Shown: one piece after another, positions 1-46,717 of the stretch
Numbering within the stretch: position 1 is the stretch's first letter
Layout of the letters: each line of letters starts with the position of its first letter
DNA from: Escherichia phage vB_EcoS-IME253
Strand: one strand, 5' to 3'
Length of the DNA: 46,717 nucleotides
Sequence record: NC_047810.1
Notes under the pieces: generated by a model
Told to the model about the DNA's origin: nothing
What the model saw: only the letters and a program-made list of their open reading frames with translations
Databases searched by the model: none
Made by a program: the position numbers and the translations under genes

Positions 1-33
1 TTCATCGAAACGAAACGAAGAGAGAGAAACAAA

Positions 34-234
34 ATGGCTACTATCTACACTGGAAAATTCTACGAGTCACGCAAAACTGGTTATATTTATGAGTTGCAAA
101 TCACTGAGGATGGTTATGTTTTGGTTGATATCGAAGATTGCACTTACGCATTCGAGGTTAGCCCGACCTACAAGGATGACTTGGAAACTGTTAAAAACGC
201 ATTTGGAGAAAAATTTAATGAGGTATCAGAATAA
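34..234 (+). CDS. hypothetical small protein (66 aa)
   Basis: ORF with ATG at 34 after conserved leader catcgaaacgaa (3-14) and purine-rich stretch. Confidence 0.5.
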   Translation: MATIYTGKFYESRKTGYIYELQITEDGYVLVDIEDCTYAFEVSPTYKDDLETVKNAFGEKFNEVSE

Positions 235-455
235 TGGCAATTTTTACATTTGAGCAACAATGGGAAGCATTCAAGGTAATGGCGGCGGAGGAATTATACA
301 ACGCACATTATAAGCGTGATTTATGGGGTGTTGTGAGTTGCCTGGATATGAGCTTCGAAGAAGACTACCTGAACACTGATATCGAAACATGGCGAGACCG
401 TATGGTTGCTGATATCGAAGAGATGAAAAAAGATTGCCCGGAGGATTTTTTATGA
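234..455 (+). CDS. hypothetical small protein (73 aa)
   Basis: ATG overlaps stop of the upstream ORF (TAATG junction); same strand as neighbours. Confidence 0.5.
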   Translation: MAIFTFEQQWEAFKVMAAEELYNAHYKRDLWGVVSCLDMSFEEDYLNTDIETWRDRMVADIEEMKKDCPEDFL

Positions 456-640
456 TTGGCATCTGCGTAAAAACAAATGGCTTCTTTACACTTCTTGAGG
501 ATTATGAAATTAATTTCGATTCAAATGAAATAACAGTGTTAAGCGATGATGGGTGCTATTGGTTCCTTAGTTATCAAGGTGATGGTTATTACGGTTGCAG
601 AGATTCAGGCGGAAAAGAGGTTAGTTTCTTAGTCGAATAG
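434..640 (+). CDS. hypothetical small protein (68 aa)
   Basis: ORF whose TAG stop is the TAG of the ATAGCAC element at 637. Confidence 0.45.
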   Translation: MPGGFFMIGICVKTNGFFTLLEDYEINFDSNEITVLSDDGCYWFLSYQGDGYYGCRDSGGKEVSFLVE

Positions 641-680
641 CACTTTTTGTTAAAAATCAAATCCATGGATGGATTATATT
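637..680 (+). promoter_or_regulatory. palindrome-plus-hexamer element (copy 1)
   Basis: atagcactttttgttaaaa at 637-655; TATATT at 675-680 after 22-nt spacer; next ATG 711. Confidence 0.45.
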
Positions 681-710
681 AAACACATCAACAACGCAGA
701 GGATTGAGAG

Positions 711-836
711 ATGAAAATTGTAGACAGAGAGATGTTTGAGATCGCACAGATGTACGCAAATGATGCTGTAAAAACTGGCTCTGATTATTGCTGGATGTGC
801 GCTAAAGAATACCTGAAAATGGCCTACGGCTTATGA
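711..836 (+). CDS. hypothetical small protein (41 aa)
   Basis: ATG at 711 preceded by gaggattgagag; ends in ATGA overlap with the next ORF; below the ORF-track size cutoff. Confidence 0.35.
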   Translation: MKIVDREMFEIAQMYANDAVKTGSDYCWMCAKEYLKMAYGL

Positions 837-1075
837 TAGTTAAAACCGGACGCGCGGAAGTATGGGCGCACTGTGGGGAGGCTGGCATTCAGGATGATAT
901 TAAACAAATTTCTCGCTTCTTCGACATAAAAGATATAAGCGTAGTCTATGATGGTAAATTCTCATACGTTGATGAGCGCCCAAGAAAGTACGTAAGAGTT
1001 AAGCCAGGTGTAAGCATAGATGTTAACGAATTCCTGAAATCTCAGGGATGCAAATTTAAGATAACTAAGGCATAA
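833..1075 (+). CDS. hypothetical protein (80 aa)
   Basis: ORF translationally coupled to the upstream small ORF. Confidence 0.45.
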   Translation: MIVKTGRAEVWAHCGEAGIQDDIKQISRFFDIKDISVVYDGKFSYVDERPRKYVRVKPGVSIDVNEFLKSQGCKFKITKA

Positions 1076-1078
1076 ATT

Positions 1079-1330
1079 ATGTTGGGATTGGACTTTCAGC
1101 CAGAGCATTACGATTTAGTTCATGGTCAGAGTGGGGTAAAGTTTAGAGCTATACCTATTGCTGACTGGTTTCCTCCTGATTATGTGGATGTGAACGCAAA
1201 AACTAAAGACGGGAAGTGGGTTCAGATTTACTACTCCCCAGCATGCGGAAACCTTTGCATGACTGACCTTGATAAGAAATTAGCAATTAGTGCGGAAGTT
1301 ATCGACTACTGGTTGAAAGAAGTTGAATGA
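1079..1330 (+). CDS. hypothetical protein (83 aa)
   Basis: ORF in co-directional early block. Confidence 0.45.
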   Translation: MLGLDFQPEHYDLVHGQSGVKFRAIPIADWFPPDYVDVNAKTKDGKWVQIYYSPACGNLCMTDLDKKLAISAEVIDYWLKEVE

Positions 1331-1412
1331 AGAGCCTGATACTAGTAGCATTAGTCCCACTGTTTAGCTTTACTATCTTATACTTTATCGTAATGAATTA
1401 AGGAACTTATAA

Positions 1413-2549
1413 ATGGCAACTGCAAAAATTACCAACGAAGAACTGCGCGAAGAACTGGCAAATGGCATGACAAACAAGGCAATCGCAGAGAAGTACGGCA
1501 TGAACATTCGCAACGTTGAATTGCGTCGCAGTAAGCTGGCGAAGAGTGGAGAATTGCACGGAAACCCAGGCATCAAGAAGCTAGTTCCTGACGGTTATAT
1601 GGTTAAGGGTACGTCAACCATGATTGACGCTGATGGTAACGAGAAGATTAGATGGGTCAAAACCTCAATAGACAATGAGCGCCTTGAGGTTTTAATGGAG
1701 CAAGCTCGCGAGGCATTCTGCTCTGAGTTGCCAAAGGCCACTCCATCTGAATCACCAAATGTTAACTTTGATAATGACACACTTGCGATGTATCCAGTTT
1801 TTGATTTGCACATTGGGGCGATGGCCCACAAACATGAGTGTGGCGAAAACTATGATACAGCAACAGCAGAGAATGTTATGAATGGGTTCTTTGACTACGC
1901 TGTAGATAAGGCGCCAAACTCTAAGAATGCTGTATTGGTATTGGGTGGTGATTTCCTACATTACGATTCCCTAGAGGCTAAAACCCCGGCCTCAGGCCAT
2001 ATCTTAGACTCTGACAGTCGTTACGCTAAGATTGTTTATGTCGCAATCCGGTCAGTTCGTCGTGCGATCTCTCGAATGATGGAGAAGCACCAAGTTATTG
2101 ATATTAAAGTAATAAGTGGAAATCACGACGAAGCAGGGATGGTTTGGCTTCGCGCTGCTATTGCTGCATTTTATGAAGACGAGCCTCGCGTAAATGTTGA
2201 TGTTAGCCCAGCTGCAATGATGATGACAAGCTTTGGAACGACGCTTATTGGATACACTCATGGCCACCAAATGCGGAAAGCCGATACTCGACTAACTGTT
2301 ATGGCAACTGATTTTCGTAAGTTATTTGGTCAAAGTGAGTATGTTTACACACATAGTGGCCACTGGCATTCTCAGAAGATTACAGAAACAAACTTGGGAA
2401 TTGATGAGGTTCATGGGCAGCTGGGAAGTCCTGACGCGTACTCAGCAAATGGCGGCTGGCGCTCTCAACGTCAAGCGGCAGTTATTGTCTACCATAAAGA
2501 ATTCGGTGAAGTTGGCCGCTTCATTTGTCGCCCTAAAATGTTTAGCTAA
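1413..2549 (+). CDS. calcineurin-like metallophosphoesterase with N-terminal HTH-like segment
   Basis: Motifs DLHIG, GGDFLHYD, GNHDE, YTHGH in order typical of metallophosphatases; RBS aaggaa before ATG; TAATAG double stop. Confidence 0.6.
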   Translation: MATAKITNEELREELANGMTNKAIAEKYGMNIRNVELRRSKLAKSGELHGNPGIKKLVPDGYMVKGTSTMIDADGNEKIRWVKTSIDNERLEVLMEQAREAFCSELPKATPSESPNVNFDNDTLAMYPVFDLHIGAMAHKHECGENYDTATAENVMNGFFDYAVDKAPNSKNAVLVLGGDFLHYDSLEAKTPASGHILDSDSRYAKIVYVAIRSVRRAISRMMEKHQVIDIKVISGNHDEAGMVWLRAAIAAFYEDEPRVNVDVSPAAMMMTSFGTTLIGYTHGHQMRKADTRLTVMATDFRKLFGQSEYVYTHSGHWHSQKITETNLGIDEVHGQLGSPDAYSANGGWRSQRQAAVIVYHKEFGEVGRFICRPKMFS

Positions 2550-2593
2550 TAGCACTTTTTGCCTAACCCATGCCGTAGAAATGCGGCATAATT
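2549..2593 (+). promoter_or_regulatory. palindrome-plus-hexamer element (copy 2, degenerate)
   Basis: atagcactttttgcctaa after TAA stop; CATAAT 2588-2593; leader catcgaaacgag; next ATG 2634. Confidence 0.4.
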
Positions 2594-2633
2594 ACCACAT
2601 CGAAACGAGATGAACTAAGCGAGGAAACACAAG

Positions 2634-2810
2634 ATGACCAAGATGATTTATTGCACAAAGAACAACTCCAAGACCCTGCCATTTACAGTTAACCAGCCGT
2701 ACAATGCAGAGTACCAGGGTGATGGATATTACAAGATTTACAGCGACGATATGACGTGGATTTTAGCGCCGATTGAAGGTTCACTGGTTGAATTTATTAT
2801 CGCTGACTAG
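2634..2810 (+). CDS. hypothetical small protein (58 aa)
   Basis: ATG 2634 after conserved leader catcgaaacgag and gaggaaacacaag; followed by terminator. Confidence 0.4.
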   Translation: MTKMIYCTKNNSKTLPFTVNQPYNAEYQGDGYYKIYSDDMTWILAPIEGSLVEFIIAD

Positions 2811-2836
2811 CACAGAAAAAACATAGCGTTACGCAC

Positions 2837-2862
2837 GGGGAGCCTTTGGGCTCCCTTTTTTT
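2837..2862 (+). terminator. rho-independent terminator
   Basis: hairpin gggagcc-tttg-ggctccc followed by T7. Confidence 0.6.
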
Positions 2863-2940
2863 GTGCTTCTTTTACGAGCAGGGCTAATGTATCATTCTTT
2901 TACTAACTTAAACATTGACAAATACATAAAGGTGGATCAC

Positions 2941-3156
2941 ATGAGGGAAGTAATCAACGCCGCTACGGCATCAACTGGCGGTGCTGCGGTAACTGGCGCG
3001 GCAACTGGTCAAATGACTATAGCAATAATCAGCCTTATCGCTCTAATCATTTTTGGAGCTTGGGGTGCTTACTGGAAGTATAAGGATAGCCAGGCAATTC
3101 GACGAGCGCTTGAATCAGGGGATTTAAAGACGGCAATCAAGATAAGGAGCAGGTAA
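2941..3156 (+). CDS. putative holin (pinholin-like, single TMD)
   Basis: ATG 2941 with RBS aaaggtgg; hydrophobic segment TIAIISLIALIIFGAWGAYW; directly upstream of endolysin. Confidence 0.5.
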   Translation: MREVINAATASTGGAAVTGAATGQMTIAIISLIALIIFGAWGAYWKYKDSQAIRRALESGDLKTAIKIRSR

Positions 3157-3642
3157 ATGAAGCAGAAGCTGGTAGTTGGTGCTGCGACCGCTGCGGCAAT
3201 ATACATCGCAGCGCCGCTTATTGAGCTTGTAGAGGGTGTTGAGAATAGGCCTTACATGGACATTGCTGGGGTGAAAACTGTTTGTGCTGGCGTAACTGGT
3301 CCTGACGTAGTTTGGGGTAAGACTTACAGTAACAGGGAGTGCCGGAACCTGCTGGAGAAACACATTCAGATTCATGGGAAGCATGTTCAGGATGCAGTTA
3401 CCTACCCAATTTCACCGCAGACAAGAGCGGCGTTAATCAGCTTTAGCTACAATGTTGGTGGTCATGCTATGAAGAACTCAACAGCAGTTCGACTTATTAA
3501 CCAGGGTAAAGTGGAGCAGGGTTGCAGGGCTCTCGGGGTGTGGAATAAAGCTACCATTAACGGCAAGAAGGTTGTGGTTAAGGGGTTGGTAAATCGCAGG
3601 AATGAGGAGATTAAGTTATGCTTAAGTGGATTGCAGCGTTAG
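3157..3642 (+). CDS. SAR endolysin (phage lysozyme, GH24-like)
   Basis: E-x8-D-x5-T catalytic spacing (E..NRPYMD..GVKT) after a hydrophobic N-terminal signal-anchor; RBS aggag. Confidence 0.7.
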   Translation: MKQKLVVGAATAAAIYIAAPLIELVEGVENRPYMDIAGVKTVCAGVTGPDVVWGKTYSNRECRNLLEKHIQIHGKHVQDAVTYPISPQTRAALISFSYNVGGHAMKNSTAVRLINQGKVEQGCRALGVWNKATINGKKVVVKGLVNRRNEEIKLCLSGLQR

Positions 3643-4007
3643 TAATGTGCGTAGCTTTATCTGGATGTTCAGCAACATCCGCGCTGACCGGATTAATTGG
3701 CAGCAAGCCAGAGATTAGCGCCCAGGCTGGCGCTGAGAACAATAAGGTTGGTGTTGGGTTAACGAACAAGGTTGACTCAAGTAACTCAAGTGAAGCCACG
3801 GTTAAAGATTCTAAGGTTGGGTCACTGGATAGCTCGAGCGGGAAAAAGACTGCTGACAACTCGATTAAGGCCTCAACAATCACTGCTGAAAAGATTGAGA
3901 TCACAAATAACGAATCATCAGCGCTTCCGTGGGTCGGAACAGGAGCAATGGGGTTGCTGGTTCTTATTCTCATGGCATTAATCTTAAGACGTAAAAAAGC
4001 CCCCTAA
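3618..4007 (+). CDS. unimolecular spanin (u-spanin, T1 gp11-like)
   Basis: Lipobox LSGCSA at the N-terminus plus C-terminal TMD LLVLILMALIL; overlaps endolysin 3-prime end. Confidence 0.6.
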   Translation: MLKWIAALVMCVALSGCSATSALTGLIGSKPEISAQAGAENNKVGVGLTNKVDSSNSSEATVKDSKVGSLDSSSGKKTADNSIKASTITAEKIEITNNESSALPWVGTGAMGLLVLILMALILRRKKAP

Positions 4008-4022
4008 TGGGGGCTATATTTT
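3993..4022. terminator. bidirectional rho-independent terminator between convergent genes
   Basis: A-run, hairpin agccccc-taat-gggggct, T-rich run. Confidence 0.6.
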
Positions 4023-4368
4023 AGCTAAATAACTCGTCGTCAGTCATTGTTCCTATATTCATCATCTCTTTTATGTACTTGCTCTGATACCCGCTAAGTG
4101 CCTCGAAATTAAACTCAAATGGCCTTTTCAAACTCCCCTTGCTAACAAACTCACCGCACTTACCATCAATGTAACCCGCGCTAAGCATCTTCGCGCAGAA
4201 CTCCTTTGAAGCAGCACTGCAAAACTCTCTATGCGATAAACCCGATGCCTTGCTGAACCTCTCAGAGTCCTTATGTTGGTATATGAACCGCGCCAAATGC
4301 TGTCGCGTGAAAAAGCTGTAAGATTCGCAGAACTTAAATATATCGAGCATGAACATAATTAACTCCAT
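4021..4368 (-). CDS. hypothetical protein (about 111-115 aa, start uncertain)
   Basis: ORF on minus strand, last gene of the leftward operon before the bidirectional terminator. Confidence 0.4.
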   Translation of the reverse strand: MELIMFMLDIFKFCESYSFFTRQHLARFIYQHKDSERFSKASGLSHREFCSAASKEFCAKMLSAGYIDGKCGEFVSKGSLKRPFEFNFEALSGYQSKYIKEMMNIGTMTDDELFS

Positions 4369-4445
4369 TGCATGCTTAAAACAAATATGACACCAGAAAT
4401 CACCACAAGGAAACCAAACAATATAAGTAGAATGTCAAGCATAAA

Positions 4446-6029
4446 TCACCCCAACAGTCGTGGATTAATGTAAACTTTATCACCAATCAGGCACGTATAG
4501 TTTTTCTCATCAAGCATTGGCAGTAAGTGATCTTTAATCTTTGTCATTACACCAGCCTGAGCTTCGAACGGCTTAACCTTACGAGCCGCTTCATATAGAG
4601 AACGAATACCCACTACTCCTTTACCGTTCTTGCCTTGCTTAATTAGAATATCAATCAGCTTATTCATCTCGGCATTGTCGCCAGCGTGACCAGCGGCGTT
4701 TGCAGATGACAGATAAGTCTTGCTAAGTTCATGGAACATAATTACAGCTTCTTGCATGGTGTCGAGCTCGATCTCTCTGGACTTCTGTGGACTACCGCCA
4801 TTTGGGTTGAACCAGTTGCGCACAGTGTGAAGAACAGCTGCAATCCTTATGGCCTGCTTATCGAACTTACCCAACGCGCCGCGCAACATTGTATGTGAAT
4901 ACTTCCCGCCATCTGCAAGGTGAGGTTCCATCTCCTGACGCGCACGGTTGAGGTATTTCATCGCTGAGTTGCTTACTGTCAACTTAACATCTTGCTCGTT
5001 CATGATCTCATGAACAAGACGGAAGTAGTCGGCCTTCAGGCCACCATCAATTGGCTCGTAAGTTGAATTTCCATTCTCATCAACGAATACACGCTCACCC
5101 AGGAATGACTTTTCACGGACGAGAAGGAAACGCTCCGATACACCGATACCACGTGCGCCAGCGTTCATTATCGCGTTTATTGTCTCGTCCTGCGCAATTA
5201 CAGAGATACAACCCATAGCAACGAAACTCATGTTGTTCTCTGCATTAGCACGCGCGATAGATACGTTACCAGCATCCCATGCCTTGAGTACGAGTTCGCT
5301 GTTCGTTTTCTTCGAGCCGTCACCATAAGTCATGCCAAGCAGTGAGTTCACGCTCGTCGCCTCATCCGAGATGACCGCGAAGTTGCCCTGGCGGTTGTTT
5401 ATTCGCGCAAGACCTTCCGGCGTGGTATCTGATACAGGGAAAACGATATCGCATAGTCTCTCGAGCTTTTCCTCAAGTTCCTCCTTTTCCTCAAAGAGAG
5501 ACGCCATCTCTGATGGAGATTTTTCCTGCTTCATCTCTTTTGATAACGCAGATAGTTTGGCCATAATCTTTTTACGCTCATGCTTTCGCACTTCATTAAG
5601 CCGCTCAGTCTCAGCAATCATTGGAGCAATTGAAAGTGAGTTAATTGCTGATTTACCAGTCGATGGTGGCTGGCTTGTCACGACATAAAGAGAAGTAGGC
5701 TGCTGAGTTCCATGATACTCAACTGTAAATCGGCCTAGCATCGCAGCGGAAATACACCCCAGAAAGTGCATATAAGCTGACGACTCAGGGAACTGAACGG
5801 AACGGGCAATATTGGCTGACAGCTTACCAACAACATCAATGTCATTACCGAGTGAGATTACTGGATACTTGTCATTTGCAGCATCAATCTCGACAGGTGC
5901 TTTCCAGAATGATTGAGACTGGCGATAGCCATTGGCATTAATGGCGACGCGCAGGGGCGGGAGGTTGTCCGCGGCTGCAATTGCCATAACCTGTTCAACA
6001 GATAGTTTATCTTCGTTGAAATCAAACAT
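4446..6029 (-). CDS. large hypothetical protein (527 aa) with P-loop-like STGKS segment and coiled-coil region
   Basis: Long ORF with RBS aaggag; N- and C-terminal segments homologous to the 174-aa product of 8721..9245. Confidence 0.6.
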   Translation of the reverse strand: MFDFNEDKLSVEQVMAIAAADNLPPLRVAINANGYRQSQSFWKAPVEIDAANDKYPVISLGNDIDVVGKLSANIARSVQFPESSAYMHFLGCISAAMLGRFTVEYHGTQQPTSLYVVTSQPPSTGKSAINSLSIAPMIAETERLNEVRKHERKKIMAKLSALSKEMKQEKSPSEMASLFEEKEELEEKLERLCDIVFPVSDTTPEGLARINNRQGNFAVISDEATSVNSLLGMTYGDGSKKTNSELVLKAWDAGNVSIARANAENNMSFVAMGCISVIAQDETINAIMNAGARGIGVSERFLLVREKSFLGERVFVDENGNSTYEPIDGGLKADYFRLVHEIMNEQDVKLTVSNSAMKYLNRARQEMEPHLADGGKYSHTMLRGALGKFDKQAIRIAAVLHTVRNWFNPNGGSPQKSREIELDTMQEAVIMFHELSKTYLSSANAAGHAGDNAEMNKLIDILIKQGKNGKGVVGIRSLYEAARKVKPFEAQAGVMTKIKDHLLPMLDEKNYTCLIGDKVYINPRLLG

Positions 6030-6098
6030 TACTTTTACTCCTTATTGGTGCGCCAATGTTAACGCACCTATATTAAATCCGATTGTCGATAAATTCCA

Positions 6099-6326
6099 TT
6101 AATACATTGAAAGCAAAACATAGCCAGGAAGATAAGATGAAACATCTGCTATATGTAAAACTTCCTTGATGACAATCCTTCCTGTGTATTCGCCATCTTC
6201 AAACTCTTTAAGTATTAGCTTGTCTCCTATAGAGAAATTTCTATCATTTTTTCTAAGTTCAGCTAACTTAAGGCCAGCCTCAACTGGTTCGAAATGGATT
6301 GGCGATATCTTTAGCTCATGAATCAT
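6099..6326 (-). CDS. small protein, possibly ASCH/PUA-like fold
   Basis: 75-aa ORF with RBS gagg; weak resemblance to ASCH-like small proteins (ELKI..FE.V..G.K..E.RKNDR). Confidence 0.35.
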   Translation of the reverse strand: MIHELKISPIHFEPVEAGLKLAELRKNDRNFSIGDKLILKEFEDGEYTGRIVIKEVLHIADVSSYLPGYVLLSMY

Positions 6327-6676
6327 TTGTATTGCGCCTCAAATAGGTAGTCACCGCAAACTGTAACAAAGCCAACCTCTTCGTCACGATATAGCTGCCA
6401 GGCGCTACCCTCTTTATCGTAAATGTATCCAGCGCACTGTCCAAGCCCGGCATGGAGATCTACTTGATACCGCTTCCCTTCAGTAAAGTATTTTCTAATA
6501 GATGAGCGATGATTGACCTTTGTGCAATAAATTGTCTTGGTCTTAATATACTTGCCGCGCTCTTCCAGGTTAATCCATTTTCCATCTTTCTTGATTTGCT
6601 CTACACCATCTTTAATGCGAGCTTTGTATAATACGTTTTCGTTGCTGATCCAGTTTTTAGTAATTGTAGTAGTCAT
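6323..6676 (-). CDS. hypothetical protein (117 aa from ATG 6676)
   Basis: ORF track start at 6700 is a GTG; ATG at 6676 is preceded by caacgaagagag, like other genes here. Confidence 0.45.
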   Translation of the reverse strand: MTTTITKNWISNENVLYKARIKDGVEQIKKDGKWINLEERGKYIKTKTIYCTKVNHRSSIRKYFTEGKRYQVDLHAGLGQCAGYIYDKEGSAWQLYRDEEVGFVTVCGDYLFEAQYK

Positions 6677-6863
6677 TTTTTTACTCTCTTCGTTGTCCAC
6701 ATGAATTTGTTAGGTACTAATTTGCGCACGATGCGCACTACAATCTTATCAAACTTCTGAACTAAGCTGTAAATCTTCCCATTAAGTGATGCTCGGTACA
6801 CTGCCTCTTCCATTGCGTCGTAAAAGTTGTCGAACCTTTCTTATCTCCCATTTCGATGGAAAG

Positions 6864-6907
6864 ATAATACCGCATCCTTGCGGAAATGCTTTAGCAATTA
6901 GTGCTAT
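6864..6907 (-). promoter_or_regulatory. palindrome-plus-hexamer element (copy 3, minus orientation)
   Basis: rc atagcactaattgctaa at 6891-6907; rc TATTAT at 6864-6869 (22-nt spacer); rc catcgaaa leader 6851-6859. Confidence 0.45.
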
Positions 6908-7052
6908 TTCGTGCTTTTTCTATAGCCTTGAGCATAATTTCATGACTTTCTAGCAAGTCCTCGCGGAACCAGTCTCCGCAAGGCCAACCCTTACCGCTGT
7001 AAGCTGCGATGGTGCAAAGATCGTAATAGTTAATATCTGATGGCAGAAGCAT
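6891..7052 (-). CDS. hypothetical small protein (53 aa)
   Basis: Hand-translated minus-strand ORF; ATGA overlap with upstream gene; TAA stop lies inside the palindromic element. Confidence 0.3.
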   Translation of the reverse strand: MLLPSDINYYDLCTIAAYSGKGWPCGDWFREDLLESHEIMLKAIEKARNSTNC

Positions 7053-7291
7053 CACTTCACCTCATCAAAAGTTGCAAGTCCAGGTATGAGCATCCCAATC
7101 TTCCAGCCAGCGATGGCAATCCATCCAGAATCGTGCTTGTGAGGTCGCTCAGCGCCATTAATCAACCATTCGTTCGGGATTACCTTCCCGTTAATGATTA
7201 GAGGCTCAGCGTCGTATACAGAGCCTTTTACGAATGGTGTTAGTACTTTCTTGTCGGTACTTGTAATAACGTTTGTACAGCGAATTTTCAT
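7052..7291 (-). CDS. hypothetical protein (79 aa)
   Basis: ORF with RBS gaggattgagat before ATG at 7291. Confidence 0.45.
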   Translation of the reverse strand: MKIRCTNVITSTDKKVLTPFVKGSVYDAEPLIINGKVIPNEWLINGAERPHKHDSGWIAIAGWKIGMLIPGLATFDEVK

Positions 7292-7301
7292 ATCTCAATC
7301 C

Positions 7302-7478
7302 TCAAAATGGAATGCAGTGATTACAACCTTCACCACTACAACAGAAATCTTCATCCTCTGACTGGAAATGCCTGGCAAGATCTATGTCTAACTTTCCGCG
7401 CACCACAAGGTCGGTGTAATCCTCGTTAAGCCCAATCAGTGAGCATTCGTGACGCAGCTTATCTTTATCAATCTTCAT
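7302..7478 (-). CDS. small Cys-rich protein (58 aa; CC..C..C at C-terminus)
   Basis: Hand-translated minus-strand ORF; RBS ggggaaagga; first gene downstream of the reverse-oriented element at 7509-7553. Confidence 0.35.
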   Translation of the reverse strand: MKIDKDKLRHECSLIGLNEDYTDLVVRGKLDIDLARHFQSEDEDFCCSGEGCNHCIPF

Positions 7479-7508
7479 TCCTTTCCCCTCGTTGTTGATG
7501 ATGAGCTA

Positions 7509-7553
7509 ACTATAGCTTCATTACCTCAGTATGCCTTTAGCAAAAAGTGCTAT
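7509..7553 (-). promoter_or_regulatory. palindrome-plus-hexamer element (copy 4, minus orientation)
   Basis: rc atagcactttttgctaaa at 7536-7553; rc TATAGT at 7509-7514 (23-nt spacer); leader rc catcatcaacaacgagg. Confidence 0.45.
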
Positions 7554-7779
7554 TCGTTAGATTTATTGATTGTTGCGGATATTGCAATTATTACAATGAT
7601 TATTGCACATTCAGCAATATTGCTTCAGATGAAATGATGTCTTTGATTGTTGCGAAAAGTGAAATGGAGTGGCGAGTGAGTGAATGAAAGAGTGATGGAC
7701 TACCATACAAGTTTATTTTGATTCTGGCCGAGCCATTCCTGAGCTGACGCGTAATTGTGCGTAACTCATGTATAGGGCC

Positions 7780-7916
7780 TGTATACTGTGTAACGATTTG
7801 GCATAAGCATACGCGGCATACGCATTTTTACGCATTAGTTACAATAAAATATCTATATATAACAACCCTTTATCTATATTATTATTATTATATATATCTA
7901 TGTATACTGTGTAACG
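7780..7916. repeat. pair of 16-bp direct repeats tgtatactgtgtaacg flanking the AT-rich core
   Basis: Identical 16-mers at 7780-7795 and 7901-7916; region also rich in GTAAC/GTTAC and GCGTAA/TTACGC pentamers. Confidence 0.55.
7827..7916. repeat. AT-rich 90-bp repeat, copy A (core ttattattattattatatatat)
   Basis: About 85 percent identical by eye to 36941..37030; sits in a 545-bp non-coding divergent region. Confidence 0.6.
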
Positions 7917-8184
7917 GCTATCTAGGGGCGGCATCTGTCAAATTTGATAATATTGCCCACTAATATATAAGGGAGCCATTCCGCCAGGATAATAGGGCCA
8001 TATGCAGACAATCACCATTCAGTATGCGTTACACGATATACTGCCTACTTACATTAGGCGCAGCTAGGCCTCCAGGGCAAAAATGTTTCCAGGCCTGTTT
8101 TTTACATGTGATTACTATTGACTTACGCGTTAACTACCATCATAATAGCCTCACTTAAACGCAGCAACCAAATGAGGTAACGAG

Positions 8185-8721
8185 ATGAATAAGGTAACTT
8201 TAGGTGATGTAATTCGTGAGATGGTCCGCCAGGCGATTAAGTCCGACAAGAAACTATGTGTAGTTCCAGTTCGAAAGATATTCAACATGGTCAACGGGTA
8301 TGATTATCCGGATGAAATCATCGACGAGGAAACTGGAGAGTTCAAAACGCCTGGTCGTGAAATCGCAGGCCTGAAAAGTTCATACATCTATAACACCGCC
8401 GCAAGAATGCAGGAGCTTCGCGATATTGATATGCACGTAAAGCATCGCTTTATCTGGCTGGCGTCAGGCGAGGAAACGGTAGCGCGCAAGGTTGATGGCG
8501 ATGGCGCGGACAAGAACCTTCTGATCCAGCTTGAGCCTGGTGCTCTTAAGCCGACAAAGCGTAAGACTGCAGATATTGAGAAAGAGGCAGCCACCATTGA
8601 AAGGTTTAAGTCACGACTACTCAAGATCGCGCCGAATATTATAGACCTGCAAGGCGAACAAAAAGAAGGCGCGCTTATTGCCCTGGCACGCTACTATGAA
8701 ATGATTAAGGAGGCTAACTGA
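8185..8721 (+). CDS. hypothetical protein (178 aa)
   Basis: First rightward gene after the AT-rich divergent region; RBS gagg. Confidence 0.5.
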   Translation: MNKVTLGDVIREMVRQAIKSDKKLCVVPVRKIFNMVNGYDYPDEIIDEETGEFKTPGREIAGLKSSYIYNTAARMQELRDIDMHVKHRFIWLASGEETVARKVDGDGADKNLLIQLEPGALKPTKRKTADIEKEAATIERFKSRLLKIAPNIIDLQGEQKEGALIALARYYEMIKEAN

Positions 8722-9245
8722 TGTTTAATTTAAACGAAGAGAAACTGACGGACGAGCAGATTATGAATATTGCTATCCAGGATGATCTGCCGCCACTGCG
8801 GGTTGCAATCAATGCTAACGGTTATCGTCATGTTCAGCACCTCTGGGGCCAGCCTGATGCATCGGAAGTCTACAGAGATGAAGCGCTGGGAGTTCTGATT
8901 AAGTTGATCAGGAAGATGGCAAGGAACGGAAAGGGAGTGGTGGGTGTCAAGTCTGTACACGAAGCTGCACGTAAGGTTAAGCCGTTCGAGGGTCGAAATG
9001 GAATCATGGCGCGCATTAAGGATGAGCTCATCCCCGCACTCGATAAGATGAATGTTACCTGTCTAATTGGAGATAAGGTTTATGTCCACTCGGCAATCAT
9101 TGATGAGTACTGGCAACCAAACTTCAAAACTTACGAAGGTGAGCACACTAGTAGACTACCATACCACTTGCTGTACAGTGAGGGTGAGGTGGAGATGGCC
9201 GTAGAGTTCTATCGGAAAGCTAAATCACTTCTGAACGGTAAATAG
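8721..9245 (+). CDS. mini-paralog of the 527-aa protein (174 aa; shared N- and C-terminal modules only)
   Basis: N-terminus MFNLNEEKL..LPPLRVAINANGYR and C-terminal NGKGVVG..EAARKVKPFE..CLIGDKVY match 4446..6029; TGATG coupling to the upstream gene. Confidence 0.55.
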   Translation: MFNLNEEKLTDEQIMNIAIQDDLPPLRVAINANGYRHVQHLWGQPDASEVYRDEALGVLIKLIRKMARNGKGVVGVKSVHEAARKVKPFEGRNGIMARIKDELIPALDKMNVTCLIGDKVYVHSAIIDEYWQPNFKTYEGEHTSRLPYHLLYSEGEVEMAVEFYRKAKSLLNGK

Positions 9246-9285
9246 CACGAATTGTTAAACCTTCCGCAAGGCCATTTGATATAGT
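9242..9285 (+). promoter_or_regulatory. palindrome-plus-hexamer element (copy 5)
   Basis: atagcacgaattgttaaa; TATAGT 9280-9285 (22-nt spacer); next ATG 9318. Confidence 0.45.
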
Positions 9286-9317
9286 GGCCTTATTGAAGCA
9301 AAGCAAGAGAGGATTGG

Positions 9318-9548
9318 ATGGAGAGAAATAAATACGAAAGAGAGATTGTCGGGCTTAATGGCGAGCGCGCTATTGTTGATGTGTATCGCACGCTATCAGC
9401 ATTCAACGTTACAGACCCAGCATGTCAGCACGCAATCAAGAAGCTGCTATGTATGGGTTTACGAGGCCACAAAGATGTAATTACTGACCTTGATGATGCA
9501 ATAGACTCACTGAACAAGATGAAAATTTACCTGGAGCAAACGAAATGA
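9318..9548 (+). CDS. hypothetical protein (76 aa)
   Basis: ORF downstream of the element at 9242; RBS gagagg. Confidence 0.45.
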   Translation: MERNKYEREIVGLNGERAIVDVYRTLSAFNVTDPACQHAIKKLLCMGLRGHKDVITDLDDAIDSLNKMKIYLEQTK

Positions 9549-9715
9549 TTAAATTAACAGAAGAAGAGAAAAAGTCGATAGTGATGATTCATGAGATGCT
9601 TTGTAAGGAGCATCAAACGCCAAATTCTCGTATATACGCATGGGAATTGTTTGATGATTATGTAAATCTGGATGCTTTCACATCTGCGGTCAATAAGATT
9701 GAAGAGGGTATTTAA
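9545..9715 (+). CDS. hypothetical small protein (56 aa)
   Basis: ATGA overlap with upstream gene; hand-translated. Confidence 0.3.
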   Translation: MIKLTEEEKKSIVMIHEMLCKEHQTPNSRIYAWELFDDYVNLDAFTSAVNKIEEGI

Positions 9716-9716
9716 A

Positions 9717-9947
9717 ATGATTACAACCAACCTGTCAGAGAAAGACGCATCAATTCTCAAGTCAATGCTTATGACATTTAGTAATTCTCGCTCATCCGAA
9801 CAGGCTCGAGTCGTTAAAGAGACTGTAGCACAAATCAACAATCAGCAGTTCGACGTAAGTGACTTCGAATCATCACGCCAATACGAATCTCTAAGTATTC
9901 AGAATGCTGGCTACCTCACGAACTGGGATAAGGCGACTAACAAATGA
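9717..9947 (+). CDS. hypothetical protein (76 aa from ATG 9717)
   Basis: Internal ATG of the track ORF 9672..9947, directly after the stop of the upstream small ORF. Confidence 0.4.
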   Translation: MITTNLSEKDASILKSMLMTFSNSRSSEQARVVKETVAQINNQQFDVSDFESSRQYESLSIQNAGYLTNWDKATNK

Positions 9948-10081
9948 TTTACGTTCACACATACTACACAGGCAAGTTCAATAGCGTTAAGCATGTTCGC
10001 GTGCACGATAGCTACGATAGCGCAAAGGCGCAATGGCTGGTCCTTGGTGGTGACATTAATTCATATAAAATTGCCGAATAG
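9944..10081 (+). CDS. hypothetical small protein (45 aa)
   Basis: ATGA overlap; in-frame TAG stop is the TAG of the element at 10078. Confidence 0.3.
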   Translation: MIYVHTYYTGKFNSVKHVRVHDSYDSAKAQWLVLGGDINSYKIAE

Positions 10082-10121
10082 CATGAATTGCTAAAACAAC
10101 ATTGGGGTAATTTGATATAGT
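10078..10121 (+). promoter_or_regulatory. palindrome-plus-hexamer element (copy 6)
   Basis: atagcatgaattgctaaa; TATAGT 10116-10121; leader ccccatcgaaacgaa; next ATG 10152. Confidence 0.5.
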
Positions 10122-10151
10122 TACCCCATCGAAACGAACGAGGAAGCAGGA

Positions 10152-10364
10152 ATGAAAATTGAAATTATCGACGTGAATTATGCTGCCAGTGACAACGCCT
10201 TAACTTTAGAAGAATGCGGCTTTAAGGTTGGCGATGTAGTTGAGGTGTCCGGTCACTACCTTTATGGCGAACTTTCAATCCAGGCAATCCGTAAAACTAG
10301 GTTCGTCAATATTGGAAATGAAATCAGTATTAGCGAGCATGAATACAAGGTGGTAGAGAAATGA
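10152..10364 (+). CDS. hypothetical protein (70 aa)
   Basis: ATG after leader ccccatcgaaacgaacgaggaagcagga. Confidence 0.45.
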   Translation: MKIEIIDVNYAASDNALTLEECGFKVGDVVEVSGHYLYGELSIQAIRKTRFVNIGNEISISEHEYKVVEK

Positions 10365-10540
10365 AATTTCAACAAAGCGACCCAAAACTCCAGGCCAACC
10401 ACTTCGACGGCTACGCGACATTCATCATTGCCCAGGCTTGCGGGATGCGTGACGAGCCACAGGTTCACACCATCCACTTAACAGAAGAACAGGCTCGAGA
10501 GTTGGCCTACGAAATTCTAGAGCAATTGAACCGAATTTAA
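10361..10540 (+). CDS. hypothetical small protein (59 aa)
   Basis: ATGA overlap with upstream gene; hand-translated. Confidence 0.3.
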   Translation: MKFQQSDPKLQANHFDGYATFIIAQACGMRDEPQVHTIHLTEEQARELAYEILEQLNRI

Positions 10541-10591
10541 CGAGCCTAAAACGAATTCTAACGAACTATAATTTAAGTAAGGTGATTCATC

Positions 10592-10717
10592 ATGGAAGTA
10601 CAAGAAAGCCCAGTAGAGTGGTGCAGGCGAATGCAGGACGAAGCTAAAACGGGCGAAGAGGCGATGGCTTACTACGAGCTGGCGAAAATGTGGATGGAGC
10701 GGGAGAAGAGACAATGA
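10592..10717 (+). CDS. hypothetical small protein (41 aa)
   Basis: ATG with RBS aaggtg; ATGA overlap with the next small ORF. Confidence 0.3.
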   Translation: MEVQESPVEWCRRMQDEAKTGEEAMAYYELAKMWMEREKRQ

Positions 10718-10851
10718 GCTTCACTGAATATGTTATCGCATGCGAGAGGTTGGTTTTCGATATGAAGACTTTCCACTGGTTCGTCATTAAGGATTTGATT
10801 AAGCCTTATAAGCAGGGCGTGACACCTGAGGCATTTATCAAGAGCTTCTAT
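10714..10851 (+). CDS. hypothetical small protein (45 aa)
   Basis: In-frame TAG stop is the TAG of the variant element at 10848. Confidence 0.3.
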
Positions 10852-10891
10852 AGCACTAAAAGCTAAACGCAGTCGCCACGGATGGCATATA
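10848..10891 (+). promoter_or_regulatory. palindrome-plus-hexamer element (copy 7, variant)
   Basis: atagcactaaaagctaaa; TATAAT 10886-10891 (22-nt spacer); next ATG 10924. Confidence 0.4.
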
Positions 10892-10923
10892 ATTACCCAA
10901 TCAACACAGCGAGAGATTGAGAA

Positions 10924-11160
10924 ATGTTCGGACTAAATGACGCATACTTCAACGCAGTTAAGCGACAGGCTGACAAGCTAAACGATGAGTACAGCAAATT
11001 GGGAGTAAAGAAGAAAGATGATAAGGTTGTGGCTGCACTGATCACACAGGTTTGGGGCCCGGTATCAACACTTATCGCTCGCGATAAATTTGTGTGGATT
11101 GCTGGTTATCGAAAGGGTCGAGTTGGTCATGACGAGAATGGGAATAGCCTTTATGAATAA
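10924..11160 (+). CDS. hypothetical protein (78 aa)
   Basis: ATG after gagagattgagaa leader. Confidence 0.45.
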   Translation: MFGLNDAYFNAVKRQADKLNDEYSKLGVKKKDDKVVAALITQVWGPVSTLIARDKFVWIAGYRKGRVGHDENGNSLYE

Positions 11161-11338
11161 TTGTAAGCACCACTATTACTACGCATACGAGTCGAAAGTG
11201 GAGAAGTCTGACATTGATGGGCTTAAACATGGATGGGCTGACACAACTGCGCCATGTATCTTCGTAGGAATGAAAATGGCATTCTACGTTTGCAGTAAGT
11301 GCTACAATATACTTATCGCGGAGAGGCTAGGTAAATGA
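11153..11338 (+). CDS. small Cys/His-rich protein (61 aa, possible zinc-binding)
   Basis: ATG 11153 overlaps upstream stop (ATGAATAA); C..HH ... C..C pattern. Confidence 0.4.
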   Translation: MNNCKHHYYYAYESKVEKSDIDGLKHGWADTTAPCIFVGMKMAFYVCSKCYNILIAERLGK

Positions 11339-11633
11339 GCGAGTTAACAATCTGGTTTATCGCAGGGCTGATTACTTGGGGTTACTTTTTAATCGCTTAG
11401 ATGGAGATTGTCAAAAAGAGCTTGCATCACTGACCGGAATTACCTAATATTGACCACGTAGAAGACAGCCATCCAAGATGGAACGGCGCACGGAGCGCAC
11501 TACACGGTAAGTCCGTTGCTCATTAAGTAGCGTATGCGGCACACCCTTACGGGACTTGCAAGACCTAGCGCAAATAGGCAGATTAACCGGCTGTATCAGG
11601 CAGCCCCGGAGCCGTAACCGGGACTCATTCAAA

Positions 11634-11711
11634 GCTCTGCTAGCTCAACAGGATAGCAGCAACGACCTTCTAAGTCGTAGGTTACTGGTTCGAATCCAGT
11701 GCGGAGCGCCA
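11634..11711 (+). tRNA. tRNA-Arg (anticodon UCU)
   Basis: Hand-folded cloverleaf: acceptor GCUCUGC/GCGGAGC, D-loop with GG, anticodon stem ACGAC/GUCGU with loop CUUCUAA, T-arm ACUGG-UUCGAAU-CCAGU, discriminator G and encoded CCA. Confidence 0.75.
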
Positions 11712-11726
11712 ATAAAGGAGTTCATT

Positions 11727-11909
11727 ATGTGGGATGTGAAGTTGTCCATTCGCTTAATGGGCCGCTCGTGCAAGAATTGCACTCAAGATTACATCGCGTC
11801 AGTTGCCGCAATCAGCGCTGAGGATGCGGTAGCGAAAGTAAAGGAGTTGTCGGGCGCTGACCCTGATACTCACAAATTCCTGGTAGCTTACGTTCGTGAG
11901 CGAAAGTAA
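11727..11909 (+). CDS. hypothetical small protein (60 aa)
   Basis: ATG 11727 with RBS aaaggag just after the tRNA; followed by terminator. Confidence 0.35.
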   Translation: MWDVKLSIRLMGRSCKNCTQDYIASVAAISAEDAVAKVKELSGADPDTHKFLVAYVRERK

Positions 11910-11951
11910 AAAGTGTTATACCCTCGTTAAGTTTCGTTTCTCTCGTTGTTT

Positions 11952-11976
11952 TAGCCCTCGCTTGAGGGCTTTTTTT
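11952..11976 (+). terminator. rho-independent terminator
   Basis: hairpin agccctc-gctt-gagggct followed by T7. Confidence 0.6.
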
Positions 11977-12056
11977 CGACTGCATGTTGACAATAATATG
12001 TAGGTGCATTAGTATTAACTCATCGGGGCGACCCACTAACCAGAAGGAGATTCAAA

Positions 12057-12260
12057 ATGATGACATTAAAGGCAGTATACAAAGATGGCAGTGAGCAGAT
12101 TATAGAAGTTAAAAGAGTTGGCTACGCTCATGGGTCTAGACTTGTTGACTTCGTTGATTGCGATGGACCCGGCCAGTTCTTCATGGAGGACCGCGTCTTG
12201 TCTGTTTATGTGATGAATTCAGCCGGCAGCACAGTTGGGAAATACCAACTAGCGGAGTGA
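12057..12260 (+). CDS. hypothetical protein (67 aa)
   Basis: RBS aaggag before ATG; followed by terminator. Confidence 0.45.
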   Translation: MMTLKAVYKDGSEQIIEVKRVGYAHGSRLVDFVDCDGPGQFFMEDRVLSVYVMNSAGSTVGKYQLAE

Positions 12261-12270
12261 GTTGCCACCA

Positions 12271-12293
12271 AGCCCCTTAATTGGGGCTTTTTT
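12271..12293 (+). terminator. rho-independent terminator
   Basis: hairpin agcccc-ttaatt-ggggct followed by T6. Confidence 0.6.
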
Positions 12294-12314
12294 ACGCCTG
12301 TAATATGGTATAAT
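12285..12314 (+). promoter_or_regulatory. sigma70-like promoter with extended -10 (TGgTATAAT)
   Basis: TATAAT at 12309-12314 with TG 2 nt upstream; follows terminator and conserved ttttttacgcctgta; upstream of terminase small subunit. Confidence 0.4.
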
Positions 12315-12338
12315 CTACCATCAACAAAGGAGGATTAA

Positions 12339-12845
12339 ATGAGCAAAGCAGCATTAAAGATGGGTGAGGGAAATTTCAAGGCGCTCTACAACAAGAAGTA
12401 TGGCGACATTGCTATGGTGGCAATCAACCGCAAGTACACGCCTGAGGAAGTTTTTGACTTCGCTGTTCGATACTTCTCTTGGGCAGAGAGTGAGGCAATC
12501 AAGGCTATTGAGACGGCAGCATTCCAGGGGGTTGTTGGTGAAAGCCTCGTACATAAACCGCGAGTATTCACCTTGACGGGGCTTGCGCTCTTCATGGGTG
12601 TTAATATCAATAGATTCGCTCGCTGGCGCACTGAGGCTGGATACTCTGATGTTATGGAATTCATTGATAACGTAATCTACGAGCAGAAATACCAACTTGG
12701 CGTTGCAGGCATTATCAACTCCACCATCGTTGGTAAAGAGCTTGGCATTGATAAGCCACAGGAGATTACCATCAGTAATAACTCTACAGCTAACGACGTT
12801 GATAGCATGAAGGAAGCACTGGAATCTGTGATTGGTAAATTATAA
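12339..12845 (+). CDS. terminase small subunit (putative)
   Basis: 168-aa ORF directly upstream of terminase large subunit; RBS aaggagg; promoter-like extended -10 upstream. Confidence 0.55.
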   Translation: MSKAALKMGEGNFKALYNKKYGDIAMVAINRKYTPEEVFDFAVRYFSWAESEAIKAIETAAFQGVVGESLVHKPRVFTLTGLALFMGVNINRFARWRTEAGYSDVMEFIDNVIYEQKYQLGVAGIINSTIVGKELGIDKPQEITISNNSTANDVDSMKEALESVIGKL

Positions 12846-12864
12846 CAATAAGAGGGTATAACAC

Positions 12865-14430
12865 ATGTCTTTAGTATGGGAAGAAATGACCATTCAGGAA
12901 AAGATGGCCGTCAAGGCGATATCAGAACACAGCTTCGAGGGCTTTCTTCGCTGCTGGTTCCAAATCACACAAGGCGAGCGATACATCCCTAACTGGCACC
13001 ACAAATATCTATGCCGAATTATCGACGAGATTATAGCAGGGGAGCGAAAGGACACCATCATCAACATAGCGCCGGGTAGTGGAAAGACGGAAATCGCTTC
13101 AATTCACTTTCCGGCCTACTCTATGGTTAAGTTAAAGAAGGTTCGCAACCTTAACATCTCTTTTGCCGACTCACTGGTTAAGCGCAACTCCAAGCGCGTA
13201 CGTGACCTCATCAAGTCTCAAGAATTTCAGTCACTCTGGCCATGTAAGTTTGGCACTTGCAAAGACGATGAGCTTCAGGTTCTTGATGAGAGTGGCAAGG
13301 TGAGATTTGAGTCAATCTCGAAAGCGGCTGGTGGTCAGATTACTGGTGCTCGAGGTGGGTACATAACTGAAACATATAGCGGCGCGGTTTTGCTGGATGA
13401 TTTTGACAAGCCCGCCGATATGCTATCAGCAGTGTACCGCTCGAATAATCACGTAATGCTAAAGAACACGATTCGCTCACGTCGCGCTAGCTCTGTAAAA
13501 GGAAAGGCGACACCAATAATTTCGATACAGCAGCGACTGCACGTCAATGACTCAACGTATTTCATGATGGAAGGCGGTATGGGTATCGACTTTGACTTGA
13601 TTAAGATACCTGCGCTAGTTACTGAGGATTACATAGATTCGCTTCCTGACTGGATTAAAGAACAGTTTGCGGAAGACGTATTAAGCAGTGAGTGCATTGA
13701 GCGAGATGGCGTAAAGTACTACAGCTACTTTCCTAAAAAGGAGTCAGTAAACGACCTTGTTGCGATGTGGGATAGTGACCCGTACACTTTCCTTAGTCAA
13801 TATCAGCAGGAACCTGTAGCACTAGGTGGAAACCTCATTAATGTGGATTGGTTCCAGCGAATCAGCGATACTTTCAGACCTCCAGCTAAGTATGACTATA
13901 GATTCATCACATGCGATACCGCGATGACTACAAAGAGTTATAGTGACTTCTCTGTGCTTCAACTGTGGGGATATAAGGATGCTAAGATTTACCTTATAGA
14001 CCAGCGTCGAGGCAAATGGGAGGCGCCTGAGTTGGAGGCAGAACTACTGGACTTCGAGAGGAAATCAAGGGCAACCAGTCAGGTAGATGGCATCCTACGA
14101 AAAATCATCATCGAGAAGAAATCATCCGGAATCGGACTTATTCAGTCGGCAGGCAGAGTGATGAGAACGCCGATAGAGCCATACGTACCTGATAACGACA
14201 AGCTAACCAGGGTAATGAGCGCACTGCCACAGATTAAGGCTGGCAATGTAGTTCTTCCAGAATCAGCGCCGTGGTTAAGCGGATTGCTCACGGAGATTGC
14301 AGCTTTTACGGCAGATGATAGCCACAAACACGATGACCAAATTGACTGTCTAACAATGGCAGTAAACCTTGTTCTCAATATCGCAGATGATCCTAAGTCC
14401 AGATTAATGCGCATAGCGGGAATTAAATAG
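12865..14430 (+). CDS. terminase large subunit
   Basis: 521 aa; P-loop-like IAPGSGKTE near N-terminus, acidic nuclease-type C-terminal half; position before portal. Confidence 0.8.
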   Translation: MSLVWEEMTIQEKMAVKAISEHSFEGFLRCWFQITQGERYIPNWHHKYLCRIIDEIIAGERKDTIINIAPGSGKTEIASIHFPAYSMVKLKKVRNLNISFADSLVKRNSKRVRDLIKSQEFQSLWPCKFGTCKDDELQVLDESGKVRFESISKAAGGQITGARGGYITETYSGAVLLDDFDKPADMLSAVYRSNNHVMLKNTIRSRRASSVKGKATPIISIQQRLHVNDSTYFMMEGGMGIDFDLIKIPALVTEDYIDSLPDWIKEQFAEDVLSSECIERDGVKYYSYFPKKESVNDLVAMWDSDPYTFLSQYQQEPVALGGNLINVDWFQRISDTFRPPAKYDYRFITCDTAMTTKSYSDFSVLQLWGYKDAKIYLIDQRRGKWEAPELEAELLDFERKSRATSQVDGILRKIIIEKKSSGIGLIQSAGRVMRTPIEPYVPDNDKLTRVMSALPQIKAGNVVLPESAPWLSGLLTEIAAFTADDSHKHDDQIDCLTMAVNLVLNIADDPKSRLMRIAGIK

Positions 14431-14470
14431 CACTAATTGCTAAACATTGAGGCCACGGATGGCGTATATT
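14427..14470 (+). promoter_or_regulatory. palindrome-plus-hexamer element (copy 8)
   Basis: atagcactaattgctaaa; TATATT 14465-14470 (22-nt spacer); next ATG 14502. Confidence 0.45.
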
Positions 14471-14501
14471 TACCTTACACAAACGAGAGGAGAAAAGACA
14501 A

Positions 14502-14858
14502 ATGGCACGCACTTCAAAGGCTGTATATCTTGGCAACAACGATGATGTGTATTATGGCTTCACCGTAGGTAAGGAATATGAGATTGTATCGTATACTGAT
14601 GATGACCTCATTCTGATCGTTGATGATGATGGCGAATGCCGTGGCATCAATAACGGGGCATTCCACAAGTTCGAACTCTCAGTAACAGAATGCGCAGCCG
14701 CAGCCACTGGCAATAATAAAAGACCGGATCTCAGATATTACATAAACGGGCATGAGGTTGACATGATTGAGTTCGAAAATGTGCGCTATAAGGTGGATCA
14801 GCTTGATGAGGATGGCGTAAAATGCGACACAATAAAGTTCGAGGTAAAATTCGAGTAA
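14502..14858 (+). CDS. hypothetical protein (118 aa) inserted between terminase and portal
   Basis: ATG after element at 14427 and leader caaacgagaggag; followed by terminator. Confidence 0.5.
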   Translation: MARTSKAVYLGNNDDVYYGFTVGKEYEIVSYTDDDLILIVDDDGECRGINNGAFHKFELSVTECAAAATGNNKRPDLRYYINGHEVDMIEFENVRYKVDQLDEDGVKCDTIKFEVKFE

Positions 14859-14878
14859 CCACAAAAGCTATGATAAAC

Positions 14879-14902
14879 TAGCCCCTACATGGGGCTTTTT
14901 TA
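14879..14902 (+). terminator. rho-independent terminator fused to portal RBS
   Basis: hairpin agcccc-tacat-ggggct, T6, then attggagaaaaacATG. Confidence 0.6.
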
Positions 14903-14914
14903 TTGGAGAAAAAC

Positions 14915-16183
14915 ATGGTCAAGACAGACAGCTACGCCAATATCTTTCTCGGCGGTAGTGATGGTAGTGAGATTTACGGGAGCTTGCAGAACCAGGCTCC
15001 TACAATTCTGGCTTCGCTATATGCGGACAATGCTCTGGTGCGTCGAATTATCGACACAATCCCGGAGACAGCATTGGCGGCAGGATTCCATATTGACGGC
15101 ATTGATGACGAACCTGCATTCTGGTCGAGATGGGATGATTTGGAGATGACGCAGAATATCAACGATGCCTGGTCATGGGCCAGATTGTTCGGTGGGGCTG
15201 CTATTGTCGCTATCGTCAAGGACAATAGAGCATTAACAAGCCCCGCCAGGGAAGGCGCTGAGCTTGAAACCGTTCGCGTTTACGACCGCACTCAAGTGAA
15301 AGTTCAGACTCGCGAGGAGAATCCGCGCAACGCACGTTTTGGTAAGCCATTAACCTATCGCATCACAACTAATGAGAGCGATATGTTCTATGATGTTCAT
15401 TACAGCCGCATTCATATCATCGATGGCGAGCGAATCCCTAACGTAATGCGTCGGCAAAATGACGGCTGGGGCCGTAGCGTTCTATCCAGTGACATTCTTG
15501 ACTCAATCAAGGATTACACCAACTGTGAACGACTTGCTACGCAATTACTGAAACGTAAGCAGCAAGCGGTATGGAAAGCCAAAGGTCTGGCTGAACTGTG
15601 TGATGATAGCGAAGGATTTGGTGCAGCAAGATTACGCCTGGCCCAGGTTGACAACAATAGCGGTGTTGGTCAGGCGATTGGCATTGACGCAGAATCTGAA
15701 GAGTACAGCGTTCTAAACTCTGATATTGGCGGCATCGACGCGTTTCTGGATAAGAAGTTCGATAGAATCGTTGCTCTGAGCGGCATTCATGAAATCATCC
15801 TGAAGAACAAGAACGTTGGAGGGGTATCATCAAGCCAGAATACGGCACTGGAGACATTCCACAAGCTGGTTGACCGCAAGCGCAATGCTGAGTTGCTCCC
15901 TATTCTTGAGTTCTTGATCCCGTTCATCGCGAACGCAGAAGAGTGGTCAGTTGAGTTTAATCCGTTGGCTCAGGAATCAAGCAAGGATAAGGCCGAGATT
16001 CTTGAGAAGAACGTAAACAGCATTGCGGCACTAATTGCGGCAGGCGCTATGGATATCGACGAGGCTCGTGATACACTACGAACTATAGCCCCAGAGGTTA
16101 AGATCAATGATGGTTCAGTAGAGACAAAGGTGACAATTAGTGAAACCAGTAACGACCCGTTGGAAGTACCCACAGACAATTGA
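14915..16183 (+). CDS. portal protein
   Basis: About 420 aa, directly after terminase module; ATG 14915 with ggag 6 nt upstream (track start 14903 is TTG). Confidence 0.75.
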   Translation: MVKTDSYANIFLGGSDGSEIYGSLQNQAPTILASLYADNALVRRIIDTIPETALAAGFHIDGIDDEPAFWSRWDDLEMTQNINDAWSWARLFGGAAIVAIVKDNRALTSPAREGAELETVRVYDRTQVKVQTREENPRNARFGKPLTYRITTNESDMFYDVHYSRIHIIDGERIPNVMRRQNDGWGRSVLSSDILDSIKDYTNCERLATQLLKRKQQAVWKAKGLAELCDDSEGFGAARLRLAQVDNNSGVGQAIGIDAESEEYSVLNSDIGGIDAFLDKKFDRIVALSGIHEIILKNKNVGGVSSSQNTALETFHKLVDRKRNAELLPILEFLIPFIANAEEWSVEFNPLAQESSKDKAEILEKNVNSIAALIAAGAMDIDEARDTLRTIAPEVKINDGSVETKVTISETSNDPLEVPTDN

Positions 16184-16868
16184 GAGCCAGGTTAACCGCA
16201 ATCTCAGTATTGCGGTAACTGAGTTAATTTCGGCAATGAGGGAGTCTGCAACAAGGCTTAAAATTGATACTGCAGATGAGCTTGAGGAAGAGGATGGATA
16301 CCTTGACGGGATAATTGCGGCGCTGGTGGCGTCATTTATATCAACCATCCCAGCTATAGGGGCAGCAATATACAGATACAATAGTTCGCAATTTCTTGTT
16401 CTTGCAATCAAGACTGGAGGGAGATCTAATCCTAGCGTTCTAGACCTTGAATTTAACGGAATAGATGGCGATGAGCCGTGGTATAATGATGACCTCAAGA
16501 AGTGGATTTACACCACGGATAAGTCAGCCAGAAAACTGCTAAACAACATCAAGGATGATTTCTTACAGACGGCTGCAACAATACAGAATGGTGACTACGT
16601 TAAGCTATCTGACAGGTACAAAATCTACAGGAAGCGAACAGCAAACATTGCTTCTGGGATTGTTTCAAGCCTAAACTCGACACTCATGAGGCGCAGGCTT
16701 GAGGATGCTGGTGTTAGCCGCTATATCTGTCATGGCATGCTAGATGAGAGGGAGCGCCAATCACACATAGCAAGAGAAGGCCTTAGCTTTAAACTTGGTG
16801 GGGCAGATATATTTCCGGGCCAAGAGTACGGCTGTCGTTGCTGGTCAGTTCCAGATTGGGAATCATAA
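16140..16868 (+). CDS. head morphogenesis protein (Mu F / SPP1 gp7-like), start uncertain
   Basis: Position after portal; track start is GTG overlapping the portal 3-prime end. Confidence 0.5.
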   Translation: MKPVTTRWKYPQTIESQVNRNLSIAVTELISAMRESATRLKIDTADELEEEDGYLDGIIAALVASFISTIPAIGAAIYRYNSSQFLVLAIKTGGRSNPSVLDLEFNGIDGDEPWYNDDLKKWIYTTDKSARKLLNNIKDDFLQTAATIQNGDYVKLSDRYKIYRKRTANIASGIVSSLNSTLMRRRLEDAGVSRYICHGMLDERERQSHIAREGLSFKLGGADIFPGQEYGCRCWSVPDWES

Positions 16869-16881
16869 TAGGAGAGTTTAA

Positions 16882-17970
16882 ATGAGTAAAATCCGCTATG
16901 ACAGCGCAAAGTTTAAGGCAACAATCGACGAGAATGGATTCTTAGTCGACACACCAGTAGTCGCACGTCTCGGCGTGCAAGTCTACTACATGGAGGACGG
17001 TCGCACCGTTCGAGAGTTTCGTCCAGCAGAGGAGGTTTTCAAGTATGAGTCTCTGGCAAGTTACCAGGGCAAGCCAATGACGCTGGACCACGTCTTCGTT
17101 AACTCGGAGAATGCTAAAGACGTAGTGGTAGGTTCCGTTACTGGCAAGGCTGAACCATTGGGTAGCTCGGTCGTTGCTCCGATTGTTGTTTACGACAACA
17201 CGGCCATTCAGGAAGCTATGGCAGGTAACGCCAAAGAGTTATCGGTTGGGTACTCCGCAGTTCTTGATGAGACCCCTGGCTGGGGCGACCCTATTACTGG
17301 CGAGTATGTACTTAAATCTGATGGTGAGCAATTCGATGCGCCTGAAGGATGGCAGGAGTTCGACGCAATTCAGCGTGACATTAAAGTTAACCATCTCGCA
17401 ATGGTATATCGCGGTCGCGCAGGTATTGCCAAATTGAATATGGACGGTGAGCAGGAAAACCCGTATACTACTGACGTTGATATCAATAAAGAGGATAAAC
17501 AGGAAATGACAGTTAAAATTAAACTCGACGGCGCGCAGGAATTTGAAGTCGCACCGGAAATCGCTTCTCACATCGAAGCGCTGAACGCAAAGGCTGACAC
17601 TGCAATCGCAGAACGCGATGCACTGAAAGCTAAAGTAGATGCAATCCCCTCTGAAATCGAGGCTGCTGTTGCTAAAGCGAAAGCTGATGCTGATGCTCTG
17701 GCTGCTCTGGTTGCTGTTGCTGCTGAAGCTGGTGTGAAAGCTGATGGTCTGGACGCTAAAGGCATCAAGATTGCTTACGTTAAAGAAGTCTCCGGCCTTG
17801 ATGTTGCTGAGAAATCTGACGCGTACATCGACGCAGCGTTCGACATTGCCAAAGAATCTGATAAAATGGCTGAAGTACGTAAAGCGACTACCGCTTCCGA
17901 CAAATCTGACAGCGCCGATGAGCCTAAGAAATTAGACCCGCGTGCTCGTTTAGCTAAAATCAAGAAATAA
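16882..17970 (+). CDS. capsid scaffolding (possibly protease-scaffold) protein
   Basis: Ala/Lys/Glu-rich coiled-coil C-terminal half (AKADADALAALVAVAAEAG); position before decoration and capsid genes. Confidence 0.5.
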   Translation: MSKIRYDSAKFKATIDENGFLVDTPVVARLGVQVYYMEDGRTVREFRPAEEVFKYESLASYQGKPMTLDHVFVNSENAKDVVVGSVTGKAEPLGSSVVAPIVVYDNTAIQEAMAGNAKELSVGYSAVLDETPGWGDPITGEYVLKSDGEQFDAPEGWQEFDAIQRDIKVNHLAMVYRGRAGIAKLNMDGEQENPYTTDVDINKEDKQEMTVKIKLDGAQEFEVAPEIASHIEALNAKADTAIAERDALKAKVDAIPSEIEAAVAKAKADADALAALVAVAAEAGVKADGLDAKGIKIAYVKEVSGLDVAEKSDAYIDAAFDIAKESDKMAEVRKATTASDKSDSADEPKKLDPRARLAKIKK

Positions 17971-17982
17971 GGAGTTATAAAC

Positions 17983-18462
17983 ATGGCAATTCGTTCTGTA
18001 GCACTCGCTGGTATGATTTCTGATACCTCTCTGTATAACATCGACGGCGCATGTGTAGTTGGCGGCACTACTGCAATTCCAGTTGGGACTGTTGTTGGTG
18101 CGTCAGTGCCTGCTGATGAGCGCCTGGCTGGTCACAAGGTGATTGCAGCCACTGGCATCACTGCTGATAATGTTTACGGTGTGGTTGTTCGCTCTCATTA
18201 CGAGACTCCTGATGGGGCTGCTAAACCGCAAGAAGCTGTTAACGTGATGACACATGGTCGAATCTGGGTTCGCACCAGCCTTACTGCCGCGCCTACATTT
18301 GGTGCCCCAGTTCTTGTATCTGCCACTGGACTGGTTGAATCAGCAGGTGCAGTTGAGACTGGTTGGACTTTTGCAGGTGGTTACATCGCAAACACTGGCA
18401 CAGACCCACAAAACCTGAGCGTTGATGGCGCCCTGGTTGAAGTTCAGGTCAAGCAGAAGTAA
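17983..18462 (+). CDS. capsid-associated protein (possible decoration protein)
   Basis: Gly/Ala/Val-rich 159-aa ORF between scaffold and major capsid genes; strong RBS aaggag. Confidence 0.4.
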   Translation: MAIRSVALAGMISDTSLYNIDGACVVGGTTAIPVGTVVGASVPADERLAGHKVIAATGITADNVYGVVVRSHYETPDGAAKPQEAVNVMTHGRIWVRTSLTAAPTFGAPVLVSATGLVESAGAVETGWTFAGGYIANTGTDPQNLSVDGALVEVQVKQK

Positions 18463-18480
18463 ATATTAAAGCTAAATTAA

Positions 18481-18503
18481 AGCCTCCTTCGGGAGGTTTT
18501 TTA
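18481..18503 (+). terminator. rho-independent terminator
   Basis: hairpin cctcc-ttcg-ggagg followed by T6. Confidence 0.6.
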
Positions 18504-18760
18504 TTACCCATAATCTGTTAGACTTATTATGTCTATTAACCAATCAGGAGATTAAGATGGCTAGCGAATTAAGAGCAGCGCCCTAACACTTGGCGCCAGC
18601 TCTGCAGGACTTGGCTTGAGGACCGTTCACTACACGATAAAAGAGTGGGGTTCAAGATACATAGTGGAAATAGATATAACTCAACATGGAAGGGTTGGTG
18701 ATTCTTCAATCCCAATTCAGGTAAGGATGGCATCTTATAAGTACTAACAAAGAGCCCACC

Positions 18761-18789
18761 ATTGCGTGGGCTAAAAACTCGTGTATAAT
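18761..18789 (+). promoter_or_regulatory. sigma70-like promoter with extended -10 (TGtTATAAT)
   Basis: TATAAT at 18784-18789 with TG upstream; 40 nt before major capsid gene RBS. Confidence 0.35.
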
Positions 18790-18827
18790 GAATCCGTAGA
18801 CACCTAACTGAAAAGGAACAATAAAGA

Positions 18828-19772
18828 ATGGCCATTAAATTTGATGCAGAACAAGCAAAAATCACCGCTCACCTCGAGCAAATGGGCGTAGAGAAAGCCG
18901 ACGCCGCTGGTATCTGGACTGTTAAGCAGCTTACCGCAACTCTGAATCGTGCTTACGAAAAAGAGTATGCAGACAATTCTGTTGTTAATATCTTCCCTGT
19001 AACCAATGAAATTCCTGGTCACGCGAAGTATTTCGAATACCCAGAGTTTGATGGTGTTGGTATCGCGCAGATTATCGCTGATTACTCTGATGACCTGCCG
19101 CTGGTTGATGCTTTCATGACCGAGAAACAAGGTAAAGTGTTCCGTTTCGGTAACGCATTCCTGATTTCTACTGATGAAATTAAAGCAGGCGCTGCAACTG
19201 GTCAGCCTCTGTCAGCTCGCAAGCAGGCACTGGCTTTCGAAGCGCACGACAACCTGCTGGATAAACTGGTTTGGTCTGGTTCCGCTCCCCACGGTATCGT
19301 AAGCGTATTCGATCAGCCGAACATCAACAACGTTGTCGCAACACCAGACTGGAGTGACCCGCAGAACGCAATTAATGACGTTACCGCAATGATTGACGCA
19401 GTTGAGACTTCAACTCAGGGCTTCCATCATGTAACTGACATTCTGCTTCCGGCATCTGCCCGTCGAGTAATGCAGCGCCTTGTTCCGAATACAACTCTGA
19501 GCTACGGCGAGCTATTCACTCGTAACAACCCAGGTATGACCATTCGTTTCATGCAGTTCCTGGACAACTACGATGGCGCAGGTGGTAAAGCTGCTCTGGC
19601 GTTTGAGAAGGATCCGCTCAATATGTCCATTGAGATTCCAGAGGTTACCAACGTACTTCCGGCCCAACCTAAAGATCTGCATTTCCGCTACCCTGTAACA
19701 TCAAAGGCTACAGGATTGATTGTTTATCGTCCGCTGACGATGGCTGTAATCAAAGGCATCACCTTTGCATAA
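18828..19772 (+). CDS. major capsid protein (HK97-fold type)
   Basis: 314 aa; position after scaffold; strong RBS and terminator downstream. Confidence 0.75.
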   Translation: MAIKFDAEQAKITAHLEQMGVEKADAAGIWTVKQLTATLNRAYEKEYADNSVVNIFPVTNEIPGHAKYFEYPEFDGVGIAQIIADYSDDLPLVDAFMTEKQGKVFRFGNAFLISTDEIKAGAATGQPLSARKQALAFEAHDNLLDKLVWSGSAPHGIVSVFDQPNINNVVATPDWSDPQNAINDVTAMIDAVETSTQGFHHVTDILLPASARRVMQRLVPNTTLSYGELFTRNNPGMTIRFMQFLDNYDGAGGKAALAFEKDPLNMSIEIPEVTNVLPAQPKDLHFRYPVTSKATGLIVYRPLTMAVIKGITFA

Positions 19773-19778
19773 TAAATC

Positions 19779-19800
19779 GCCCTCTTCGGAGGGCTTTTTT
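19779..19800 (+). terminator. rho-independent terminator after major capsid gene
   Basis: hairpin gccctc-ttcg-gagggc followed by T6. Confidence 0.65.
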
Positions 19801-19805
19801 ACGCC

Positions 19806-19834
19806 TGTACCAAATGGAATTGTTGGGTTATAAT
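19806..19834 (+). promoter_or_regulatory. sigma70-like promoter (-10 TATAAT)
   Basis: TATAAT 19829-19834 after terminator and conserved ttttttacgcctgta (19795-19809). Confidence 0.3.
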
Positions 19835-19864
19835 CACCCAATCAGATAAACAAAGGAGACAAAG

Positions 19865-20110
19865 ATGATTAGTTTAGAACACACTGGTGCTTGCCTTATC
19901 GTTTACAAGGGTGAGAAATATTTGCCTGGTGACACTTTCGAGGTTGACGTAATTTGCGACGGCCTTAAGCGTTTAATCGCAGAGGGCAAGCTCACTATCG
20001 AAGGTGACGCCAAAACAACCAAGCAGATCGCGCAAGAAGTTATTAGCAAGAAAAAGCGCAAAGAACCGAAAACTATCTCCGAAGCTGAGACCGGTAACGA
20101 GTACAAATAA
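19865..20110 (+). CDS. hypothetical protein (81 aa)
   Basis: RBS aaggag; flanked by terminators. Confidence 0.4.
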   Translation: MISLEHTGACLIVYKGEKYLPGDTFEVDVICDGLKRLIAEGKLTIEGDAKTTKQIAQEVISKKKRKEPKTISEAETGNEYK

Positions 20111-20116
20111 CAAACA

Positions 20117-20138
20117 GGGCGCTTCGGCGTCCTTTATT
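20117..20138 (+). terminator. rho-independent terminator (imperfect stem)
   Basis: hairpin gggcgc-ttcg-gcgtcc with one mismatch, then tttatt. Confidence 0.4.
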
Positions 20139-20151
20139 GTATGGAGCTAAT

Positions 20152-20553
20152 ATGAATGATGAAATCTTGGCGTTTATGCGATCGCTTGTTCCTGCGCTCA
20201 AGGCAGTGGATGATGAATCAATTAATGTGTGGATCGATTTGGCGCGTCTCTACGTATGTGCGGATAAGTTTGGTAATGATGCAGATCGCGCTGTGGGCCT
20301 TTATGCACTACACCTGATGCTTTCTGATGGCGCATTTAAGGGGGAGAATGAAGGCTTGGAAACATACAGTCGTAGAATGGCAAGTTACGCACTGAGCGGT
20401 GAGTTCTCTATCACTTATGATAATCAATCAGCAATCCAGGGTGACTTATCATCTTCCTCTTGGGGTCGCATGTACAAGGCACTTCTCCGCAAGAAAGGCG
20501 GCGGATTTGGATTGATTACTTCCGCTGCTGGCGGTGGGTGCGGTTGCCGATGA
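20152..20553 (+). CDS. head-tail connector/adaptor protein (putative)
   Basis: Position between capsid and tail genes; ATG 20152 with ggag (track start 20137 is TTG). Confidence 0.4.
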   Translation: MNDEILAFMRSLVPALKAVDDESINVWIDLARLYVCADKFGNDADRAVGLYALHLMLSDGAFKGENEGLETYSRRMASYALSGEFSITYDNQSAIQGDLSSSSWGRMYKALLRKKGGGFGLITSAAGGGCGCR

Positions 20554-20921
20554 ACTACAATGAAATCGAATCAATCACTCGCGCTGGCATTAACTTCTTT
20601 AGTGATGCCAATGGCGTTTACGAGATGAGCACTGGCGCTGGGTATGTTGAAATCGTTAACGGAGTTGAGGTTGAGGTTCCAGCAAGAAAATTCCAACTAA
20701 AGGGCTTGGTGCGAGAGATCAAGACTCGCGATATCGATGGCGAGTTTATCCAGTTTGGCGATAAGCGCGGAATCTTCACGGCCCAGGTAGAAATCAAGCA
20801 GGGTTATCAGATCAAAGTCGATGGTGAGACTTTTGTTGTTGTTGACCCGCGCCCCGTTAAACCAACAGGGACGACTGTTGGTTATCGTCCGATTCTTCGC
20901 AGGGTGGCTACTTATGGCTAG
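20550..20921 (+). CDS. head closure / neck protein (putative)
   Basis: ATGA coupling to upstream gene; position in neck module. Confidence 0.4.
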   Translation: MNYNEIESITRAGINFFSDANGVYEMSTGAGYVEIVNGVEVEVPARKFQLKGLVREIKTRDIDGEFIQFGDKRGIFTAQVEIKQGYQIKVDGETFVVVDPRPVKPTGTTVGYRPILRRVATYG

Positions 20922-21351
20922 AAACATGGGGAGTGTAGTTACGTTTGAGAAATCTATTGCTGACTGGATTGACAGAGCGGAGGATGGTTTTGGGATTGTG
21001 GTATCCAATACGGTTATCAAGACAGCAAACGCAATTGTTGACCTTTCACCCGTCGATACCGGCAGATTCAAGGCTAACTGGCAAATCTCCGCAAACTCAC
21101 CAGCTCAGCAGTCACTCAATGAGTACGACCAGACTGGCGGCCAGACCAAAACATATCTCGCCAGACAGGCTAGAGCGGTTGCCAACTCAAAAGCTACAAG
21201 TGTTATTTATATCACCAATCGACTTGATTACGCGGTCGACCTTGAATACGGAGCTTCAAGCCAGGCTCCAGCTGGCGTTTTAGGTGTGGTGCAAGCAAGG
21301 CTGGGTAGGTATTTCCAGGAAGCAGTAGAGGAGGCTCGCCGTGCAATATGA
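20914..21351 (+). CDS. tail completion protein (HK97 gp10-like, putative)
   Basis: Overlapping start; VDTGRFKANW-type motif; position. Confidence 0.4.
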   Translation: MARNMGSVVTFEKSIADWIDRAEDGFGIVVSNTVIKTANAIVDLSPVDTGRFKANWQISANSPAQQSLNEYDQTGGQTKTYLARQARAVANSKATSVIYITNRLDYAVDLEYGASSQAPAGVLGVVQARLGRYFQEAVEEARRAI

Positions 21352-21742
21352 ATTATCATTAGCAGCAAGGAAATTCGTCAACGATTTGTTGGTAAATGAA
21401 TTTCCTGTCAGATATCCAGTTGCTTGGGAGAACGCTGCCTTTGCGCCTCCTGCGGACGGCTCAATCTGGCTTAAGTACGACTACACAGAAGTTGACACAG
21501 TAACATACGGGTTAAGCAGGAAGTGCAAATACTACGTTGGCATGGTGCAGATTTCAGTGTTCTTCAGTCCGGGGACTGGGATTGATAAGCCGAGACAAAT
21601 AGCTAATCAATTGGCAGAATCTATCGTTGATGGTACAATGCTTGACAGCGGGACCATTTATGAGTCTGGAGTTGTTAACCCGGTTATCAAATCCAAGTCT
21701 GGGTGGTTTATCCCGGTTCGTTTTTATGTTCGTCTAGACTAA
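21341..21742 (+). CDS. tail terminator protein (putative)
   Basis: Position immediately upstream of major tail protein gene. Confidence 0.4.
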   Translation: MQYELSLAARKFVNDLLVNEFPVRYPVAWENAAFAPPADGSIWLKYDYTEVDTVTYGLSRKCKYYVGMVQISVFFSPGTGIDKPRQIANQLAESIVDGTMLDSGTIYESGVVNPVIKSKSGWFIPVRFYVRLD

Positions 21743-21757
21743 CAAAAGGAAAAATAC

Positions 21758-22414
21758 ATGGCCCATCTCAGCAATGGCACGCAGGTCTTCGTAGAAGGCT
21801 CTCGCGGAGCTGCAATCGACGTAACTGCAATTTCTAACGCAGTTACCCCTGTTTTAACTGTATCTGACGCGTCTGGTTTGGTCGTTGGTGATTACCTGCT
21901 TTTCACCTCTTCTGCTTCAACGCTTCTAGCTGACAAGCAAGTTCGAGTGACTGCAATCACTGGTACGTCAGTAACTGTTGAAGGTATTGATACCTCCAGC
22001 ACCACAAAGTTCCCGGCTGGCTTAACTGGTGAAGTTGTCAAGATCACCTCCTGGTTCGAAGTTCCGTGCGTTCAGGACGTATCTACTGACGGTGGCGAAC
22101 AGCAATTCGTTAACTTCCAGTGCTTGTCCGATGACCGTGAACAGCAGATTCCGACCTATAAATCTGCGGTAACTAACACCTTCACCTTCGCTCACGAGTA
22201 CACCAACCCTGTATATCCGGTTCTGCGTAACTACGATGAGTCTGGCCAGGTTGTTGCGATTCGTCTGTTCGTACCTCGAGCTAGCGAAATGCGCTTGCAG
22301 TCCGGCACTATCGCTTTCAACGACACCCCTACCATTGGTGTTAACGAAATCGAAACGGTATCCATCGCAGTATCAATTCGTGGTCGCCTGTCCTCTGTGG
22401 CAGCTGAAGTTTAA
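21758..22414 (+). CDS. major tail protein
   Basis: 218 aa, strong RBS, own terminator, position before chaperones and tape measure. Confidence 0.6.
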   Translation: MAHLSNGTQVFVEGSRGAAIDVTAISNAVTPVLTVSDASGLVVGDYLLFTSSASTLLADKQVRVTAITGTSVTVEGIDTSSTTKFPAGLTGEVVKITSWFEVPCVQDVSTDGGEQQFVNFQCLSDDREQQIPTYKSAVTNTFTFAHEYTNPVYPVLRNYDESGQVVAIRLFVPRASEMRLQSGTIAFNDTPTIGVNEIETVSIAVSIRGRLSSVAAEV

Positions 22415-22421
22415 AACACAA

Positions 22422-22444
22422 ACCCTCTTCGGAGGGTTTTTTAT
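22422..22444 (+). terminator. rho-independent terminator after major tail gene
   Basis: hairpin ccctc-ttcg-gaggg followed by T6. Confidence 0.65.
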
Positions 22445-22447
22445 TGC

Positions 22448-22491
22448 ATAGCACTTTTTGCTAAAGCACTTATTCAGCTTTACTGTATAGT
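22448..22491 (+). promoter_or_regulatory. palindrome-plus-hexamer element (copy 9)
   Basis: atagcactttttgctaaa; TATAGT 22486-22491; leader tctcatcgaaacgaa; next ATG 22525. Confidence 0.5.
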
Positions 22492-22524
22492 TATCTCATC
22501 GAAACGAAATGAGAGATTAAAGAA

Positions 22525-22773
22525 ATGAATAACGTTAAAAACATCATCAAACTTGCTGCAGTTCTTGTTGCTTTTTATGCAGTAGTTCAGATTGTTAACC
22601 CAACTGGTGAGGCTGATGCCAATAGCAAGGCAAACAAATATACCGTTGAGTTCGCTAAAGCTGAGCGAGCATGTCAGGAGCTTGTGGGTAGTAAAGTTGA
22701 CCAAATCATGAAATATGGCAAAGAGGTCTGCAAGGACTCAGCTGCTAAGATTGCAAAAGAAAGCACTAAGTAA
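22525..22773 (+). CDS. small secreted/membrane protein (82 aa) inserted in tail module
   Basis: N-terminal hydrophobic segment IIKLAAVLVAFYAVVQIV; preceded by element 22448-22491 and conserved leader. Confidence 0.45.
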   Translation: MNNVKNIIKLAAVLVAFYAVVQIVNPTGEADANSKANKYTVEFAKAERACQELVGSKVDQIMKYGKEVCKDSAAKIAKESTK

Positions 22774-22812
22774 TAGAATACATACTCACAAACAATAAGA
22801 GGATTAACTAAG

Positions 22813-23127
22813 ATGGCTAAGTTCAAACTTTCACTGGCAGCACTCCCTGACTTCAAGCTTCCGGTAAAATTCAAGCTGGCTAACGACCAGGATGTAGAGG
22901 TTATCTTTACAGTCAAGCATAAGAAAACATCTGAGCTTCAGGAGCTTTTGCAGAAAGAAGACTTGAGTACTAAAGAATTGATTATGGCAATCGCCTCTGA
23001 TTGGGATTTGGAAGAAGAATACAACGAGGATAACGTTAATGAGTTCTCCGACCTGTTCCCAGCGTCAACGGTTGCACTGACTACCGCTTACATGCAGGCA
23101 CTGGCAGGCCAGCGGGTAAAAAACTAA
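22813..23127 (+). CDS. tail assembly chaperone (gpG-like)
   Basis: 104-aa acidic protein upstream of tape measure; ends just after slippery heptamer AAAAAAC. Confidence 0.55.
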   Translation: MAKFKLSLAALPDFKLPVKFKLANDQDVEVIFTVKHKKTSELQELLQKEDLSTKELIMAIASDWDLEEEYNEDNVNEFSDLFPASTVALTTAYMQALAGQRVKN

Positions 23128-23447
23128 AGAGGGCGGTGTATCTACAGTACCAGTCAGATCCAACTGATGCCGAACTGGAAGCTATTGGGATGCGCCGCTC
23201 TGATTACGAAGATGAAGAGCCTGAAGTTTTACACTTCGACGACAACATGATGAAGGCTTGGGACATTTATTGTTCAATGGCCACGCAATGGAGGGTTGGA
23301 GCTAACGGAGCTACAGGGTTAGATTACAACGTGCTAAATTTCCTCTTTAGAGTGTATAATGTCTCAGAAGAAGAATTGGTGCTCAGTGATTTACGCATCC
23401 TTGAAGCTAAGGCTCTCGAGATGATGGATAATCTGAGAAAAAAATAA
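22813..23447 (+). CDS. tail assembly chaperone G-T fusion via -1 programmed frameshift
   Basis: Slippery heptamer A AAA AAC at 23118-23124; -1 frame is open through 23447 (the 23136..23447 ORF). Confidence 0.45.
23118..23124 (+). other. slippery heptamer for -1 ribosomal frameshift
   Basis: aaaaaac in X XXY YYZ register relative to the G reading frame, 1 codon before its stop. Confidence 0.5.
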
Positions 23448-23470
23448 CCCGCTTCGGCGGGTTTTCTATT
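23447..23470 (+). terminator. rho-independent terminator (partial) before tape measure gene
   Basis: hairpin acccgc-ttcg-gcgggt followed by tttctatt. Confidence 0.45.
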
Positions 23471-23482
23471 ATGGAGGCTTAG

Positions 23483-26458
23483 ATGGCAACAAATGAATTA
23501 GCCGGAATCACACTAGCCGTAGACGTCTCGCAGGTAGACAGAGGTACACAGTCCCTGCGGAAGTTCAGGCAGGCAAACCAGCAGGCCGCTTCCGGCATTA
23601 GTGAGTTCGTCAACGCCGAGCAGGTTGCAAAGAATCAAGCCAGAGACACAGCTCGCGCACTGGCTGAACAGCAATCATCTTTGGCTAAATTGCAAACGGC
23701 TATTGACCCAACTGCGGCAAAGTTCCGTAAACTCCAGGAGGCTGCTGTAGGTCTTGATAAGGCTTTCGCGGCTGGAGTAGTTCCTGATGAGGAGTTTTTC
23801 CGCTTAGGTGAGGCGCTTGAAACGCAGAACGCAAAACTTGCTCGTTCACGTGCGGCACTAACTGAAGAGGGTAGAGCGGCGGCGCAAGCTGCAAAGGATA
23901 AGGCAAAGGCAAAGGCTGAAGCGGATAGATTCATTGCATCACTTGAGCGTCAGGCTCAGGCGGCAACATTGACGCGAGAGGAGTACCTAAAGTTACAAGC
24001 GGCCCAGCTTGGCGTAAGTTCTCAGGCGGCGCCTATTATTGACAGAATCGCCGATGCATCACGGAAGGCAAACACCCAGCTAATTGCTCAGAGCAAGGCC
24101 TTTCAACGCTCTGGCTTAAGCGCAGGTCAATACAAGGCTGCAATCTCTCAATTGCCAGCGCAGATTACAGATATTGGGACATCACTTGCTGGCGGCATTC
24201 CGATTTGGCTTATTGCAATTCAGCAAGGTGGACAAATTAAGGATGCATTTGGAGGTATTGGTAACACATTTAGTTTTGCGCTTGCTGCTTTAAACCCGTT
24301 CAACGTAGCAGTTGGGGTTCTCGGTGGCGCGCTTGTTGCTTTAGGCGTCGGTGCTGCGCAGGCTGAAAGTGAATTCAGGGCGTTAAACTCCGCCATTGCG
24401 TTCTCAAACAACTCCACAATCGCATCAATCTCGCAGGTTAGAGAGTTGGTTAGCTCTGTTTCTGATGCCACTGGTGCAACCAGAGGACTTGTGACTAGCA
24501 TCGCAACAAGCCTTGTTGAGCAAGGAAACCTTACGCTAACGCAGATTGACAAGATTACTAAATCAACAGCCAGATGGGCTCAGTTGACAGGTAAGGATGC
24601 AAAGGAAATTACTGGTTACTATAACCAGATTGCGAGCGACCCAATTCAAGGACTTGCTGATTTAGACAAGAGGTTTAACTTCCTTACACAGGGGCAGTTA
24701 ACAACAATTGAAAGATTGAGAGAGACTAGGGGTGAGGTTGAAGCCGTAACTGCTGCTATTGATATATTTAGCAAATCACAAGAGGCAAACCTTAACGATA
24801 TTGCAGCCCAGCTTACTCCTCTTGAATTGGCCTGGAATGACTTCAGGAAGTACATATCTGATGTATGGGATGCAATTAGTCGCAGAACGGTTGGGGCGCT
24901 AAACCTGTTTGTTGACGTAATCGCCGGAACAATTGAGCAAATTAGGGTCTTCATCAACCAGGGTGATGTGCTGATTGGTGAATTCGTAATTAGCGCAACA
25001 CAGGCACTGCAGAACATCCCCGGCCTTGATGGTGTTGGTGATGATGTTGTCAAGGGACAGCAGAAGATTATCGATGCCGCTAAGAAGCAAAACATTGAGC
25101 TAGAGAAGTCTATCAAGGAGCGCGATGCCAGAATCAGAGAAGGAGAACTTGGCTACGTTACTCGCAGAGAAAATCAGAATACCAATGAGCAGTCAGGCAC
25201 GGATGAGGAGTTTGCAAAAAGGAAGAAAGCGCTTCAGGATGAACTTGATGCGATCAAGAAGAGCAGGAAAGAAGAAAATGGTAGGGTTAAAGAGCAAAGA
25301 GACCTTACAATTGGTTACGAATCTGGCGTACTTGCACTACAGGCACAACTCAAGGTGCTTCAGGAAAACAGGGATATTGGCGCAGTAATAAGCAATGAGC
25401 GCAAGCAGTATCTTCAGGAGGTTGCAAAATTCCAGATTCTTGAGCAAAGGCAGCGTGATGGCTCAATAAAAAAAGAGCAAGCAAGACTTCTCATTGAAAA
25501 GGATAAAGTTCTTGAGTTGGCCAGGCAGAAGGCTGAGCTAGGTGATCAGATTGTTTTGCAAGAAAGAGCCAATAAGTTGGCTGAAGATAACCGCAAGAAG
25601 ATTCTTCAGATTAACAATGAGGCAAGCAATATTGATTTGGGTACTGGATTATCATCTCGTGAACTGCAAAGAGCCAAAGAGATTCAGGCTCTTCAGTCCA
25701 ATCAGGTCAATGCTGGTGGCTCTCTTGATGACGTTGATTTTCAGCAGCTACTGGAAGCAAGACGTAACTTTTATGCCCAGGAGGATGCGCTACGTGAAAA
25801 CTGGCTCGCTGGTGTTAATCAATCCTTTGCCAATTGGGCTGAGAGCGCGACGGATGCATTCTCAATTGCTGGAAGTTTAACCACAACAGTCTTTGAAGGC
25901 ATTACCGACCAGATTACAAACCTCGTAACAACTGGCGAAACAAACTTCAGAGAGTTTACTGTTAGCATCCTTAAACAGATTGCTAAGATTGCAACTCAGC
26001 TTCTTGTTGTAAAGGCCATCGAATCTAGCTTAAGTAGCTTCGGTGGTACTGGTGGCGCTATTGGATCGATTGCATCTGGCTTGGGTTTTGCTGGTGGCGG
26101 CTACACCGGCAATGGCGGCAAGTACCAACCGGCAGGAACGGTACACCGTGGTGAATTTGTATTCACAAAAGAAGCGACGAGCCGAATTGGTGTGAAAAAC
26201 CTTTACGCGCTAATGAAAGGTTACGCAAACGGCTGCGCTGTAGGTGGTCCTTCAGGCTATGCAAATGGGGGTTTGGTTTCTGGTGGAACAGATGTTAATG
26301 TTAGCGGAATAACTGTTAACGTTAATGGCGGTGTTGGTAGCGACCCAGAACAAGCCAAAGCATTGCAGAGTGGCGTTAAGGCAATCGTAGCGGAAGAGAT
26401 TGCTCAGTCCTTCCAGCAAGGAGGAAAAGCGTATGCCTATCTGAGAGGTTTTAACTAA
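23483..26458 (+). CDS. tail tape measure protein
   Basis: 991 aa, coiled-coil rich with Gly-rich C-terminal part; downstream of G/G-T chaperones. Confidence 0.8.
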   Translation: MATNELAGITLAVDVSQVDRGTQSLRKFRQANQQAASGISEFVNAEQVAKNQARDTARALAEQQSSLAKLQTAIDPTAAKFRKLQEAAVGLDKAFAAGVVPDEEFFRLGEALETQNAKLARSRAALTEEGRAAAQAAKDKAKAKAEADRFIASLERQAQAATLTREEYLKLQAAQLGVSSQAAPIIDRIADASRKANTQLIAQSKAFQRSGLSAGQYKAAISQLPAQITDIGTSLAGGIPIWLIAIQQGGQIKDAFGGIGNTFSFALAALNPFNVAVGVLGGALVALGVGAAQAESEFRALNSAIAFSNNSTIASISQVRELVSSVSDATGATRGLVTSIATSLVEQGNLTLTQIDKITKSTARWAQLTGKDAKEITGYYNQIASDPIQGLADLDKRFNFLTQGQLTTIERLRETRGEVEAVTAAIDIFSKSQEANLNDIAAQLTPLELAWNDFRKYISDVWDAISRRTVGALNLFVDVIAGTIEQIRVFINQGDVLIGEFVISATQALQNIPGLDGVGDDVVKGQQKIIDAAKKQNIELEKSIKERDARIREGELGYVTRRENQNTNEQSGTDEEFAKRKKALQDELDAIKKSRKEENGRVKEQRDLTIGYESGVLALQAQLKVLQENRDIGAVISNERKQYLQEVAKFQILEQRQRDGSIKKEQARLLIEKDKVLELARQKAELGDQIVLQERANKLAEDNRKKILQINNEASNIDLGTGLSSRELQRAKEIQALQSNQVNAGGSLDDVDFQQLLEARRNFYAQEDALRENWLAGVNQSFANWAESATDAFSIAGSLTTTVFEGITDQITNLVTTGETNFREFTVSILKQIAKIATQLLVVKAIESSLSSFGGTGGAIGSIASGLGFAGGGYTGNGGKYQPAGTVHRGEFVFTKEATSRIGVKNLYALMKGYANGCAVGGPSGYANGGLVSGGTDVNVSGITVNVNGGVGSDPEQAKALQSGVKAIVAEEIAQSFQQGGKAYAYLRGFN

Positions 26459-26501
26459 TAGCACTAAATGGTAAAGCCAAAAGGATTTGGCTTGCTACAA
26501 T
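26458..26501 (+). promoter_or_regulatory. palindrome-plus-hexamer element (copy 10, variant)
   Basis: atagcactaaatggtaaa after TAA of tape measure gene; TACAAT 26496-26501 (22-nt spacer); next ATG 26530 (HNH). Confidence 0.4.
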
Positions 26502-26529
26502 TAGTGAAAATTAACATGAGGTTTAAAAG

Positions 26530-27000
26530 ATGAACTGGAATTATGTTTTTGAGTATAGAGAGGGTGTTCTTTATTGGAAGGTAAAACCAGCCATACAATA
26601 CAATATTGGCGATGTTGCTGGTTTCTTTTGTGAAAAGAGAGGTTACATAATCGTTCAATACAGGCGTGTAAAGGTAATGGCCCATAGGGTTGTATGGGAA
26701 ATGTTTAATGGAAGAATAGCTGATGACATGGAAATTGATCACATTGACCACTCTAGAAAAAACAACAACATATCAAACCTAAGACTGGTAACGAAGAGTG
26801 ATAACATGAAAAACAAAAGCATGTACTCATCAAATAAAACTGGCGTTGTCGGGGTTAGTTACTGCAAAACAAAGAAAAAATTTATATCAAAGATAGGTAA
26901 GAGAATTCTATTAACAACAAGCAATTTTGAAGAGGCTGTAAAAGCGAGAAAAATCGCAGAGATAGCCCTTAATTATCACAAAAATCACGGGAGTAAATAA
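26530..27000 (+). CDS. HNH homing endonuclease with AP2-like domain
   Basis: YWK..HR..WE...EIDHIDH..NNN..NLR.V..SDN motif; inserted between tape measure and tail tip gene M. Confidence 0.65.
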   Translation: MNWNYVFEYREGVLYWKVKPAIQYNIGDVAGFFCEKRGYIIVQYRRVKVMAHRVVWEMFNGRIADDMEIDHIDHSRKNNNISNLRLVTKSDNMKNKSMYSSNKTGVVGVSYCKTKKKFISKIGKRILLTTSNFEEAVKARKIAEIALNYHKNHGSK

Positions 27001-27001
27001 T

Positions 27002-27352
27002 ATGGCTCTAGATACGTTTAATTTTTGTACTCAGGTTCAGAGTGGCGGCGGCTCATTTACCAACGCAAGCAACGTGAGGAGTGTTTCATTCGGTAATGGC
27101 TACACCCAAATTGGAACCGGAGGCTACAGAACTAACAAGCGCACTTACAACATGACCTACACCAACACTAACTGGAAGGAAGTGTTAGACTTCTGTTTTG
27201 CGCACATCATTACACCTTTTGCGTGGACCACGCCACAAGGCGATACATCAATGTTTGTTATTCAGCAGGATAGCATTAGCGTCACACCACTCAGTAAGGA
27301 AGTTCAGACTGTAAATATGCAATTCGTAGAAGTTTTTAGCTCAATGCGTTAA
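27002..27352 (+). CDS. minor tail protein M (lambda gpM-like)
   Basis: 116 aa; position and order M-L-K-I-J. Confidence 0.6.
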   Translation: MALDTFNFCTQVQSGGGSFTNASNVRSVSFGNGYTQIGTGGYRTNKRTYNMTYTNTNWKEVLDFCFAHIITPFAWTTPQGDTSMFVIQQDSISVTPLSKEVQTVNMQFVEVFSSMR

Positions 27353-27355
27353 ACT

Positions 27356-27380
27356 AAGCCCCATTAGGGGCTTTTTTTAT
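27356..27380 (+). terminator. rho-independent terminator fused to gene L RBS
   Basis: hairpin agcccc-atta-ggggct, T7, then attggagaaatatATG. Confidence 0.6.
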
Positions 27381-27391
27381 TGGAGAAATAT

Positions 27392-28147
27392 ATGTTAAGT
27401 CCAAAGTTTGAAAATCAGTTGCAAAGCCTTTTCCCTGGAGAGATTGTGACTCTAATTCAGGTTGACGGCACGTCGTTTGGTTCTCGCGTTTACAATTTCC
27501 ACAATGAGAACATTTCATACACACCTGAAGAAATCATGCTAGCCCAAATGAATGGCGAGCCACTACCAGAGAAAACCATCACCTTTCGTGGTGAAGAGTA
27601 TGGCCCCAGACCTTTTGGTATCTCGGGCATCAATATGACCTCTGACGGCAAAGCCAACAAAGTGACGCTAACGGTGTCAAACGTAGACCAGCGCATTAGC
27701 GCATTGATTCGAACATACAACGGACTTGTTAAAGCTAAGGTTACCATCTGGATTACTACGCGAGATAACATCAATGAAGACGGAAGCATTGCTGATGGGG
27801 ATTATCGCAGATTCGTTTACTTCATTGAGCGACCTAAGCAGGTTGATTACAAGACGGCATCGTTTGAGCTAAGTAGCCCGATGGATATGGATGGTATTTA
27901 CATTCCAGCAAGACTTGTTCAGTCTGTTTGCTACTGGGCTTCAAGGGGCTGGTATCGCAGCGGTAATGGTTGTGCTTATGCTGGTAATAGATACTTCAAT
28001 AAGGATGATGAGCCAGTGTCAGACCCTTCATTGGATTTCTGCGCCGGAACGGTAAATAGCTGCAAGATTAGGTTTGGTGAGAATAATCAGTTGGATTTCG
28101 GTGGCTGCGCTGCAGCAAGTCTTCAGGCTAAAGCCAATCAATCATAA
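27392..28147 (+). CDS. minor tail protein L (lambda gpL-like)
   Basis: About 250 aa with C-terminal Cys cluster; ATG 27392 with ggag (track start is TTG). Confidence 0.6.
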   Translation: MLSPKFENQLQSLFPGEIVTLIQVDGTSFGSRVYNFHNENISYTPEEIMLAQMNGEPLPEKTITFRGEEYGPRPFGISGINMTSDGKANKVTLTVSNVDQRISALIRTYNGLVKAKVTIWITTRDNINEDGSIADGDYRRFVYFIERPKQVDYKTASFELSSPMDMDGIYIPARLVQSVCYWASRGWYRSGNGCAYAGNRYFNKDDEPVSDPSLDFCAGTVNSCKIRFGENNQLDFGGCAAASLQAKANQS

Positions 28148-28170
28148 AAAAGGCCCCGAAAGGGGCCAAA
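28146..28170 (-). terminator. rho-independent terminator for the antisense Rha-like gene
   Basis: hairpin ggcccc-gaaa-ggggcc with A-run on plus strand (T-run on minus). Confidence 0.55.
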
Positions 28171-28171
28171 A

Positions 28172-28714
28172 TTACCATCCAAGAGTTAACTGTGCTTCCT
28201 TGTAAAGGTTCTCCATTTCTTCTTTCCGCTGCTTCTTGACCCTCTTCCACTCAGATAGTGTCTTTCCGCAACTGCTAGCAATCTCAACCTCTGACTTTAA
28301 CGTTCCGATTAACTCATTGCATTTCTGCATTACTGATTTATTTTCTTCTTTATACTCCTCTTTAAGAATTCGCTCCATTTCGTTAAAAGCATTAATGTAA
28401 GCTTCCTTCCACTTTGCTGCCTCCTTTCCGGTAAAGCCCATTGCTAGGAATGAGAAACCATCACGTGTAATGTCATAGCAATCTAACTTCTTGTTTTGCT
28501 TGGAAATATAAGATGAGGGCCGAAAATTAGGCTCTCTAAATTCTTCGCTACAATCAAGTCCTCGAATAGCATCAAGCACGTGCTTGTGCGACTTACCAAA
28601 CTTTTCTGAAACATCCTTTGATGTGACTGTAATGCGACCATCTTTGCCTAAAGATACTAAATCGTTCATAATATACCTACCTGGTGAGTTGATTATTTGT
28701 TTATGGAGATTCAA
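28172..28714 (-). CDS. Rha-family phage regulatory protein (antisense to tail operon)
   Basis: N-terminus LVSLGKDGRITVTSKDVSEKFGKSHKHVLDAIR..FREPNF matches Rha-domain pattern; own terminator. Confidence 0.5.
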   Translation of the reverse strand: MNLHKQIINSPGRYIMNDLVSLGKDGRITVTSKDVSEKFGKSHKHVLDAIRGLDCSEEFREPNFRPSSYISKQNKKLDCYDITRDGFSFLAMGFTGKEAAKWKEAYINAFNEMERILKEEYKEENKSVMQKCNELIGTLKSEVEIASSCGKTLSEWKRVKKQRKEEMENLYKEAQLTLGW

Positions 28715-28765
28715 ATATAAAACTCCTAATAGGATTTGTCAAATCTTAAAATCATAGAGGTGAAG

Positions 28766-29524
28766 ATGTTAACACCAAAAGTTAAACTGGAAATCTTCCA
28801 GCACGCAAAAGAAGTTTACCCGCACGAATGTTGCGGGGTTGTCACGCAGAAAGGTCGCGCGCAGAAATACCACAGAATCAAGAACGCCAGCAAAGACCCA
28901 GAGAATGAATTCATCCTTGATTCAAATGAGTATGCAGACGTTCTCTTTGAGTTGGCTCACAACGAGTCAATTGTTTATGTAGTTCACTCTCATACAGGCG
29001 ATGGAGCCACAACAAGACCAAGCCCAGCGGACATTTGCAGCTGCAATGAGTGCGAGATTCCTTACGTTATCGTCAGCATTCCGGAAGGAGACATGCGGAT
29101 CCTTGAACCTTCAACCATGCCACTGATTGGTCGCCCATGGGGTCTTGGTAGCTTTGACTGCTGGGAGTTGGTAATGGCATTTCACAAGAAATACGGCGTC
29201 AAACTGAATGACTACCGCGTTAATTACCCGTGGTGGGAGAAGCGATACAATGAGAATATCTATGAAGACAACTGGATTAAGGAAGGATTTGAGCTAGTAA
29301 AAACTTCAGATATTCCTATTGGCTCAATGATTATGATGCAGGTTCAAAGTGAGGTGACAAACCACGCCGGAATCTATATTGGCAACAACAGATTCATTCA
29401 TCACCTTTATGGTAAAATGAGTTCAGTTGATATCTACTCCGATTACTGGCGAGAGCGCACTGTGCGAATCGTTCGCCATAAGGATTTACCAGAGGATGTA
29501 ATTTATGACCCAGAAACTGATTGA
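28766..29524 (+). CDS. tail assembly protein K (JAB/MPN plus NlpC/P60-like)
   Basis: HSHTGDGATTRPSPAD metalloprotease-like motif; ATG 28766 with RBS agaggtg. Confidence 0.7.
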   Translation: MLTPKVKLEIFQHAKEVYPHECCGVVTQKGRAQKYHRIKNASKDPENEFILDSNEYADVLFELAHNESIVYVVHSHTGDGATTRPSPADICSCNECEIPYVIVSIPEGDMRILEPSTMPLIGRPWGLGSFDCWELVMAFHKKYGVKLNDYRVNYPWWEKRYNENIYEDNWIKEGFELVKTSDIPIGSMIMMQVQSEVTNHAGIYIGNNRFIHHLYGKMSSVDIYSDYWRERTVRIVRHKDLPEDVIYDPETD

Positions 29525-30077
29525 TATTAAGTTAGGCTTGTCTCTAGGCCGCAAGTTTGGAAAGATTCACCAGATGGCAGTGAATAGCGTGCCAGAGGCT
29601 ATGCGAGCGCTTTGCTCTCAGATTCCTGCATTCAAGGAGTTCATGAGCAGCCACGTTGGGCAGAACACAAGATACGCAGTCTTTGTAGATGGTAAAAATG
29701 TGAACGAGCATCAAATCTCTGATTTTAGTGCCGTTCAGGAGATACGCATCTTGCCAATCCCGCAAGGCCGAAAGTCCGGCGGTTTGTTTCAGACAATTTT
29801 AGGTGCAGCGCTTATCACGGTTGGCATCTTCACTGGGCAGATTTATCTTGTTGGTGCTGGCGTATCTTTGGCAGCAGGTGGTATTTCCCAGCTACTCTCA
29901 CCGCAGGCAACTGGATTAAAGACCCAGAACAACCAAACAAGCAACAGAGCATCTTACGCATTTGGCTCGGCCGTGAACACTGTAGCTGCTGGTTATCCAG
30001 TTTGCCTTCCATACGGCTATCGAACTGTTGGCGGGTCTGTATTTAGTGCAGGCAGTTATAGTGAAGATATTTCTTGA
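29505..30077 (+). CDS. tail assembly protein I (lambda gpI-like)
   Basis: 190 aa with hydrophobic Gly-rich centre; overlaps K 3-prime end. Confidence 0.6.
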   Translation: MTQKLIDIKLGLSLGRKFGKIHQMAVNSVPEAMRALCSQIPAFKEFMSSHVGQNTRYAVFVDGKNVNEHQISDFSAVQEIRILPIPQGRKSGGLFQTILGAALITVGIFTGQIYLVGAGVSLAAGGISQLLSPQATGLKTQNNQTSNRASYAFGSAVNTVAAGYPVCLPYGYRTVGGSVFSAGSYSEDIS

Positions 30078-30134
30078 TAATTAAATTATTCTGCATTACA
30101 GTCACCTTAAGATTTACTCTTTTGGTGACTTAAA

Positions 30135-30623
30135 ATGCAAAAATTCGAGAATTACCTTTACGAGATTGATGGAAAGCTATACTGGAAGGAGGCGAGAAAC
30201 AACTCGGCCAAAATAGAGTCAGAGGCTGGATTTATTCATCATTCTGGCTATAGGTATGTTAAATTGAATGACAAACAGACTTCATCTCACAGGATTCTTT
30301 GGTACTTAAGAAATGGATTCAAGATGCCACCTAAAGGCATGGAGATTGACCATATAAATGGAAACAGGCTTGACAACTCAGCTAGTAACTTACGGATTGT
30401 ATCTTCATCGGTAAACTCAAAAAACAGGTCAAAAAGGTCAGATAACTCAAGCGGCGTTGCGGGAGTTGGATTTCATAAGTTAACTGGAACGTGGTGGGCT
30501 ACGATATCAATAAACAAAAAGAGAAAGCACTTGGGGCTATTCGTTGATTGGTTTGAAGCAGTGTGCGCCAGAAAGAGCGCTGAGAACTTAAATGGTGAGT
30601 ACACCTATAGACATGGTAAGTAA
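30135..30623 (+). CDS. HNH homing endonuclease with AP2-like domain (second copy)
   Basis: YWK..HR.LWY...EIDHINGNRLDN..SNLR.V motif; inserted between I and J. Confidence 0.65.
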   Translation: MQKFENYLYEIDGKLYWKEARNNSAKIESEAGFIHHSGYRYVKLNDKQTSSHRILWYLRNGFKMPPKGMEIDHINGNRLDNSASNLRIVSSSVNSKNRSKRSDNSSGVAGVGFHKLTGTWWATISINKKRKHLGLFVDWFEAVCARKSAENLNGEYTYRHGK

Positions 30624-30630
30624 AATCAGA

Positions 30631-30653
30631 ACCCGCCTGGCGCGGGTTTTTTA
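30631..30653 (+). terminator. rho-independent terminator after second HNH gene
   Basis: hairpin acccgc-ctggc-gcgggt followed by T6. Confidence 0.6.
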
Positions 30654-30703
30654 TTTACTGTAGAATGGCACAAATGATCAAAACAAACATGAGGCTTTGT
30701 GAT

Positions 30704-33700
30704 ATGGCTGAAGAGATTAAGATTTATGGTGCCAAGGGTGGTAGCCAAAAGCAGCATCAACCAGTGGAGCAGGAAGATAACCTAATTTCACTTAACAAGG
30801 TTAAGGTTCTTTTGGCGGTTGCTGACGGTGAGGTGGATCCTAACTTCTCATTGAAGGATTTATACCTTGCTGACGTTCCGGTACAAAATCAGGATGGTAG
30901 CTACAACTATGAAGGTGTTCGCGCTGAGTTCCGTGCTGGCACGCAGTATCAGGACTATATCGCCGGGCTTGACGGTGCTAACTCAGAGATTCAGGCATCC
31001 AGAGAAATCAAGAACGATACCCCGTACATCATTGCAGTTAACAATACTCAGCTTTCAGCAATTCGAGTTAAGCTATTCTGGCCTCGACTGGTTAAGCAAG
31101 AAAGCAATGGAGACCTGAACGGAACAACCTGCGAGTATGCAATTGACCTTTCTGTTAATGGTGGCGCTTACCAGGAATACACTCGCGGAGTTGCTAACGG
31201 AAAGACCACTACAGGTTACGACCGAAGCATTCGCGTAAACCTTCCGGCAGAATTTGATAGCGCGCTTGTTCGCATCCGTAAGATTACGCCGGATTCAACA
31301 AGTAGCACCCTGGTTAACGGTATGCAGATTACAACCTATCAGGAAGTAATTGACGCTAAATTCCGCTATCCGCTTACGGCTCTGGTTTACGTTGAGTTTG
31401 GTTCTGACTTGTTCCCTAACGGCATCCCAACAATCTCAATCAAGAAGAGATGGAAGTTGATTCAGGTTCCTACAAACTATAACCCTGAAACCAGAACTTA
31501 TAGCGGCACATGGAATGGTCTATTCAAGATGGCATGGTCAAACAACCCAGCATGGGTTCTTTATGACCTAGTAACAAACCGCCGTTACGGACTTGACCAG
31601 CGAGAGCTGGGTGTAGAGATTGATAAGTGGGGCCTGTACGAAGCTGCACAATTCTGTGACCAGATGGTTCCAGATGGCAAGGGTGGCTTAGAGCCGCGTT
31701 ACCTTTGCGATATGGTTGTACAGAACAAGGTTGAGGCTTACACGCTAATTCGTGATATCTGTTCAATCTTTCGCGGCCTGACTTTCTATGACGGCGAAAA
31801 GATTGGCATCGTGGTTGATAAGCCTCGCAACCCATCTTACATCTTCACCAATGATAACGTTGTAAACGGATTGTTCAGTCGCACATTTGCCAGCGATAAA
31901 AGTCTTTACACCACGGCAAACGTTCAGTTTGATGATGTAGAGAACAACTATCAGCAGGATGTTGAGCCAGTATTTGAGCTTGAGGCTACTCGCAGGTTCG
32001 GGTTTAATCCAGTCGACCTTACGGCAATTGGCTGCACTCGCAGAAGTGAAGCAAACAGACGCGGCAGATGGCTCCTAAAAACCAACCTGAGAAGCGAAAC
32101 TATCAGCTTCACTACCGGGTTGGAAGGCATGATTCCGATGATTGGCGAGGTTATTGCAGTTAATGATGCGGCATGGTCGAGCAACTATCAGTTGAACCTT
32201 TCCGGCCGCATTGAATCAGTGCAGGGGCTACAGGTTTTTACACCGTTTAAAGTTGACGCAGCGCCGGGTGACAGAATTCTTCTTAACAAGCCAGACGGAA
32301 GCCCGGAGGCAAGAACTATTGCCAGTGTTTCGGAAGACGGCAGAACAATCAACCTTAACACTGCTTTCAGTTTTGTAGCTCAGCCAGACACTGTGTTCGC
32401 AATTGATAAGGATAACCTTGCGCTTCAGCAGTATGTTGTGACCGGGATTCAAAAGGCAGATACTGACGGCTCTGATTCATTTCAGTACACGATTACTGCG
32501 GTGGAGTATGACCCTAACAAGTATGACGAGATTGACTACGGCGTTAATATTGTTGACCGTCCAACTTCAGTCGTAGAGCCTGATAGATTGTCGCCACCTG
32601 AGAATTTAACAGTGTCAAGCTACAGCAAGGTTGTTCAAGGATTATCAGTTGAGACGATGGTTATCGGGTGGGATAAAGCGCCATACGCTAAAACCTACAA
32701 TGTTCAGTGGAGAAAAGAGAATGGCAACTGGATTAACGTACCAAGAACAGCTAGCACAGAGGTTGATATCGAAGGTATTTACGCAGGAATTTATGACGTT
32801 AGGGTTCGCAGCGTATCAGATACTGAAAACGTGTCTGCCTGGTCTGGTATTGTAACGGTATCGCTAACTGGCAAGATTGGTCGCCCATCGGCACCTACGG
32901 TTATCACGGCGTCAACTGATGAAGTATTTGGTATCCGTGTTAAATGGGGATTCCCTGAAGGCTCTGGCGATACTGCTTACACTGAGCTTCAGCAGGTTCC
33001 AGATAATGGTGATGGTACTTACAATCCTGATAATGCAAGTTTGCTTACGTTACTTCCTTATCCTGCCTACGAATACTGGCATACGCCAATTCAGCCAGGT
33101 AAGGTGATTTGGTATCGCGCAAGATTGATTGACAGAATCGGAAATACCTCTGATTGGTCTAATTTCGCAAGAGGCATGAGTACTGACGACGCAAACATTA
33201 TCAATGATTTCATCAAGGTTGATATTGAAGGTTCAGAAGGATTCAAATACCTCGAGCAGAATGCGATTCAAAAGAATCAGGACATTCAGAATCAAGCTGA
33301 GGCAATTATCGAGAACGCACTGGCTAATGATGGCGATGTTCGCAGAATGACAAAGGAGAACGGCAAGCGTAAGGCTGAATATGTTCAGGCTGTGAATCTC
33401 ATAGCCGATGAAACTCAGGCGCGCGTAGAGGCTCTAACGGCCCTTAAGGCGCAGATAGATGATGAAGTTGTAGCATCGATTACAGAAGTTCAGACTGCAT
33501 TAGCCACAGAGACAGAAGCAAGGACTACTGCAGACACGACTCTATCAGCAAGACTTGGTGAAAATGAGGCGGCTTTAAACCAGAAGCTGGACGCATTCTC
33601 TAATGCCACATCGACTGGTGTGCAGTACGGAATTAGTCTTGGCCTGAAATACAATGGACAGACTTATTCATCCGGTATGAGCATGGAGCTTGTCGGCACT

Positions 33701-34021
33701 GGTGACAATGTTCGTAGTCAATTCATTTTTGACGCAAACAGATTCGCTATCAGTAACGGCATTGGTTCCGGCTCCGGTCAGTGGCAACTCCCCTTCGTTG
33801 TCGAGAATGGAAACGTAATCATCAAGAGTGCAGTTATCGGCGATGGCTCAATCAGTAACGCGAAGATTGGTAACTTTATTCAGTCTAATGACTGGGGTAC
33901 AAATTCAGGCTGGAGGCTAGATAAGGATGATGGATTGACGCTTAGGGGTTCCGATCGTGGCAAGATGAGAGTCCTGGACCGGAATGGAGTGGTTAGGGTA
34001 AAATTAGGATACTTGGGTTAA
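30704..34021 (+). CDS. tail tip / host specificity protein J (central tail fiber)
   Basis: About 1100 aa downstream of M-L-K-I; ATG 30704 with gagg (an upstream ATG at 30665 is also possible). Confidence 0.8.
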   Translation: MAEEIKIYGAKGGSQKQHQPVEQEDNLISLNKVKVLLAVADGEVDPNFSLKDLYLADVPVQNQDGSYNYEGVRAEFRAGTQYQDYIAGLDGANSEIQASREIKNDTPYIIAVNNTQLSAIRVKLFWPRLVKQESNGDLNGTTCEYAIDLSVNGGAYQEYTRGVANGKTTTGYDRSIRVNLPAEFDSALVRIRKITPDSTSSTLVNGMQITTYQEVIDAKFRYPLTALVYVEFGSDLFPNGIPTISIKKRWKLIQVPTNYNPETRTYSGTWNGLFKMAWSNNPAWVLYDLVTNRRYGLDQRELGVEIDKWGLYEAAQFCDQMVPDGKGGLEPRYLCDMVVQNKVEAYTLIRDICSIFRGLTFYDGEKIGIVVDKPRNPSYIFTNDNVVNGLFSRTFASDKSLYTTANVQFDDVENNYQQDVEPVFELEATRRFGFNPVDLTAIGCTRRSEANRRGRWLLKTNLRSETISFTTGLEGMIPMIGEVIAVNDAAWSSNYQLNLSGRIESVQGLQVFTPFKVDAAPGDRILLNKPDGSPEARTIASVSEDGRTINLNTAFSFVAQPDTVFAIDKDNLALQQYVVTGIQKADTDGSDSFQYTITAVEYDPNKYDEIDYGVNIVDRPTSVVEPDRLSPPENLTVSSYSKVVQGLSVETMVIGWDKAPYAKTYNVQWRKENGNWINVPRTASTEVDIEGIYAGIYDVRVRSVSDTENVSAWSGIVTVSLTGKIGRPSAPTVITASTDEVFGIRVKWGFPEGSGDTAYTELQQVPDNGDGTYNPDNASLLTLLPYPAYEYWHTPIQPGKVIWYRARLIDRIGNTSDWSNFARGMSTDDANIINDFIKVDIEGSEGFKYLEQNAIQKNQDIQNQAEAIIENALANDGDVRRMTKENGKRKAEYVQAVNLIADETQARVEALTALKAQIDDEVVASITEVQTALATETEARTTADTTLSARLGENEAALNQKLDAFSNATSTGVQYGISLGLKYNGQTYSSGMSMELVGTGDNVRSQFIFDANRFAISNGIGSGSGQWQLPFVVENGNVIIKSAVIGDGSISNAKIGNFIQSNDWGTNSGWRLDKDDGLTLRGSDRGKMRVLDRNGVVRVKLGYLG

Positions 34022-34030
34022 TAAATTATT

Positions 34031-34060
34031 GGCGGGTAAATCCCGCCTAAGGTTTTATTT
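34031..34060 (+). terminator. terminator-like hairpin after J
   Basis: hairpin ggcggg-taaa-tcccgcc then ggttttattt. Confidence 0.35.
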
Positions 34061-34062
34061 GT

Positions 34063-34434
34063 ATGGCTGGTTTGTATGGTTGGGAGATGTACGATTCTGC
34101 GGGGCGGCTTGTAGCTGACAATAGCAGCATAATGAGCAGGAGGCTATTCACTTATAGCGTGCCACTGATAAGGGCTTTATCTGCAAACATACCATGGGAA
34201 GTCTCATTTAATGTTAACTTCTCAAATGGAACGCCTTATGCGCATTGCAATACCAGAACAGGGGTGGTGGTCCCTGCATCTACTAACTGGTATCCAGTAT
34301 CACCTGATATAATAATATCTGGAAATGCAGTTACACTCAGGTATACAAACAGGCATGTTTCCTATCCGGACGATCTTGGGTACATACTTGCAGTTGGTGG
34401 TGTTGATGTTCACTTAGGAGTTTATAATAAATGA
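34063..34434 (+). CDS. hypothetical tail-associated protein (123 aa)
   Basis: ORF immediately downstream of J. Confidence 0.4.
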   Translation: MAGLYGWEMYDSAGRLVADNSSIMSRRLFTYSVPLIRALSANIPWEVSFNVNFSNGTPYAHCNTRTGVVVPASTNWYPVSPDIIISGNAVTLRYTNRHVSYPDDLGYILAVGGVDVHLGVYNK

Positions 34435-35228
34435 GTGATTATGGTGTTGAACTAATAAATGACTATGGTTTAAAGGTTGCTGACGCAGAGGATGTAAATT
34501 ACGTACTAAGAAGTTCTGGTACATTTAATGATTCAAATTTCTACTCATATGCAAACTCCACATCTGCAATTAGCCTCATGACCACAGGAATGAATTCGCC
34601 TCTTCTATTTCTAAAGATGAACGAAAGTAGGTCAAGGATAAGCCAGAAGCCTGGAGTTAACAAAATATCACCTGATTTTGTTAACCCAAATACCACAATA
34701 ACAAAGACAAGCATAGACCTATTCAAGTGGTGGAACATACCGCTAGGAACTGTAGAGTATTACATATTTGACAAGTGGATCCCGCCAGAAAGAAGTGATT
34801 ATGGAATGCAGATATTTAATGAATCTGGTTCTATAATCTTTGATTCTGGCTGGTACTTCCTCAAACTTAGGGATGTGCTATGGCTTGATCCAAGTTATCC
34901 AAACCATTCAGATCAGGAAGGTGGTAGTAACTGGACTAACGTCGGGAATATTGTCAACTCCGCGAACGTATCAAACTCAGCATTATCAATGCCTGTTGGT
35001 AGGGGGTGGGTTGAAACATCATTGCAGGGTGGGTACTACTATAATGAATGCTGTCACCTTGACTCATCCGGTAATCTATTTATATCCATAATACCTACAG
35101 GTATATACCTTGATGTTTCACCAACTGGCGGCTGGGTTGGCAATATGAGGACGCAAGTTATGGTTTGCGACACCTCGAGGCTGCCTCTTAATTACAATCC
35201 AGTTGAGATAAGAAAGGAAAACAAATAA
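34431..35228 (+). CDS. candidate receptor-binding protein (265 aa)
   Basis: Position downstream of J and convergent with a lipoprotein gene; no motif confirmation. Confidence 0.35.
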   Translation: MSDYGVELINDYGLKVADAEDVNYVLRSSGTFNDSNFYSYANSTSAISLMTTGMNSPLLFLKMNESRSRISQKPGVNKISPDFVNPNTTITKTSIDLFKWWNIPLGTVEYYIFDKWIPPERSDYGMQIFNESGSIIFDSGWYFLKLRDVLWLDPSYPNHSDQEGGSNWTNVGNIVNSANVSNSALSMPVGRGWVETSLQGGYYYNECCHLDSSGNLFISIIPTGIYLDVSPTGGWVGNMRTQVMVCDTSRLPLNYNPVEIRKENK

Positions 35229-35232
35229 AAAT

Positions 35233-35256
35233 AAGGCCCTTAATGGGCCTTCTTGT
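35233..35256. terminator. bidirectional terminator between convergent RBP candidate and lipoprotein genes
   Basis: A-rich run, hairpin aggccc-ttaat-gggcct, T-rich run. Confidence 0.5.
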
Positions 35257-35425
35257 TAAAACAATATCCAGCTGGTAAAACCGAATAAAGATTTTGATTT
35301 ACCTCTCCATTGCTGTATTCACAACCTCTAATTGTAACTGAGTAGTCACTGATAAGAACTATAGTTCTTTCACCGCCTGAACAACCAGCTAAAATCATTG
35401 CAGTGATAACGATTAATTTTTTCAT
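35240..35425 (-). CDS. small lipoprotein (candidate superinfection-exclusion protein)
   Basis: Signal peptide with lipobox LAGCSG; 61 aa; convergent to RBP candidate. Confidence 0.5.
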   Translation of the reverse strand: MKKLIVITAMILAGCSGGERTIVLISDYSVTIRGCEYSNGEVNQNLYSVLPAGYCFNKKAH

Positions 35426-35426
35426 C

Positions 35427-35531
35427 TTAGAACCCTTTAAAGTTGCTAGCCAGCATCAGAAGCCATACGAAGAAACCAGTAGCTGCTACACCGAAGATTG
35501 CAGAGATTACGTTAGTAGTTAAGTTAGTCAT
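35427..35531 (-). CDS. small hydrophobic peptide (34 aa, single TMD)
   Basis: Hand-translated; RBS aaggaa; directly downstream of the reverse-oriented element and leader. Confidence 0.35.
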   Translation of the reverse strand: MTNLTTNVISAIFGVAATGFFVWLLMLASNFKGF

Positions 35532-35571
35532 TTTGTATTCCTTAGTAAGTGTGTTTCGTTTCGATGGAAAG

Positions 35572-35615
35572 ATAATACCGCATCCTTGCGATAAGTGTTT
35601 AGCAATTAGTGCTAT
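35572..35615 (-). promoter_or_regulatory. palindrome-plus-hexamer element (copy 11, minus orientation)
   Basis: rc atagcactaattgctaaa at 35598-35615; rc TATTAT 35572-35577; rc leader catcgaaacgaa; drives 35427..35531 and lipoprotein gene. Confidence 0.5.
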
Positions 35616-35884
35616 TAGTGAATATCCTCACAGCCAGGAATGGACTTAACATTGTAATGCCGATAAGCGAATATCAAGTTAAGAGCCTGCTCGACCGTGC
35701 ATTTAAGGGCGCCAGAGATAATAAATGAAGACTCAGTGATGTGATTTATTAACTCATTTCTGACAGGGTCGTCATCTGCTAGTAACTCTGCGCGCTTAAC
35801 AAAAAGAGCGTTGTTTACCAGGATTGTCACAACCTTTTCATTGAGCTCTTTCTTCGCTTTTGCAATCTCTTTCTCGTAGTTCAT
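35615..35884 (-). CDS. hypothetical protein (89 aa)
   Basis: ORF ending in TAATAG inside the reverse-oriented element. Confidence 0.4.
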   Translation of the reverse strand: MNYEKEIAKAKKELNEKVVTILVNNALFVKRAELLADDDPVRNELINHITESSFIISGALKCTVEQALNLIFAYRHYNVKSIPGCEDIH

Positions 35885-36026
35885 CTTATACCGCCTTGTT
35901 TTCGATTTGCATTACGCTATTAACTGACATCATAACATTCCGATTCTGCTGCTGAGTAGTGGTTACTACATGCTGCATTTTATTGCAGTCACTTTAAATG
36001 ACCACATCTTATTGTGGTCATTAGTG

Positions 36027-36716
36027 CTACTTATCTTTAAGTAGCAACTTGATATCAATTCCTAGATTATTCTCAATCAATCCAGTCAGTGCACCTACCT
36101 TTTCCTTAAGTGCGAAGCACTGTGTTTCATACTTGAATCTCAACTCCATCTCATCAGAGCGACTTGACCAGCACTGCCGAGCCTCGCACGCTAGCTCATC
36201 AATCTTCTTGTCAAGTTCCTTATCTGACAGGGTGATTTCAGTAATTCGCTGCTCAGCTACGATTCTCTGGATCAAGTGAGCATTCTGCGCTTGCAGGTAT
36301 CCATTCTTCATTCTTTCCTCTTTAAGTTCATCAATGCTTACCATCTGACTGATTACTTCCGCTTGCTTGTTGATGGTGCTTTGCATTTCTTTAAGCTTAG
36401 CAAGCACTGCGCGACGAACGAACTTTGATTCTCTCATCCCAATCAAAAGCATCTGTTCCATATTGAGCACTGGTGAGTTGATTGACTTTCTATAACCTCC
36501 TCTACCCTCACTCTTGATTACGAAACTTTCGTAGTCAAACTCAAACCCTTCAAGCTCATCCTCTATTCTCTCAACAAAGTCATTGTGTCGAACATTGGAC
36601 TCCCCAGCGATCAACCTCGCTGGGTTGATAACTTCATTTAAAAACTGATAACTATTCATTTTTACGTCTTCATTAAGTAATGCTAAGTTCATTTTCGTCT
36701 CTCTTTTGTTTTTCAT
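36027..36716 (-). CDS. putative regulatory protein (antirepressor-like N-terminal domain, coiled-coil C-terminus); start may be 36692
   Basis: First minus-strand gene downstream of reverse-oriented element 36797-36840; domain call is weak. Confidence 0.4.
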   Translation of the reverse strand: MKNKRETKMNLALLNEDVKMNSYQFLNEVINPARLIAGESNVRHNDFVERIEDELEGFEFDYESFVIKSEGRGGYRKSINSPVLNMEQMLLIGMRESKFVRRAVLAKLKEMQSTINKQAEVISQMVSIDELKEERMKNGYLQAQNAHLIQRIVAEQRITEITLSDKELDKKIDELACEARQCWSSRSDEMELRFKYETQCFALKEKVGALTGLIENNLGIDIKLLLKDK

Positions 36717-36796
36717 TCCTAAGATTTGAGGAGTTAACTAAGTTCTTTTCCTCAATTTGAGGAGGAGTTGACAGCACCATTGCCGCCACGCGCCTA

Positions 36797-36840
36797 AATA
36801 TACCTAAAGATAGCCAGTTGTCTTTAGCAAATCGTGCTAT
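36797..36840 (-). promoter_or_regulatory. palindrome-plus-hexamer element (copy 12, minus orientation)
   Basis: rc atagcacgatttgctaaa at 36823-36840; rc TATATT 36797-36802 (22-nt spacer). Confidence 0.45.
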
Positions 36841-36940
36841 TTATCGACAATTTCACCATAAATCACAGTTACACGTAACCGATGTAACTCGATGTATACA
36901 ATCTCATCCGCGGGAAATGATATACGCGCTGTTACGCCAA

Positions 36941-37030
36941 TTTACGCATTGGTTACATTAAAATATCTATATATATCAACCTTTTACTCTTATTATTATT
37001 ATTATATATATTACTGTGTATATCATGTAA
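36941..37030. repeat. AT-rich 90-bp repeat, copy B
   Basis: tttacgcattggttacattaaaatatctatatatatcaacc...ttattattattattatatatat; matches copy A. Confidence 0.6.
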
Positions 37031-37327
37031 CTACTTCTATAGAGTGTTCCGGTTATAATTTTAATATCATGTGGATTTATACAGTATTGCGCGGCAGCTA
37101 TACCAATGCACCCTCAGCGAGAAACGGCATACACGATATACACGATGTTTACATTGAGCTATGGCTGGCTTGAGATGCCAAAAAGCGTAACTAGTGCCAA
37201 TGCCTACACGAAATTACAAAGATTCACGCGTAAACTTAAATCAACGATTGGCAAAACCAATTGGACTGGTTACGGTGCTGAATATATAGTTACCTCATCG
37301 AAAGCAATCAACCAGAGAGATATATAA

Positions 37328-37522
37328 ATGACCTACTACATTATCAAAGAGAAAAACAACGCACTGTTCGGCGACTGCTACTTTGGAGGAGAGGCCGGTT
37401 ACACCACGGATAAGAACGAAGCAGACAGATTCGAGACCAAAGGAGAAGCCCGCGATGTACTGACCGGTTACTTCACTGAAGAAGATTTGAAGTCTGTTAA
37501 AGTAGTTAAGGTCAAGGGGTGA
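37328..37522 (+). CDS. hypothetical protein (64 aa)
   Basis: ATG after leader tatagttacctcatcgaaagcaatcaaccagagag. Confidence 0.45.
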   Translation: MTYYIIKEKNNALFGDCYFGGEAGYTTDKNEADRFETKGEARDVLTGYFTEEDLKSVKVVKVKG

Positions 37523-37525
37523 GTT

Positions 37526-38491
37526 ATGAGCTTTAAAGTTTTTACGCGAGAGGAGCTAAGCAACGAGGCTTACCACGCTGAAACTGAACACATCTCAGGT
37601 AGCTCGCTTGTCGAGATTATCCAGGGATCACCAGCCAAGTGGAAGTTTAAGCAGCGCAACAATGATAGCAAGGCGCTTAAGTTCGGCACGCTAAGCCACA
37701 CGATGATTTTAGAGCAAGATGTATTCGAAAAAGAATACCTTCGCGCAACAGACCTTGACTCGATTGAAGGCTTAATTACAAGTCAGTCTGGATTATCATC
37801 AGCACTTAAAAAAGTTGGTGTAGCTGGCACGTCAGGTAAGGGGTATAGCGAGCTTATAGAGATGATGTATCGATCTGGTGAGGATTGGCCCGTTGGATGG
37901 TTAATTGAGCAGCAGGAGAGCGCCCAGGCGCTTGCGGATGGTAAGGAGCTAGTTAGCGCAGTAGACTATGACAAGGTTGTAGCGATGCGTGAGGTCCTCT
38001 GCAACATTCCGGCGTATAATGCGATCGTGAACAGTAAGACGGCGCAGAAAGAGTTATCGATCTTCGGTGAGATTCTAGGAGTCGGCGTTAAGATTCGAAT
38101 TGACCACGTTGATGTTGTTGATGGAGCAGTTCGGATCACAGATTACAAAACGACAGCAGACGCAAGCCCGGAAGGATTCGGTAAGTCAGCATTCAACCAC
38201 GGATACCTTGCAAAAATGGCACTTCAGCGTGATCTGTTTGTGAAAGCATTCAACGAGAAGCGCAAGGTTGTTGTGGGGTTGCTGGCACAGGAGAAGGTGG
38301 AGCCATACTTACCAATGCTGTACACCCTAACTGACGAACAGCTTCGCATTGGTCGTCTCCAGTATCTTGAGGCACTTGCCACTTACAAGAAGTGCAAGGA
38401 GCTAGATATCTGGCCTGGGTACTCGAACGGCATAACAGAGCAAGAACTACTAGTCCCTGAGTGGGCTCTAAAGCAATACAAAGAAATCTAA
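37526..38491 (+). CDS. PD-(D/E)XK family exonuclease (recombination exonuclease)
   Basis: IRIDHVD...ITDYKT nuclease-type motif; strong RBS aaggggtg; upstream of annealing protein gene. Confidence 0.55.
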   Translation: MSFKVFTREELSNEAYHAETEHISGSSLVEIIQGSPAKWKFKQRNNDSKALKFGTLSHTMILEQDVFEKEYLRATDLDSIEGLITSQSGLSSALKKVGVAGTSGKGYSELIEMMYRSGEDWPVGWLIEQQESAQALADGKELVSAVDYDKVVAMREVLCNIPAYNAIVNSKTAQKELSIFGEILGVGVKIRIDHVDVVDGAVRITDYKTTADASPEGFGKSAFNHGYLAKMALQRDLFVKAFNEKRKVVVGLLAQEKVEPYLPMLYTLTDEQLRIGRLQYLEALATYKKCKELDIWPGYSNGITEQELLVPEWALKQYKEI

Positions 38492-38535
38492 ACAGCACGA
38501 ATTGCTAAAACAAAACGGGATGACTTAGGTATAGT
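38492..38535 (+). promoter_or_regulatory. palindrome-plus-hexamer element (copy 13, variant)
   Basis: acagcacgaattgctaaa after TAA of exonuclease gene; TATAGT 38530-38535; next ATG 38565. Confidence 0.45.
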
Positions 38536-38564
38536 TATCCAATCAACAACGAACGAGGTTAAAG

Positions 38565-39215
38565 ATGCAAATTTCAGAATTATGCAAATCAATTTTAAAA
38601 GCGCTTCACACTGCTAAATCGCTATTTGCGAAGGCTGAAAAGTCTAAGCAGAACTCTCACTTAAAGAATAAATACGCTACCTTAGAAGACGTTTTGGCGG
38701 CTGTTGAGCCTGGTTTATATGAGTGTGGTTTGGTGATGTTCCAGAGTGTGATTGATGACGAACAAACAAATCGCATGAAGGTCGAGACAAAGCTGTTTCA
38801 TGTTGAATCTGGAGAGTGGGTAAGCTTCTTAATGATAGTCCCAATCAGCAAGAATGATGCACAAGGTTACGGATCAGCTTTAACATACGCTCGTCGCTAC
38901 GGTATCACAGCTGCCTTGGGTCTTAGCCAGGCTGATGATGACGGAAATCTTGCAGCCAAAGGCGTTAAGGATTTCAAGCGAGAGCTAGAGAAATGCAATA
39001 CTCTTGATGAACTTCGTAACGTCTGGAAAGAGGCTAAGCAGTCACTTGATGCGGCTGGATGGAAGGTTTTTGAACCTCACATTATCGAGCGCAAGGCAGA
39101 GATTGAGGCAAATGCGATGACTGGCTTCAACCCAGCAACACCAAAGAAAGTTGCAGAAAAAAGTAGTCCTGAAGAAAAGATTAAAGTAGAATCACAACAA
39201 ATCGACACATTCTAA
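38565..39215 (+). CDS. single-strand annealing protein (Erf-like, putative)
   Basis: 216 aa, TYARRYGI-type motif, position between exonuclease and SSB. Confidence 0.45.
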   Translation: MQISELCKSILKALHTAKSLFAKAEKSKQNSHLKNKYATLEDVLAAVEPGLYECGLVMFQSVIDDEQTNRMKVETKLFHVESGEWVSFLMIVPISKNDAQGYGSALTYARRYGITAALGLSQADDDGNLAAKGVKDFKRELEKCNTLDELRNVWKEAKQSLDAAGWKVFEPHIIERKAEIEANAMTGFNPATPKKVAEKSSPEEKIKVESQQIDTF

Positions 39216-39258
39216 ATTTAACGGGGCTGCGGCCCCAACAAACATAGAGAGATAAAGC

Positions 39259-39681
<423 letters not shown>

Positions 39682-39686
39682 AGATA

Positions 39687-39710
39687 AGGCCCCTTTCGGG
39701 GCCTTTTTTA
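39687..39710. terminator. terminator between convergent SSB and tailspike genes
   Basis: hairpin aggcccc-tttc-ggggcct followed by T6. Confidence 0.6.
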
Positions 39711-42614
39711 TTAAATCAATTTAACAGATCTTAACTGATTACCAGAAGTTGTAGATATTGTTGTTGAACTAACTAACGTCCCAGACAATGCAAACGAAAT
39801 AGCTCCAGTCGATGAGGTTCCAGTAGCAAACCTTTGAGGTGAATCGCTTATAACACTTATCTTATTTGCTGTAAAAGTATTAGTGCCAGAAAAACCAGTA
39901 GTTACAACCAAATCCTGATTGAGTCTAAATCCAAATCCAACAGTAACAGAGGTTGACTCTTTCACAGGAATGTTAAGCCCATTTAGACGCACACCTGAGA
40001 TATCAAAGAAATCACAAGAAGAAAGAAGCGCCATTCTTGAAATGCCTGTTGTTATTGGTAGCGTACTCTGAGACTGTCCATTGAAGTTACATACAAATCT
40101 TGTGTTAATGAAACTAATATCATGATCAACAGAGCCATCAACCGGAGAGGTCGTACCAGATGTTGACTTAACAATACCGCCAACAAATTTTATTGCCACA
40201 GGTCCATTTGGGTCTGAACCATAGTAAGCTCTAAGCCTTTCAACATTACAATTAACCATGTAATAGCTCCCCCTCTGGTTTGTCTCAAATATAGGGTATC
40301 TCGAGCTTCCGACAGGTGAAGAGAGATCATATATAGAAACGTTAGGGTTATGAAGACTGTTAGCACCCATGAAAACGATATTATTTGATAAAATCCCCTT
40401 TATACTTATGTTGGTAGTAAACCTTCCAGTCAATGAGCTTTCAGAATTTGTCATGTCCGAGAATGGCCCCTTAAACCTTGAAAAATCAATAGTAAGTCCC
40501 AAGCTAGCAGATGAAGGGAAAGCCGACATGTTAACATCTGATATTGAAACGTCAGAAGGGAAAAGCAGCGCACCATCTCTACTTGAGTAGAATAAATTAC
40601 CAGGATGAGAACTGTAGTTTCCTGACTTGAAGTTAAGGCCCTTAATCCTAACTGAGTTAAACAGAGTGCTCTTTATTGGTGAGCCAGCTACAGGTCCATT
40701 TCCTTCATAAGAAATTCCATTTATCAAACCCGTCCCGGTCAGGCTAGTACTTCTTGTGCCTGTAAAAGTAATGTTATCCATGTAAAGGTTTCCGTCAAAG
40801 AAACCTCCAGCGTCCGCCCTTGTTGTTATGATATTCCCATTCGTATATCTAGACGCATTAAATGCACTATCCCTTATATGCAAATCGCCAAGACCAGTAA
40901 CAACAACACCACGGGCACCGATATTGCAGTTTTCAATCTTGAGGTAGTTATGAAAAGGCATGTGAAAGTCAATTCTACTTAGATCACAATTTTCAAAAGT
41001 TACGTTTGCGCAGTTGTTACTACCATTTGCGCCCCATCCTTTACCGTTAACCCTTGCGTTCATAATCCTTACGTTCATTGATTCACCTATTGATAAGGCG
41101 TATGAGTAAAGCTCACCAGAAGAATCTCTTGCGTCTGCAACAGACTCGGCAAAAAGACCATCAACTGTGATATCATATGAGTTAGCTATTGCCAACCTTG
41201 TATCGCTAAACACTTGCGTTATCGGCTTGTTAATAAAGGAAATATCTTTTATTAACAACCTTGTAGAATTATTAACATAAACTATCTGATACCGTGTCGA
41301 AAGACTTTCATCTATAGTTAAACCCTTGATTTCCTGAGTTGTCTTGTTTATCTTCAAGGCTCTAACTGATGTAACATTATTTCCAAGATCATACTTCAGT
41401 GAGTTCTCCAGATAACCCCTATTGTAAACCCTATTGAGTTCAATTCTTTTCTGAACAGAATCCCTATATGTGTACATGTCCTGATTTGTATAAAAAACAA
41501 TAAAACAACCATCAAGGTCACGATTTTCAGATATAGAGTCGAACAAATTACTTCCAGCAGCTCTTGATTCATTAGACATGGAGTTAAAAGATGAAACAAC
41601 AGATGACGAAGCGTCATAAGTTGTAGGTTGCCCGTTGGTTATAGTTATCTGCCCGGTCCATGAGGATGATGGTTTTATAACAGAGCCTGTAAAATCAGCA
41701 CTCAATGAACCAATATCAATATAATCGGAACCAGAAACAAGAAAAACACCATCATTCTGCTTTATCTTTAGATTTTTGGATTTTGCGTAGTTTATCGCTC
41801 GATTTATACCTGAAATATCATTAGTAATACCATCACCAACACAACCAAAATCATAGAAACTAACATAACCTTTAGATCCTAGTTCAGACCACGAAGAATC
41901 ACCAATCCCACCAGAAGAATATGGTGTCGAGTTTTCCGGGACTGTCTTAGGTAGATCTCCCATCCATACGTATGACTTTGGCTTACCGGAGTCAAGCCAT
42001 ATCATTTGTTGATTTCTTGACTCTATTACACCTCCGGACTCAAATGATGAAATTAAGGCACCAGATAATGAAATTAAGGCACCAGATAATGATTCCGCAT
42101 AACCCCGTGCAGCTTGTTCTGATGACATTGCTAATCCAGCACTCGCTGCAGCAGAAGCCATATCACCTGCTACCTGGGCAGCATTCTGCGCAACCTGTGA
42201 TGACATGTTTACAACATCGCCATACTGATTGTTAACCTGTGTTACTTTAGATTCAAAATCATTAAAGTCAAAGTTGTTAAATGCATCAACTGCATCAGCA
42301 ACCTCAGTTTCACGTGACTGATAGTAACGAAGAGTCTCAGCAACATCTTGAGCTAATCCCTGAACGGTAATCCCATCATGAGCAAGAATAGCGTAACCAG
42401 TTCCAGCAGGAACAGTTTCAGAATTAGGGTTATAAACATTAATCTGCGTATCGCTGATGATCTCAGAGATGGTGTAAATTTTTACTGGCTCAGTTTTAAA
42501 TACAATGGTGGCACCTACGCGAATCAGTGTAAGCGGTGCTTTCCATGTTGTCCCGACACCAGTCACCTCGCCGTTTGCAGCTAATGATGCGGTTCCCAAG
42601 TCATAAATTGCCAT
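39711..42614 (-). CDS. tailspike / lateral tail fibre protein (beta-helix type, putative)
   Basis: About 970 aa, Ser/Thr/Asn/Gly-rich; N-terminal MAIYDLGTASLAANGEVTGVGTTW resembles conserved tail-fibre anchor domains; ATG 42614 inferred. Confidence 0.6.
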   Translation of the reverse strand: MAIYDLGTASLAANGEVTGVGTTWKAPLTLIRVGATIVFKTEPVKIYTISEIISDTQINVYNPNSETVPAGTGYAILAHDGITVQGLAQDVAETLRYYQSRETEVADAVDAFNNFDFNDFESKVTQVNNQYGDVVNMSSQVAQNAAQVAGDMASAAASAGLAMSSEQAARGYAESLSGALISLSGALISSFESGGVIESRNQQMIWLDSGKPKSYVWMGDLPKTVPENSTPYSSGGIGDSSWSELGSKGYVSFYDFGCVGDGITNDISGINRAINYAKSKNLKIKQNDGVFLVSGSDYIDIGSLSADFTGSVIKPSSSWTGQITITNGQPTTYDASSSVVSSFNSMSNESRAAGSNLFDSISENRDLDGCFIVFYTNQDMYTYRDSVQKRIELNRVYNRGYLENSLKYDLGNNVTSVRALKINKTTQEIKGLTIDESLSTRYQIVYVNNSTRLLIKDISFINKPITQVFSDTRLAIANSYDITVDGLFAESVADARDSSGELYSYALSIGESMNVRIMNARVNGKGWGANGSNNCANVTFENCDLSRIDFHMPFHNYLKIENCNIGARGVVVTGLGDLHIRDSAFNASRYTNGNIITTRADAGGFFDGNLYMDNITFTGTRSTSLTGTGLINGISYEGNGPVAGSPIKSTLFNSVRIKGLNFKSGNYSSHPGNLFYSSRDGALLFPSDVSISDVNMSAFPSSASLGLTIDFSRFKGPFSDMTNSESSLTGRFTTNISIKGILSNNIVFMGANSLHNPNVSIYDLSSPVGSSRYPIFETNQRGSYYMVNCNVERLRAYYGSDPNGPVAIKFVGGIVKSTSGTTSPVDGSVDHDISFINTRFVCNFNGQSQSTLPITTGISRMALLSSCDFFDISGVRLNGLNIPVKESTSVTVGFGFRLNQDLVVTTGFSGTNTFTANKISVISDSPQRFATGTSSTGAISFALSGTLVSSTTISTTSGNQLRSVKLI
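42047..42088 (-). repeat. perfect 21-bp tandem duplication inside tailspike gene
   Basis: atgaaattaaggcaccagata x2 on plus strand, encoding SLSGALI-SLSGALI in frame. Confidence 0.8.
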
Positions 42615-42637
42615 TGTGTAAAGTCTCCATTTGTAAA

Positions 42638-42655
42638 ATAGCACGAATTGCTAAG
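42638..42655 (+). promoter_or_regulatory. solo palindrome copy (no -10-like hexamer at expected spacing); candidate operator
   Basis: atagcacgaattgctaag about 30 bp upstream of the tailspike start codon (minus strand); expected hexamer position reads GGCATA. Confidence 0.35.
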
Positions 42656-42680
42656 TTGGATTGTAGCATCTTTCAGGCAT

Positions 42681-42702
42681 AAAAAAACCTCCCGAGGGAG
42701 GT
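42681..42702 (-). terminator. rho-independent terminator for primase gene (minus strand)
   Basis: A7 then hairpin cctccc-gag-ggagg on plus strand, i.e. hairpin plus T7 on minus. Confidence 0.55.
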
Positions 42703-43625
42703 TAGTTTAGCAAGTCTTTGGCTTTGTACACTTTCTTGCGTATTCCTGTTTTGAATGACTTCCCGTCATTAGGTATTACCACATCAACATTGCGATCATC
42801 AGCAACAGCGAGAATATCGATATCGCAATCGCGACAAGCAACTCTAAACTTTCGTGATTTGTCGCGGTGCATAACCATCTCCATGTTGTAACAGGAGAAA
42901 GCAACAAAAACCTCACGACACCCAGTAGCAATGTGAACACGTACGCCATCAATAAAATTATCAACAACATAAGTGTAGCCATCAACCTGCCTAGAACCAA
43001 TGACAGCAACAGAATCACGAGTGTAATCACCAGCTAGGAATTTAACATTTGAATCTCCATCAATAAACATTAAGTTGCAGAACTCATCACCAAGACCATC
43101 CTCGTAAACCATCGAGCATGGTACGGCATGAATCATTGAGCCATCCTTAGCTATGCCAACATCGAATCCATCATCAAGATAAATACCTTCATATGTTGTG
43201 AGTGGGCTTGATTCAACTCTTACAGTCCGATCCATGACTTCAAGAACTTTTTCATGATCTACCTGTGCGCCCATTTTGTAACGCTGAGTCCTTGATGCTT
43301 GCTTATTTGCCTTATTAACCACCTCTACAGGGATAAGGTTTAACCACTCAACGAGAACATCTATACATTCACTGAATGACTCCCCCCTCATCTTTTGTAA
43401 CCACAGAATTCCATCGCCTGAGCCACACTGGTTGCAGATAATGCCGCCATCACCTTCTTCGCTAACCTTGTTAGTCCATCGTGCTCGGTCGTTTCCTCCA
43501 CAATAAATACATGGCTGATGCTTTTTGGTCTGGAAGAATTTTGGGTCTGCGCCGCAGATATTGATAAGTGCCTTATCCCACAGGCCGCGCATTCTTGGTA
43601 AAACCTCTTTCTTATCGTAGTGCAT
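42702..43625 (-). CDS. DNA primase-like protein (zinc-binding N-terminus)
   Basis: CIYCGG...CNQCG cysteine pairs near N-terminus; adjacent to helicase module. Confidence 0.4.
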   Translation of the reverse strand: MHYDKKEVLPRMRGLWDKALINICGADPKFFQTKKHQPCIYCGGNDRARWTNKVSEEGDGGIICNQCGSGDGILWLQKMRGESFSECIDVLVEWLNLIPVEVVNKANKQASRTQRYKMGAQVDHEKVLEVMDRTVRVESSPLTTYEGIYLDDGFDVGIAKDGSMIHAVPCSMVYEDGLGDEFCNLMFIDGDSNVKFLAGDYTRDSVAVIGSRQVDGYTYVVDNFIDGVRVHIATGCREVFVAFSCYNMEMVMHRDKSRKFRVACRDCDIDILAVADDRNVDVVIPNDGKSFKTGIRKKVYKAKDLLN

Positions 43626-43683
43626 ATCAATCTATCTCTGAACAAATAAAAAAGGATGCACCGATTATGGCACATCCAATTCC

Positions 43684-44157
43684 TTACTCTTTAGCTTTTC
43701 GTGCTGCCTCATTAGCGGCCTTGATCTTTCTCCATGAACGACACTCTGGTTTGGTTGCTAACTCGGACTCAGTAACCACACGCAGCATGTGACGCTTCTT
43801 GCACCGTAATGTCAGCGGCTTTCCGTTGCCGTCGAATTGCAGGTCTGGTCGGCAGAATGTAGCGCGAAAACCTTCTCCATTTCGTTTGTAGTAGTTGTGC
43901 GATAGCTGAGCACCACGTGCAGAAATCATACCACGCTTAAACCATTCCTCTACAGCCTGTGGTGTTACCTTTAACTGCTTTGCGATATTCGCCTTTGTGC
44001 CGAAGAAATCAAGAACAATCTCCAGTCGCGCGCGCAACCCTGCCCTTACTTCATCTTTCAAAACGTAGTAACCTGAAGGTCGTTTTCGTTGTTTTTTGTC
44101 TTCAGTGCGGACAGTTCCGTTATTACCGTTGATTGTTCTCTTGTCGACTGTATTCAT
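43684..44157 (-). CDS. HTH DNA-binding protein (putative transcriptional regulator)
   Basis: Basic N-terminus and HTH-like IAKQLKVTPQAVEEWFKRG; sits in divergent region. Confidence 0.4.
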   Translation of the reverse strand: MNTVDKRTINGNNGTVRTEDKKQRKRPSGYYVLKDEVRAGLRARLEIVLDFFGTKANIAKQLKVTPQAVEEWFKRGMISARGAQLSHNYYKRNGEGFRATFCRPDLQFDGNGKPLTLRCKKRHMLRVVTESELATKPECRSWRKIKAANEAARKAKE

Positions 44158-44169
44158 TTCATTACCTCA

Positions 44170-44213
44170 ATAGCATTTTTTGTTAAAAGTCATTCTGATT
44201 TGATGGTAGTATT
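44170..44213 (+). promoter_or_regulatory. palindrome-plus-hexamer element (copy 15, variant)
   Basis: atagcattttttgttaaaa; TAGTAT 44207-44212 (21-nt spacer); upstream of helicase ATG 44259 in divergent region. Confidence 0.4.
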
Positions 44214-44258
44214 GTACTCAATTAAACGCTACAAGACAATTTTTATAGGAATTTAGAT

Positions 44259-46253
44259 ATGTTGCCTATCGAGAAGCTGGTTGCTAACTTTGATAAAGAA
44301 AGAATCAAACAGATTCAGAAGGATTACCAGTTTGGGGAGATAACCCCATACGAGTTCCAATGCGTAACATTTGATGCTATCGGAAAGGCTATTGGGAAGT
44401 ATGAGGCCCCATTTATAGCAGACCTTTCAGTTTCTGCTGGTAAGACAATCATTCTTGCCATGATTGGTAAGCGCATGGAGCAATTGGGATTGCCTTATAT
44501 GGTTCTTTCTCGCCAGTCAGAGATAATCAGCCAGAACTCAGAGGAGCTTCGTAATTTCGGCATCCGTAATAGCGTCTATTGCGCTGGCCTTAACGTTAAA
44601 TCGGTTTACTACCCAACCATAGTTGCCAGTGAGGGTACGGCAGCCAACGGCTTGTTTAAGGGGCTTGGTGACTATGTTCCTGCCGTTATAGCTATAGATG
44701 AGTGTCACATGGTGGACCACATGGATATTGTGGAAGCTGAAGAGAACGAGGAAACATTTGAGCAAATGAGCACAAAGAAAGGCGAGATGGTTTTTAAGGG
44801 TGGCGTAAACACAGGATTGCTTGGCACTGGTCGTGCGCAGTACACGCTAATTATCACCGAGATGAAACGTCGTTGTCGTGAGAGGTATGGTCGTGAGCTT
44901 CGTATATTCGGTCTAACTGGTAGCCCATACCGTAACAACGATCATATTGTCGTTAGCAACCCAAACATCCGCGGATTCTGGCGTAAGACGGTAATTCAGG
45001 TGCCAACCAATTACCTGGTTGATTTGGGCTTCGTGGTTCCAACTGTTTACGGTGAGGTTGGTGATCTGGGTTACGACCTTAGCGAATTTGCGCCAGACGG
45101 TAGTGATGGTGTTAAAGACTTTGGCAAGAAAGAAATGGATGCAATGCAGGAAAAGATTCATCAAAACCAGTCCATGACGCAAAAGATTATGCAATTTGCC
45201 GCAAAGTTCATGGAGACTCGCAACGCTGCGCTTGTGACATGTGCCGGTAAACGTCATTGTGAGGAGGCAGCAGCAGCGCTTCCTGAGGGTGTAACCTGGG
45301 CTATAGTAACTGACTCTACTGGTGAGAAAAAGCGTAGGGAGATTCTTTCTGACGCAGTTGAAGGTAAGTATAAATTCATATTTCAGATCGGTTGTCTCAC
45401 AACTGGCGTGAACGTCCCGCCATGGGATACATCAATCATTCTGCGCAAAGTTGGTAGTATCACGCTTCTTATTCAGCTTTTGGGGCGAGGCATGCGAATA
45501 CTTAAGAAGAAACATAAGGAAATGGGGATGGTCAAGGATGATCACGTGGTGCTAGACTTTGCTGGCACTCTTGATGACATGGCAGAATTATACTTTGATC
45601 CAATCATAGAGGAGGTGCAGGATCAGAAATTCAAGTCCTCTCGTAAAGTTGGGGATAAGTCAAGAGTATGTCAGGCCTGTGGATATAAAAACTCCCCACT
45701 TGCTCGTCGTTGCAATAACGTAATTGACGGAAAGCGTTGTGATAATTTTTTTACATTTCGCTTGTGTGAAGATATAGAGGACCCGCAGACAAAATCTATT
45801 ATTAAGAAAGGTTGTGGTGAGAAGAATGATATTGCCGCTAAAAACTGTCGGTGCTGCGGTGAGATGTTAATAGACCCGAATGCAAAGTTATCTGGGAAAA
45901 TGTATCGTAAAGGAGACTGGTTGCGAGTCTACGACTTTAAGATTGGATTAACAAAGAATCAATCAGGGATTGTTGCCTCATACGAGGTCATGGCTCATAG
46001 TGGTGATAGGTTCCGGGCCTATGAGACGTTTTTTCCAGAGTCAGACCATCGCGTTTGCTCTGTAAGATGGAAAGCATTTTGCTCAACTCACATAGAGAAC
46101 AGGACTGAGGCTTTTAGAATTGGCAGGTTGCGTAATGCTAAGATGATTATGACTAATGCTCACCTTTTTCGTGCGCCATTAAGGATTACGCACAGAAAAA
46201 ACCAGAAAGGTCAGGATATTATCGCCAATAAATCTTTTACTATGGAGGATTGA
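44259..46253 (+). CDS. SF2 DNA helicase with C-terminal zinc-ribbon repeats
   Basis: Walker A SAGKT and DECH box; C-terminal CxxC pairs (CQACGY, CRCCGEM). Confidence 0.7.
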   Translation: MLPIEKLVANFDKERIKQIQKDYQFGEITPYEFQCVTFDAIGKAIGKYEAPFIADLSVSAGKTIILAMIGKRMEQLGLPYMVLSRQSEIISQNSEELRNFGIRNSVYCAGLNVKSVYYPTIVASEGTAANGLFKGLGDYVPAVIAIDECHMVDHMDIVEAEENEETFEQMSTKKGEMVFKGGVNTGLLGTGRAQYTLIITEMKRRCRERYGRELRIFGLTGSPYRNNDHIVVSNPNIRGFWRKTVIQVPTNYLVDLGFVVPTVYGEVGDLGYDLSEFAPDGSDGVKDFGKKEMDAMQEKIHQNQSMTQKIMQFAAKFMETRNAALVTCAGKRHCEEAAAALPEGVTWAIVTDSTGEKKRREILSDAVEGKYKFIFQIGCLTTGVNVPPWDTSIILRKVGSITLLIQLLGRGMRILKKKHKEMGMVKDDHVVLDFAGTLDDMAELYFDPIIEEVQDQKFKSSRKVGDKSRVCQACGYKNSPLARRCNNVIDGKRCDNFFTFRLCEDIEDPQTKSIIKKGCGEKNDIAAKNCRCCGEMLIDPNAKLSGKMYRKGDWLRVYDFKIGLTKNQSGIVASYEVMAHSGDRFRAYETFFPESDHRVCSVRWKAFCSTHIENRTEAFRIGRLRNAKMIMTNAHLFRAPLRITHRKNQKGQDIIANKSFTMED

Positions 46254-46254
46254 T

Positions 46255-46674
46255 ATGAATATTACAGACAAAGTTGATTACATTGAGTTTTACCCTGGCC
46301 CGGTTAAGTCATGCCCTAAAGAGGATGATGAACAAATCTTTTGCTCTGATTGGGTTAAGTATAACTACCCAGAGATGGTATTTTTCCACTGCGTGAATGA
46401 GGGTAAGAAAACCATTGGTCAAGCAAGAAAAGATCAGGCTAAGGGTCTCCTTAAGGGAGTGTCAGACTGTATGTTTCTTATACCTGAATCTATCCGAGGC
46501 AAATACCCTTTCGGAGCTATAGAGCTAAAGAGAGCAGGAAAAACGCAGGCAAGCCCAGTCAGTGAGGAGCAGAAAGCTTTCCTTAAAAGCGTAATGGAAT
46601 CAGGTGGTTTCTCCGCAGTCGCCTACGGCAGGGAAGGGTTCCTTGCAGCATTCAAAGAAATGATTTCAAAATAG
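46255..46674 (+). CDS. VRR-NUC domain nuclease
   Basis: D...ELK...Q..F pattern and size (139 aa) typical of VRR-NUC; stop is TAG of the element at 46671. Confidence 0.55.
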   Translation: MNITDKVDYIEFYPGPVKSCPKEDDEQIFCSDWVKYNYPEMVFFHCVNEGKKTIGQARKDQAKGLLKGVSDCMFLIPESIRGKYPFGAIELKRAGKTQASPVSEEQKAFLKSVMESGGFSAVAYGREGFLAAFKEMISK

Positions 46675-46714
46675 CACGAATTGCTAAATGAGATTTCAAA
46701 AGATGGGGTATAGT
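46671..46714 (+). promoter_or_regulatory. palindrome-plus-hexamer element (copy 16, split across window ends)
   Basis: atagcacgaattgctaaa; TATAGT 46709-46714; conserved leader continues at window start (catcgaaacgaa 3-14); next ATG 34. Confidence 0.5.
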
Positions 46715-46717
46715 TAC

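Follow-up and report, generated by a model that had tools for sequence, protein, structure and literature searches.

Two optional HNH genes in the tail-tip operon of a T1-like coliphage are probable free-standing homing endonuclease genes

I-HmuI of Bacillus phage SPO1 (PDB 1u3e) is a nickase encoded inside a group I intron, and it binds DNA through a C-terminal part made of helices, unlike an AP2 domain. Phage T4 carries free-standing endonuclease genes, among them segB, segF, and segG, which are of the GIY-YIG type, and mobE, which is of the HNH type and is not known to carry an AP2 domain. These T4 genes are intergenic between conserved genes and present or absent among relatives, and their mechanism involves co-conversion and marker exclusion (PMC2988022). 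Phage homing endonucleases that combine HNH and AP2 domains exist as a class and prefer structural operons (PMC10448857). The "IPA-HNH" homing endonuclease genes (HEGs) of ICP1-like phages encode an N-terminal HNH and a C-terminal AP2 domain, stand free near structural or other essential genes, tail operons included, and occupy slots that are taken by different HEGs; the enriched lineages are marine Barbaviruses and Flaumdraviruses, and T1-like phages are unmentioned in the text (PMC10448857). In T1-like phages, HNH genes reposition sporadically (PMC13164509). The two HNH genes described here resemble the IPA-HNH genes, by description, in domain order, setting, and variable slot occupancy; they resemble the T4 genes in intergenic position, patchy distribution, and likely mechanism and differ from the seg genes in nuclease type. 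Our literature search found no paper on these two genes or their annotated orthologs specifically.

We analyzed a 46,717-nucleotide stretch of Escherichia phage vB_EcoS-IME253 (NC_047810.1; here, the window), a T1-like coliphage of the Drexlerviridae (Braunvirinae). Both HNH genes lie on the plus strand within a lambda-like tail-tip operon. As the first-pass annotation had placed them, HNH1 (26530..27000, 156 amino acids) stands between the tape measure gene H (23483-26458) and M (27002-27352), and HNH2 (30135..30623, 162 amino acids) between I (29505-30077) and J (30665-34021); L (27380-28147) and K (28736-29524) complete the order. The genes had been said to interrupt the operon, and they do sit in it, but they occupy intergenic spacers only and break no open reading frame (ORF). 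The HNH1 ORF ends 1 nt 5' of the M start codon, and the GGGAG Shine-Dalgarno sequence for M sits within the last HNH1 codons. The tail regions of the window and phage phiA2-1 share 99.98% identity, and the phiA2-1 record already labels both genes "endonuclease" (GP15, GP21).

Profile and structural comparisons support the assignment of both proteins to a free-standing HNH-plus-AP2 type. HNH1 and HNH2 match Pfam HNH_3 (72.1 bits, E 2.8e-20, and 51.0 bits, E 1.1e-13, respectively; gathering score, 24.8 bits) and PHROG 99, "HNH endonuclease" (E 4e-52 and 8e-55). Each has an N-terminal beta-rich region, an HNH_3 nuclease core (D70, H71, and N92 in HNH1; D72, H73, and N94 in HNH2), and an AP2-like C-terminal domain that is shortened in HNH1 and full-length in HNH2. 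The AP2-like call comes from the family profile and predicted structure, the AP2 scores for HNH1 (15.8 to 18.7 bits) being under the Pfam cut-off. The structure model of HNH1 (pLDDT 92.6) has I-HmuI 1u3e as its top fold match (probability 1.00) and matches the AtERF1 AP2 domain (1gcc) at a TMt of 0.61, while that of HNH2 (pLDDT 91.6) likewise fits I-HmuI best (probability 1.00) and also matches AP2 domains, namely those of TEM1, WRI1, and AtERF1 (probability 0.99 to 1.00). I-HmuI belongs to the same Pfam family and is the best solved sequence match (family profile, E 1.7e-13), and the equivalents of its D74, H75, and N96 are aligned in both proteins; identity is only about 22 to 25%, and HNH1 and HNH2 differ from it in being free-standing and ending in an AP2-like domain. 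Every family-invariant residue, the D-H...N set included, is kept in both window proteins. Homologs in some records are labeled "DNA-binding protein."

Over a 147-residue alignment (E 5e-23), HNH1 and HNH2 are 37% identical and show the previously noted common motifs (LYWK, [A/S]HR, MEIDHI, and SNLR). They had been called paralogous; as a local duplication this does not hold, for each is nearer to HNH proteins of other phages (46 to 52%) than to its companion (37 to 39%).

Comparison with relatives revealed HNH-less alleles with exact boundaries at both sites, contrary to what the first-pass annotation had named as evidence against homing. The HNH1 cassette (26459..27001, plus strand) runs 543 nt from the tape measure stop to the M start, as defined by junction alignments and blastn boundaries at 26459 and 27001; where HNH is missing the H|M spacer is 30 to 31 nt (TTAACGGGGCTTYGGCCCCTAAGGATTTTT), and in the window 543 nt replace 30 nt. 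HNH1 fills this slot in the window, phiA2-1 (identical protein), IME542 (QAU04430.1), and TR1 (UVD31778.1) (both 94%). ACG-M12 has a 52% identical HNH there, JeanPiccard an annotated HNH gene, and in SCS31 and ECH1 the full query is covered with HNH annotated beneath the match. By contrast with these carriers, ZL19, Rao1, BEK1-1, OzMSK, DTL, Rtp, JulesPiccard, and Sd1 have an empty H|M slot. The HNH2 cassette (30078..30630, plus strand) spans 553 nt from the I stop codon to the resident I|J terminator, where alleles lacking HNH2 have 7 nt, ATATCAT. Only 5 of 305 matching records carry HNH2 in this slot: phiA2-1 and ZL19 (UMO77952.1), with identical proteins, Rao1 (gp34, 99.4%), and Shigella phage Sd1 (gp29, 89%; two records), which belongs to another subfamily, Rogunavirinae, and nevertheless shares the cassette boundaries exactly. 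Empty I|J spacers hardly vary (over 41 nt, eight of nine empty alleles have the same sequence) and so make a good homing target. The orthologs of both genes, in the same slots, already bear the label (HNH homing) endonuclease in their records. Relatives thus include carriers of both genes, of HNH1 only, of HNH2 only, and of neither. G+C content is 34.4% in the HNH1 cassette, within the lowest 0.1% of 543-nt windows, and 38.7% in the HNH2 cassette, versus 44.2% for the window.

Substitutions that track occupancy lie close to both junctions. In the C-terminal tape measure Arg codon (26444..26446, plus strand), all five HNH-occupied alleles have AGA or AGG and all eight empty alleles CGC or CGT; these two sites, at -14 and -12 nt from the junction, are the only diagnostic ones in flanks of about 2 kb. 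At I|J, the last two codons of I (30072..30076, plus strand), the only codons of I that differ, read TCT TGA in HNH2-bearing and GCT TAA in empty alleles, giving diagnostic sites at -5 and -1 nt, with five more at 740 to 1180 nt; the test is weak for HNH2 because there are only two independent HNH2 lineages.

In light of these comparisons, we propose, with a probability of roughly three in four, that HNH1 and HNH2 were acquired independently and are free-standing homing endonuclease genes whose products combine HNH_3 (I-HmuI-like) and AP2 domains. Low G+C, intact catalytic residues, purifying selection on HNH2, and junction-near diagnostic substitutions are consistent with homing elements. Intron-less homing, as previously suggested, is the best reading of the two genes, as a candidate activity drawn from comparison with HNH-less alleles. 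In a mixed infection with an empty-slot relative, the enzyme would use its N-terminal beta-rich region and AP2-like domain to bind an extended asymmetric target at the empty junction or close to it, and its D-H...N His-Me finger would nick or cut the DNA. The phage encodes a DUF3799 exonuclease and ERF; this PD-(D/E)XK exonuclease and ERF recombinase could repair the break from the HNH-bearing genome, copying the cassette and a short flank into the recipient. The carrier would be protected by the insertion, which would split the site, and by the junction-near substitutions, which may alter it (Arg AGA versus CGC/CGT in the tape measure gene; TCT TGA versus GCT TAA in I).

Expression of the two genes may be arranged to spare the operon. 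A palindrome-hexamer element had been noted before HNH1, and it is present, but it is nothing peculiar to HNH1: it represents a single copy of a T1-like repeat (ATAGCAC...TAAA), already published and found throughout the genome, plus a -10 box. This repeat copy (TAGCACTAAATGGTAAAG; 26459..26476, plus strand) starts 71 nt 5' of the HNH1 ATG. Its consensus, aaATAGCACnnnTTGnTAAAA, has been reported for TLS, T1, Rtp, and Rogue1 (PMC11447400). The pattern has 30 matches in the window versus 7.1 +/- 2.65 expected, and alignment of the copies shows a -10 downstream of the repeat as well as leader conservation. Hairpin GCCAAAAGGATTTGGC (26476-26491, plus strand) is followed by an extended -10-like box (26493-26501), TGCTACAAT in the window and TGCTATAAT in the other four HNH-bearing H|M alleles, so that hairpin and box are kept in all five. 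We consider this module a putative promoter; HNH1 would thus bring the phage's own repeat and -10 module.

The HNH2 cassette lacks that module. Its 5' leader RNA (30092..30139, plus strand) is predicted to form a hairpin in which the Shine-Dalgarno-like GGUGA and the AUG pair with upstream sequence (-20.1 kcal/mol, z -5.35) and which still folds in the read-through context; the Sd1 hairpin is stronger (-31.7 kcal/mol, z -8.07). The leaders of the window and Sd1 disagree at just 6 of 57 positions, although synonymous sites of the ORF are saturated. A conserved but weak promoter-like site (TTGATA-17-TACAGT, 30074-30102; 9 of 12 positions match) overlaps the hairpin; such sites occur in the region at chance level (23 found versus 20.8 expected). 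Read-through transcripts would keep the HNH2 ribosome binding site and AUG locked in the hairpin, and transcripts from the weak site would start inside it and free the binding site. The late-promoter logic of T4 does not apply to T1-like phages, which are believed to rely on host RNA polymerase at all stages. The HNH2 leader, with its predicted hairpin over the ribosome binding site and the putative promoter within, resembles the arrangement at T4 endonuclease genes (PMC2988022). The terminator-like element 3' of HNH2, a hairpin with a T-run (30628-30650, plus strand), exists as noted earlier but is not HNH2's own: it is the ancestral I|J terminator and lies outside the cassette, and near-identical sequence stands directly 3' of I, 7 nt after it, in all nine HNH2-less relatives.

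The foremost alternative, appreciably less probable than homing, is that HNH1, HNH2, or both are remnants that have lost activity or are decaying, passively inherited and moved by general module exchange. HNH1 differs from its IME542 and TR1 orthologs by 13 to 14 substitutions, 10 to 11 of them nonsynonymous (dN/dS 0.78 to 0.86), values compatible with relaxed constraint and also with small numbers. Sister copies have changes at residues that are otherwise invariant in the family (IME542 HNH1, L84I and G108V; TR1 HNH1, L84I; Rao1 HNH2, R87W, in the invariant NLR motif). Module exchange is common in T1-like phages, and mosaic breakpoints independent of HNH presence are frequent: differences between the window and ZL19 are almost confined to a block (25983-28140) with HNH1 inside, yet Rao1, which lacks HNH1, has a breakpoint at that left edge too (about 25,980), so the block is also a general exchange module and not simply a co-conversion tract. 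Both genes are also rare, in about four to five records each, which efficient drive alone does not predict. Against decay, the window copies are full length and retain every invariant residue, the HNH2 leader is conserved far above synonymous sites, and comparison of HNH2 with Sd1 (dN 0.076, dS about 2.3, omega 0.03 at saturated dS) indicates strong purifying selection.

That selection, long-term as it is, would also fit genes that benefit the phage, either because cutting competitors' tail-tip operons favors the linked M-L-K-I genes or because the AP2-like domain is a regulator. HNH1 and HNH2 bracket M-L-K-I, like HEG islands (PMC10448857), T4 endonucleases are known to cause marker exclusion (PMC2988022), and the "DNA-binding protein" label on some homologs would suit a regulator. 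We nonetheless regard such a benefit as improbable: most viable relatives lack both genes, the block replaced between the window and ZL19 stops at L, short of the whole bracketed region, and the conserved catalytic residues oppose a purely regulatory role. The competition version has homing as its molecular mechanism and is for that reason hard to separate from it.

The packaging role raised in the first-pass annotation, in which the HNH proteins would help terminase cut or package the genome as in HK97-like cos phages, is suggested solely by the nuclease type and the late/structural location of the genes and is highly improbable, because distances of 12.1 and 15.7 kb separate the genes from the large terminase gene (12865-14430) upstream, neither terminase nor portal has an HNH neighbor, known packaging-associated HNH proteins are of another type than HNH_3 plus AP2-like, and most close relatives lack both genes (BEK1-1, OzMSK, and the 12210I group have neither in the tail operon), which in effect refutes such a role. 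A small terminase of the P22 gp3 type points to pac/headful packaging in this phage, and T1-like genomes are reported to be circularly permuted with a pac site (PMC4070988, PMC11447400).

Both genes are ordinary and essentially already known, optional insertions being usual for the T1-like phage family. A third such insertion, a gene for a Rha-family regulator (28148..28742, minus strand; Pfam Phage_pRha, E 1.8e-31), fills the L|K slot of this operon and has its own near-consensus promoter (TTGACA-17-TATATT, 28742-28714) and terminator (28167-28152). It is absent from IME542, TR1, BEK1-1, OzMSK, and Sd1, and the slot instead holds HNH genes in Rtp and DTL and a candidate HNH-like ORF in JulesPiccard.

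The window carries a lambda-like tail-tip operon in the order tape measure (H, 23483-26458), M (27002-27352), L (27380-28147), K (28736-29524), I (29505-30077), and J (30665-34021). Two HNH genes lie within it: HNH1 (26530-27000, 156 aa) between H and M, hereafter the H/M slot, and HNH2 (30135-30623, 162 aa) between I and J, the I/J slot. From 22483 to 35021 this region is 99.98% identical, with 2 mismatches, to that of Escherichia phage phiA2-1 (OR861626; Drexlerviridae, Braunvirinae). The near-identity is confined to about 21.5 to 37.3 kb, and elsewhere the genomes are 75 to 94% identical; the window is therefore a mosaic relative of phiA2-1 and not phiA2-1 itself. From comparative sequence evidence, homing appears to be the best-supported interpretation of HNH1 and HNH2, with a probability of about 0.75.

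Finding two HNH genes here is ordinary and essentially already known. A class of HNH+AP2 homing endonucleases located near structural operons has been described (PMC10448857), and sporadic repositioning of HNH genes has been noted in T1-like phages (PMC13164509). Orthologs are already annotated, in phiA2-1 (GP15 and GP21) simply as "endonuclease" and in IME542, Rao1, Sd1, and ZL19 as HNH homing endonucleases. With this mobility known and identical or near-identical GenBank records annotated, the weight of the finding beyond careful annotation is small. The gain lies in exact insertion sites and predicted targets for two HNH+AP2 enzymes, candidate site-specific nickases, and in a correction on the ownership of the hairpin signals near them.

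Both genes described in the first-pass annotation are real. Against Pfam HNH_3 (PF13392; gathering score, 24.8 bits), HNH1 scored 72.1 bits and HNH2 scored 51.0 bits, far over threshold, with a match to PHROG 99. The alignment that had been called for gave 37% identity (E = 5e-23) and showed the LYWK, HR, EIDHI, and SNLR motifs listed at first to be common to both proteins. D74, H75, and N96 are reportedly the catalytic or metal residues in the structure paper on I-HmuI. The residues aligned to them are D70, H71, and N92 in HNH1 and D72, H73, and N94 in HNH2, and they are invariant or nearly invariant across 30 to 33 homologs. AlphaFold models were confident (pLDDT of 92.6 for HNH1 and 91.6 for HNH2), with beta hairpins and a beta-beta-alpha core followed by three strands and a helix. 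The top Foldseek match for both was I-HmuI (1u3e; probability, 1.00; E = 3e-3 and 1e-3; 92 to 96 columns), the E values being modest because the match spans a single domain. As modeled, the two proteins resemble the beta-beta-alpha-metal fold of this solved member, and metal-dependent DNA nicking or cleavage is their putative activity.

The AP2 part was evaluated by profile and by fold. A profile of 33 homologs matched I-HmuI (1u3e) over the N-terminal and HNH part (E = 1.7e-13) and, at positions 110 to 161, WRI1 (7wq5; E = 3.3e-5), AP2IX-6 (5e-4), and TEM1 (9e-3); these AP2 matches are to plant and apicomplexan proteins and cover the C-terminal 50 residues. Pfam AP2 (PF00847; gathering score, 33.3 bits) was matched at E ≤ 0.01 by 20 of the 33 aligned homologs (best, 2.6e-8). 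HNH1 fell under that cutoff at 15.8 bits, or 18.7 bits with the C-terminal fragment alone, and HNH2 gave no match to Pfam AP2 at E ≤ 10. The HNH2 model contains an AP2-like fold (strands 111-114, 119-126, and 129-136 and helix 139-153) that Foldseek matched to the AP2 domains of TEM1, WRI1, and AtERF1 (probability, 0.99 to 1.00; root mean square deviation [rmsd], 1.6 to 2.4 Å), and the HNH1 model contains a shortened AP2-like domain (AtERF1 1gcc; TMt, 0.61; rmsd, 2.0 Å; probability, 0.92). The original label "HNH-AP2" is therefore a fair description, its AP2 part supported by profile and fold and not by the Pfam threshold. Paralogy in the sense of local duplication did not hold up: HNH proteins of other phages are closer (46 to 52% identity) than HNH1 and HNH2 are to each other (37 to 39%). 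A tblastn search found no further relatives of either gene within the window.

A role in DNA packaging, proposed initially as the alternative to homing, was rejected: an HK97 gp74-like HNH gene would be expected to adjoin terminase or portal in a cos phage and to be conserved among relatives, but here the P22 gp3-like TerS (12339-12845), TerL (12865-14430), and portal (14903-16183) genes, at 12.3 to 16.2 kb, have no adjacent HNH gene, and most relatives lack both HNH1 and HNH2. T1-like genomes have been reported to be circularly permuted (PMC4070988, PMC11447400), with a pac site in TLS.

Slot occupancy was read in 14 relatives. At H/M, HNH1 is present in the window and phiA2-1, IME542, and TR1; ACG-M12 has a 52%-identical HNH gene, and JeanPiccard also has an annotated HNH gene in this slot. 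The slot is empty, with a spacer of 30 to 31 nt, in ZL19, Rao1, BEK1-1, OzMSK, DTL, Rtp, JulesPiccard, and Sd1. SCS31 and ECH1, outside these 14, were judged from alignment and annotation: each spans the whole H/M query, and the matching stretch carries an annotated HNH endonuclease. At I/J, HNH2 is present in the window and phiA2-1, ZL19, Rao1, and Shigella phage Sd1 (Rogunavirinae), and every other relative read is empty (41-nt spacer); HNH2 occupies this slot in only 5 of 305 matching records. All four occupancy states are found among close relatives. Alleles without the gene therefore exist at both slots, contrary to the scenario in which every relative would carry both genes at identical positions.

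Comparison with these empty alleles defined exact insertion boundaries. The HNH1 cassette (26459-27001, 543 nt) takes the place of the spacer TTAACGGGGCTTYGGCCCCTAAGGATTTTT, and the HNH2 cassette (30078-30630, 553 nt) takes the place of ATATCAT. The empty H/M junction in ZL19 or BEK1-1 reads ...TACCTTCGCGGATTCAACTAATTAACGGGGCTT..., and the empty I/J junction in IME542 or OzMSK reads ...GAAGACAATGCTTAAATATCATACCCGCCTAGTGCGGG.... The HNH2 boundaries in Sd1 are those of the window. Flanking ORFs are complete at both slots and none is broken, although the C terminus of gene I reads DIS with HNH2 versus DNA without it. G+C content is 34.4% for the HNH1 cassette and 38.7% for the HNH2 cassette, versus 44.2% for the window, and the HNH1 cassette is the most AT-rich 543-nt stretch of the window. 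An intron or intein location was rejected, as the genes are intergenic and the flanking ORFs are complete and contiguous in empty alleles; an Rfam scan of the region found no family. Searching IMG/VR for more HNH1 and HNH2 yielded close matches only in contigs corresponding to IME542 and Sd1, and no new junctions.

Substitutions near the junctions bear on the homing interpretation, as they would confer self-immunity on carrier alleles if they fall within a recognition site. Across the H/M flanks (about 900 nt left and 1,100 nt right), only two columns separate the 5 occupied from the 8 empty alleles. Both fall in a single, near-terminal Arg codon of the tape measure gene, 12 to 14 nt from the insertion, and are synonymous (AGA or AGG in occupied alleles versus CGC or CGT in empty ones). 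At I/J, the diagnostic sites comprise two next to the insertion, at distances of 1 and 5 nt (TCT TGA in HNH2-bearing alleles versus GCT TAA in empty ones), and five more than 740 nt away; the test is weak, as it draws on just two independent HNH2 lineages. In comparison with Sd1, HNH2 of the window has a dN of 0.076, a dS of about 2.3, and an omega of 0.03, indicating a long-maintained function and not a recent transfer. Recent transfer to Sd1 had been considered and was rejected: the cassette, about 80 to 88% identical, is only modestly above its flanks (65 to 78%), and dS is saturated. HNH1 differs from the IME542 and TR1 copies by 13 to 14 substitutions (omega, about 0.8); changes at invariant positions occur in those copies and none in the window HNH1.

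Between 22.5 and 32.7 kb, the window and ZL19 are nearly identical; the exceptions are a block at 25983-28140, which contains HNH1, and a small divergent patch immediately to the left of HNH2. This pattern fits break-induced exchange. The view that the block is a co-conversion tract was weakened by two observations: Rao1 breaks at the same left boundary yet lacks HNH1, and IME542 has the HNH1 ORF body (about 98.5% identical) but other flanks. We therefore treat the block as an exchange module and not as proof of co-conversion. In the phage collection, no donor for it exceeded 88% identity apart from phiA2-1. The window encodes recombination machinery in the form of a PD-(D/E)XK exonuclease and an ERF recombinase. 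Homing-endonuclease-associated gene conversion is a recognized nuisance in coliphage phylogeny (PMC8594841), and for phylogenies 25983-28140 and the I/J regions should be masked.

M, L, and the final ~480 nt of the tape measure gene behave as a single exchangeable unit. Breaks occur near 25,980 in the window/ZL19 and Rao1/ZL19 comparisons, and divergence stops at the L/K junction in the window/ZL19 and window/Rao1 comparisons. The edges at 25983 and 28140 suggest that these tail-tip parts are co-adapted or that the tape measure gene contains a hot spot for recombination.

The palindrome-hexamer element noted before HNH1 is present but is not special to that gene. It is a single instance of a module that recurs across the genome, in which TAGCAC-N4-TGSTAA is followed, after about 22 nt that often include a small hairpin, by a TATAGT/TATAAT-like box and then a conserved leader. 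The window has 30 occurrences of the motif versus 7.1 ± 2.65 expected, and at least 14 exact copies precede genes, on both strands. It corresponds to the 21-nt direct repeat aaATAGCACnnnTTGnTAAAA known from TLS, T1, Rtp, and Rogue1 (PMC11447400). A leader specific to HNH1 was therefore rejected, the motif being both genome-wide and already published. Copies of the ATAGCAC repeat lie at 639, 6905(-), 7551(-), 9244, 10080, 10852, 14429, 22450, 26460, 35613(-), 36838(-), 38494, 42640, 43705(-), 44172, and 46673. They take the form (a)ATAGCAC-N4-TGCTAA(A), with palindromic arms TAGCA/TGCTA; most are followed about 22 nt on by the TATAGT/TATAAT-like box and then by a leader ..ATCRAAACGA..GAGG..ATG, and the intervening spacer usually contains a small NGGA-loop hairpin or an inverted repeat bracketing the -10. 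Reckoned from the -10, the palindrome is centered near -42 and looks more like a candidate activator site than a -35 element. Upstream of HNH1, the repeat is accompanied by the extended -10 TGCTACAAT (26493-26501), a presumptive promoter. A single nucleotide separates the end of HNH1 from the M start codon, and GGGAG in the last HNH1 codons probably serves as the Shine-Dalgarno sequence for M.

Nor does the terminator at 30628-30650, at first assigned to HNH2 as its own, belong to that gene: in nine relatives without HNH2, eight of which share an identical 41-nt empty spacer, the same hairpin and T-run lie 7 nt beyond gene I. HNH2 was inserted upstream of this resident I/J terminator. The hairpin signals near the two genes are the phage's general regulatory grammar and not the endonucleases' own. 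Terminator-like hairpins with T-runs also occupy the co-directional operon gaps at 22420-22439, 23446-23463, and 27356-27373. Such sites number 21 in 22400-35300 versus 10.9 ± 3.0 expected, and those in the gaps match the "transcripton" view put forward for late transcription in T1.

HNH2 lacks the ATAGCAC repeat. Its leader is predicted to fold into a hairpin (30092-30139; -20.1 kcal/mol; z = -5.35) in which GGUGA and the AUG are base-paired and which is kept in a read-through context; the Sd1 hairpin is stronger (z = -8.07). The leaders of the window and Sd1 differ at 6 of 57 positions, with synonymous sites saturated, and at least two of the changes leave pairing intact or lengthen it. Sd1 also conserves a weak promoter-like site, TTGATA-17-TACAGT (30074-30102), which would start RNA inside the hairpin; RNA from 30109 folds no better than shuffled sequence. 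The predicted hairpin and internal promoter-like site would parallel the arrangement in T4 (PMC2988022).

Many cassettes of the tail-tip operon, whether HNH or not, open with the same roughly 90-nt module, in which the ATAGCAC...TAAA repeat is followed by a small hairpin, then a -10 box, then the conserved leader. A broader reading, which we consider improbable, would join fixed Braunvirinae slots, the repeat module as portable homology, and HNH2 as a maintained weapon. The H/M, M/L, L/K, and I/J slots would take interchangeable single-gene cassettes, HNH and non-HNH; the module, beyond acting as a putative promoter, would supply homology for slot-to-slot movement of promoter-plus-gene cassettes, and the HNH nucleases would supply the breaks. 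In that case HNH2, given its long purifying selection and hairpin-gated translation, would act as a weapon in competition, tied to the tail-tip genes, and not as a transient parasite.

Other slot contents were noted in passing. At L/K, DTL and Rtp carry an HNH gene, JulesPiccard an HNH-like ORF (judged from translation), and ACG-M12 a gene whose protein gave no Pfam match; the M/L slot of JulesPiccard holds an uncharacterized ORF. Each of these cassettes opens with the ATAGCAC repeat right after the upstream stop codon. The slot ORFs in relatives lie at 7838-8323 (sequence L010), 5221-5736 (L013), 4432-4806 and 5690-6172 (L012), and 5748-6101 (L004). In the window, L and K are separated by a Rha-family regulator gene (28148-28742, minus strand; Phage_pRha and ORF11CD3 domains) with its own near-consensus sigma-70 promoter, TTGACA-17-TATATT, and terminator; this gene is absent from many relatives.

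A single tRNA-Arg(TCT), which decodes AGA, lies at 11634-11711 in the window. Of the five HNH-bearing alleles, four have AGA as the occupancy-linked Arg codon and JeanPiccard has AGG, a match that is probably coincidental. A 977-aa ORF with a Tail_spike_N domain (39711-42644, minus strand) is probably the main source of the window's extra length, phiA2-1 having a far shorter gene, GP32 (about 1.1 kb), at the equivalent position; this may reflect a host-range difference. phiA2-1 also carries a third HNH_3 gene (GP34; 25955-26434 of sequence L011) between the primase gene and the next gene. It is absent at 43625-43684 in the window, another presence/absence polymorphism of the same gene family.

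Follow-up and report, generated by a model that had tools for sequence, protein, structure and literature searches.

The tail tip region of the phage genome analysed here (the window, 46,717 nt in its full length) raises the question of what a gene for a regulatory protein is doing on the opposite strand of a structural operon. On the plus strand, the genes follow one another in the order tape-measure gene (TMP), HNH, M, L, K (JAB + NlpC/P60), I, a second HNH and J. An antisense open reading frame of 180 aa that opens with TTG (28172..28714, minus strand) lies within 28146-28735, the region in which an earlier reading of the letters alone (the sequence-only reading) had placed a Rha-family gene, between L and K of a plus-strand M-L-K-I-J operon. 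The Pfam and PHROG matches of the flanking genes, lambda-type M, L, K, I and J, bear out this arrangement. We consider it somewhat probable that rha is an autonomous accessory cassette, or moron, at the L/K junction of a virulent Rtp-like coliphage (Drexlerviridae, Braunvirinae), and that its product is an early regulator acting in trans.

Domain searches confirm the proposed membership in the Rha family. The protein matches the full PF09669 (Phage_pRha) model, positions 1-91, with 109 bits against a cutoff of 29.9 (E=1.8e-31), and its C-terminal part matches PF10549 (ORF11CD3) over model positions 1-53 of 54 with 34.8 bits against a cutoff of 25 (E=1.9e-8). TIGR02681 is matched with 92.4 bits (cutoff 45.95), and PHROG 518, 'Rha-like transcriptional regulator', at E=1.8e-57. 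The PHROG 'anti-repressor' families match the protein solely via the common Rha domain. Since Pfam finds the Rha and ORF11CD3 domains only, with ANT, KilA-C and P22_AR absent, the protein is not demonstrably an anti-repressor. Likewise, searches against Pfam, PHROGs and NCBIfam returned no nuclease domain (HNH, GIY-YIG, LAGLIDADG or similar), indicating that it is not a homing endonuclease, and no defence model in PADLOC matches it.

Structure prediction offers a further level of detail about the two halves of the protein. The AF2 model, built with 60 homologues, has a pLDDT above 90 for residues 10-100 and a beta-alpha-alpha-alpha-beta-beta-alpha topology, which is winged-helix-like. Long helices follow at residues 82-109 and 113-162 with lower confidence, and the ORF11CD3 region is modelled as a long helix at low confidence. 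No solved structure is related to the protein by sequence, and fold searches gave nothing significant, the best Foldseek matches being PadR/MerR-type winged-helix regulators at E ~0.2. From the modelled topology and the lore of the family, we infer that the protein may bind DNA and dimerise via its C-terminal helices. The rha product would then be a winged-helix regulator, probably dimeric and made early in infection, which virion assembly can do without.

The length of 180 aa given in the sequence-only reading should likely be revised to 165 aa. The TTG at 28714 lies within the predicted -10 hexamer of the gene, and L010 and L011, two of the three related cassettes, have stop codons in the 15-aa N-terminal extension that it would add; this start was rejected. 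Nearly all full-length homologues are ~155-168 aa long, and all ten of the closest copies begin with MNDLV. In GenBank, the identical gene of phage phiA2-1 (GP18) is annotated from the ATG as 165 aa, and AGGTAGG precedes this ATG. The overlap with the -10 hexamer, the interrupted extension, the homologue lengths and the shared N-terminus together make the ATG at 28669 almost certainly the true start. The resulting layout of the cassette is summarised in Table 1.

Table 1. Features of the Rha cassette and its surroundings, in window coordinates.
Feature	Position	Strand	Basis or remark
Rha cassette, entire insert from L stop codon to K start codon	28148..28765	-	618 bp; comparison with PCEc3, GC content
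Predicted sigma-70 promoter, TTGACA-17 nt-TATATT	28714..28742	-	11/12 consensus positions
5' UTR with conserved TTGAATCTCCA.AAACAAA motif and AGGTAGG Shine-Dalgarno	28670..28713	-	85-90% identity window vs L007
Rha/ORF11CD3 coding sequence, 165 aa from the (almost certain) ATG	28172..28669	-	PF09669, PF10549, TIGR02681
Predicted intrinsic terminator: 6-bp G+C stem GGCCCC/GGGGCC, TTTC loop, T6 run	28146..28167	-	-17.2 kcal/mol, z = -3.0
Tail tip gene L, left flank	27392..28147	+	PF05100, E=9e-45; start per GenBank annotation
Tail tip gene K, right flank	28766..29524	+	JAB + NlpC/P60 (PF14464, PF00877); start per GenBank
Recombination breakpoint, left edge of cassette	28103..28147	.	mismatch pattern vs ZL19 and Rao1

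The predicted signals make rha a self-contained unit. Its promoter is the sole sigma-70 match of 11/12 positions or better in a scan of both strands of the whole 46.7-kb window. The UTR (28670..28713, minus strand) is not predicted to fold into a stable RNA structure. A terminator of its own had also been claimed for the gene, and the prediction agrees: the hairpin GGCCCCTTTCGGGGCC (28167..28152, minus strand) begins 4 nt past the rha stop codon and is followed by TTTTTT. On the plus-strand side, the hairpin is followed by AAAATT, indicating a one-way terminator, and read-through from L to K should proceed.

Comparison with related phages shows how variable this site is. Approximately 120 INPHARED records contain both the L and the K flank, and only 3 of them carry Rha, always as the antisense cassette. 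In PCEc3, read directly, the junction is empty, with a 10-bp spacer (GGAGAGATAA) that holds the ribosome-binding site of K. The gap is comparably short in the sampled vB_EcoS phages and 2725-N35, as called from a junction span of ~609 nt against a 600-nt query. Rtp carries a co-directional HNH endonuclease gene (rtp40) at this position and AHP42 another, while 7 records, including ACG-M12, SU57 and BEK6, have a co-directional gene of 117 aa that belongs to PHROG 14592, 'virion structural protein'. There are consequently at least four states of the junction among Rtp-like phages. To judge from these records, insertions recur at the L/K junction of T1-like phages, a hotspot occupied by the Rha cassette, an HNH gene, the 117-aa gene or nothing. 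Most close relatives lack rha, indicating that it is dispensable for tail assembly. The gene is thus patchily distributed rather than universal at this position. Neither of the outcomes that would have contradicted the sequence-only reading, a failed Rha match or presence of the gene here in every relative, was observed. The sequence-only reading had called the antisense cassette atypical for a structural operon; its orientation is indeed antisense, but the claim was overstated, given a hotspot that also takes up HNH and 117-aa genes and an operon with two further HNH inserts, at the TMP/M and I/J junctions.

The moron-like nature proposed for the gene holds up well, as it is absent from most relatives, has its own predicted promoter and is lower in GC. 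The moron concept reportedly arose from the comparison of the lambdoid phages HK97 and HK022 by Hendrix and colleagues, and in the classical case a moron is expressed while the prophage is repressed, to the advantage of the lysogen. Similarly to the lambdoid morons, rha is a single gene inserted between genes that are adjacent in related phages. It has a promoter and a terminator of its own, both being sequence predictions and both kept in three other backbones. Its base composition deviates from that of its flanks, the insert having a GC content of 38.7%, while L has 45.0%, K 44.5% and the whole genome 44.2%. Unlike them, it lies antisense to the operon in a phage that has no lysogeny module, and no integrase or repressor was found that would allow expression from a repressed prophage. 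The absence of an integrase and a CI-type repressor, noted from the sequence alone, was upheld in that none is annotated in phiA2-1, which is near-identical to the window over 21.5-37 kb only, and a Pfam scan of ten large window ORFs revealed none. Drexlerviridae are virulent phages, and the assignment to this family and the missing lysogeny genes fit a virulent phage. Since a lysogeny module is missing, expression of rha must fall in the lytic infection. The cassette is a moron by the classical criteria and moron-like in its working, and it cannot be a lysogenic-conversion gene.

The gene itself is already known, as identical copies are present in GenBank. A 100% identical 'Rha protein' is encoded at the same L/K position and in the same orientation by phiA2-1 (OR861626, GP18), ZL19 (OM258170) and Rao1 (PQ221054, gp31, annotated with the 180-aa TTG start). 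Literature searches covering Rha in Drexlerviridae and in the phages ZL19, Rao1 and phiA2-1 brought up no functional study of rha. The tail-tip region of the window (26400-30700) is 100% identical to that of Escherichia phage phiA2-1 (Drexlerviridae, Braunvirinae). Near-100% blocks extend over 21.5-37 kb in phiA2-1, over 18-25.7 kb and 28.1-32.2 kb in ZL19, and over 28.2-35.5 kb in Rao1; outside these shared blocks the identity is 75-91%, and the window is a mosaic genome that cannot be equated with phiA2-1.

The mismatch pattern against ZL19 and Rao1 locates one edge of such a block at the cassette. Across M and L, as far as 28102, mismatches amount to ~10-15%. From 28103 to ~29700-29800 ZL19 displays none and Rao1 a single one, at 28160. 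Past ~29700, about a dozen mismatches appear in the 3' end of I, and the near-identical block shared by the window, ZL19 and Rao1 spans K, I and the I/J HNH gene and reaches into J. This pattern points to one shared recombination event, with a breakpoint in the final 45 bp of L, directly next to the cassette.

Diverged copies offer a longer view of the same locus. Our homologue search covered 5.8 billion proteins, and the matches fall into tiers, with P0002-P0008 at 81-85% identity, P0009 and P0010 at 61-62%, and many more at ~55%. P0003 (84%), P0008 (81%) and P0010 (61%) all occupy the L/K junction in antisense orientation, the last of them being indexed in 48 blocks of the collection. Within the clade of at least 61% identity, every retrieved context (loci L007-L009, L010 and L011-L012) has the gene between L and K, on the opposite strand of a T1-like tail operon. 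These cassettes have a common layout, reading from the K start through TTGACA-17-TAnAnT, a ~45-nt UTR with TTGAATCTCCA.AAACAAA, a Shine-Dalgarno sequence, the gene and a GC hairpin with a T-run to the L stop. Both promoter hexamers and an equivalent terminator hairpin are kept in L007, L010 and L011, and the architecture is conserved in four independent backbones. The backbone of L011 is that of ~50-kb E. coli T1-like phages (BUCT-XGG-1, TH27, ESCO41) at ~85% identity, and the cassette is absent from all isolates of this backbone group.

Outside this clade, none of the ~100 loci with more distant Rha homologues has L or K as a neighbour. The examined homologues at ~55% identity are first genes of early/replication operons, followed by genes for a replication initiator, DnaB, DnaC, DUF1064, a RecA-dependent nuclease or NinB. 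The promoter region of one of them (L034) resembles that of the cassette, suggesting that a promoter-plus-gene unit was probably captured from an early region of this kind. Between the cassettes, dN/dS is 0.02-0.2 with dS saturated, indicating a functional protein that has long been present in these phages. With 811 Rha homologues found at E<=1e-10, this range of dN/dS places the gene well beyond chance. Judged by these comparisons, the cassette appears as an old, selected unit in at least three diverged T1-like lineages and not as a stray acquisition. The description of rha as an acquired moron consequently stands with respect to its moron features, but not if it is meant as a recent one-off, given the same junction in several diverged T1-like lineages and the saturated synonymous divergence.

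Rha and the backbones display discordant relationships. L007 and L010 are 88% identical in Rha and only 42% in TMP, whereas L007 and L011 are 82% identical in TMP and 65% in Rha; in L and K, all three are about equally far from one another. A sliding comparison with L007 gives the window an identity of 55-65% in L and K and 75-90% in the cassette, with the step exactly at the cassette borders and the peak at the promoter and UTR. The rha of L007 is itself mosaic, its N-terminal part being closer to L011 and its C-terminal part closer to the window. Between the proteins of the window and L007 there are 26 differences, 20 of which fall in residues 20-67, that is, helices 2-3 and the beta-hairpin wing. 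Within the 81-100% clade, dN is 0.25-0.36 in these residues, and residues 68-165 are nearly invariant (dN 0.00-0.06). A neighbour-joining tree of 60 homologues does not place the two L/K-junction clades as sisters. However, intragenic mosaicism makes a single tree unreliable, and we give more weight to the common non-coding architecture.

Searches for a donor covered several collections. Among 5426 complete E. coli genomes there was no close DNA relative, the best match being 74% over 109 nt; GTDB representative genomes gave Rha-domain matches of at most 61%, and IMG/VR gave partial matches of at most 66%. A single metagenome scan with generic peptide patterns returned distant relatives only. 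With no close relative in the E. coli or GTDB genomes, no donor or partner prophage can be named.

Known systems offer some guidance about what such a protein might do. The Rha proteins of phi80 and P22 (orf201) are the founding members of PF09669, and the Pfam family description refers to their genes as extra genes within late operons. The window protein shares the Rha domain with both; it differs from P22 Rha in that identity is ~35% over 84% of the query, the C-terminal parts differ from those of phi80 and P22, and both of these phages are temperate. Proteins that combine Rha and ORF11CD3 are not known to act as anti-repressors or to have a cognate repressor. PMC4936722 likewise describes phi80 and P22 rha as extra genes inside late operons. 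Citing classical genetics (Mozola & Friedman 1985; Henthorn & Friedman 1995), it also credits their products with blocking the growth of phages on hosts defective in IHF. This phenotype is known for phi80 and P22 only. In the Stx 'Eru' phages, Rha proteins are found at a replication-module/regulatory position (PMC8951638). By analogy with the phi80/P22 phenotype and the Stx-phage positions, Rha may plausibly take part in conflict between phages or between phage and host. The Bro network comprises domain-shuffled KilA-N, Bro-N, ANT, P22_AR, ORF6N, ORF11CD3 and Rha proteins (PMC10111431). The two-domain Rha + ORF11CD3 architecture comes from this shuffling pool, and the intragenic mosaicism of the cassettes fits domain swapping. 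In contrast to the anti-repressors of the network, the window protein has no ANT, KilA-C or P22_AR_C. Free-standing HNH genes of T1-like phages, such as rtp40 at the same junction, resemble the cassette in their intergenic type of site, patchy presence and lower GC, but differ from it in having a nuclease domain, whereas rha has the opposite orientation and its own strong predicted promoter and terminator.

Our preferred reading, an autonomous cassette with an early regulator, would work as follows. Host RNA polymerase would transcribe rha from the onset of infection, starting at the predicted promoter. Late in infection, read-through of the tail operon, which is needed for K, I and J, would collide with rha transcription and damp it, which would make rha an early gene. 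The protein would bind DNA as a dimer and regulate in trans, as other proteins of the Bro/Rha network are thought to do. Rather than the core programme of the phage, its likeliest targets would be foreign or host DNA or regulators, for example those of prophages resident in the host, of satellites or of co-infecting phages. The cassette would be gained and lost during co-infection by homologous recombination via the conserved ends of L and K. A more far-reaching version, to which we give only a small chance, regards Rha as a horizontally exchanged conflict module of virulent T1-like phages, always located at L/K and fired at infection from the strongest host-type promoter of the genome. The recognition helix and wing (aa 20-67) would diversify with the rest frozen, and the protein would reprogram prophages, satellites or co-infecting phages or counter host defence.

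Other explanations have to be weighed against the accessory regulator. The cassette might be a selfish hitch-hiker of no benefit to the phage, with L/K as a homing-endonuclease target or repair hotspot, where site occupancy or linkage to the I/J HNH gene leads to gene conversion into empty genomes. The HNH gene of Rtp at this very junction, those at the TMP/M and I/J junctions of the window's tail operon and the patchy distribution of rha are in line with such a passenger, as is the near-100% block in the window, ZL19 and Rao1, whose start is no more than 45 bp from the cassette's left edge and which runs through the I/J HNH gene into J. Moreover, Bro-network domains are frequently fused to nuclease domains in other phages (PMC10111431; bioRxiv 10.1101/2021.02.21.432181). 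However, the protein itself has no nuclease domain, the I/J junction is free of HNH genes in L007, L010 and L011, and the breakpoint seen in ZL19 and Rao1 goes back to one common event and does not count as repeated evidence. Purifying selection on coding sequence and promoter across saturated synonymous divergence is hard to square with a functionless passenger, and we regard this explanation as unlikely. We think it similarly improbable that Rha regulates the phage's own programme by binding sites in the phage genome, timing early or late transcription or aiding replication initiation. The ~55% homologues that head operons with a replication initiator, DnaB or DnaC would agree with such a role, as would the Stx 'Eru' phages, in which Rha proteins take the place of the O protein (PMC8951638). 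Nucleotide conservation is unusually high over the promoter, the UTR and the first 19 codons, hinting at an operator, and the 19-nt start-region motif has a second copy at 43049-43067, with 0.02 expected by chance. This second copy lies inside the primase gene and has no promoter context, though. The spacer palindrome, searched as another candidate operator, is unique in the genome. Most phages with a similar backbone lack rha entirely, which excludes a core regulator, and the gene is physically apart from the replication genes.

A device that acts mainly in cis appears even less probable. In that case the head-on promoter and the hairpin would adjust how much of K, I and J is made, or when, in relation to M and L, with the protein being secondary. 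The only sigma-70 match of at least 11/12 in the genome does face the tail operon, no part of the cassette is more conserved than its promoter and UTR, and ~95 nt before K the plus strand has a conserved site that resembles a promoter (TTGCCT-17-CATAAT, 28644-28672). That site, however, overlaps the invariant MNDLV codons, and its conservation may be a by-product of coding. Relatives with a 10-bp L/K spacer still assemble tails, and the strong purifying selection on the coding region and the conserved two-domain architecture also speak against a cis-acting device.

For the accessory-regulator reading, the practical consequences are limited. Rha/Bro-type genes are common phage accessories and rha is already named in three GenBank genomes, so little changes; what our analysis adds, the L/K hotspot and an old selected cassette across diverged lineages, is of modest value. 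For phage engineering and therapy, the junction offers a naturally permissive site for cargo, and the cassette deserves a flag as a putative regulatory gene behind a strong, constitutive (predicted) promoter. Should Rha prove to act on prophages or competing phages, a strictly virulent phage would offer a tractable case of an anti-repressor-like gene in use, and if the conflict-module version were true, carriers would gain an edge in particular host backgrounds. The presence of a Rha-like gene in a virulent phage, which the sequence-only reading found curious, loses much of its strangeness, as the window holds a second Bro-network gene ('anti-repressor'/KilA-like, PHROG 8235) at 36027..36716 that is present in most Rtp-like phages.

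Comparison of the Rha gene of L007, a locus of another T1-like phage carrying a related Rha cassette between tail genes L and K (gene at 6001-6498 of the locus), with those of the similarly organized loci L010 and L011 reveals an intragenic mosaic. The stretch encoding approximately residues 22-96, which comprises most of the N-terminal Rha domain, displays 83-86% identity to L011, while the C-terminal ORF11CD3 part is of the type shared by the window and L010. Judged from the sequences, this pattern is consistent with domain swapping among cassette variants.

Nucleotide conservation across the promoter, the 5' UTR and rha codons 1-19 (window 28613-28765) exceeds that of synonymous sites elsewhere in rha. 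A plus-strand promoter-like site, TTGCCT-17-CATAAT (28644-28672), located ~95 nt upstream of K and overlapping the rha start codon, is likewise conserved. The 19-nt start-region motif of the cassette occurs a second time (TTGAATCTCCATCAATAAA, two mismatches) at window 43049-43067 (+), lying antisense within the primase gene. The chance expectation for such an extra copy is 0.02; no promoter context is visible around it.

At the same L/K junction, several relatives harbor a co-directional 117-aa gene, namely the Rtp-like phage ACG-M12 (gp34; 2328-2681 of locus L004), SU57, BEK6, ECH1 and vB_Ec-G8. Its product belongs to PHROG 14592 ("virion structural protein"), and searches of Pfam, NCBIfam and PADLOC returned no matches for it.

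Further features of the window are collected in the table below. The two HNH_3 insertions reside in the same tail operon and are both GC-poor; the one at the tape-measure/M junction is absent from ZL19 and Rao1, two Escherichia phages with an identical Rha protein. The second gene of the Bro-network (domain-shuffled "anti-repressor"-type proteins) is labelled KilA in the annotation of phiA2-1, a third phage with the identical Rha protein. By BLASTP, its product weakly resembles the Rha protein (E=5e-4), and most Rtp-like phages encode a homologue with 48-51% identity. The sub-threshold match of the 157-aa ORF is the sole Cro-like signal seen.

Additional features of the window
Feature	Position	Strand	Details
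tRNA-Arg, anticodon TCT	11634-11711	+	ARAGORN and Rfam, both
HNH_3 homing-endonuclease gene	26530-27000	+	tape-measure/M junction; GC 34.8%
HNH_3 homing-endonuclease gene	30135-30623	+	I/J junction; GC 40.3%
Second Bro-network gene, 229 aa	36027-36716	-	PHROG 8235 "anti-repressor" match, E=6e-83
977-aa ORF with Tail_spike_N domain	39711-42644	-	
157-aa ORF	43684-44157	-	P22_Cro-like HTH match below threshold, 26.9 bits vs cutoff 30.2

The genome as a whole is a patchwork. Identity of ~100% is reached with phiA2-1 at 21.5-37 kb, with ZL19 at 18-25.7, 28.1-32.2 and 34-35.7 kb, and with Rao1 at 28.2-35.5 kb, dropping to 70-90% between such blocks (window 18000-40000). Over its full length the window has no match among INPHARED records; for its first 18 kb, the phage record BEK1-1 comes closest (87.6%). 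The ORF with the Tail_spike_N domain is missing from phiA2-1, whose corresponding region is annotated with shorter genes; this ORF probably represents a receptor-binding module that has been swapped.

Follow-up and report, generated by a model that had tools for sequence, protein, structure and literature searches.

The locus behind the J gene of phage vB_EcoS_IME253 is, taken as a whole, quite probably best explained as the terminal-receptor specificity cassette of this Rtp-like (Braunvirinae) phage, in which gp61, rather than gp60 or the tip of J, is probably the receptor-binding protein (RBP) that binds FepA. Both infection and adsorption of IME253 require FepA and TonB, as was found by sequencing of resistant mutants, deletion, complementation and adsorption assays (PMC6499177). 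FepA was missing from the candidate receptors (FhuA, BtuB, LptD, TolC and others) listed in the sequence-only reading of this DNA. For RBP loci that lie 3' of gpJ and carry cognate superinfection-exclusion (SE) proteins there is a precedent (PMC8594841), and the present locus is a little-studied FepA allele of an already described kind of locus (Maffei 2021). Small siphoviruses that target FepA are rare, and the FepA-type cassette was found in only 5 known coliphages and in 8 of 5,426 complete E. coli genomes. The locus of phage phiA2-1 is identical to that of IME253, and the host recorded for phiA2-1 is E. coli delta-fhuA. When the literature was searched for receptor data on ZL19, phiA2-1, Rao1 and TR3, ZL19 and Rao1 were encountered only in papers on defence systems.

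Gene order and exchange of the cassette

The four ORFs of 123, 265, 61 and 34 aa that had been proposed for this part of the window (the whole stretch of 46,717 nucleotides that was analysed) were all present where they had been placed, and the products gp60, gp61 and gp62 show 100% identity to the proteins of IME253. The first two follow J, as claimed, with the end of J at 34021 and the start of gp60 at 34063. The features are as follows.

30665–34021, plus strand: J, central tail fibre or tail-tip protein of 1118 aa, with Pfam GpJ domains (phrog_31)
34031–34047, plus strand: hairpin in the gap between J and gp60, rich in GC and followed by a U-rich tail (MFE -13.7 kcal/mol, z -2.8)
34063–34434, plus strand: gp60, small soluble all-beta protein of 123 aa, directly after J
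34431–35228, plus strand: gp61, soluble all-beta protein of 265 aa following gp60, candidate FepA-binding RBP
35233–35251, both strands: hairpin resembling a bidirectional intrinsic terminator (-14.5 and -14.7 kcal/mol per strand, z -2.8 and -2.2)
35240–35425, minus strand: gp62, 61-aa precursor of an outer-membrane lipoprotein, with a signal peptide (residues 1–14) and a lipobox, LAGC
35427–35531, minus strand: 34-aa peptide with a single transmembrane domain (TMD), a Drexlerviridae leader gene translationally coupled to gp62
35532–35615, minus strand: conserved promoter and 5'-leader of the leftward transcript, with a -35-like element, a -10 element, a motif and a ribosome-binding site (RBS)

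The 1118-aa ORF is a homologue of GpJ according to its Pfam matches (FNIII-A_GpJ, 1.7e-39; Phage_Tail_Tip, 1.9e-31). Pfam and NCBIfam gave no matches for gp60, gp61, gp62 or the 34-aa peptide, and an Rfam scan of 33800–37200 found nothing. The hairpin between J and gp60 may function as an attenuating terminator. What had been described as a reverse-oriented element between the convergent genes turned out to be the 7-bp GC-rich hairpin at 35233–35251, whose resemblance to a bidirectional intrinsic terminator follows from the T-runs on both of its flanks.

The module that is swapped begins ~30 codons before the end of J and reaches as far as the mature part of the lipoprotein gp62 (61 aa); the signal peptide of gp62, the 34-aa peptide and their promoter and leader belong to the shared backbone. 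Its left breakpoint lies at 33893–33929, where DNA homology to Rtp, Sd1, JulesPiccard and MM01 ends, and its right breakpoint at 35379–35418 in comparison with cor-type phages and at 35519 in comparison with Rtp. The backbone of IME253 is 91–97% identical to that of the LptD phage Rtp, but between the breakpoints 33929 and 35519 the cassette is wholly different. The FepA allele is also present in lambdoid prophages. Horizontal exchange moves the allele as one module, and its distribution follows the terminal receptor, not the phylogeny of the phages.

gp60, gp61 and the tail of J

A homologous gp60/gp61 pair was found adjacent to each other after J in ~25 independent phage and prophage loci, which indicates that these ORFs are more than chance. 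The order J, ~123 aa, ~263 aa is kept in lytic Drexlerviridae as well as in lambdoid prophages. In IME253 the two frames overlap by ATGA and are translationally coupled. The gp60 model is all-beta (AF2, pLDDT 77), and its N-terminus carries a 'YGWxxxDxxG' hairpin, a motif that gp61 carries in its middle part (hhalign E 2e-5). With the ~101-aa small protein of the T1-type phages, gp60 could be aligned over its N-terminal 16 residues only (hhalign E 0.0037, Prob 9%). It is proposed that gp60 is an adaptor or an accessory protein of the tail tip.

Neither gp60 nor gp61 showed a transmembrane or other hydrophobic segment or a signal peptide, and both genes share the strand of J and come immediately after it within the tail gene block. 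This argues against the view that the two proteins are envelope-associated accessory factors of an exclusion system instead of virion RBPs, receptor choice being made elsewhere. Such a role is hinted at by the PHROG labels of the T1-type homologues ('membrane associated protein' and 'outer membrane protein') and by the KanT1 paper (2026), which speculates on a Sie-related function of the T1 homologues of gp60 and gp61 (PMC13164509). However, homologues of the pair also follow J in prophages and phages that have no adjacent lipoprotein, the fold of gp61 is that of a solved RBP and the tail of J co-varies with the cassette, and we regard an envelope role as very improbable.

A homology search and a structure prediction had been suggested for the product of 34431–35228. 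With a broadened profile, which was built transitively and may contain some contamination, gp61 aligned over nearly its full length with the T1/FhuA-type cassette protein (HHalign Prob 94.7%, E 6e-8, 189 columns), and the broadened profile gave 91% (HHalign) against the LptD type. gp61 matched phrog_425 at 6.9e-5, whereas the narrow gp61 profile reached only 14% against T1p31/phrog_425, and in narrow profile-profile comparisons of gp60 and gp61 the hairpin motif alone was aligned. Pairwise BLAST of gp60 and gp61 against the T1-type proteins detected no similarity. Judged by these profile alignments, gp61 is a remote homologue of T1p31, the phrog_425 protein. The gp61 fold matches that of the solved small-siphophage RBP 9rpt_C (PDB 9RPT, LptD type) with a structure-aligned identity of 11%. 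A PDB sequence search with the gp61 profile gave no match. An RBP family has been defined by >30% identity over the full length (bioRxiv 10.64898/2026.04.02.716166); at 11% identity, and with tblastn and the PDB sequence search without a match, assignment of gp61 to the LptD-type family was rejected. Variable, indel-rich loops are found in gp61 at residues 76–90 and 166–180.

The last ~30 codons of J (33930–34021) are specific to the FepA-type cassette. An E. coli prophage with the same cassette has a J protein whose C-terminal ~45 aa are similar to those of J in IME253, and the latter are unlike the J tails of the LptD and FhuA types, so that the tail co-varies with the type of cassette. The variable tail terminates in a strand motif, R-V-x-x-G, which is kept across all types. 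The J gene of one such cassette bears the PGAP flag 'missing C-terminus'. Since the last ~30–45 residues of J are swapped along with the cassette, FepA might be recognized by this tail itself, gp60 and gp61 being assembly chaperones or binding another (primary) receptor. The J proteins of lambda and of the TolC- and LamB-type phages provide the model for such recognition, and in some relatives distal J domains set the use of LamB, TolC or NupG (bioRxiv 10.64898/2026.04.02.716166). Yet the variable tail comprises just ~45 aa, too few to form a receptor-binding domain and more in keeping with a docking site; the J protein of IME253 is without the extra C-terminal domain that is present in lambda-type J, and gp61 resembles a proven RBP. 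Recognition by the J tail is therefore considered improbable. That this locus encodes the RBP, as had been suggested, is well supported by the FepA and TonB dependence of the phage, the invariable position of the pair after J, the remote homology to the T1/FhuA type and the co-varying J tail.

The lipoprotein gp62 and the leftward transcript

gp62 starts with MKKLIVITAMILAGC followed by SG and has a canonical lipobox, L-A-G-C, with Ser at +2. The lipobox LAGCSG noted earlier is borne out: the sequence MKKLIVITAMILAG precedes the Cys, Ser is at +2 and, by the established sorting rule of the Lol pathway, no inner-membrane retention signal is present. In UniRef the protein is named 'Lipoprotein'. 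Because unchanged copies of gp62 occur only in IME253 and four near-identical phages, conservation cannot confirm the ORF. It does have an RBS, a stop-start spacing of 1 nt to the 34-aa ORF and a signal peptide whose DNA is homologous to that of cor; homology of gp62 to the cor-type phages at the DNA level is confined to this signal peptide (35379–35425).

Full-length gp62 matched the Cor family in PHROG (7e-5), but the match was gone once the signal peptide had been removed and is therefore attributed to it. The 47-aa mature part found no PHROG family at E<=10, whereas mature Sd1 Cor scored 3.7e-20, and membership of gp62 in the Cor family (phrog_1119) was rejected. No similarity of mature gp62 to Cor, Llp or Rtp45 was detectable, a word-indexed search of 5.8 billion proteins yielded no homologue, and tblastn with gp61 and gp62 found no T5-like phage. 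Mature gp62 contains Cys21 and Cys41 (mature numbering). In Llp (Cys11–Cys58) and Sd1 Cor (Cys9/Cys57) a disulphide clamps the mature N- and C-termini together; the spacing in gp62 differs, and a disulphide in gp62 is possible but would not follow the pattern of the Cor/Llp family.

The gene for the 34-aa peptide ends 1 nt before the start of gp62 (TAAGATG). The single TMD attributed to the peptide was recovered as one hydrophobic stretch, V8–A28, with a Kyte-Doolittle value of 2.21, and the ORF has exactly 34 codons in 151 Drexlerviridae records. That the peptide and the lipoprotein are encoded on the opposite strand holds; they do not constitute separate units, however, as the peptide gene lies upstream of gp62 in one leftward transcript. 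The leader of this transcript contains a -35-like element, TAAACA (35596–35601), a -10 element, TATTAT (35572–35577), the motif CCATCGAAACGAA at 35555–35567 and the RBS AAGGA. In phage Rtp the same leader, together with the first four codons (MTNL), precedes and drives rtp45.

Inclusion of the 34-aa peptide in the specificity pair had to be abandoned. Its gene is common to the FhuA/cor-type phages, and in Klebsiella phage Sushi and Pantoea phage AAS23 it is located elsewhere in the genome, beside a methylase gene or near the lysis genes. As the gene accompanies cassettes for different receptors and has been relocated in these phages, the peptide falls outside the pair and was rejected as a receptor-specific partner.

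gp62 occupies the same promoter-proximal slot as Cor and the experimentally verified Rtp45, and exchange of the RBP genes includes its mature part. From this position and by analogy, it is plausible that gp62 is a FepA-directed SE factor. Co-occurrence lends no support to the pairing, as only 2 of the ~22 loci that carry the gp61 RBP family (that of IME253 and one other) include a convergent lipoprotein gene, and the products of these two genes are not related to each other. It is an unlikely alternative that gp62 is not directed at FepA, being either a moron for another envelope target (acting, for example, against competing phages or colicins) or a lysis module of the spanin kind together with the 34-aa peptide. 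Mature gp62 is without homology to known SE lipoproteins, most relatives of the gp61 RBP lack such a lipoprotein, gp62 has a weak PHROG match to an Rz-like spanin (1e-4), and a membrane peptide followed by a lipoprotein is superficially similar to Rz/Rz1. But the spanin match, like the Cor match, falls on the signal peptide, and gp62 stands in the Cor/Rtp45 slot behind the same promoter with a mature part that is swapped with the RBP genes. The Rz/Rz1 reading was rejected, since the 34-aa peptide consists of a TMD only, without a periplasmic domain, and IME253 has a complete cassette of holin, endolysin and unimolecular spanin (u-spanin) at 2941–4004.

Relation to known systems and wider meaning

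The cassette that most resembles this locus in layout is the FhuA-specific cor cassette of the T1/phi80/N15 type, which follows J and consists of a small protein, a ~225-aa protein and the Cor lipoprotein (e.g. gp27/gp26/Cor in Sd1 and bas03_0029–0031 in JulesPiccard). Gene order and strands are alike, with the ~225-aa protein corresponding to the 265-aa protein of IME253, and in both the 34-aa peptide comes ahead of the convergent lipoprotein; at the DNA level the two have in common the promoter, the 34-aa gene and the part of the lipoprotein gene that encodes the signal peptide. T1 and IME253 also have TonB-dependent infection in common. They differ in the receptor, which is FhuA for the cor cassette and FepA for IME253 (PMC6499177), and in the mature lipoprotein, which in IME253 is unrelated to Cor. 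Furthermore, some FhuA cassettes have a third protein (Sd1 gp25) that is absent from IME253.

In the LptD-type loci of Rtp, OzMSK and Oekolampad (Rtp44-like RBP and Rtp45-like lipoprotein; PDB 9RPT), the RBP and SE genes are both on the reverse strand in one operon, whereas gp61 and gp62 are convergent. These loci are without a small gp60-like protein, and their receptor is not a TonB-dependent transporter, in contrast to FepA of IME253, which needs TonB. Rtp45 is a proven SE lipoprotein that acts on LptD by steric displacement (bioRxiv 10.1101/2025.07.07.663478). In T5, pb5, an RBP for a TonB-dependent transporter, is found beside Llp, an outer-membrane lipoprotein that blocks the transporter from the periplasm, and the mechanism by which Llp acts on FhuA is predicted to extend to further TonB-dependent transporters (PMC9586334). 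The functional logic of pb5/Llp and of the IME253 locus would be the same, but tail architecture and genomic position differ. The T5-like phage H8 uses FepA, as IME253 does. Infection by T5 itself is TonB-independent, whereas that by IME253 requires TonB.

On the basis of these comparisons the following mechanism is proposed. gp61 would sit, without a covalent bond, on the C-terminal tail of the J trimer, which is specific to the cassette, either directly or via gp60. The 'YG-x-x-x-D-x-x-G' hairpins at the N-terminus, disordered in the model of the monomer, would serve as docking strands. The loops at 76–90 and 166–180 would then touch FepA. On the opposite strand the conserved promoter and leader, presumably of the sigma-70 type, would drive two genes: that of the 34-aa membrane peptide, which would be a generic leader of the leftward transcript and not a specificity element, and gp62. 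The gp62 protein would receive its lipid at Cys15, be sorted to the outer membrane (inner leaflet), in keeping with Ser at +2, and bind to the periplasmic face or the plug of FepA, which would lock the surface loops of FepA in a state closed to gp61. Blocking of FepA in this way would prevent superinfection and the loss of progeny on cell debris, comparable to Llp on FhuA and Rtp45 on LptD.

At present the RBPs of the FhuA(T1), LptD and FepA types are termed 'unrelated families'. A common origin of these host-range proteins is suggested by the links among the three types in structure and in profile comparisons. A joint reading, possible if short of probable, is that gp62 founds a new family of small periplasmic lipoproteins that jam FepA, and that the three RBP types go back to a single ancestral beta protein with the ability to dock on J. 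gp62 may then have arisen when the conserved signal peptide of cor was joined to a new mature domain of 47 aa by grafting, and the ancestral protein may have docked via the repeated N-terminal 'YG-x-x-x-D-x-x-G' hairpin that is also present in gp60. If this joint reading is true, gp62 would be a natural inhibitor of the entry of enterobactin, colicins B and D and phages.

Receptor-prediction models are without the FepA cassette because it is missing from the two large receptor surveys that were consulted. With gp61 named as the probable FepA binder and the exact swap boundaries available (at the left the tail of J, at the right the conserved leader or the signal peptide of the lipoprotein), the cassette offers a ready module for retargeting Rtp-like phages. 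If gp62 blocks FepA, the 'jamming' of TonB-dependent transporters by lipoproteins would extend beyond FhuA, and gp62 would represent a small inhibitor of enterobactin uptake.

The probable receptor-binding locus and its layout

The receptor of IME253 is FepA and infection is TonB-dependent, as concluded from sequenced resistant mutants (fepA deleted), a clean delta-fepA mutant, complementation and adsorption rates (PMC6499177). The sequence-only reading had placed two ORFs downstream of J and, convergent with them, a 34-aa peptide with a single hydrophobic stretch and a 61-aa lipobox lipoprotein. All four lie exactly where it put them, behind a 1118-aa ORF that is a GpJ homologue, and the 'reverse-oriented element' that it saw between the convergent genes is a terminator-like hairpin.

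Features of the locus
34031-34047: GC-rich hairpin and U-rich stretch, between the J stop codon and gp60
34063-34434 (+): gp60, ORF of 123 aa
34431-35228 (+): gp61, ORF of 265 aa, ATGA overlap with gp60
35233-35251 (both strands): 7-bp GC hairpin with T-runs on either side, bidirectional terminator-like, between the convergent gene pairs
35240-35425 (-): gp62, 61-aa lipoprotein, N-terminus MKKLIVITAMILAG/CSG, canonical lipobox with Ser at +2
35427-35531 (-): 34-aa ORF, one hydrophobic stretch

gp60 and gp61 are translationally coupled. A single base separates the 34-aa ORF from the gp62 start (TAAGATG), and RBS-like purine runs are present at both. A possible role of the hairpin behind J is to attenuate read-through and fix the ratio of J to RBP. 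Phages ZL19, phiA2-1 (recorded host E. coli delta-fhuA), TR3 and Rao1 have the 1.8-kb locus at 99.9-100% identity. The products of the two forward ORFs and the lipoprotein match gp60, gp61 and gp62 of IME253 at 100% identity; these are individually annotated as hypothetical, and no study of them was found in literature searches.

Boundaries of the exchanged module

IME253 belongs to the genus Rtpvirus, and on either side of the locus its backbone resembles that of Rtp (97% identity in J, 91% downstream of 36870). Compared with Rtp and OzMSK, which carry the LptD type of cassette, homology ends at 33888-33929, some 30-45 codons short of the J stop, and is regained only at 35519-35615. Compared with Sd1, MM01 and JulesPiccard (FhuA/cor type) it ends at 33893-33929 and is regained at 35379-35418, within the gp62 signal peptide. 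These breakpoints indicate that the exchanged unit consists of the J C-terminal tail, gp60, gp61 and mature gp62. The J tail changes along with the cassette type: IME253 shares the tail '...DW-GxNSGW...GLTLRGS..G..RV.D.NG..RV..GYL' with an E. coli prophage that carries this cassette, while the remainder of J differs between the two, and the LptD-type and FhuA-type cassettes each have a distinct tail of their own. In all cassette types J ends in a conserved R-V-x-x-G strand. The co-variation matches the remark in a preprint on RBP families that compatibility with the RBP encoded in the locus may depend on the J tip (bioRxiv 10.64898/2026.04.02.716166).

Two further segments were seen nearby. 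The stretch from the cassette to the recE-like exonuclease contains an 89-aa ORF (35615-35884, -) and a 229-aa KilA/anti-repressor-like ORF (36027-36716, -; phrog_8235, 6e-83); segment 35616-36870 is absent there in Rtp. An HNH endonuclease (30135-30623, +; PF13392; phrog_99, 8e-55) is situated between tail assembly gene I and J. Since Rtp and OzMSK both lack segment 30076-30630, this gene is likely a homing-endonuclease insertion.

gp60 and gp61

Homologues of gp61 are rare. The phage collection contained four identical coliphages, two Klebsiella phages (~48%) and one Brenneria phage (30%); a search of 5.8 billion proteins gave 20 clusters, IMG/VR 13 loci, and 8 of 5,426 complete E. coli genomes were positive. 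Wherever context was available the order was fixed, J being followed by a gp60 homologue (~120-127 aa) and then a gp61 homologue (~255-268 aa), in lytic Drexlerviridae as well as in lambdoid prophages of E. coli and Serratia. In the prophage of E. coli 06-00048, the J upstream of such a cassette (L033 1512-4730) is a PGAP pseudogene, 'incomplete; missing C-terminus', which fits a lambda-type J whose receptor-binding end is replaced by separate proteins. The pseudogene call is probably an error, caused by J being naturally shorter in phages with such a cassette. The T1-type counterparts carry the PHROG labels 'membrane associated' and 'outer membrane protein', which are unsupported for gp60 and gp61, as these two lack hydrophobic segments and signal peptides.

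A full HMMER scan of 1.84 billion representatives with a gp61-family profile yielded 159 proteins at E<=1e-3, many of them ~220-260 aa long and aligned across the N-terminal ~150 residues. A broadened profile built from these matches was aligned to known RBP types. It matched the FhuA/T1-type proteins (Sd1 gp26, JulesPiccard 0030, MM01_38) with Prob 94.7% and E 6e-8 over 189 columns, and the LptD-type RBPs (Rtp44, OzMSK) with Prob 91% and E 1e-6 over 51 columns. This implies that gp61 is a remote relative of both, which are handled as unrelated families in the preprint (bioRxiv 10.64898/2026.04.02.716166). gp61 has its fold in common with the LptD-type family, but at the >30% identity used for membership it falls outside it.

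The motif (S/D)YG-h-x-h-h-(D/N)-x-x-G occurs at the N-terminus of gp60, at the N-terminus and in the middle (residue ~122) of gp61, and at equivalent positions in the FhuA-type and LptD-type proteins. The best comparison was between the gp60 N-terminus and the gp61 middle (hhalign E 2e-5), the others being weaker. Structure prediction gives gp60 as a small beta protein with the motif hairpin as its first element (pLDDT 77). Within gp61, a 42-nt direct repeat (34429-34470 and 34789-34830, +; 71% identity, 360 nt apart) codes for the 'SDYGxxxxNxxG' hairpin at the N-terminus and in the middle, and hints at an internal domain duplication. At the DNA level it may be a chance match; it agrees, however, with the protein motif. 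Conservation in the family is highest at residues 106-165, and residues 76-90 and 166-180 are indel-rich and least conserved. gp61 is likely the FepA-binding RBP.

gp62, its leader and the proposed exclusion mechanism

Rtp, Sd1 and JulesPiccard all retain the leader upstream of the 34-aa ORF, with its -35-like TAAACA, -10 TATTAT, motif CCATCGAAACGAA, RBS and four opening codons (MTNL). In Rtp it leads, MTNL included, directly into rtp45, whose product was located by cryo-EM on the periplasmic side of LptDE, where it prevents RBP binding (bioRxiv 10.1101/2025.07.07.663478). In cor-type phages the leader is followed by the 34-aa ORF and then cor. As the leader drives rtp45 in the one and the 34-aa ORF and cor in the others, gp62 sits in a slot that two established exclusion lipoproteins take in those phages. 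The 34-aa peptide and Rtp45 diverge after the common leader and MTNL (window 35520-35531, -; Rtp, L016 5713-5724, -), which may act as a recombination arm for exchange of the downstream gene.

The 34-aa ORF is a real, conserved gene: 151 records have it at exactly 34 codons, and its C-terminal half is conserved ('...TGF.VW.L.LAS.FKGF'). The window contains no paralogue of it. A role as receptor-specific partner was rejected: the gene is common to FhuA-type and FepA-type cassettes and is found elsewhere in Klebsiella phage Sushi (before a DNA methylase) and Pantoea phage AAS23 (near lysis genes). It is a generic leader gene. Motif CCATCGAAACGAA occurs six times in the window with <=2 mismatches (about one expected; six reached in 0/100 shuffles), and is conserved upstream of homologues of the 34-aa ORF in Drexlerviridae of E. 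coli, Shigella, Klebsiella and Pantoea. It probably represents a promoter or 5'-leader element common to the family.

Copies of CCATCGAAACGAA
2-14 (+)
2597-2609 (+)
5213-5225 (+)
10126-10138 (+)
22496-22508 (+)
35555-35567 (-): the one copy inspected, downstream of a TATTAT -10-like box and a small GC hairpin

Mature gp62 (47 residues) had no match in PHROG at E<=10, where mature Sd1 Cor gave 3.7e-20, nor in Pfam or NCBIfam, and a word-indexed search of 5.8 billion proteins returned no relative besides itself. gp62 is not Cor: the full-length match of 7e-5 and the tblastn matches (E ~0.1) come from the signal peptide that gp62 and cor have in common. In Llp and Cor the cysteines are placed so as to clamp the termini, a pattern from which the two extra cysteines of gp62 (mature positions 21 and 41) depart. 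Also rejected was the reading of the 34-aa peptide and gp62 as a spanin pair, because the peptide lacks a periplasmic domain and a complete holin/endolysin/u-spanin cassette is present at 2941-4004.

Among ~22 loci with a gp61 relative, a convergent lipoprotein was present only in the window and in the IMG/VR contig L032, and the two are unrelated, so that co-occurrence is no argument for RBP-lipoprotein pairing. The pairing is argued by the joint exchange of the mature gp62 domain with the RBP genes and by slot equivalence. The L032 protein (4348-4578, -; 76 aa; MKIIVAIAAACVLVVSGC...), beside a gp61 homologue of 43% identity, has two extra cysteines near its mature ends and a sequence unrelated to gp62 or Cor; it may be an independently recruited exclusion lipoprotein. 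For gp62 itself, the analogy tips modestly towards an exclusion lipoprotein.

The kind of system is already known, and phage and receptor are published. By architecture the locus is a member of the small-siphovirus RBP loci (Maffei et al., PMC8594841) and would work alike. The closest system is the T1-type cor cassette, which differs in using FhuA instead of FepA and in that gp62 has no Cor homology. In the proposed mechanism gp61 would be the FepA-binding RBP, held on the J tail, directly or via gp60, by its N-terminal hairpins. gp62, as an outer-membrane, periplasm-facing lipoprotein, would bind FepA and render it refractory to gp61, by analogy with Llp-FhuA and Rtp45-LptD. The Llp-FhuA mechanism has been predicted to extend to other TonB-dependent transporters (PMC9586334).

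Follow-up and report, generated by a model that had tools for sequence, protein, structure and literature searches.

Two paralogous modules of putative replication-origin type in a T1-like phage, with a candidate second origin next to the exonuclease VIII/Erf/SSB genes

Two paralogous modules, for which replication-origin-type elements are the best reading of the sequence, are present in the genome of Escherichia phage vB_EcoS-IME253, a T1-like siphophage (Drexlerviridae, Braunvirinae). The window analysed is the whole 46,717-nt stretch of record NC_047810.1. One module lies in region A (7640-8185) and the other in the stretch at 36717-37327 (region B). From its sequence features, region B is judged, with a probability somewhat above even, to be a further origin of replication or a site at which a helicase is loaded, and it may serve as an operator array as well. 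In the sequence-only reading, a module that is either origin-like or bound by a regulator was thought to be present twice, or the phage to have two origins, and this proposal is supported, on comparative grounds, by the analysis described here.

As that reading had it, region B is placed between a leftward and a rightward gene block. Its left neighbour is an anti-repressor-like accessory gene (36716..36027, minus strand; PHROG 8235) and to its right the rightward exoVIII/Erf/SSB block begins. In the phages TR3, EC3a and Rtp, the region is likewise found between a tail-fibre/cor-type block and the genes for exonuclease VIII, Erf and SSB. It was recognisable in 133 phage records, with many Braunvirinae being 92-99% identical across 36700-37330 and Escherichia phage TR3 100% identical over this interval. 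The anti-repressor-like gene is missing from the position left of module B in Rtp, and Rogue1 and Phagiculus instead carry another gene, of pRha/anti-repressor type, to the right of the module. In these sequences, module B is a fixed point, and the flanking cargo is what varies between phages. Several relatives that were assembled independently (MK907251, MK907228, MT446404, KC333879 and DQ121662) have records that end or start within about 50-350 bp of module B, perhaps because assemblies tend to break where the DNA is AT-rich or repeated. Region A corresponds to the conventional genome start in related records, and the T1 record starts about 220 bp from module A. With Rfam at the gathering threshold, no match was obtained in region A or B, and the sole match in the window was a tRNA gene (11634-11708, plus strand). 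The GC skew of IME253 tracked the direction of transcription and gave no origin signal.

A protein-coding role for region B was rejected after comparison of its ORFs with those of relatives. The 93-aa ORF at 36892-37173, annotated as hypothetical in TR3, would encode a Tyr-rich, low-complexity product and is broken after 19-41 codons in Rogue1, ACG-M12, Sf12 and Phagiculus. Between the ORF at 37106-37327 and the 64-aa gene that is conserved (37328-37522), there is a TAA stop codon in frame (37325-37327). Therefore, the earlier description of the region as non-coding holds, its ORFs being either broken in relatives or cut off by the stop codon. In Rtp and EC3a, GAA replaces this TAA and a fusion protein of 132-143 aa is annotated; either this N-terminal extension is an annotation artefact or a nonsense change occurred in IME253 at 37325-37327.

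The claim that region B carries a second copy of a 90-bp repeat was confirmed by a repeat search, in which 7819-7906 aligned with 36933-37020 over 88 nt without gaps at 83% identity and an offset of 29,114 (family D5). The identity of about 85 percent estimated by eye was a fair value, as 7827-7916 and 36941-37030 match at 69 of 90 positions without gaps (77%) and at about 84% when three small gaps are allowed. The possibility had been raised that the similarity is limited to low-complexity AT sequence. However, of the 57 positions that precede the (ATT)n(AT)n tract (36933-36989 versus 7819-7875), 47 match (82%), compared with a background of 15.0±3.3 and a maximum of 31 at any other place when all IME253 positions on both strands were considered. 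Therefore, the similarity between A and B is not just one of simple AT-rich sequence. Outside the core of about 115 nt, the two regions have only short motifs in common (local-alignment z 2.6-3.9); a collinear similarity of about 480 nt produced by MAFFT has weak support there and is not claimed. No third copy of the module was found in IME253 with nhmmer, a match at 41240 being merely AT-rich (E = 0.0095). Nor do A and B seem to have undergone concerted evolution recently in the Braunvirinae, as their identity within IME253 (79%) does not exceed that of several comparisons across genomes.

The left edge of region B contains a copy of the T1-family 21-nt direct repeat, ATAGCACGATTTGCTAAA (36823..36840, minus strand), which faces the leftward gene and is followed by a -10-like TATATT at about 36797-36802. 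Then comes iteron cluster 1 (36868..36899, plus strand), with GTTAC/ACGTAAC, GTAAC and GTATAC words 9-10 bp apart. This cluster includes the palindrome gttacacgtaac, which is the inverted pair previously located at 36868-36879, and is nearly invariant in Rtp, EC3a, Rogue1, ACG-M12, Sf12 and Phagiculus. A conserved block, CCGCGGGAAAT (36908..36918), separates it from cluster 2; in Rtp, there is an excess of CGCGGA/CCGCGG words close to the two cores. Cluster 2 (36921..36957, plus strand) consists of TACGC at 36923, 36933 and 36943 and TTACA at 36953, with a spacing of exactly 10 bp. The AT-rich core that follows (36958..37015) is a candidate DNA-unwinding element made up of AAAATATCTATATATA, an IHF-consensus match and (TTA)5(TA)4. 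The IHF match is exact (TATCAACCTTTTA, 36974-36986) and is one of six WATCAANNNNTTR matches in IME253, and one of just two (ATT) tracts of at least four units in the genome is located in this core. The right-arm iterons GTGTATAT-CATGTAAC (37016..37031, plus strand) repeat the words of cluster 2 as their reverse complement, which means that the two sets are oriented in opposite directions across the core. Finally, cluster 3 (37130..37154, plus strand), with TACAC, TACAC and TTACAT (WTACAY words) 9-11 bp apart, is the sole conserved element in an otherwise variable stretch right of the module.

The paralogous module A (7810..7915, plus strand; nhmmer E = 3e-31) has the same order of parts. Its left arm (7810-7843, plus strand) contains TACGC three times and GTTACA, its AT-rich core (7844-7901) carries a variant of the IHF consensus with one mismatch, and its right arm (7902-7915) reads GTATAC..GTAAC; a cluster 1 is also present (7749-7795). 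Direct repeats of the type TTGATTGTTGCG... (7566-7665, family D12) were detected in region A only. T1 has homologous TGATTGTTGC repeats, one of which contains position 1 of the T1 record, for which a terminal repeat of 2.8 kb is annotated. The repeats at 7566-7665 are probably the pac site, which is missing from region B.

In both modules, the iterons are words of 5-6 bp (TACGC, TTACA, GTAAC and GTATA, roughly YGTAWM) placed 9-11 bp apart; the successive spacings of module B are 10, 10 and 9 bp, and those of module A are 9, 10 and 9 bp. Both arrays leave a gap of 64 bp across the core and have opposite orientation on its two sides. The flanking pentamers pointed out in the sequence-only reading are clearly concentrated at these places: WTACRC plus GTAAC words amount to 18 per 500 nt in B and 16 in A, compared with 2.4±2.3 for the genome and 9 in the next-best window. 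The stability of the duplex was estimated by thermodynamic calculation, and the cores of A and B were the two least stable stretches of IME253, whether 40, 60 or 100 nt were considered at a time. With stretches of 60 nt, the B core was the least stable (dG -56.1) and the A core the second (-56.3), followed by a stretch at -63.2, with a genome mean of -80.9 and a standard deviation of 5.0. The two cores of Rtp, T1 and TLS are likewise the least stable 60-nt duplexes of their genomes, about 5 standard deviations below the mean. A DnaA-dependent, oriC-like origin is unlikely because no cluster of DnaA boxes was present beside the AT-rich cores; the consensus TTWTNCACA was not found in A or B and matched IME253 once, at 26191.

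Both copies are conserved in related phages, a check that the earlier reading had suggested. A search with an nhmmer profile revealed exactly two modules per genome in IME253 (36920-37032 and 7808-7915), Rtp and T1, and in TLS the same pair occupies the same two genomic positions. The pair was found in four subfamilies of Drexlerviridae, IME253 belonging to the Braunvirinae, T1 to the Tunavirinae and TLS to the Tempevirinae. T1 and TLS have almost no alignable DNA with IME253 (coverage of 15% for T1), yet they carry a module at both positions. In the seven phages compared, the pentamers and their spacing were kept while the spacer bases varied, which is the pattern expected of protein-binding sites. 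The words enriched near both cores were TGTAAC, TACGC and TGTATA/TACACG-type words in IME253, Rtp and T1, and GTGAAC/GGAACA in TLS, the latter being suggestive as they fail a strict multiple-test correction. As these words are common to A and B within a genome but specific to a lineage, they point to a binder encoded by the phage itself. The (ATT)n tract ranges from 4 to 7 units between the phages compared. Two generalisations were discarded: a trinucleotide tract is not a universal feature of the module, with none in T1 and just 3 units in TLS, and a single 'GTAA' core shared by the iterons of all lineages was dropped as an over-interpretation.

The main candidate for an initiator that binds the iterons is a DUF3987 helicase identified with Pfam (527 aa; 4446..6029, minus strand), the homologue of T1 gp9. 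Its gene has module A 1.8 kb upstream, in the control region of the operon, and module B about 30 kb away. In the AlphaFold (AF2) model of this protein (pLDDT 89.2), a C-terminal winged helix with the order H-b-H-H-b-b is formed by residues ~450-520, and the best PDB matches of the model with Foldseek were MCM2-7 and archaeal MCM chains (E down to 3e-6, but TM only ~0.35). The core is therefore predicted from the model to be an MCM-like AAA+ domain; the winged helix at the C-terminus is a generic fold. A sequence search of the PDB with the helicase gave nothing significant, and no BLASTP similarity to the P4 alpha protein was found. Analysis with Pfam of 10 selected IME253 proteins, including those of the replication genes, identified the DUF3987 helicase, an SNF2-type helicase and a primase (42702..43625, minus strand), and detected no DnaB-type helicase and no gp38/gp39-type match among them. 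The Zn_Ribbon_Prim domain of the primase is also present in P4 alpha. Helicase activity, in partnership with a primase, has been demonstrated experimentally for a DUF3987 protein (PMC11724360). The iterons themselves are short, degenerate words, and a Cro-like HTH regulator (43684..44157, minus strand), the homologue of T1 gp23, is an alternative candidate binder; the promoter region of its gene (44157-44259) lies outside the dense iteron windows.

A 174-aa early protein (8721-9245, plus strand), whose gene is the second one rightward of module A, is a 'mini' paralogue of the DUF3987 helicase that lacks the ATPase core. It matches the N-terminus of the helicase over ~45 initial residues with 49% identity, and its residues 59-127 match the winged-helix domain with 58% identity. 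Rtp, T1 and TLS do not have this protein, but full-length versions are present in about 109 phage records. This paralogue could compete with the helicase at the iterons or assist it there.

The surroundings of distant DUF3987 helicases (34-43% identical to that of IME253) were also inspected in four phage lineages, represented by five loci that were picked by hand and without a formal control. In all four lineages, an iteron/AT-rich module was found within about 600 bp of the helicase operon, with strong clustering of the motifs in three of them. At locus L017, an operon of HTH, primase and DUF3987 genes is followed by a terminator-like hairpin and then by an AT-rich stretch, the least stable DNA of the locus, which has ACCCCAG/CTGGGGT words on both sides; 6 of the 14 ACCCCA words lie directly after the helicase gene, and the promoter region of the operon is not among the top ACCCCA clusters. 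At L016, 16 of 19 G5/C5 runs surround an AT-rich stretch directly upstream of the helicase operon, and at L020 the same position is occupied by six GGGGT words, an AT-rich stretch and six ACCCC words. The signal at L019 is weaker, consisting of (TAA)10 and CTTAC repeats about 500 bp upstream, with 5 of 14 in the best 400-nt window. This metagenomic contig ends in the (TAA)10 (positions 1-30), about 580 bp upstream of the helicase gene, and the assembly probably broke inside the AT-rich module. As the HTH promoter regions of both IME253 and L017 are not among the top iteron clusters, the helicase is mildly favoured over the HTH regulator as the binder.

Several replication systems have a comparable layout. 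The origins of SaPI elements contain 6-12 penta- or hexanucleotide iterons, which are divided equally between the two sides of a central AT-rich region and are oppositely oriented there, with at least two per side pointing in opposite directions; the SaPI Rep protein, an AAA+ helicase of the SF3 or MCM-like SF6 type that loads itself, reads the iterons with a C-terminal winged helix and works with a separate or fused primase partner (PMC9371898). By analogy, the iteron layout of IME253, its predicted MCM-like helicase with a winged helix and its separate primase resemble this system. In contrast to the IME253 modules, the SaPI ori is single and immediately downstream of rep, and SaPIs are satellites, whereas the modules described here belong to a virulent siphophage of a Gram-negative host. 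In the P4 record, 8-bp type-1 repeats of ori are located at 9310, 9320, 9331 and, inverted, 9353, followed by ~35 AT-rich bp and by repeats at 9396 and 9406, and crr is a second, distant cluster of ori-type repeats that is required in cis. The P4 repeats are 10-11 bp apart; similarly, those of IME253 are placed, 9-11 bp apart, on both sides of an AT-rich stretch, with a second copy that would be the counterpart of crr, and a Zn-ribbon domain is common to P4 alpha and the IME253 primase. However, P4 alpha joins a primase, a D5_N/DUF5906 helicase and a Pox_D5 DNA-binding domain in one polypeptide, and P4 crr is a 120-bp tandem duplication, whereas both IME253 modules carry the full layout. Moreover, the origin or crr adjoins the rep gene in SaPI and P4, unlike module B, with its ~30 kb from the helicase gene.

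The virulent pac-type siphophage SPP1 (~44 kb) has two similarly built origins, oriL and oriR, about 13 kb apart on the circular map; both combine direct repeats with an AT-rich unwinding element, one of them lies in a long intergenic region, and the second origin has been proposed to act in the switch from theta to sigma replication together with an exonuclease, an annealase and SSB (PMC6316719). IME253 resembles SPP1 in having two similarly organised elements of repeats and AT-rich DNA in one phage genome. This resemblance is one of layout alone, with no sequence relationship, and SPP1 uses the origin-binding gp38, the loader gp39 and the DnaB-type helicase gp40, whereas T1-like phages encode an MCM-like DUF3987 helicase and a separate primase. 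In phage lambda, the iterons are about 19 bp long, the ori is activated by nearby transcription, and OL and OR are two copies of one operator set that governs the divergent early promoters. The lambda operators overlap their promoters, whereas most IME253 iterons do not. The iterons of the lambda ori are found beside an AT-rich region, inside the O gene (PMC11447400). Thus, the IME253 modules have the P4/SaPI-type layout of opposed short repeats with one-turn spacing and an easily melted core, in a genome that encodes helicase and primase. Region B groups with the SaPI, P4 and SPP1 origins by layout, whereas BLASTP with P4 alpha and the Pfam analysis of the selected proteins place it in none of these families by protein sequence.

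The favoured reading of region B as a second origin or helicase-loading site suggests how initiation might proceed. A phage-encoded protein, most likely through the C-terminal winged helix of the DUF3987/MCM-like helicase, would bind the phased iterons on both sides of the core, and IHF would bend the AT-rich core. The (ATT)n(AT)n tract would then melt and the helicase load itself, with primers supplied by the separate primase. Divergent transcription on both flanks could add negative supercoiling and thereby ease the melting. Known precedents for two copies are a pair of active origins (SPP1 oriL/oriR) and an origin with an additional cis site (P4 ori/crr), and by analogy either could apply here. 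A more elaborate version, to which little weight is given, is that module B, upstream of the exonuclease, annealase and SSB genes, acts as an initiator-bound switch from circle replication to recombination-driven synthesis of concatemers, that (ATT)n/(AAT)n is a single-stranded loading track for DUF3987 comparable to the DnaA-trios, and that the phage has two origins served by an MCM-like helicase.

The modules also have a constant relationship with promoters. A sigma70-type promoter (TGGACT-17-TATAGT; 37262..37290, plus strand) precedes the 64-aa gene and the exoVIII/Erf/SSB block, and another (TTGACT-17-CATAAT; 8118..8146, plus strand) is present in region A; they are the positional equivalents of the TLS promoters P51 and P01, respectively. 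Just three consensus sigma70 promoters have been described in the TLS genome (PMC11447400), two of which are ~300 bp right of the two modules. In a weight-matrix scan that covered both loci of IME253, Rtp, T1 and TLS as well as the Rogue1 A locus, the best promoter was always on the plus strand, with its start at +246 to +319 from the core centre in the five genomes. An iteron-like word was found in each IME253 promoter spacer, TTACGC at 8123-8128 in A and GTTACG at 37269-37274 in B, which suggests that the same protein also turns these promoters down; the iteron arrays themselves are 100-350 bp upstream of both promoters. A role of module B as an origin would probably be linked to regulation of the early promoter beside it, and the duplicated control of the early and recombination blocks suggested in the sequence-only reading would agree with where the two promoters lie. 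Promoter-like sites are also present within the cores, GTTACA-17-TATAAT on the minus strand in A and TTTACT-18-TATATT in B, and the scan identified a moderately conserved rightward site in the core with its start at about +37. Two predicted promoters are annotated inside the core in the EC3a record. AT-rich cores always carry promoter-like hexamers, and these in-core sites are inconsistently placed.

The 21-nt repeat, ATAGCACnnnnTKnTAAA, occurs in 15 copies in IME253, compared with 0.22 expected, always along the direction of transcription (e.g. at 637, 9242, 14427, 22448, 36823 and 46671). Several copies are followed by a short hairpin, with stems that differ, and by TATAGTTACC (families D1, D7 and D8). 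The repeat was described previously for TLS, T1 and Rtp, with its function stated as unknown (PMC11447400), and it looks like a phage-specific class of promoter. One such promoter-type element is located left of both modules.

These observations give substance to an alternative in which the module is purely transcriptional, that is, a duplicated operator or enhancer array in the style of lambda OL/OR that serves the two early promoters. Early transcription would then be shut off or timed by a regulator of the phage, for instance the Cro-like HTH protein, and the AT-rich core would be promoter-like or UP-like. The conserved distance of ~300 bp between each module and one of the few sigma70-type promoters of these genomes, the iteron-like words within the spacers (TTGAC-TTACGC in A, TGGACTG-GTTACG in B), the promoter-like hexamers of the core with the predictions in EC3a, and the 21-nt element to the left of both modules all agree with it. 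However, most iterons are 100-350 bp away from the best promoters without overlapping them, and the in-core sites are unconserved in position and spacing, the (ATT)n tract that would form the spacer varying from 4 to 7 units. The promoter regions of the HTH gene (44157-44259) and of the L017 operon are not among the top iteron clusters, and a purely transcriptional module leaves unexplained why distant phages have theirs beside the DUF3987 helicase gene, in one case downstream of it after a terminator-like hairpin. This alternative is the main rival, but it is considered to be a minority possibility.

It was also considered that only A is a true origin and that B is an accessory cis site bound by the same protein, either an enhancer like P4 crr or a roadblock like SPP1 oriR; as a roadblock, B would trigger the switch to concatemer synthesis beside the exonuclease, annealase and SSB genes. 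A alone is in the upstream region of the helicase operon, as in the distant phages, B is directly upstream of exoVIII/Erf/SSB, and B has additional, very strongly conserved parts (cluster 1 and CCGCGGRAAAT) that are lacking in the A of IME253; P4 crr and SPP1 oriR provide the precedents. Yet both modules have the same full architecture and equally unstable cores, and no sequence mark singles out B as unable to initiate. Such a division of roles, which is regarded as rather improbable, is a refinement of the origin reading and not an exclusive alternative to it. Least probable is that region B is a site for a host factor or a packaging signal (a DnaA origin, a nucleoid-protein site or a second pac), or that its similarity to A is a chance effect of low complexity. 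The exact IHF-consensus match in B, the general attraction of nucleoid proteins to AT-rich DNA and the position of region A at the conventional genome start, close to that of the T1 record, are compatible with a host factor or with packaging, but the modules contain no DnaA boxes, the pac-like TGATTGTTGC repeats are in A alone (7566-7665) and missing from B, the lineage-specific iteron words argue against a universal host factor, and A and B also match over a good length outside the low-complexity tract.

T1, which belongs to the seven classic T phages, gave rise to the description of a large family, Drexlerviridae, as its founding member; phages of this family are known as laboratory and fermentation contaminants and are a source of candidates for phage therapy. 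DUF3987 helicases are widespread in mobile elements. In the literature searched, no origin was named for any T1-like phage, no experimental data on T1-family origins or mapped transcription starts were found, and no origin was described for DUF3987 helicases. In the study of TLS, it was reported that there are no iterons anywhere in the genome (PMC11447400), and another paper on this group of phages did not find an oriC-like origin. If the reading of the two modules as origins is true, phage engineering would gain, e.g. in the form of minimal replicons or origin-directed interference, and a validated helicase-origin pair would be useful beyond Drexlerviridae. For the T1-type phages themselves, the analysis provides two short candidate origins, both of ~200 bp, in which the pentamers to be mutated are defined and for which a candidate initiator can be named.

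Follow-up and report, generated by a model that had tools for sequence, protein, structure and literature searches.

The lateral tailspike gene of Escherichia phage vB_EcoS-IME253 carries a perfect in-frame tandem duplication of 21 bp, which quite probably represents a real, lineage-fixed allele that arose by a slippage-type event, added one heptad to a trimeric stalk while keeping its register, and is approximately neutral. Within the window (the whole stretch of DNA analysed, 46,717 nt of NC_047810.1), positions 42047-42088 read directly as two tandem copies of ATGAAATTAAGGCACCAGATA. Tandem Repeats Finder delimits the repeat at 42047-42092, with a period of 21, 2.2 copies, 100% matches and 0 indels, and its score of 92 is the highest in the whole window; the last four letters, ATGA at 42089-42092, are the start of a third copy. 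Perfect tandem duplications with a period of 12-60 number two in the real window and none in five shuffles, and the 21-nt duplication is therefore not a product of chance; a run of 25 matches at one fixed offset has an a priori expectation of about 1e-15 per position. An earlier note on this DNA, which had reported a perfect in-frame duplication in the tailspike gene encoding SLSGALI-SLSGALI in the N-terminal third of the protein, is borne out on both points by direct reading, Tandem Repeats Finder and the translation, which places the heptads at aa 175-188, some 18-19% of the way along the 967 residues. Either of the two SLSGALI copies may be the new one. On the plus strand, an 87-aa ORF (41972-42235) spans the repeat and encodes MKLRHQI twice; considered as a candidate functional element, it was dismissed as an antisense shadow of the tailspike gene.

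The features referred to below are as follows.

39711-42614, minus strand: tailspike/lateral tail fibre gene, 967 aa plus stop (ORF listing, Pfam and PHROG matches, Rtp annotation)
42276-42614, minus strand: conserved virion-anchor region at the N-terminus, aa 1-113, made up of a beta-rich domain and a helix at 84-113
42063-42266, minus strand: predicted long alpha-helix of the stalk, aa 117-184 (AlphaFold2, heptad periodicity, homologue bundles)
42047-42092, no strand assigned: tandem repeat array in which two perfect 21-nt units are followed by the first 4 nt of another (Tandem Repeats Finder, direct reading)
42072-42092, minus strand: heptad copy 1 in codon phase, SLSGALI, aa 175-181 (translation, alignment to Rtp)
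42051-42071, minus strand: heptad copy 2 in codon phase, SLSGALI, aa 182-188 (translation, alignment to Rtp)
42047-42050, minus strand: 3'-most TCAT microhomology in gene orientation; the same tetranucleotide stands at 42068-42071 and 42089-42092
41877-42050, minus strand: Tail_spike_N (TSP1/Gp66 N-terminal) domain, aa 189-246 (Pfam PF18668)
39714-41867, minus strand: putative receptor-binding/enzymatic body, aa 250-967 (PDB match, Rtp annotation)

The tailspike gene and its domains

The gene starts with the ATG at 42614, the start shared by Rtp and all homologues, and its product is identical to the protein of vB_EcoS-IME253 labelled tail fiber protein in GenBank (APU93270.1, P0121). It is the orthologue of Rtp rtp50 (YP_398994.1), a putative tail fiber with a beta-helix fold, which lies at the same locus between the primase and an SSB-like gene and has the same domain order; the gene order in the window is primase, tailspike, SSB-like and Erf. 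The lateral fibre locus of Drexlerviridae was defined here, after a published description, as lying between primase/helicase and recombination genes (PMC8594841). Judged by its T1 gp26/Rtp rtp50 position, its conserved anchor and its variable remainder, the gene is a lateral tail fibre or tailspike of this family.

In the alignment of homologues, N-terminal columns are at least 90% conserved up to about aa 130, and DNA matches to other Drexlerviridae end at about nt 330-434 of the gene; N-terminal conservation has been described for Drexlerviridae lateral fibres in the BASEL paper (PMC8594841). The anchor is also covered by PHROG N-terminal matches, and the N-terminus matches PDB 7LZJ/7VYV (E = 2e-34). 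Tail_spike_N begins directly after the duplicated heptads and is recognised above the gathering threshold (48 bits vs a cutoff of 25, E = 1.3e-12), with fold matches to 4QNL, 4OJ5 and 6NW9 by Foldseek and sequence matches in the PDB as well. The same domain, by sequence and by fold (Foldseek probability 1.00), is present in CBA120 TSP1/TSP3 and G7C gp63.1, but these proteins attach via other N-terminal modules, in branched tailspike complexes of myo- and podoviruses, and lack the Drexlerviridae anchor and long stalk.

With respect to the body, aa 250-944 match PDB 8X8M, the K64-ORF41 capsule lyase (E = 1e-40), for which the PDB chain numbering is ambiguous for mapping the catalytic residues Tyr528, His574 and Arg628 onto the tailspike alignment. 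The body is also about 50% identical to E. coli prophage tailspikes, and its Rtp orthologue is described as a beta-helix fold, by annotation only.

The stalk as a putative coiled coil

Between the anchor and Tail_spike_N, AlphaFold2 predicts a continuous helix at aa 117-184, with beta structure from 188, and the duplicated segment forms the final heptad of this helix. The model is a monomer of moderate quality (mean pLDDT 71.6, pTM 0.30), in which pLDDT is about 88-91 over residues 110-170 and drops to 77 and 67 across 171-190, including the duplication. When 70 distinct stalks are counted back from the start of Tail_spike_N, their hydropathy has a power of 36.7 at a period of 3.5, compared with at most 6.9 at the other periods scanned (2-7). 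Each heptad has two hydrophobic maxima, with spacings of 3 and 4 residues, as in the a/d core positions of a heptad repeat, and both leucines of SLSGALI fall on them.

Structures of homologous proteins point in the same direction. The Klebsiella phage depolymerases DpK2 (RAD2, PDB 7LZJ) and Depo32 (GH-K3, PDB 7VYV/7VZ3) share the anchor and proximal stalk (aa 1-171); cryo-EM of DpK2 revealed an extended N-terminal triple-helical bundle (PMC8552709), and in Depo32 a neck helix was seen to follow a helix-bundle domain (PMC10581125). In these trimers, the bundle leads into a neck helix or connection domain and then into the beta-helix. The similarity stops just short of the duplicated heptads, at about aa 171, and the two depolymerases differ from the window tailspike in distal stalk, connection domain and enzymatic body; the helical bundle itself is seen at low resolution only, without an atomic model. 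Given that cryo-EM shows DpK2 and Depo32 to be trimers, we infer three chains for the tailspike as well, that is, a stalk formed by a trimeric alpha-helical coiled coil. The duplicated segment could act as a hinge or neck rather than canonical coiled coil, because SxSGAL contains a conserved glycine and a symmetry break or linker is reported near this point in DpK2.

Stalk length in the family changes in steps of seven. Among 74 homologues, the spacer from anchor to domain measures 55 residues in one, 62 in 51, 69 in 20 and 71 in two, so that 72 of the 74 fall on the 55/62/69 ladder, and in the alignment the gap blocks of the stalk are 7 or 14 residues long, one divergent junction class excepted. 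Rtp, with one heptad, has 960 aa and a spacer of 62, whereas the window protein, with two, has 967 aa and a spacer of 69. Older, diverged heptad duplications are recognisable in family stalks (for example, QVNTQYGDVVTIAE / QVNTKHGDVVTIAE); an insertion at the duplication site itself is confined to the IME253 lineage among 72 distinct stalks, and within the distal stalk conservation is highest in SxSGAL. The suggestion that the repeat reflects length variation of a linker or coiled-coil segment is thus supported: one heptad has been added at the end of the helix, in a family whose lengths differ by multiples of seven. Insertions of 1-6 residues are known to strain trimeric coiled coils (PMC4786415), and the ladder offers a practical rule for building chimeric Drexlerviridae tailspikes, namely to fuse them in heptad register.

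Heptad-wise change of stalk length is an already known kind of variation. The P22-like tail needle gp26 likewise connects its conserved N-terminus, which binds the virion, to a variable C-terminal domain through a trimeric coiled coil, with 11-16 heptads among relatives (PMC3741392). It belongs to another family, acts as tail plug and membrane sensor, has no sequence relationship to the tailspike, and its heptad variation is found between diverged homologues, unlike the perfect recent duplication described here.

Predicted effects of the extra heptad

The added heptad, S-L-S-G-A-L-I with both leucines predicted to lie in the hydrophobic core, would sit at the C-terminal end of the stalk that appears to link the virion-anchor domain to Tail_spike_N and the enzymatic body of the lateral tailspike. 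Because the insert is exactly seven residues long, the core register should be kept on both sides, and the trimer is expected to fold normally. The tailspike head would then be carried roughly 1 nm further out and slightly rotated, and the protein would leave the common class of 62-residue stalks for that of 69 residues, to which further family members belong. Most likely, such a change is neutral or nearly so, and as it stands the finding matters little.

An alternative, which we regard as unlikely, is that the heptad was selected as it alters the reach, flexibility or azimuth of the tailspike head and thereby adsorption or host range. That stalk length is evolvable is indicated by the discrete length classes, 62 and 69 both being populated; moreover, the allele is known from sewage-type metagenomes and not just from a laboratory isolate, and the duplicated SxSGAL, the motif most conserved in the distal stalk, adjoins the presumed hinge or neck. 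However, the quantisation in multiples of seven is accounted for by folding constraint alone, and the IME253 lineage is the only one with an insertion at this site. The biology of the phage weighs on the same side: IME253 was isolated on the rough strain BL21(DE3), and its terminal receptor has been established experimentally as FepA (PMC6499177), while lateral tail fibres or tailspikes are presumed to bind surface glycans and to be dispensable on rough laboratory strains, terminal-receptor specificity in Drexlerviridae being assigned to a separate RBP locus (PMC8594841). For the same reasons, the description of the gene as a host-range determinant has to be narrowed: it concerns a presumed glycan-binding lateral tailspike and does not extend to the terminal receptor, which is FepA, specificity for which is assigned to the separate RBP locus.

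A broader form of the adaptive idea, less probable still, is that stalk length throughout Drexlerviridae is a selected, heptad-quantised "ruler" that sets the distance and azimuth of the head, with the IME253 step from 62 to 69 being adaptive. If this were true, a recent step at the conserved SxSGAL neck or hinge would change adsorption on glycan-bearing hosts. Should the extra heptad prove to affect adsorption, it would provide a minimal one-step system for relating stalk length and neck geometry to tailspike function.

Origin of the duplication

As the earlier note had advised, the tailspike was compared with related genes, and the two closest relatives have one copy each. The alignment with Rtp rtp50 contains 29 substitutions in 2883 nt and exactly one gap, of 21 nt, so that the genes are 99% identical apart from the indel, and Rtp has a single SLSGALI. 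P0002 (locus L005), an 87% identical relative, likewise has a single copy in the same TCAT...TCAT context. In both single-copy loci, Rtp (L001) and P0002, the DNA reads GGAA[TCAT]TATCTGG(T/C)GCCTTAATT[TCAT]CATT, in which two TCATs 21 nt apart (17 nt between them) bracket the unit, the kind of substrate on which replication slippage is expected to act. In the window, the copies are joined head to tail with no spacer, giving an array of 2 x 21 + 4 nt, the arrangement characteristic of slippage-type events. Since Rtp and P0002 are each single-copy, one copy is, on this comparison, the ancestral state and the two-copy allele is derived. The 21-bp duplication most likely arose by replication slippage, which would have occurred between the two TCATs of a single-copy ancestor on the IME253 branch of Rtp-like phages; we infer slippage rather than take it as demonstrated, because a microhomology of 4 nt is short. 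The attribute "recent" is valid in a relative sense only, the duplication being younger than the split from Rtp (about 1% divergence); the allele now appears to be fixed in a circulating lineage. The duplication offers a clean, datable example of stalk length changing by one heptad, combining microhomology slippage with a register constraint.

The opposite polarity, with two copies being ancestral and the Rtp and P0002 lineages each having lost one by direct-repeat deletion, is very improbable. Losing a unit between perfect 21-nt repeats is, it is true, mechanistically easier than gaining one at a microhomology of 4 nt, but this scheme requires two independent, identical losses, and 69 other distinct stalks are without a heptad at the insertion site. 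In addition, the two copies are equal at 21 of 21 nt, while the P0002 unit has one synonymous difference (GGC vs GGT).

Independent assemblies and copy number

Assembly and polishing are known to generate perfect short tandem duplications in error, and the earlier note had raised an artefact as a possibility; in the IME253 assembly this would be a repeat that had been collapsed or expanded, or else a chimeric read. The identical duplication is also present in two ENA contigs from metagenomes of other projects, ERZ15185080 NODE_18 and ERZ28615251 MUNK22-1 scaffold_59 (L003 and L004), which match the window at 99.97% identity over 8.9 and 5.9 kb, respectively. Within the tailspike gene, these two contigs are identical to each other and differ from the window at 2 nt, and the same 967-aa protein is encoded by a Logan assembly. 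Both contigs are nearly clonal with IME253 and show independent sequencing rather than deep evolutionary persistence. An array of 42 nt poses no assembly ambiguity, since it is far shorter than a read, and the duplication is in frame with the register kept. With the same array in independent ENA and Logan assemblies, an artefact was dismissed and retains hardly any probability.

Equally implausible is a programmed hypervariable repeat of the contingency type, in which frequent copy-number switching would vary the fibre: a tandem repeat inside a host-interaction gene invites the idea, but there are just two units of a length divisible by 3, which precludes frame switching, all three IME253-like assemblies agree in copy number, and the secondary structure of the DNA is ordinary, folding energies of both strands, for one and for two copies, being no better than those of shuffles (z = +0.4 to +1.9). 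A contingency locus or phase-variable simple sequence repeat was accordingly rejected as a class for this array. Searches of IMG/VR, GTDB genomes and JGI metagenomes returned no matches to the duplication junction elsewhere, and no three-copy or other junction variants. The "ongoing" variation proposed earlier was thus not seen, the alleles having one or two copies only. In IMG/VR, the single-copy pattern was found in Rtp itself only, and the two-copy allele can serve as a lineage marker that distinguishes IME253-like phages from Rtp.

The repeat array and its coding context

The tandem repeat in the IME253 tailspike gene is probably a derived slippage duplication that adds one heptad to the stalk immediately before the Tail_spike_N domain, with little or no functional effect. 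By direct reading, ATGAAATTAAGGCACCAGATA occurs twice, head-to-tail, at window 42047-42088, and Tandem Repeats Finder gives 42047-42092 its top score in the window (period 21, 2.2 copies, 100% matches, 0 indels), the 4 extra nucleotides after the two units, ATGA, being the beginning of a third. The array is read in frame in the minus-strand tailspike ORF as SLSGALI-SLSGALI (aa 175-188 of 967), and thus the perfect in-frame 21-bp duplication described in the earlier note is confirmed. The window holds two perfect tandem duplications of period 12-60 versus none in five window shuffles, and a chance origin of the repeat is excluded. Opposite the tailspike gene, an antisense ORF of 87 aa at 41972-42235 (plus strand), most likely a non-coding shadow ORF, carries the repeat as MKLRHQI twice.

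Features of the tailspike gene
39711-42614 including stop, minus strand: tailspike ORF, 967 aa from the ATG at 42614
39714-41867, minus strand: tailspike body (aa 250-967)
aa 189-246: Tail_spike_N domain (PF18668, Pfam)

The ATG at 42614 (MAIYDLGT) is the start in phage Rtp and all homologues; a mechanical ORF call uses a GTG at 42644 (977 aa), taking in window 42615-42644 (minus strand), 5' of the conserved start. The product is identical to the IME253 'tail fiber protein' (APU93270.1 / YP_009789235.1), and its gene lies between a primase gene on one side and SSB-like and Erf-like genes on the other, where Drexlerviridae have their lateral tail fibre locus. IME253 belongs to Rtpvirus and was isolated on E. 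coli BL21(DE3); it uses FepA as terminal receptor and infects in a TonB-dependent manner (PMC6499177). According to the BASEL study, the lateral tail fibre is conserved only at its far N-terminus, for virion attachment, while the rest is presumed to recognize surface glycans and is dispensable on rough K-12 (PMC8594841). PHROG tail-fibre families hit either the tailspike N-terminus or its body. The body is homologous over aa 250-944 to K64-ORF41, a Klebsiella K64 capsule lyase (PDB 8X8M, E = 1e-40), and shares ~50% identity with E. coli prophage tailspikes bearing a P22-type head-binding N-terminus (PF09008); one enzymatic module is therefore carried on both siphovirus and podovirus anchors.

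Stalk structure and heptad register

The N-terminal part (aa 1-330) was modelled with AlphaFold2 from 45 aligned sequences, with a mean pLDDT of 71.6.

Predicted elements (AlphaFold2)
N-terminal: beta-rich region
aa 84-113: helix
aa 117-184: one long helix (pLDDT ~88-91 over 110-170, 77 and 67 across the duplication)
aa 188 onwards: beta structure

Confidence in this model is thus lower across the duplicated residues. The spacer, running from where the conserved anchor ends (aa 120) to where Tail_spike_N begins (aa 189), was compared in 74 homologues from two database searches, and measured 55 residues in one protein, 62 in 51, 69 in 20 and 71 in two; the window tailspike falls in the 69-residue class, and those of Rtp and its next relative, P0002, in the 62-residue class. 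Mean hydropathy counted back from the Tail_spike_N start, with all length classes pooled, has a power of 36.7 at period 3.5 and at most 6.9 elsewhere. Each heptad has two hydrophobic positions, and both leucines of S-L-S-G-A-L-I occupy them. With the predicted helix, this periodicity and spacers of mostly 55, 62 or 69 residues, the proposed length variation of a coiled-coil segment is supported. In an alignment of 72 distinct stalks, all gap blocks are 7 or 14 residues long except in one divergent junction class, which has a block of 5, and a 7-residue insertion at the duplication site is found only in the window-type allele. Coiled coils rise by ~1.5 Å per residue, and one heptad would make the stalk ~1 nm longer.

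In P0047, P0048 and P0054, the stalk includes an older tandem repeat of 14 residues (two heptads) at ~aa 125-152, QVNTQYGDVVTIAE / QVNTKHGDVVTIAE, with 11/14 identical residues, and several other stalks contain 7-residue near-repeats such as ASQVSSD / ASQVSAD. Heptad duplication is thus recurrent in this tailspike family and the usual route by which its stalk evolves. In theory as in experiment, a trimeric heptad coiled coil becomes strained or disrupted when 1-6 residues are inserted (PMC4786415), which accounts for the rule that stalk length changes in multiples of seven. P22-like phages likewise vary in the number of heptads, from 11 to 16, in their needle, a trimeric coiled coil (PMC3741392).

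Over its first 171 residues, the tailspike shares homology (E ~2e-34) with two Klebsiella phage depolymerases, DpK2 (7LZJ) and Depo32 (7VYV/7VZ3). By cryo-EM, DpK2 is a trimer whose N-terminal 'extended triple helical bundle' is seen only at low resolution and is lost on C3 averaging owing to a symmetry break or a linker (PMC8552709). In Depo32, the anchor and the helix-bundle domain are unmodelled as far as residue 185, after which come a neck helix, which is short, and a connection domain (PMC10581125). By analogy, the stalk here would form a trimer. The duplicated motif may serve as a neck and not be a canonical coiled coil, given its conserved glycine and its position close to where homologues have a presumed hinge or neck. 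Adaptive tuning of stalk length or orientation is an unlikely reading of the extra heptad. The 55/62/69 ladder of stalk lengths is of use for chimera design.

Copy number in relatives and origin of the duplication

A comparison with related tailspike genes, as the earlier note had suggested, places the change on one branch. Compared with its Rtp orthologue rtp50 (one copy, 960 aa), the gene carries 29 substitutions, and the only gap is one of 21 nt. P0002 (87% identical; Logan run SRR22560099, locus L005), called at 982 aa, with 22 aa added upstream of the start of the 960-aa protein, also has one copy. With single copies in both, the duplication is derived within the IME253 lineage after its split from Rtp, and the reverse polarity, with two independent deletions, is very improbable.

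The two-copy array recurs identically in two ENA metagenome contigs, ERZ15185080 NODE_18 (45,352 bp; L003) and ERZ28615251 MUNK22-1_SAMEA4777433 scaffold_59 (45,280 bp; L004), which match the window without gaps at 99.97% identity over 8.9 kb (NODE_18) and 5.9 kb (scaffold_59), and a Logan assembly also encodes the 967-aa protein. An artefact of a single assembly is thereby ruled out, and the one that the earlier note had considered can be set aside as exceedingly improbable. The two-copy allele is already present in public records, and the literature searched makes no remark on it; a search for the junction in IMG/VR, GTDB genomes and JGI metagenomes returned no further sequence.

In both Rtp and L005, the single-copy DNA reads GGAA[TCAT]TATCTGG(T/C)GCCTTAATT[TCAT]CATT, in which TCAT forms a 4-nt direct repeat spaced by one unit length. 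If replication slipped or switched template from one TCAT to the other, a tandem copy of the 21-nt unit would result, and the window array, 2 x 21 + 4 nt, matches the expected product. As DNA, neither strand folds better than shuffled controls, and hairpin-assisted mechanisms are therefore not indicated. Microhomology-mediated tandem duplication and whole-heptad indels in phage coiled-coil fibres are both already well known; programmed hypervariability is hardly credible as an explanation.

Other observations in the genome

The SSB-like gene adjoining the tailspike gene (39259-39681, plus strand) contains a CAG/CAA trinucleotide repeat at 39589-39656, a second length-polymorphic repeat directly beside the tailspike gene, which encodes the C-terminal poly-Q tract QPQQQQQQQQQQQQQQRQQPQQQQQ. 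At this position, the SSB-like proteins of Rtp and the L005 phage have QQNNRQQQ..., and they are 143 and 141 aa long versus 140 in the window. The IME253 genome is a mosaic, in which window 1-25000 has its closest match in phage ZL19 (98.5% over 87%), the second half has only ~92-94% identity to phiA2-1, ZL19 and Rtp, and the tailspike body is shared only with Rtp (98.3%).

Follow-up and report, generated by a model that had tools for sequence, protein, structure and literature searches.

Does the record of Escherichia phage vB_EcoS-IME253 (NC_047810.1) begin and end at the physical termini of a DNA molecule, or has a complete genome been opened at an arbitrary point, within an element that it carries in many copies? 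The question is raised by the outermost bases of the window, by which we mean the whole stretch of 46,717 bp that was analysed. Its last 47 nt (46671-46717) read ATAGCACGAATTGCTAA-ATGAGATTTCAAAAGATGGGG-TATAGTTAC, with TATAGTTAC at 46709-46717, and window 1-14 reads TTCATCGAAACGAA; the first ATG, at 34, opens the ORF 34-234. The original prediction had described a palindrome at the end of the window, a conserved leader at its start and this ATG as parts of one broken unit, and all three are present. The parts of this unit, its flanking genes and two intact units are as follows.

46255-46674, + strand: VRR-NUC nuclease gene, the rtp54 homologue, which immediately precedes the broken unit
46671-46687, + strand: operator-like repeat ATAGCACGAATTGCTAA, 17 bp, with the palindrome TAGCA-N5-TGCTA at 46672-46686; nearly invariant in 11 relatives
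46688-46708, + strand: spacer, 21 bp, variable between relatives and without a -35 hexamer 16-18 bp from the -10 box
46709-46714, + strand: predicted -10 hexamer TATAGT (TATTAT in some relatives)
46715-46717, + strand: TAC, the last three bases of the window and first half of the discriminator (-10 to +1); the record break follows
1-33, + strand: rest of the discriminator (TTC), predicted +1, leader ATCGAAACGAAAC, then a purine-rich ribosome-binding region
34-234, + strand: first gene of the transcription unit, 66 aa, the rtp55 homologue (phrog_6031)
10078-10154, + strand: intact paralogous unit, for comparison
22448-22527, + strand: intact paralogous unit, for comparison

Joined end to start, the window restores the order of operator palindrome, 21-bp spacer, -10 box TATAGT, leader CATCGAAACGAA and ATG at 34. 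The joined ends fit the pattern of the 23-nt unit core, TATAGTTAYNYCATCGAAACGAA, with 0 mismatches; elsewhere in the window this pattern has three copies only, at 10116, 22486 and 37285 (the last with 2 mismatches), and none was found in 100 dinucleotide-preserving shuffles of the window. A circular scan likewise recovers a complete unit at 46671, in which the repeat and the TATAGTTA box stand 21 bp apart, as they do in the units at 10078 and 22448, so that the joined ends do reproduce these two intact units, as had been claimed. The joining of the window ends into an intact repeat unit is far beyond chance. Against the unit consensus ATAGCAC-N4-TGCTAA the junction copy has 0 mismatches; it is intergenic, lies with transcription and has its start codon 80 nt from the unit start. 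The VRR-NUC stop codon TAG (46672-46674) falls inside an operator half-site (aaaaTAGCAC), and several other units likewise begin at the stop codon of the upstream gene. Reading the box as the -10 hexamer puts the palindrome centre at -42 and the predicted transcription start at the A of ATCGAAAC at window position 4, so that the record is broken between -4 and -3.

The same join restores a 9-bp hairpin (46702-46717 + 1-6, -10.2 kcal/mol), the 3′ arm of which is split by the break; the 5′ arm, 46702-46710, starts with the last 7 nt of the spacer. In the window, ZL19 and ACG-M12 the hairpin persists, in part through G-U pairs. It is broken in JeanPiccard and AugustePiccard, and covariation across the relatives does not lead us to claim a conserved RNA structure.

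Independent genomes show what lies at this position when it is not broken. An artificial junction query, consisting of the last 1,200 and the first 1,200 bases of the window, was searched against the phage collection. The 2.4-kb query aligns in a single piece with phage ZL19 (99.9%, record 38439-40838) and with phage Rtp (96.0%, record 36642-39046), and at least 80% of it is covered by 27 records. At the level of single bases, the join aligns to Rtp with no gaps, nearby differences being substitutions, including TT for CC at window 1-2, and ZL19 equals the joined window sequence at all 105 aligned bases. Eleven relatives, belonging to several genera, have the unit that is broken here in uninterrupted form, flanked by the VRR-NUC gene and the rtp55 homologue. 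These relatives conserve the repeat, the box and the CATCGAAACGAAAC of the leader, which is invariant in all 12 aligned sequences, while the spacer and the discriminator vary. The join thus rebuilds the contiguous sequence of independent genomes, with zero bases lost or duplicated.

The remainder of the window is equally continuous. In a BLAST comparison with the whole Rtp record, window 3-7608 corresponds to Rtp 37844-46215 and window 7613-46717 to Rtp 1-37841, which places the end of the Rtp record (46215|1) at window 7608|7613, inside continuous window sequence. The end of the ZL19 record (window 7737) and the opening of the MSK record (window 16762|16767) are internal in the same way, and the non-coding window 7530-7906 aligns in one piece across the end-to-start join of Rtp and likewise of ZL19. 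Because these record ends are internal to the window, the records of the window, Rtp, ZL19 and MSK are different rotations of one map, and this, taken together with the colinearity with the whole Rtp map, identifies a complete genome opened at an arbitrary point. Arbitrary openings are familiar among relatives, as near-identical 44,219-bp vB_EcoS genomes have records opened at many different positions and on either strand, and one of these records retains an overlap of 127 bp from its circular assembly. An exact terminal direct repeat or terminal overlap was looked for in the window, and none was found. The window holds, complete and without redundancy, the arbitrarily opened genome of a virulent, Rtp-like coliphage of the Drexlerviridae (Braunvirinae); this part of the original prediction is borne out by the contiguity of the junction in relatives and by colinearity round the whole Rtp circle.

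Two other accounts of the window ends have to be weighed at this point. The window could be an incomplete fragment, with ends that resemble the unit only through the frequency of the unit in the genome; some 15 copies make contigs that end in repeats conceivable. However, ZL19 carries the 1.2-kb flanks of both sides as one contiguous stretch at 99.9%, the colinear Rtp map has no arc that the window lacks, and 46,717 bp falls in the family range of 43-50 kb, so that we give this account hardly any credence. It is also very improbable that the window ends are true physical ends, produced by a packaging cut or a cos site at the promoter unit. The break does lie 3 nt before the predicted transcription start, and a second record, that of vB_EcoS-2862I (MK907272.1), is opened only 14 nt from the window's opening position. 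Yet the site is internal in the records of Rtp, ZL19, T1 and SU57, and the places to which a relative's packaging start and the T1 left end correspond are elsewhere, at about window 7,700 (the PhageTerm start of MSK) and window 7.6-8.2 kb (synteny with T1), respectively. The vB_EcoS-2862I record, moreover, carries a 127-bp exact terminal overlap that is typical of circular assembly and was left by the assembler, and record openings are not enriched at the locus: at most 8 of 93 records could have their opening inside the 2.4-kb junction query (101 places in 93 records), where chance alone would give about 5. The nearness of the two openings is probably coincidence. That a random break should hit a unit at all has a chance of only ∼3% (∼1.2 kb of 46.7 kb), which makes the position of the break a mild coincidence.

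A closing junction is evidence of circular assembly only: it would be seen alike with headful packaging, with direct terminal repeats that had collapsed and with cos ends that had been joined. Any argument that the phage packages by the headful has to come from homology, beginning with the packaging genes.

12339-12845, + strand: small terminase subunit, P22 gp3 family (PF16677; phrog_606), 53% identical to T1 ST54
12865-14430, + strand: large terminase subunit (Terminase_6C; phrog_38), 56% identical to T1 ST53

The small subunit matches PF16677 with 49.4 bits against a cutoff of 29.4. Two features looked for in a pac-headful phage are thus present, a small terminase of the P22 gp3 / Sf6 type and a large terminase homologous to that of T1. 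T1 and TLS are reported to be pac-headful phages from restriction analysis of virion DNA, which gives submolar pac fragments and shifted ends; their packaging series run to 3-4 headfuls, hence only partial permutation, and in TLS the ends shift by ∼1 kb per headful (PMC11447400). Restriction digests of SU57 are consistent with headful packaging and permutation (PMC7718038), as is a PhageTerm analysis of the Rtp-like phage MSK, with a start at 36,862 (PMC8421802). Headful packaging in the window's phage is supported by its P22 gp3-type small terminase and by the 56% and 53% identity of its terminase subunits to those of T1, and not by the junction, with which the original prediction had called it consistent.

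One further account accepts the genome as complete. Its virion ends would be fixed and would carry an exact direct terminal repeat, of the kind seen in T7 or T5, that collapsed in assembly, in which case the circle would be an artefact and headful packaging could not be read from it. The closing junction alone fits both cases, and the record holds no terminal repeat, as expected after trimming in either. What makes fixed ends very improbable are the membership of the small terminase in the P22 gp3 headful family, the 53-56% identity of both terminase subunits to those of T1, the submolar pac fragments and shifted ends of T1 and TLS virion DNA (PMC11447400), and the permutation indicated by the SU57 digests and by PhageTerm in MSK (PMC7718038, PMC8421802).

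Circular permutation, the other half of the claim about packaging, is reported for relatives, but in a more restricted form than had been supposed. Since packaging starts at pac and proceeds for only 3-4 headfuls, the ends of T1-type virion DNA are clustered downstream of pac and not fully arbitrary, and permutation in the window's phage should accordingly be limited rather than random. T1 resembles the window in its homologous terminases and in the equivalent position of a large non-coding region, within which the T1 left end lies; its record annotates a 2.8-kb repeat_region (1..2800) at that left end. The redundancy of ∼2.8 kb in T1 and the shift of ∼1 kb per headful in TLS are figures of those phages and not of the window's. 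If its capsid holds the same amount of DNA as that of T1 (48.8 + 2.8 kb), redundancy in the window's phage would be ∼4-5 kb.

The non-coding region equivalent to that of T1 is the candidate site at which packaging would begin.

7555-8184, no strand: large non-coding region, 630 bp, between diverging gene clusters; candidate pac / packaging start

The left end of T1 is syntenic with this region, and the Rtp (window 7608|7613) and ZL19 (window 7737) records are opened inside it. The PhageTerm start of MSK at 36,862, which in scaled coordinates had looked close to the window break, was rejected as a match to the break and maps to ∼window 7,700, again within the region. It is rich in repeats, with three TTGATTGTTGCG-like 23-mers, two exact copies of TGTATACTGTGTAACG together with an inverted copy at 8027-8041, and the AT-rich ATATCTATATATA. 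On the strength of its synteny with the T1 left end and of the PhageTerm result for one relative, window 7555-8184 is likely to be the pac and/or origin region. The physical ends of the first headful are expected near 7.7 kb, i.e. ∼7.7 kb from the window break.

Taken as a whole, the observations are best explained, with a probability of about 0.9, by a complete Rtp-like genome from a headful family that was opened by chance inside a standard promoter unit. Cuts by the headful mechanism, initiated at pac, would produce virion DNA from concatemers that is terminally redundant and partly circularly permuted; reads of such permuted DNA would assemble into a circle, and the record would then have been opened at an arbitrary base. 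This base would happen to lie inside one of ∼15 promoter units, downstream of the -10 box and just ahead of the predicted transcription start. Earlier descriptions of the Drexlerviridae include circular permutation as well as the repeated element, and in this respect the finding in the window is ordinary.

Comparison with the closest relatives places the window firmly within the Rtp-like Drexlerviridae (Braunvirinae), as judged by high nucleotide identity, full colinearity with the type genome and a T1-type order of modules (small early genes, terminases, head, tail, recombination, lateral fibre, primase, regulator, helicase, lysis). Gene order in Rtp (NC_007603, Rtpvirus) and ZL19 (OM258170) equals that of the window round the whole circle. 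Rtp is 96-98% identical to the window over 30.6-33.9 kb and 36.9-46.7 kb, with 98.1% identity in the lateral tail fibre, whereas ZL19 is 99.2% identical over 10.4-26.5 kb and 99.9% identical across the junction. The window differs from both in being a mosaic of the two, in carrying another set of small genes at ∼7.9-9.7 kb and in a record opening that lies ∼7.6 kb from theirs. Three segments (7906-9702, 26459-27001 and 33929-36870) have little or no nucleotide match to Rtp; as read from the alignments, these are swapped small-gene modules and insertions, and with best matches that alternate between ZL19 and Rtp they give the genome its mosaic character. No record identical to the window was found in the phage collection. 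A tRNA-Arg gene (anticodon TCT) lies at window 11634-11711, as in other Rtp-like phages.

The unit in which the record was opened belongs to a family of ∼15 oriented copies in the window and ∼20 each in T1, Rtp and ZL19. Its palindrome, TAGCA-N5-TGCTA, is over-represented in the window, with 26 strand-wise matches against 1.45 expected. Each unit consists of ATAGCAC-N4-TGCTAA, 21 bp (22 in one copy), a TAnnnT box (TATAGT, TATAAT or TATTAT), six bases and a leader, which mostly begins ATCGAAACGA or ATCAACAACG. The distance of 21 bp from repeat to box is fixed in the ∼15 window units and in T1, Rtp and ZL19, and all boxes are TAnnnT. Copies are oriented with transcription, and in most units 72-89 nt separate the start codon from the beginning of the unit. 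At 37285-37307 there is a copy of TATAGTTACCTCATCGAAAGCAA with 2 mismatches, and the scans detected no operator repeat upstream of it.

The repeat itself is known. It is the 21-nt intergenic repeat of the Drexlerviridae, described in TLS with the consensus aaATAGCACnnnTTGnTAAAA, for which the TLS authors considered the roles of stoperator, enhancer site and UP element without deciding between them (PMC11447400). The repeat at window 46671-46687 fits this consensus, and consensus, orientation with transcription and a distance of ∼76 nt to start codons are all as in the window (PMC11447400); the window copies are indistinguishable from those of the family. The present analysis adds to the described repeat that a -10 box follows it at a fixed 21 bp, that its centre falls at -42 and that a conserved leader begins at +1. 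In the Rtp paper of 2006, Wietzorrek et al. reportedly described 10 inverted repeats and proposed them as binding sites of Rtp52.

The window encodes a protein of this type, which is the candidate binder of the repeat.

43684-44157, - strand: Rtp52 / T1 gp23-type helix-turn-helix regulator, candidate repeat binder (phrog_2856, annotated transcriptional regulator)

The protein is 52% identical to T1 ST23 (gp23); it has a weak match to P22_Cro, below the Pfam cutoff, and a search of PDB sequences returned a marginal Cro match. Between the regulator gene (- strand) and the helicase gene (+ strand) lies a divergent control region, 44158-44258, with a sigma-70-like promoter for the regulator at 44239-44211 (- strand). 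A repeat copy at 44171-44185, oriented toward the helicase gene, lies downstream of the predicted start of the regulator, in its leader. The presence of a palindrome copy downstream of the regulator's own predicted start suggests that the gene is autoregulated.

How such a unit might work can be approached from its geometry. A scan for canonical sigma-70 promoters showed no enrichment (35 sites against 37.4 expected) and gave a weak call on only one of the six + strand units in range, from which it follows that the units do not have a -35 hexamer at normal spacing. In class II activator-dependent sigma-70 promoters the activator site is centred near -41.5, as with CRP at -41.5 and lambda cI at OR2/PRM, centred at -42. 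The units share with these a dimer-type palindrome at -42 over the missing -35 place and a good -10 box, although the likeness is one of layout only and the centre at -42 is derived from the predicted -10 box only. A -10 box is present in the unit with no -35 hexamer at 16-18 bp; given the palindrome centre at -42, the good -10 box and the fixed geometry, a class II activator-dependent layout is the most likely reading. The units would then be host sigma-70 promoters that depend on, or are controlled by, an Rtp52/gp23-type protein bound at the repeat, each built from an operator of 17 bp with its centre at -42, a spacer of 21 bp that lacks a -35 element and often contains a hairpin, a -10 box, and a leader from +1. 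A broad literature search on T1-like phages found no transcription starts or binding data for Drexlerviridae units, and the literature yielded no experimental test of the unit's function.

The hairpins invite a different interpretation. Many spacers contain, or many boxes are spanned by, GC-rich hairpins (mean z -1.8 against shuffles), of which the following are examples.

2570-2593, 9260-9283, 10103-10128, 38518-38540 and 46702-46717 + 1-6: unit hairpins

In the T1 record, rho-independent terminators are annotated exactly in some spacers (38973-39001, 39998-40024 and 41980-42007 in T1 coordinates). On this evidence the units may also end upstream transcripts, so that terminator and promoter overlap. 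It has to be asked whether the broken element serves as a terminator or roadblock and not as an activator-dependent promoter, with a hairpin and T-rich tail that stop upstream transcripts and a palindrome-bound regulator that represses. Besides the hairpins and the T1 annotations, two atypical copies would suit such an element: the one at 42638, which has no -10 box and lies beside a terminator, and the one at 44171-44185, whose place downstream of the regulator's sigma-70-like promoter fits autorepression. Against it, a TAnnnT box at a fixed 21 bp, orientation with transcription and a fixed distance to the start codon are features of promoters, the tails are poor U-tracts, and promoter and terminator roles are in any case not exclusive. 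We regard a terminator or roadblock in place of a promoter as unlikely, while repression or roadblock is plausible at some copies, namely 42638, which is without a -10 box, and 44171, which lies inside the regulator's leader. The former, a perfect repeat copy at 42638-42654 without a downstream -10 box, points against the lateral tail fibre gene, ∼10 nt from the start of that gene and beside the strong terminator hairpin 42686-42703, and it may serve a purpose other than that of the remaining copies.

Returning to the activator-dependent promoter, we propose tentatively, and short of calling it probable, that all T1-like phages use the unit as their standard middle/late promoter: it would have no -35 element, would be switched on by the Rtp52/gp23 protein at the -42 palindrome, and would carry its leader at +1 and a terminator-like hairpin in the spacer.

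For practical purposes, the window sequence is usable as a complete genome, and its ends are not to be taken as physical termini. For comparison with relatives it is best re-opened near 7.6-7.7 kb, following the T1/Rtp convention, and the split unit is to be annotated as a single feature across the origin. The unit itself, a family-wide combination of operator, putative promoter and leader with a presumed regulator, is already in the literature. If the unit is indeed the standard middle/late promoter of T1-like phages, one small protein would time most phage transcription.
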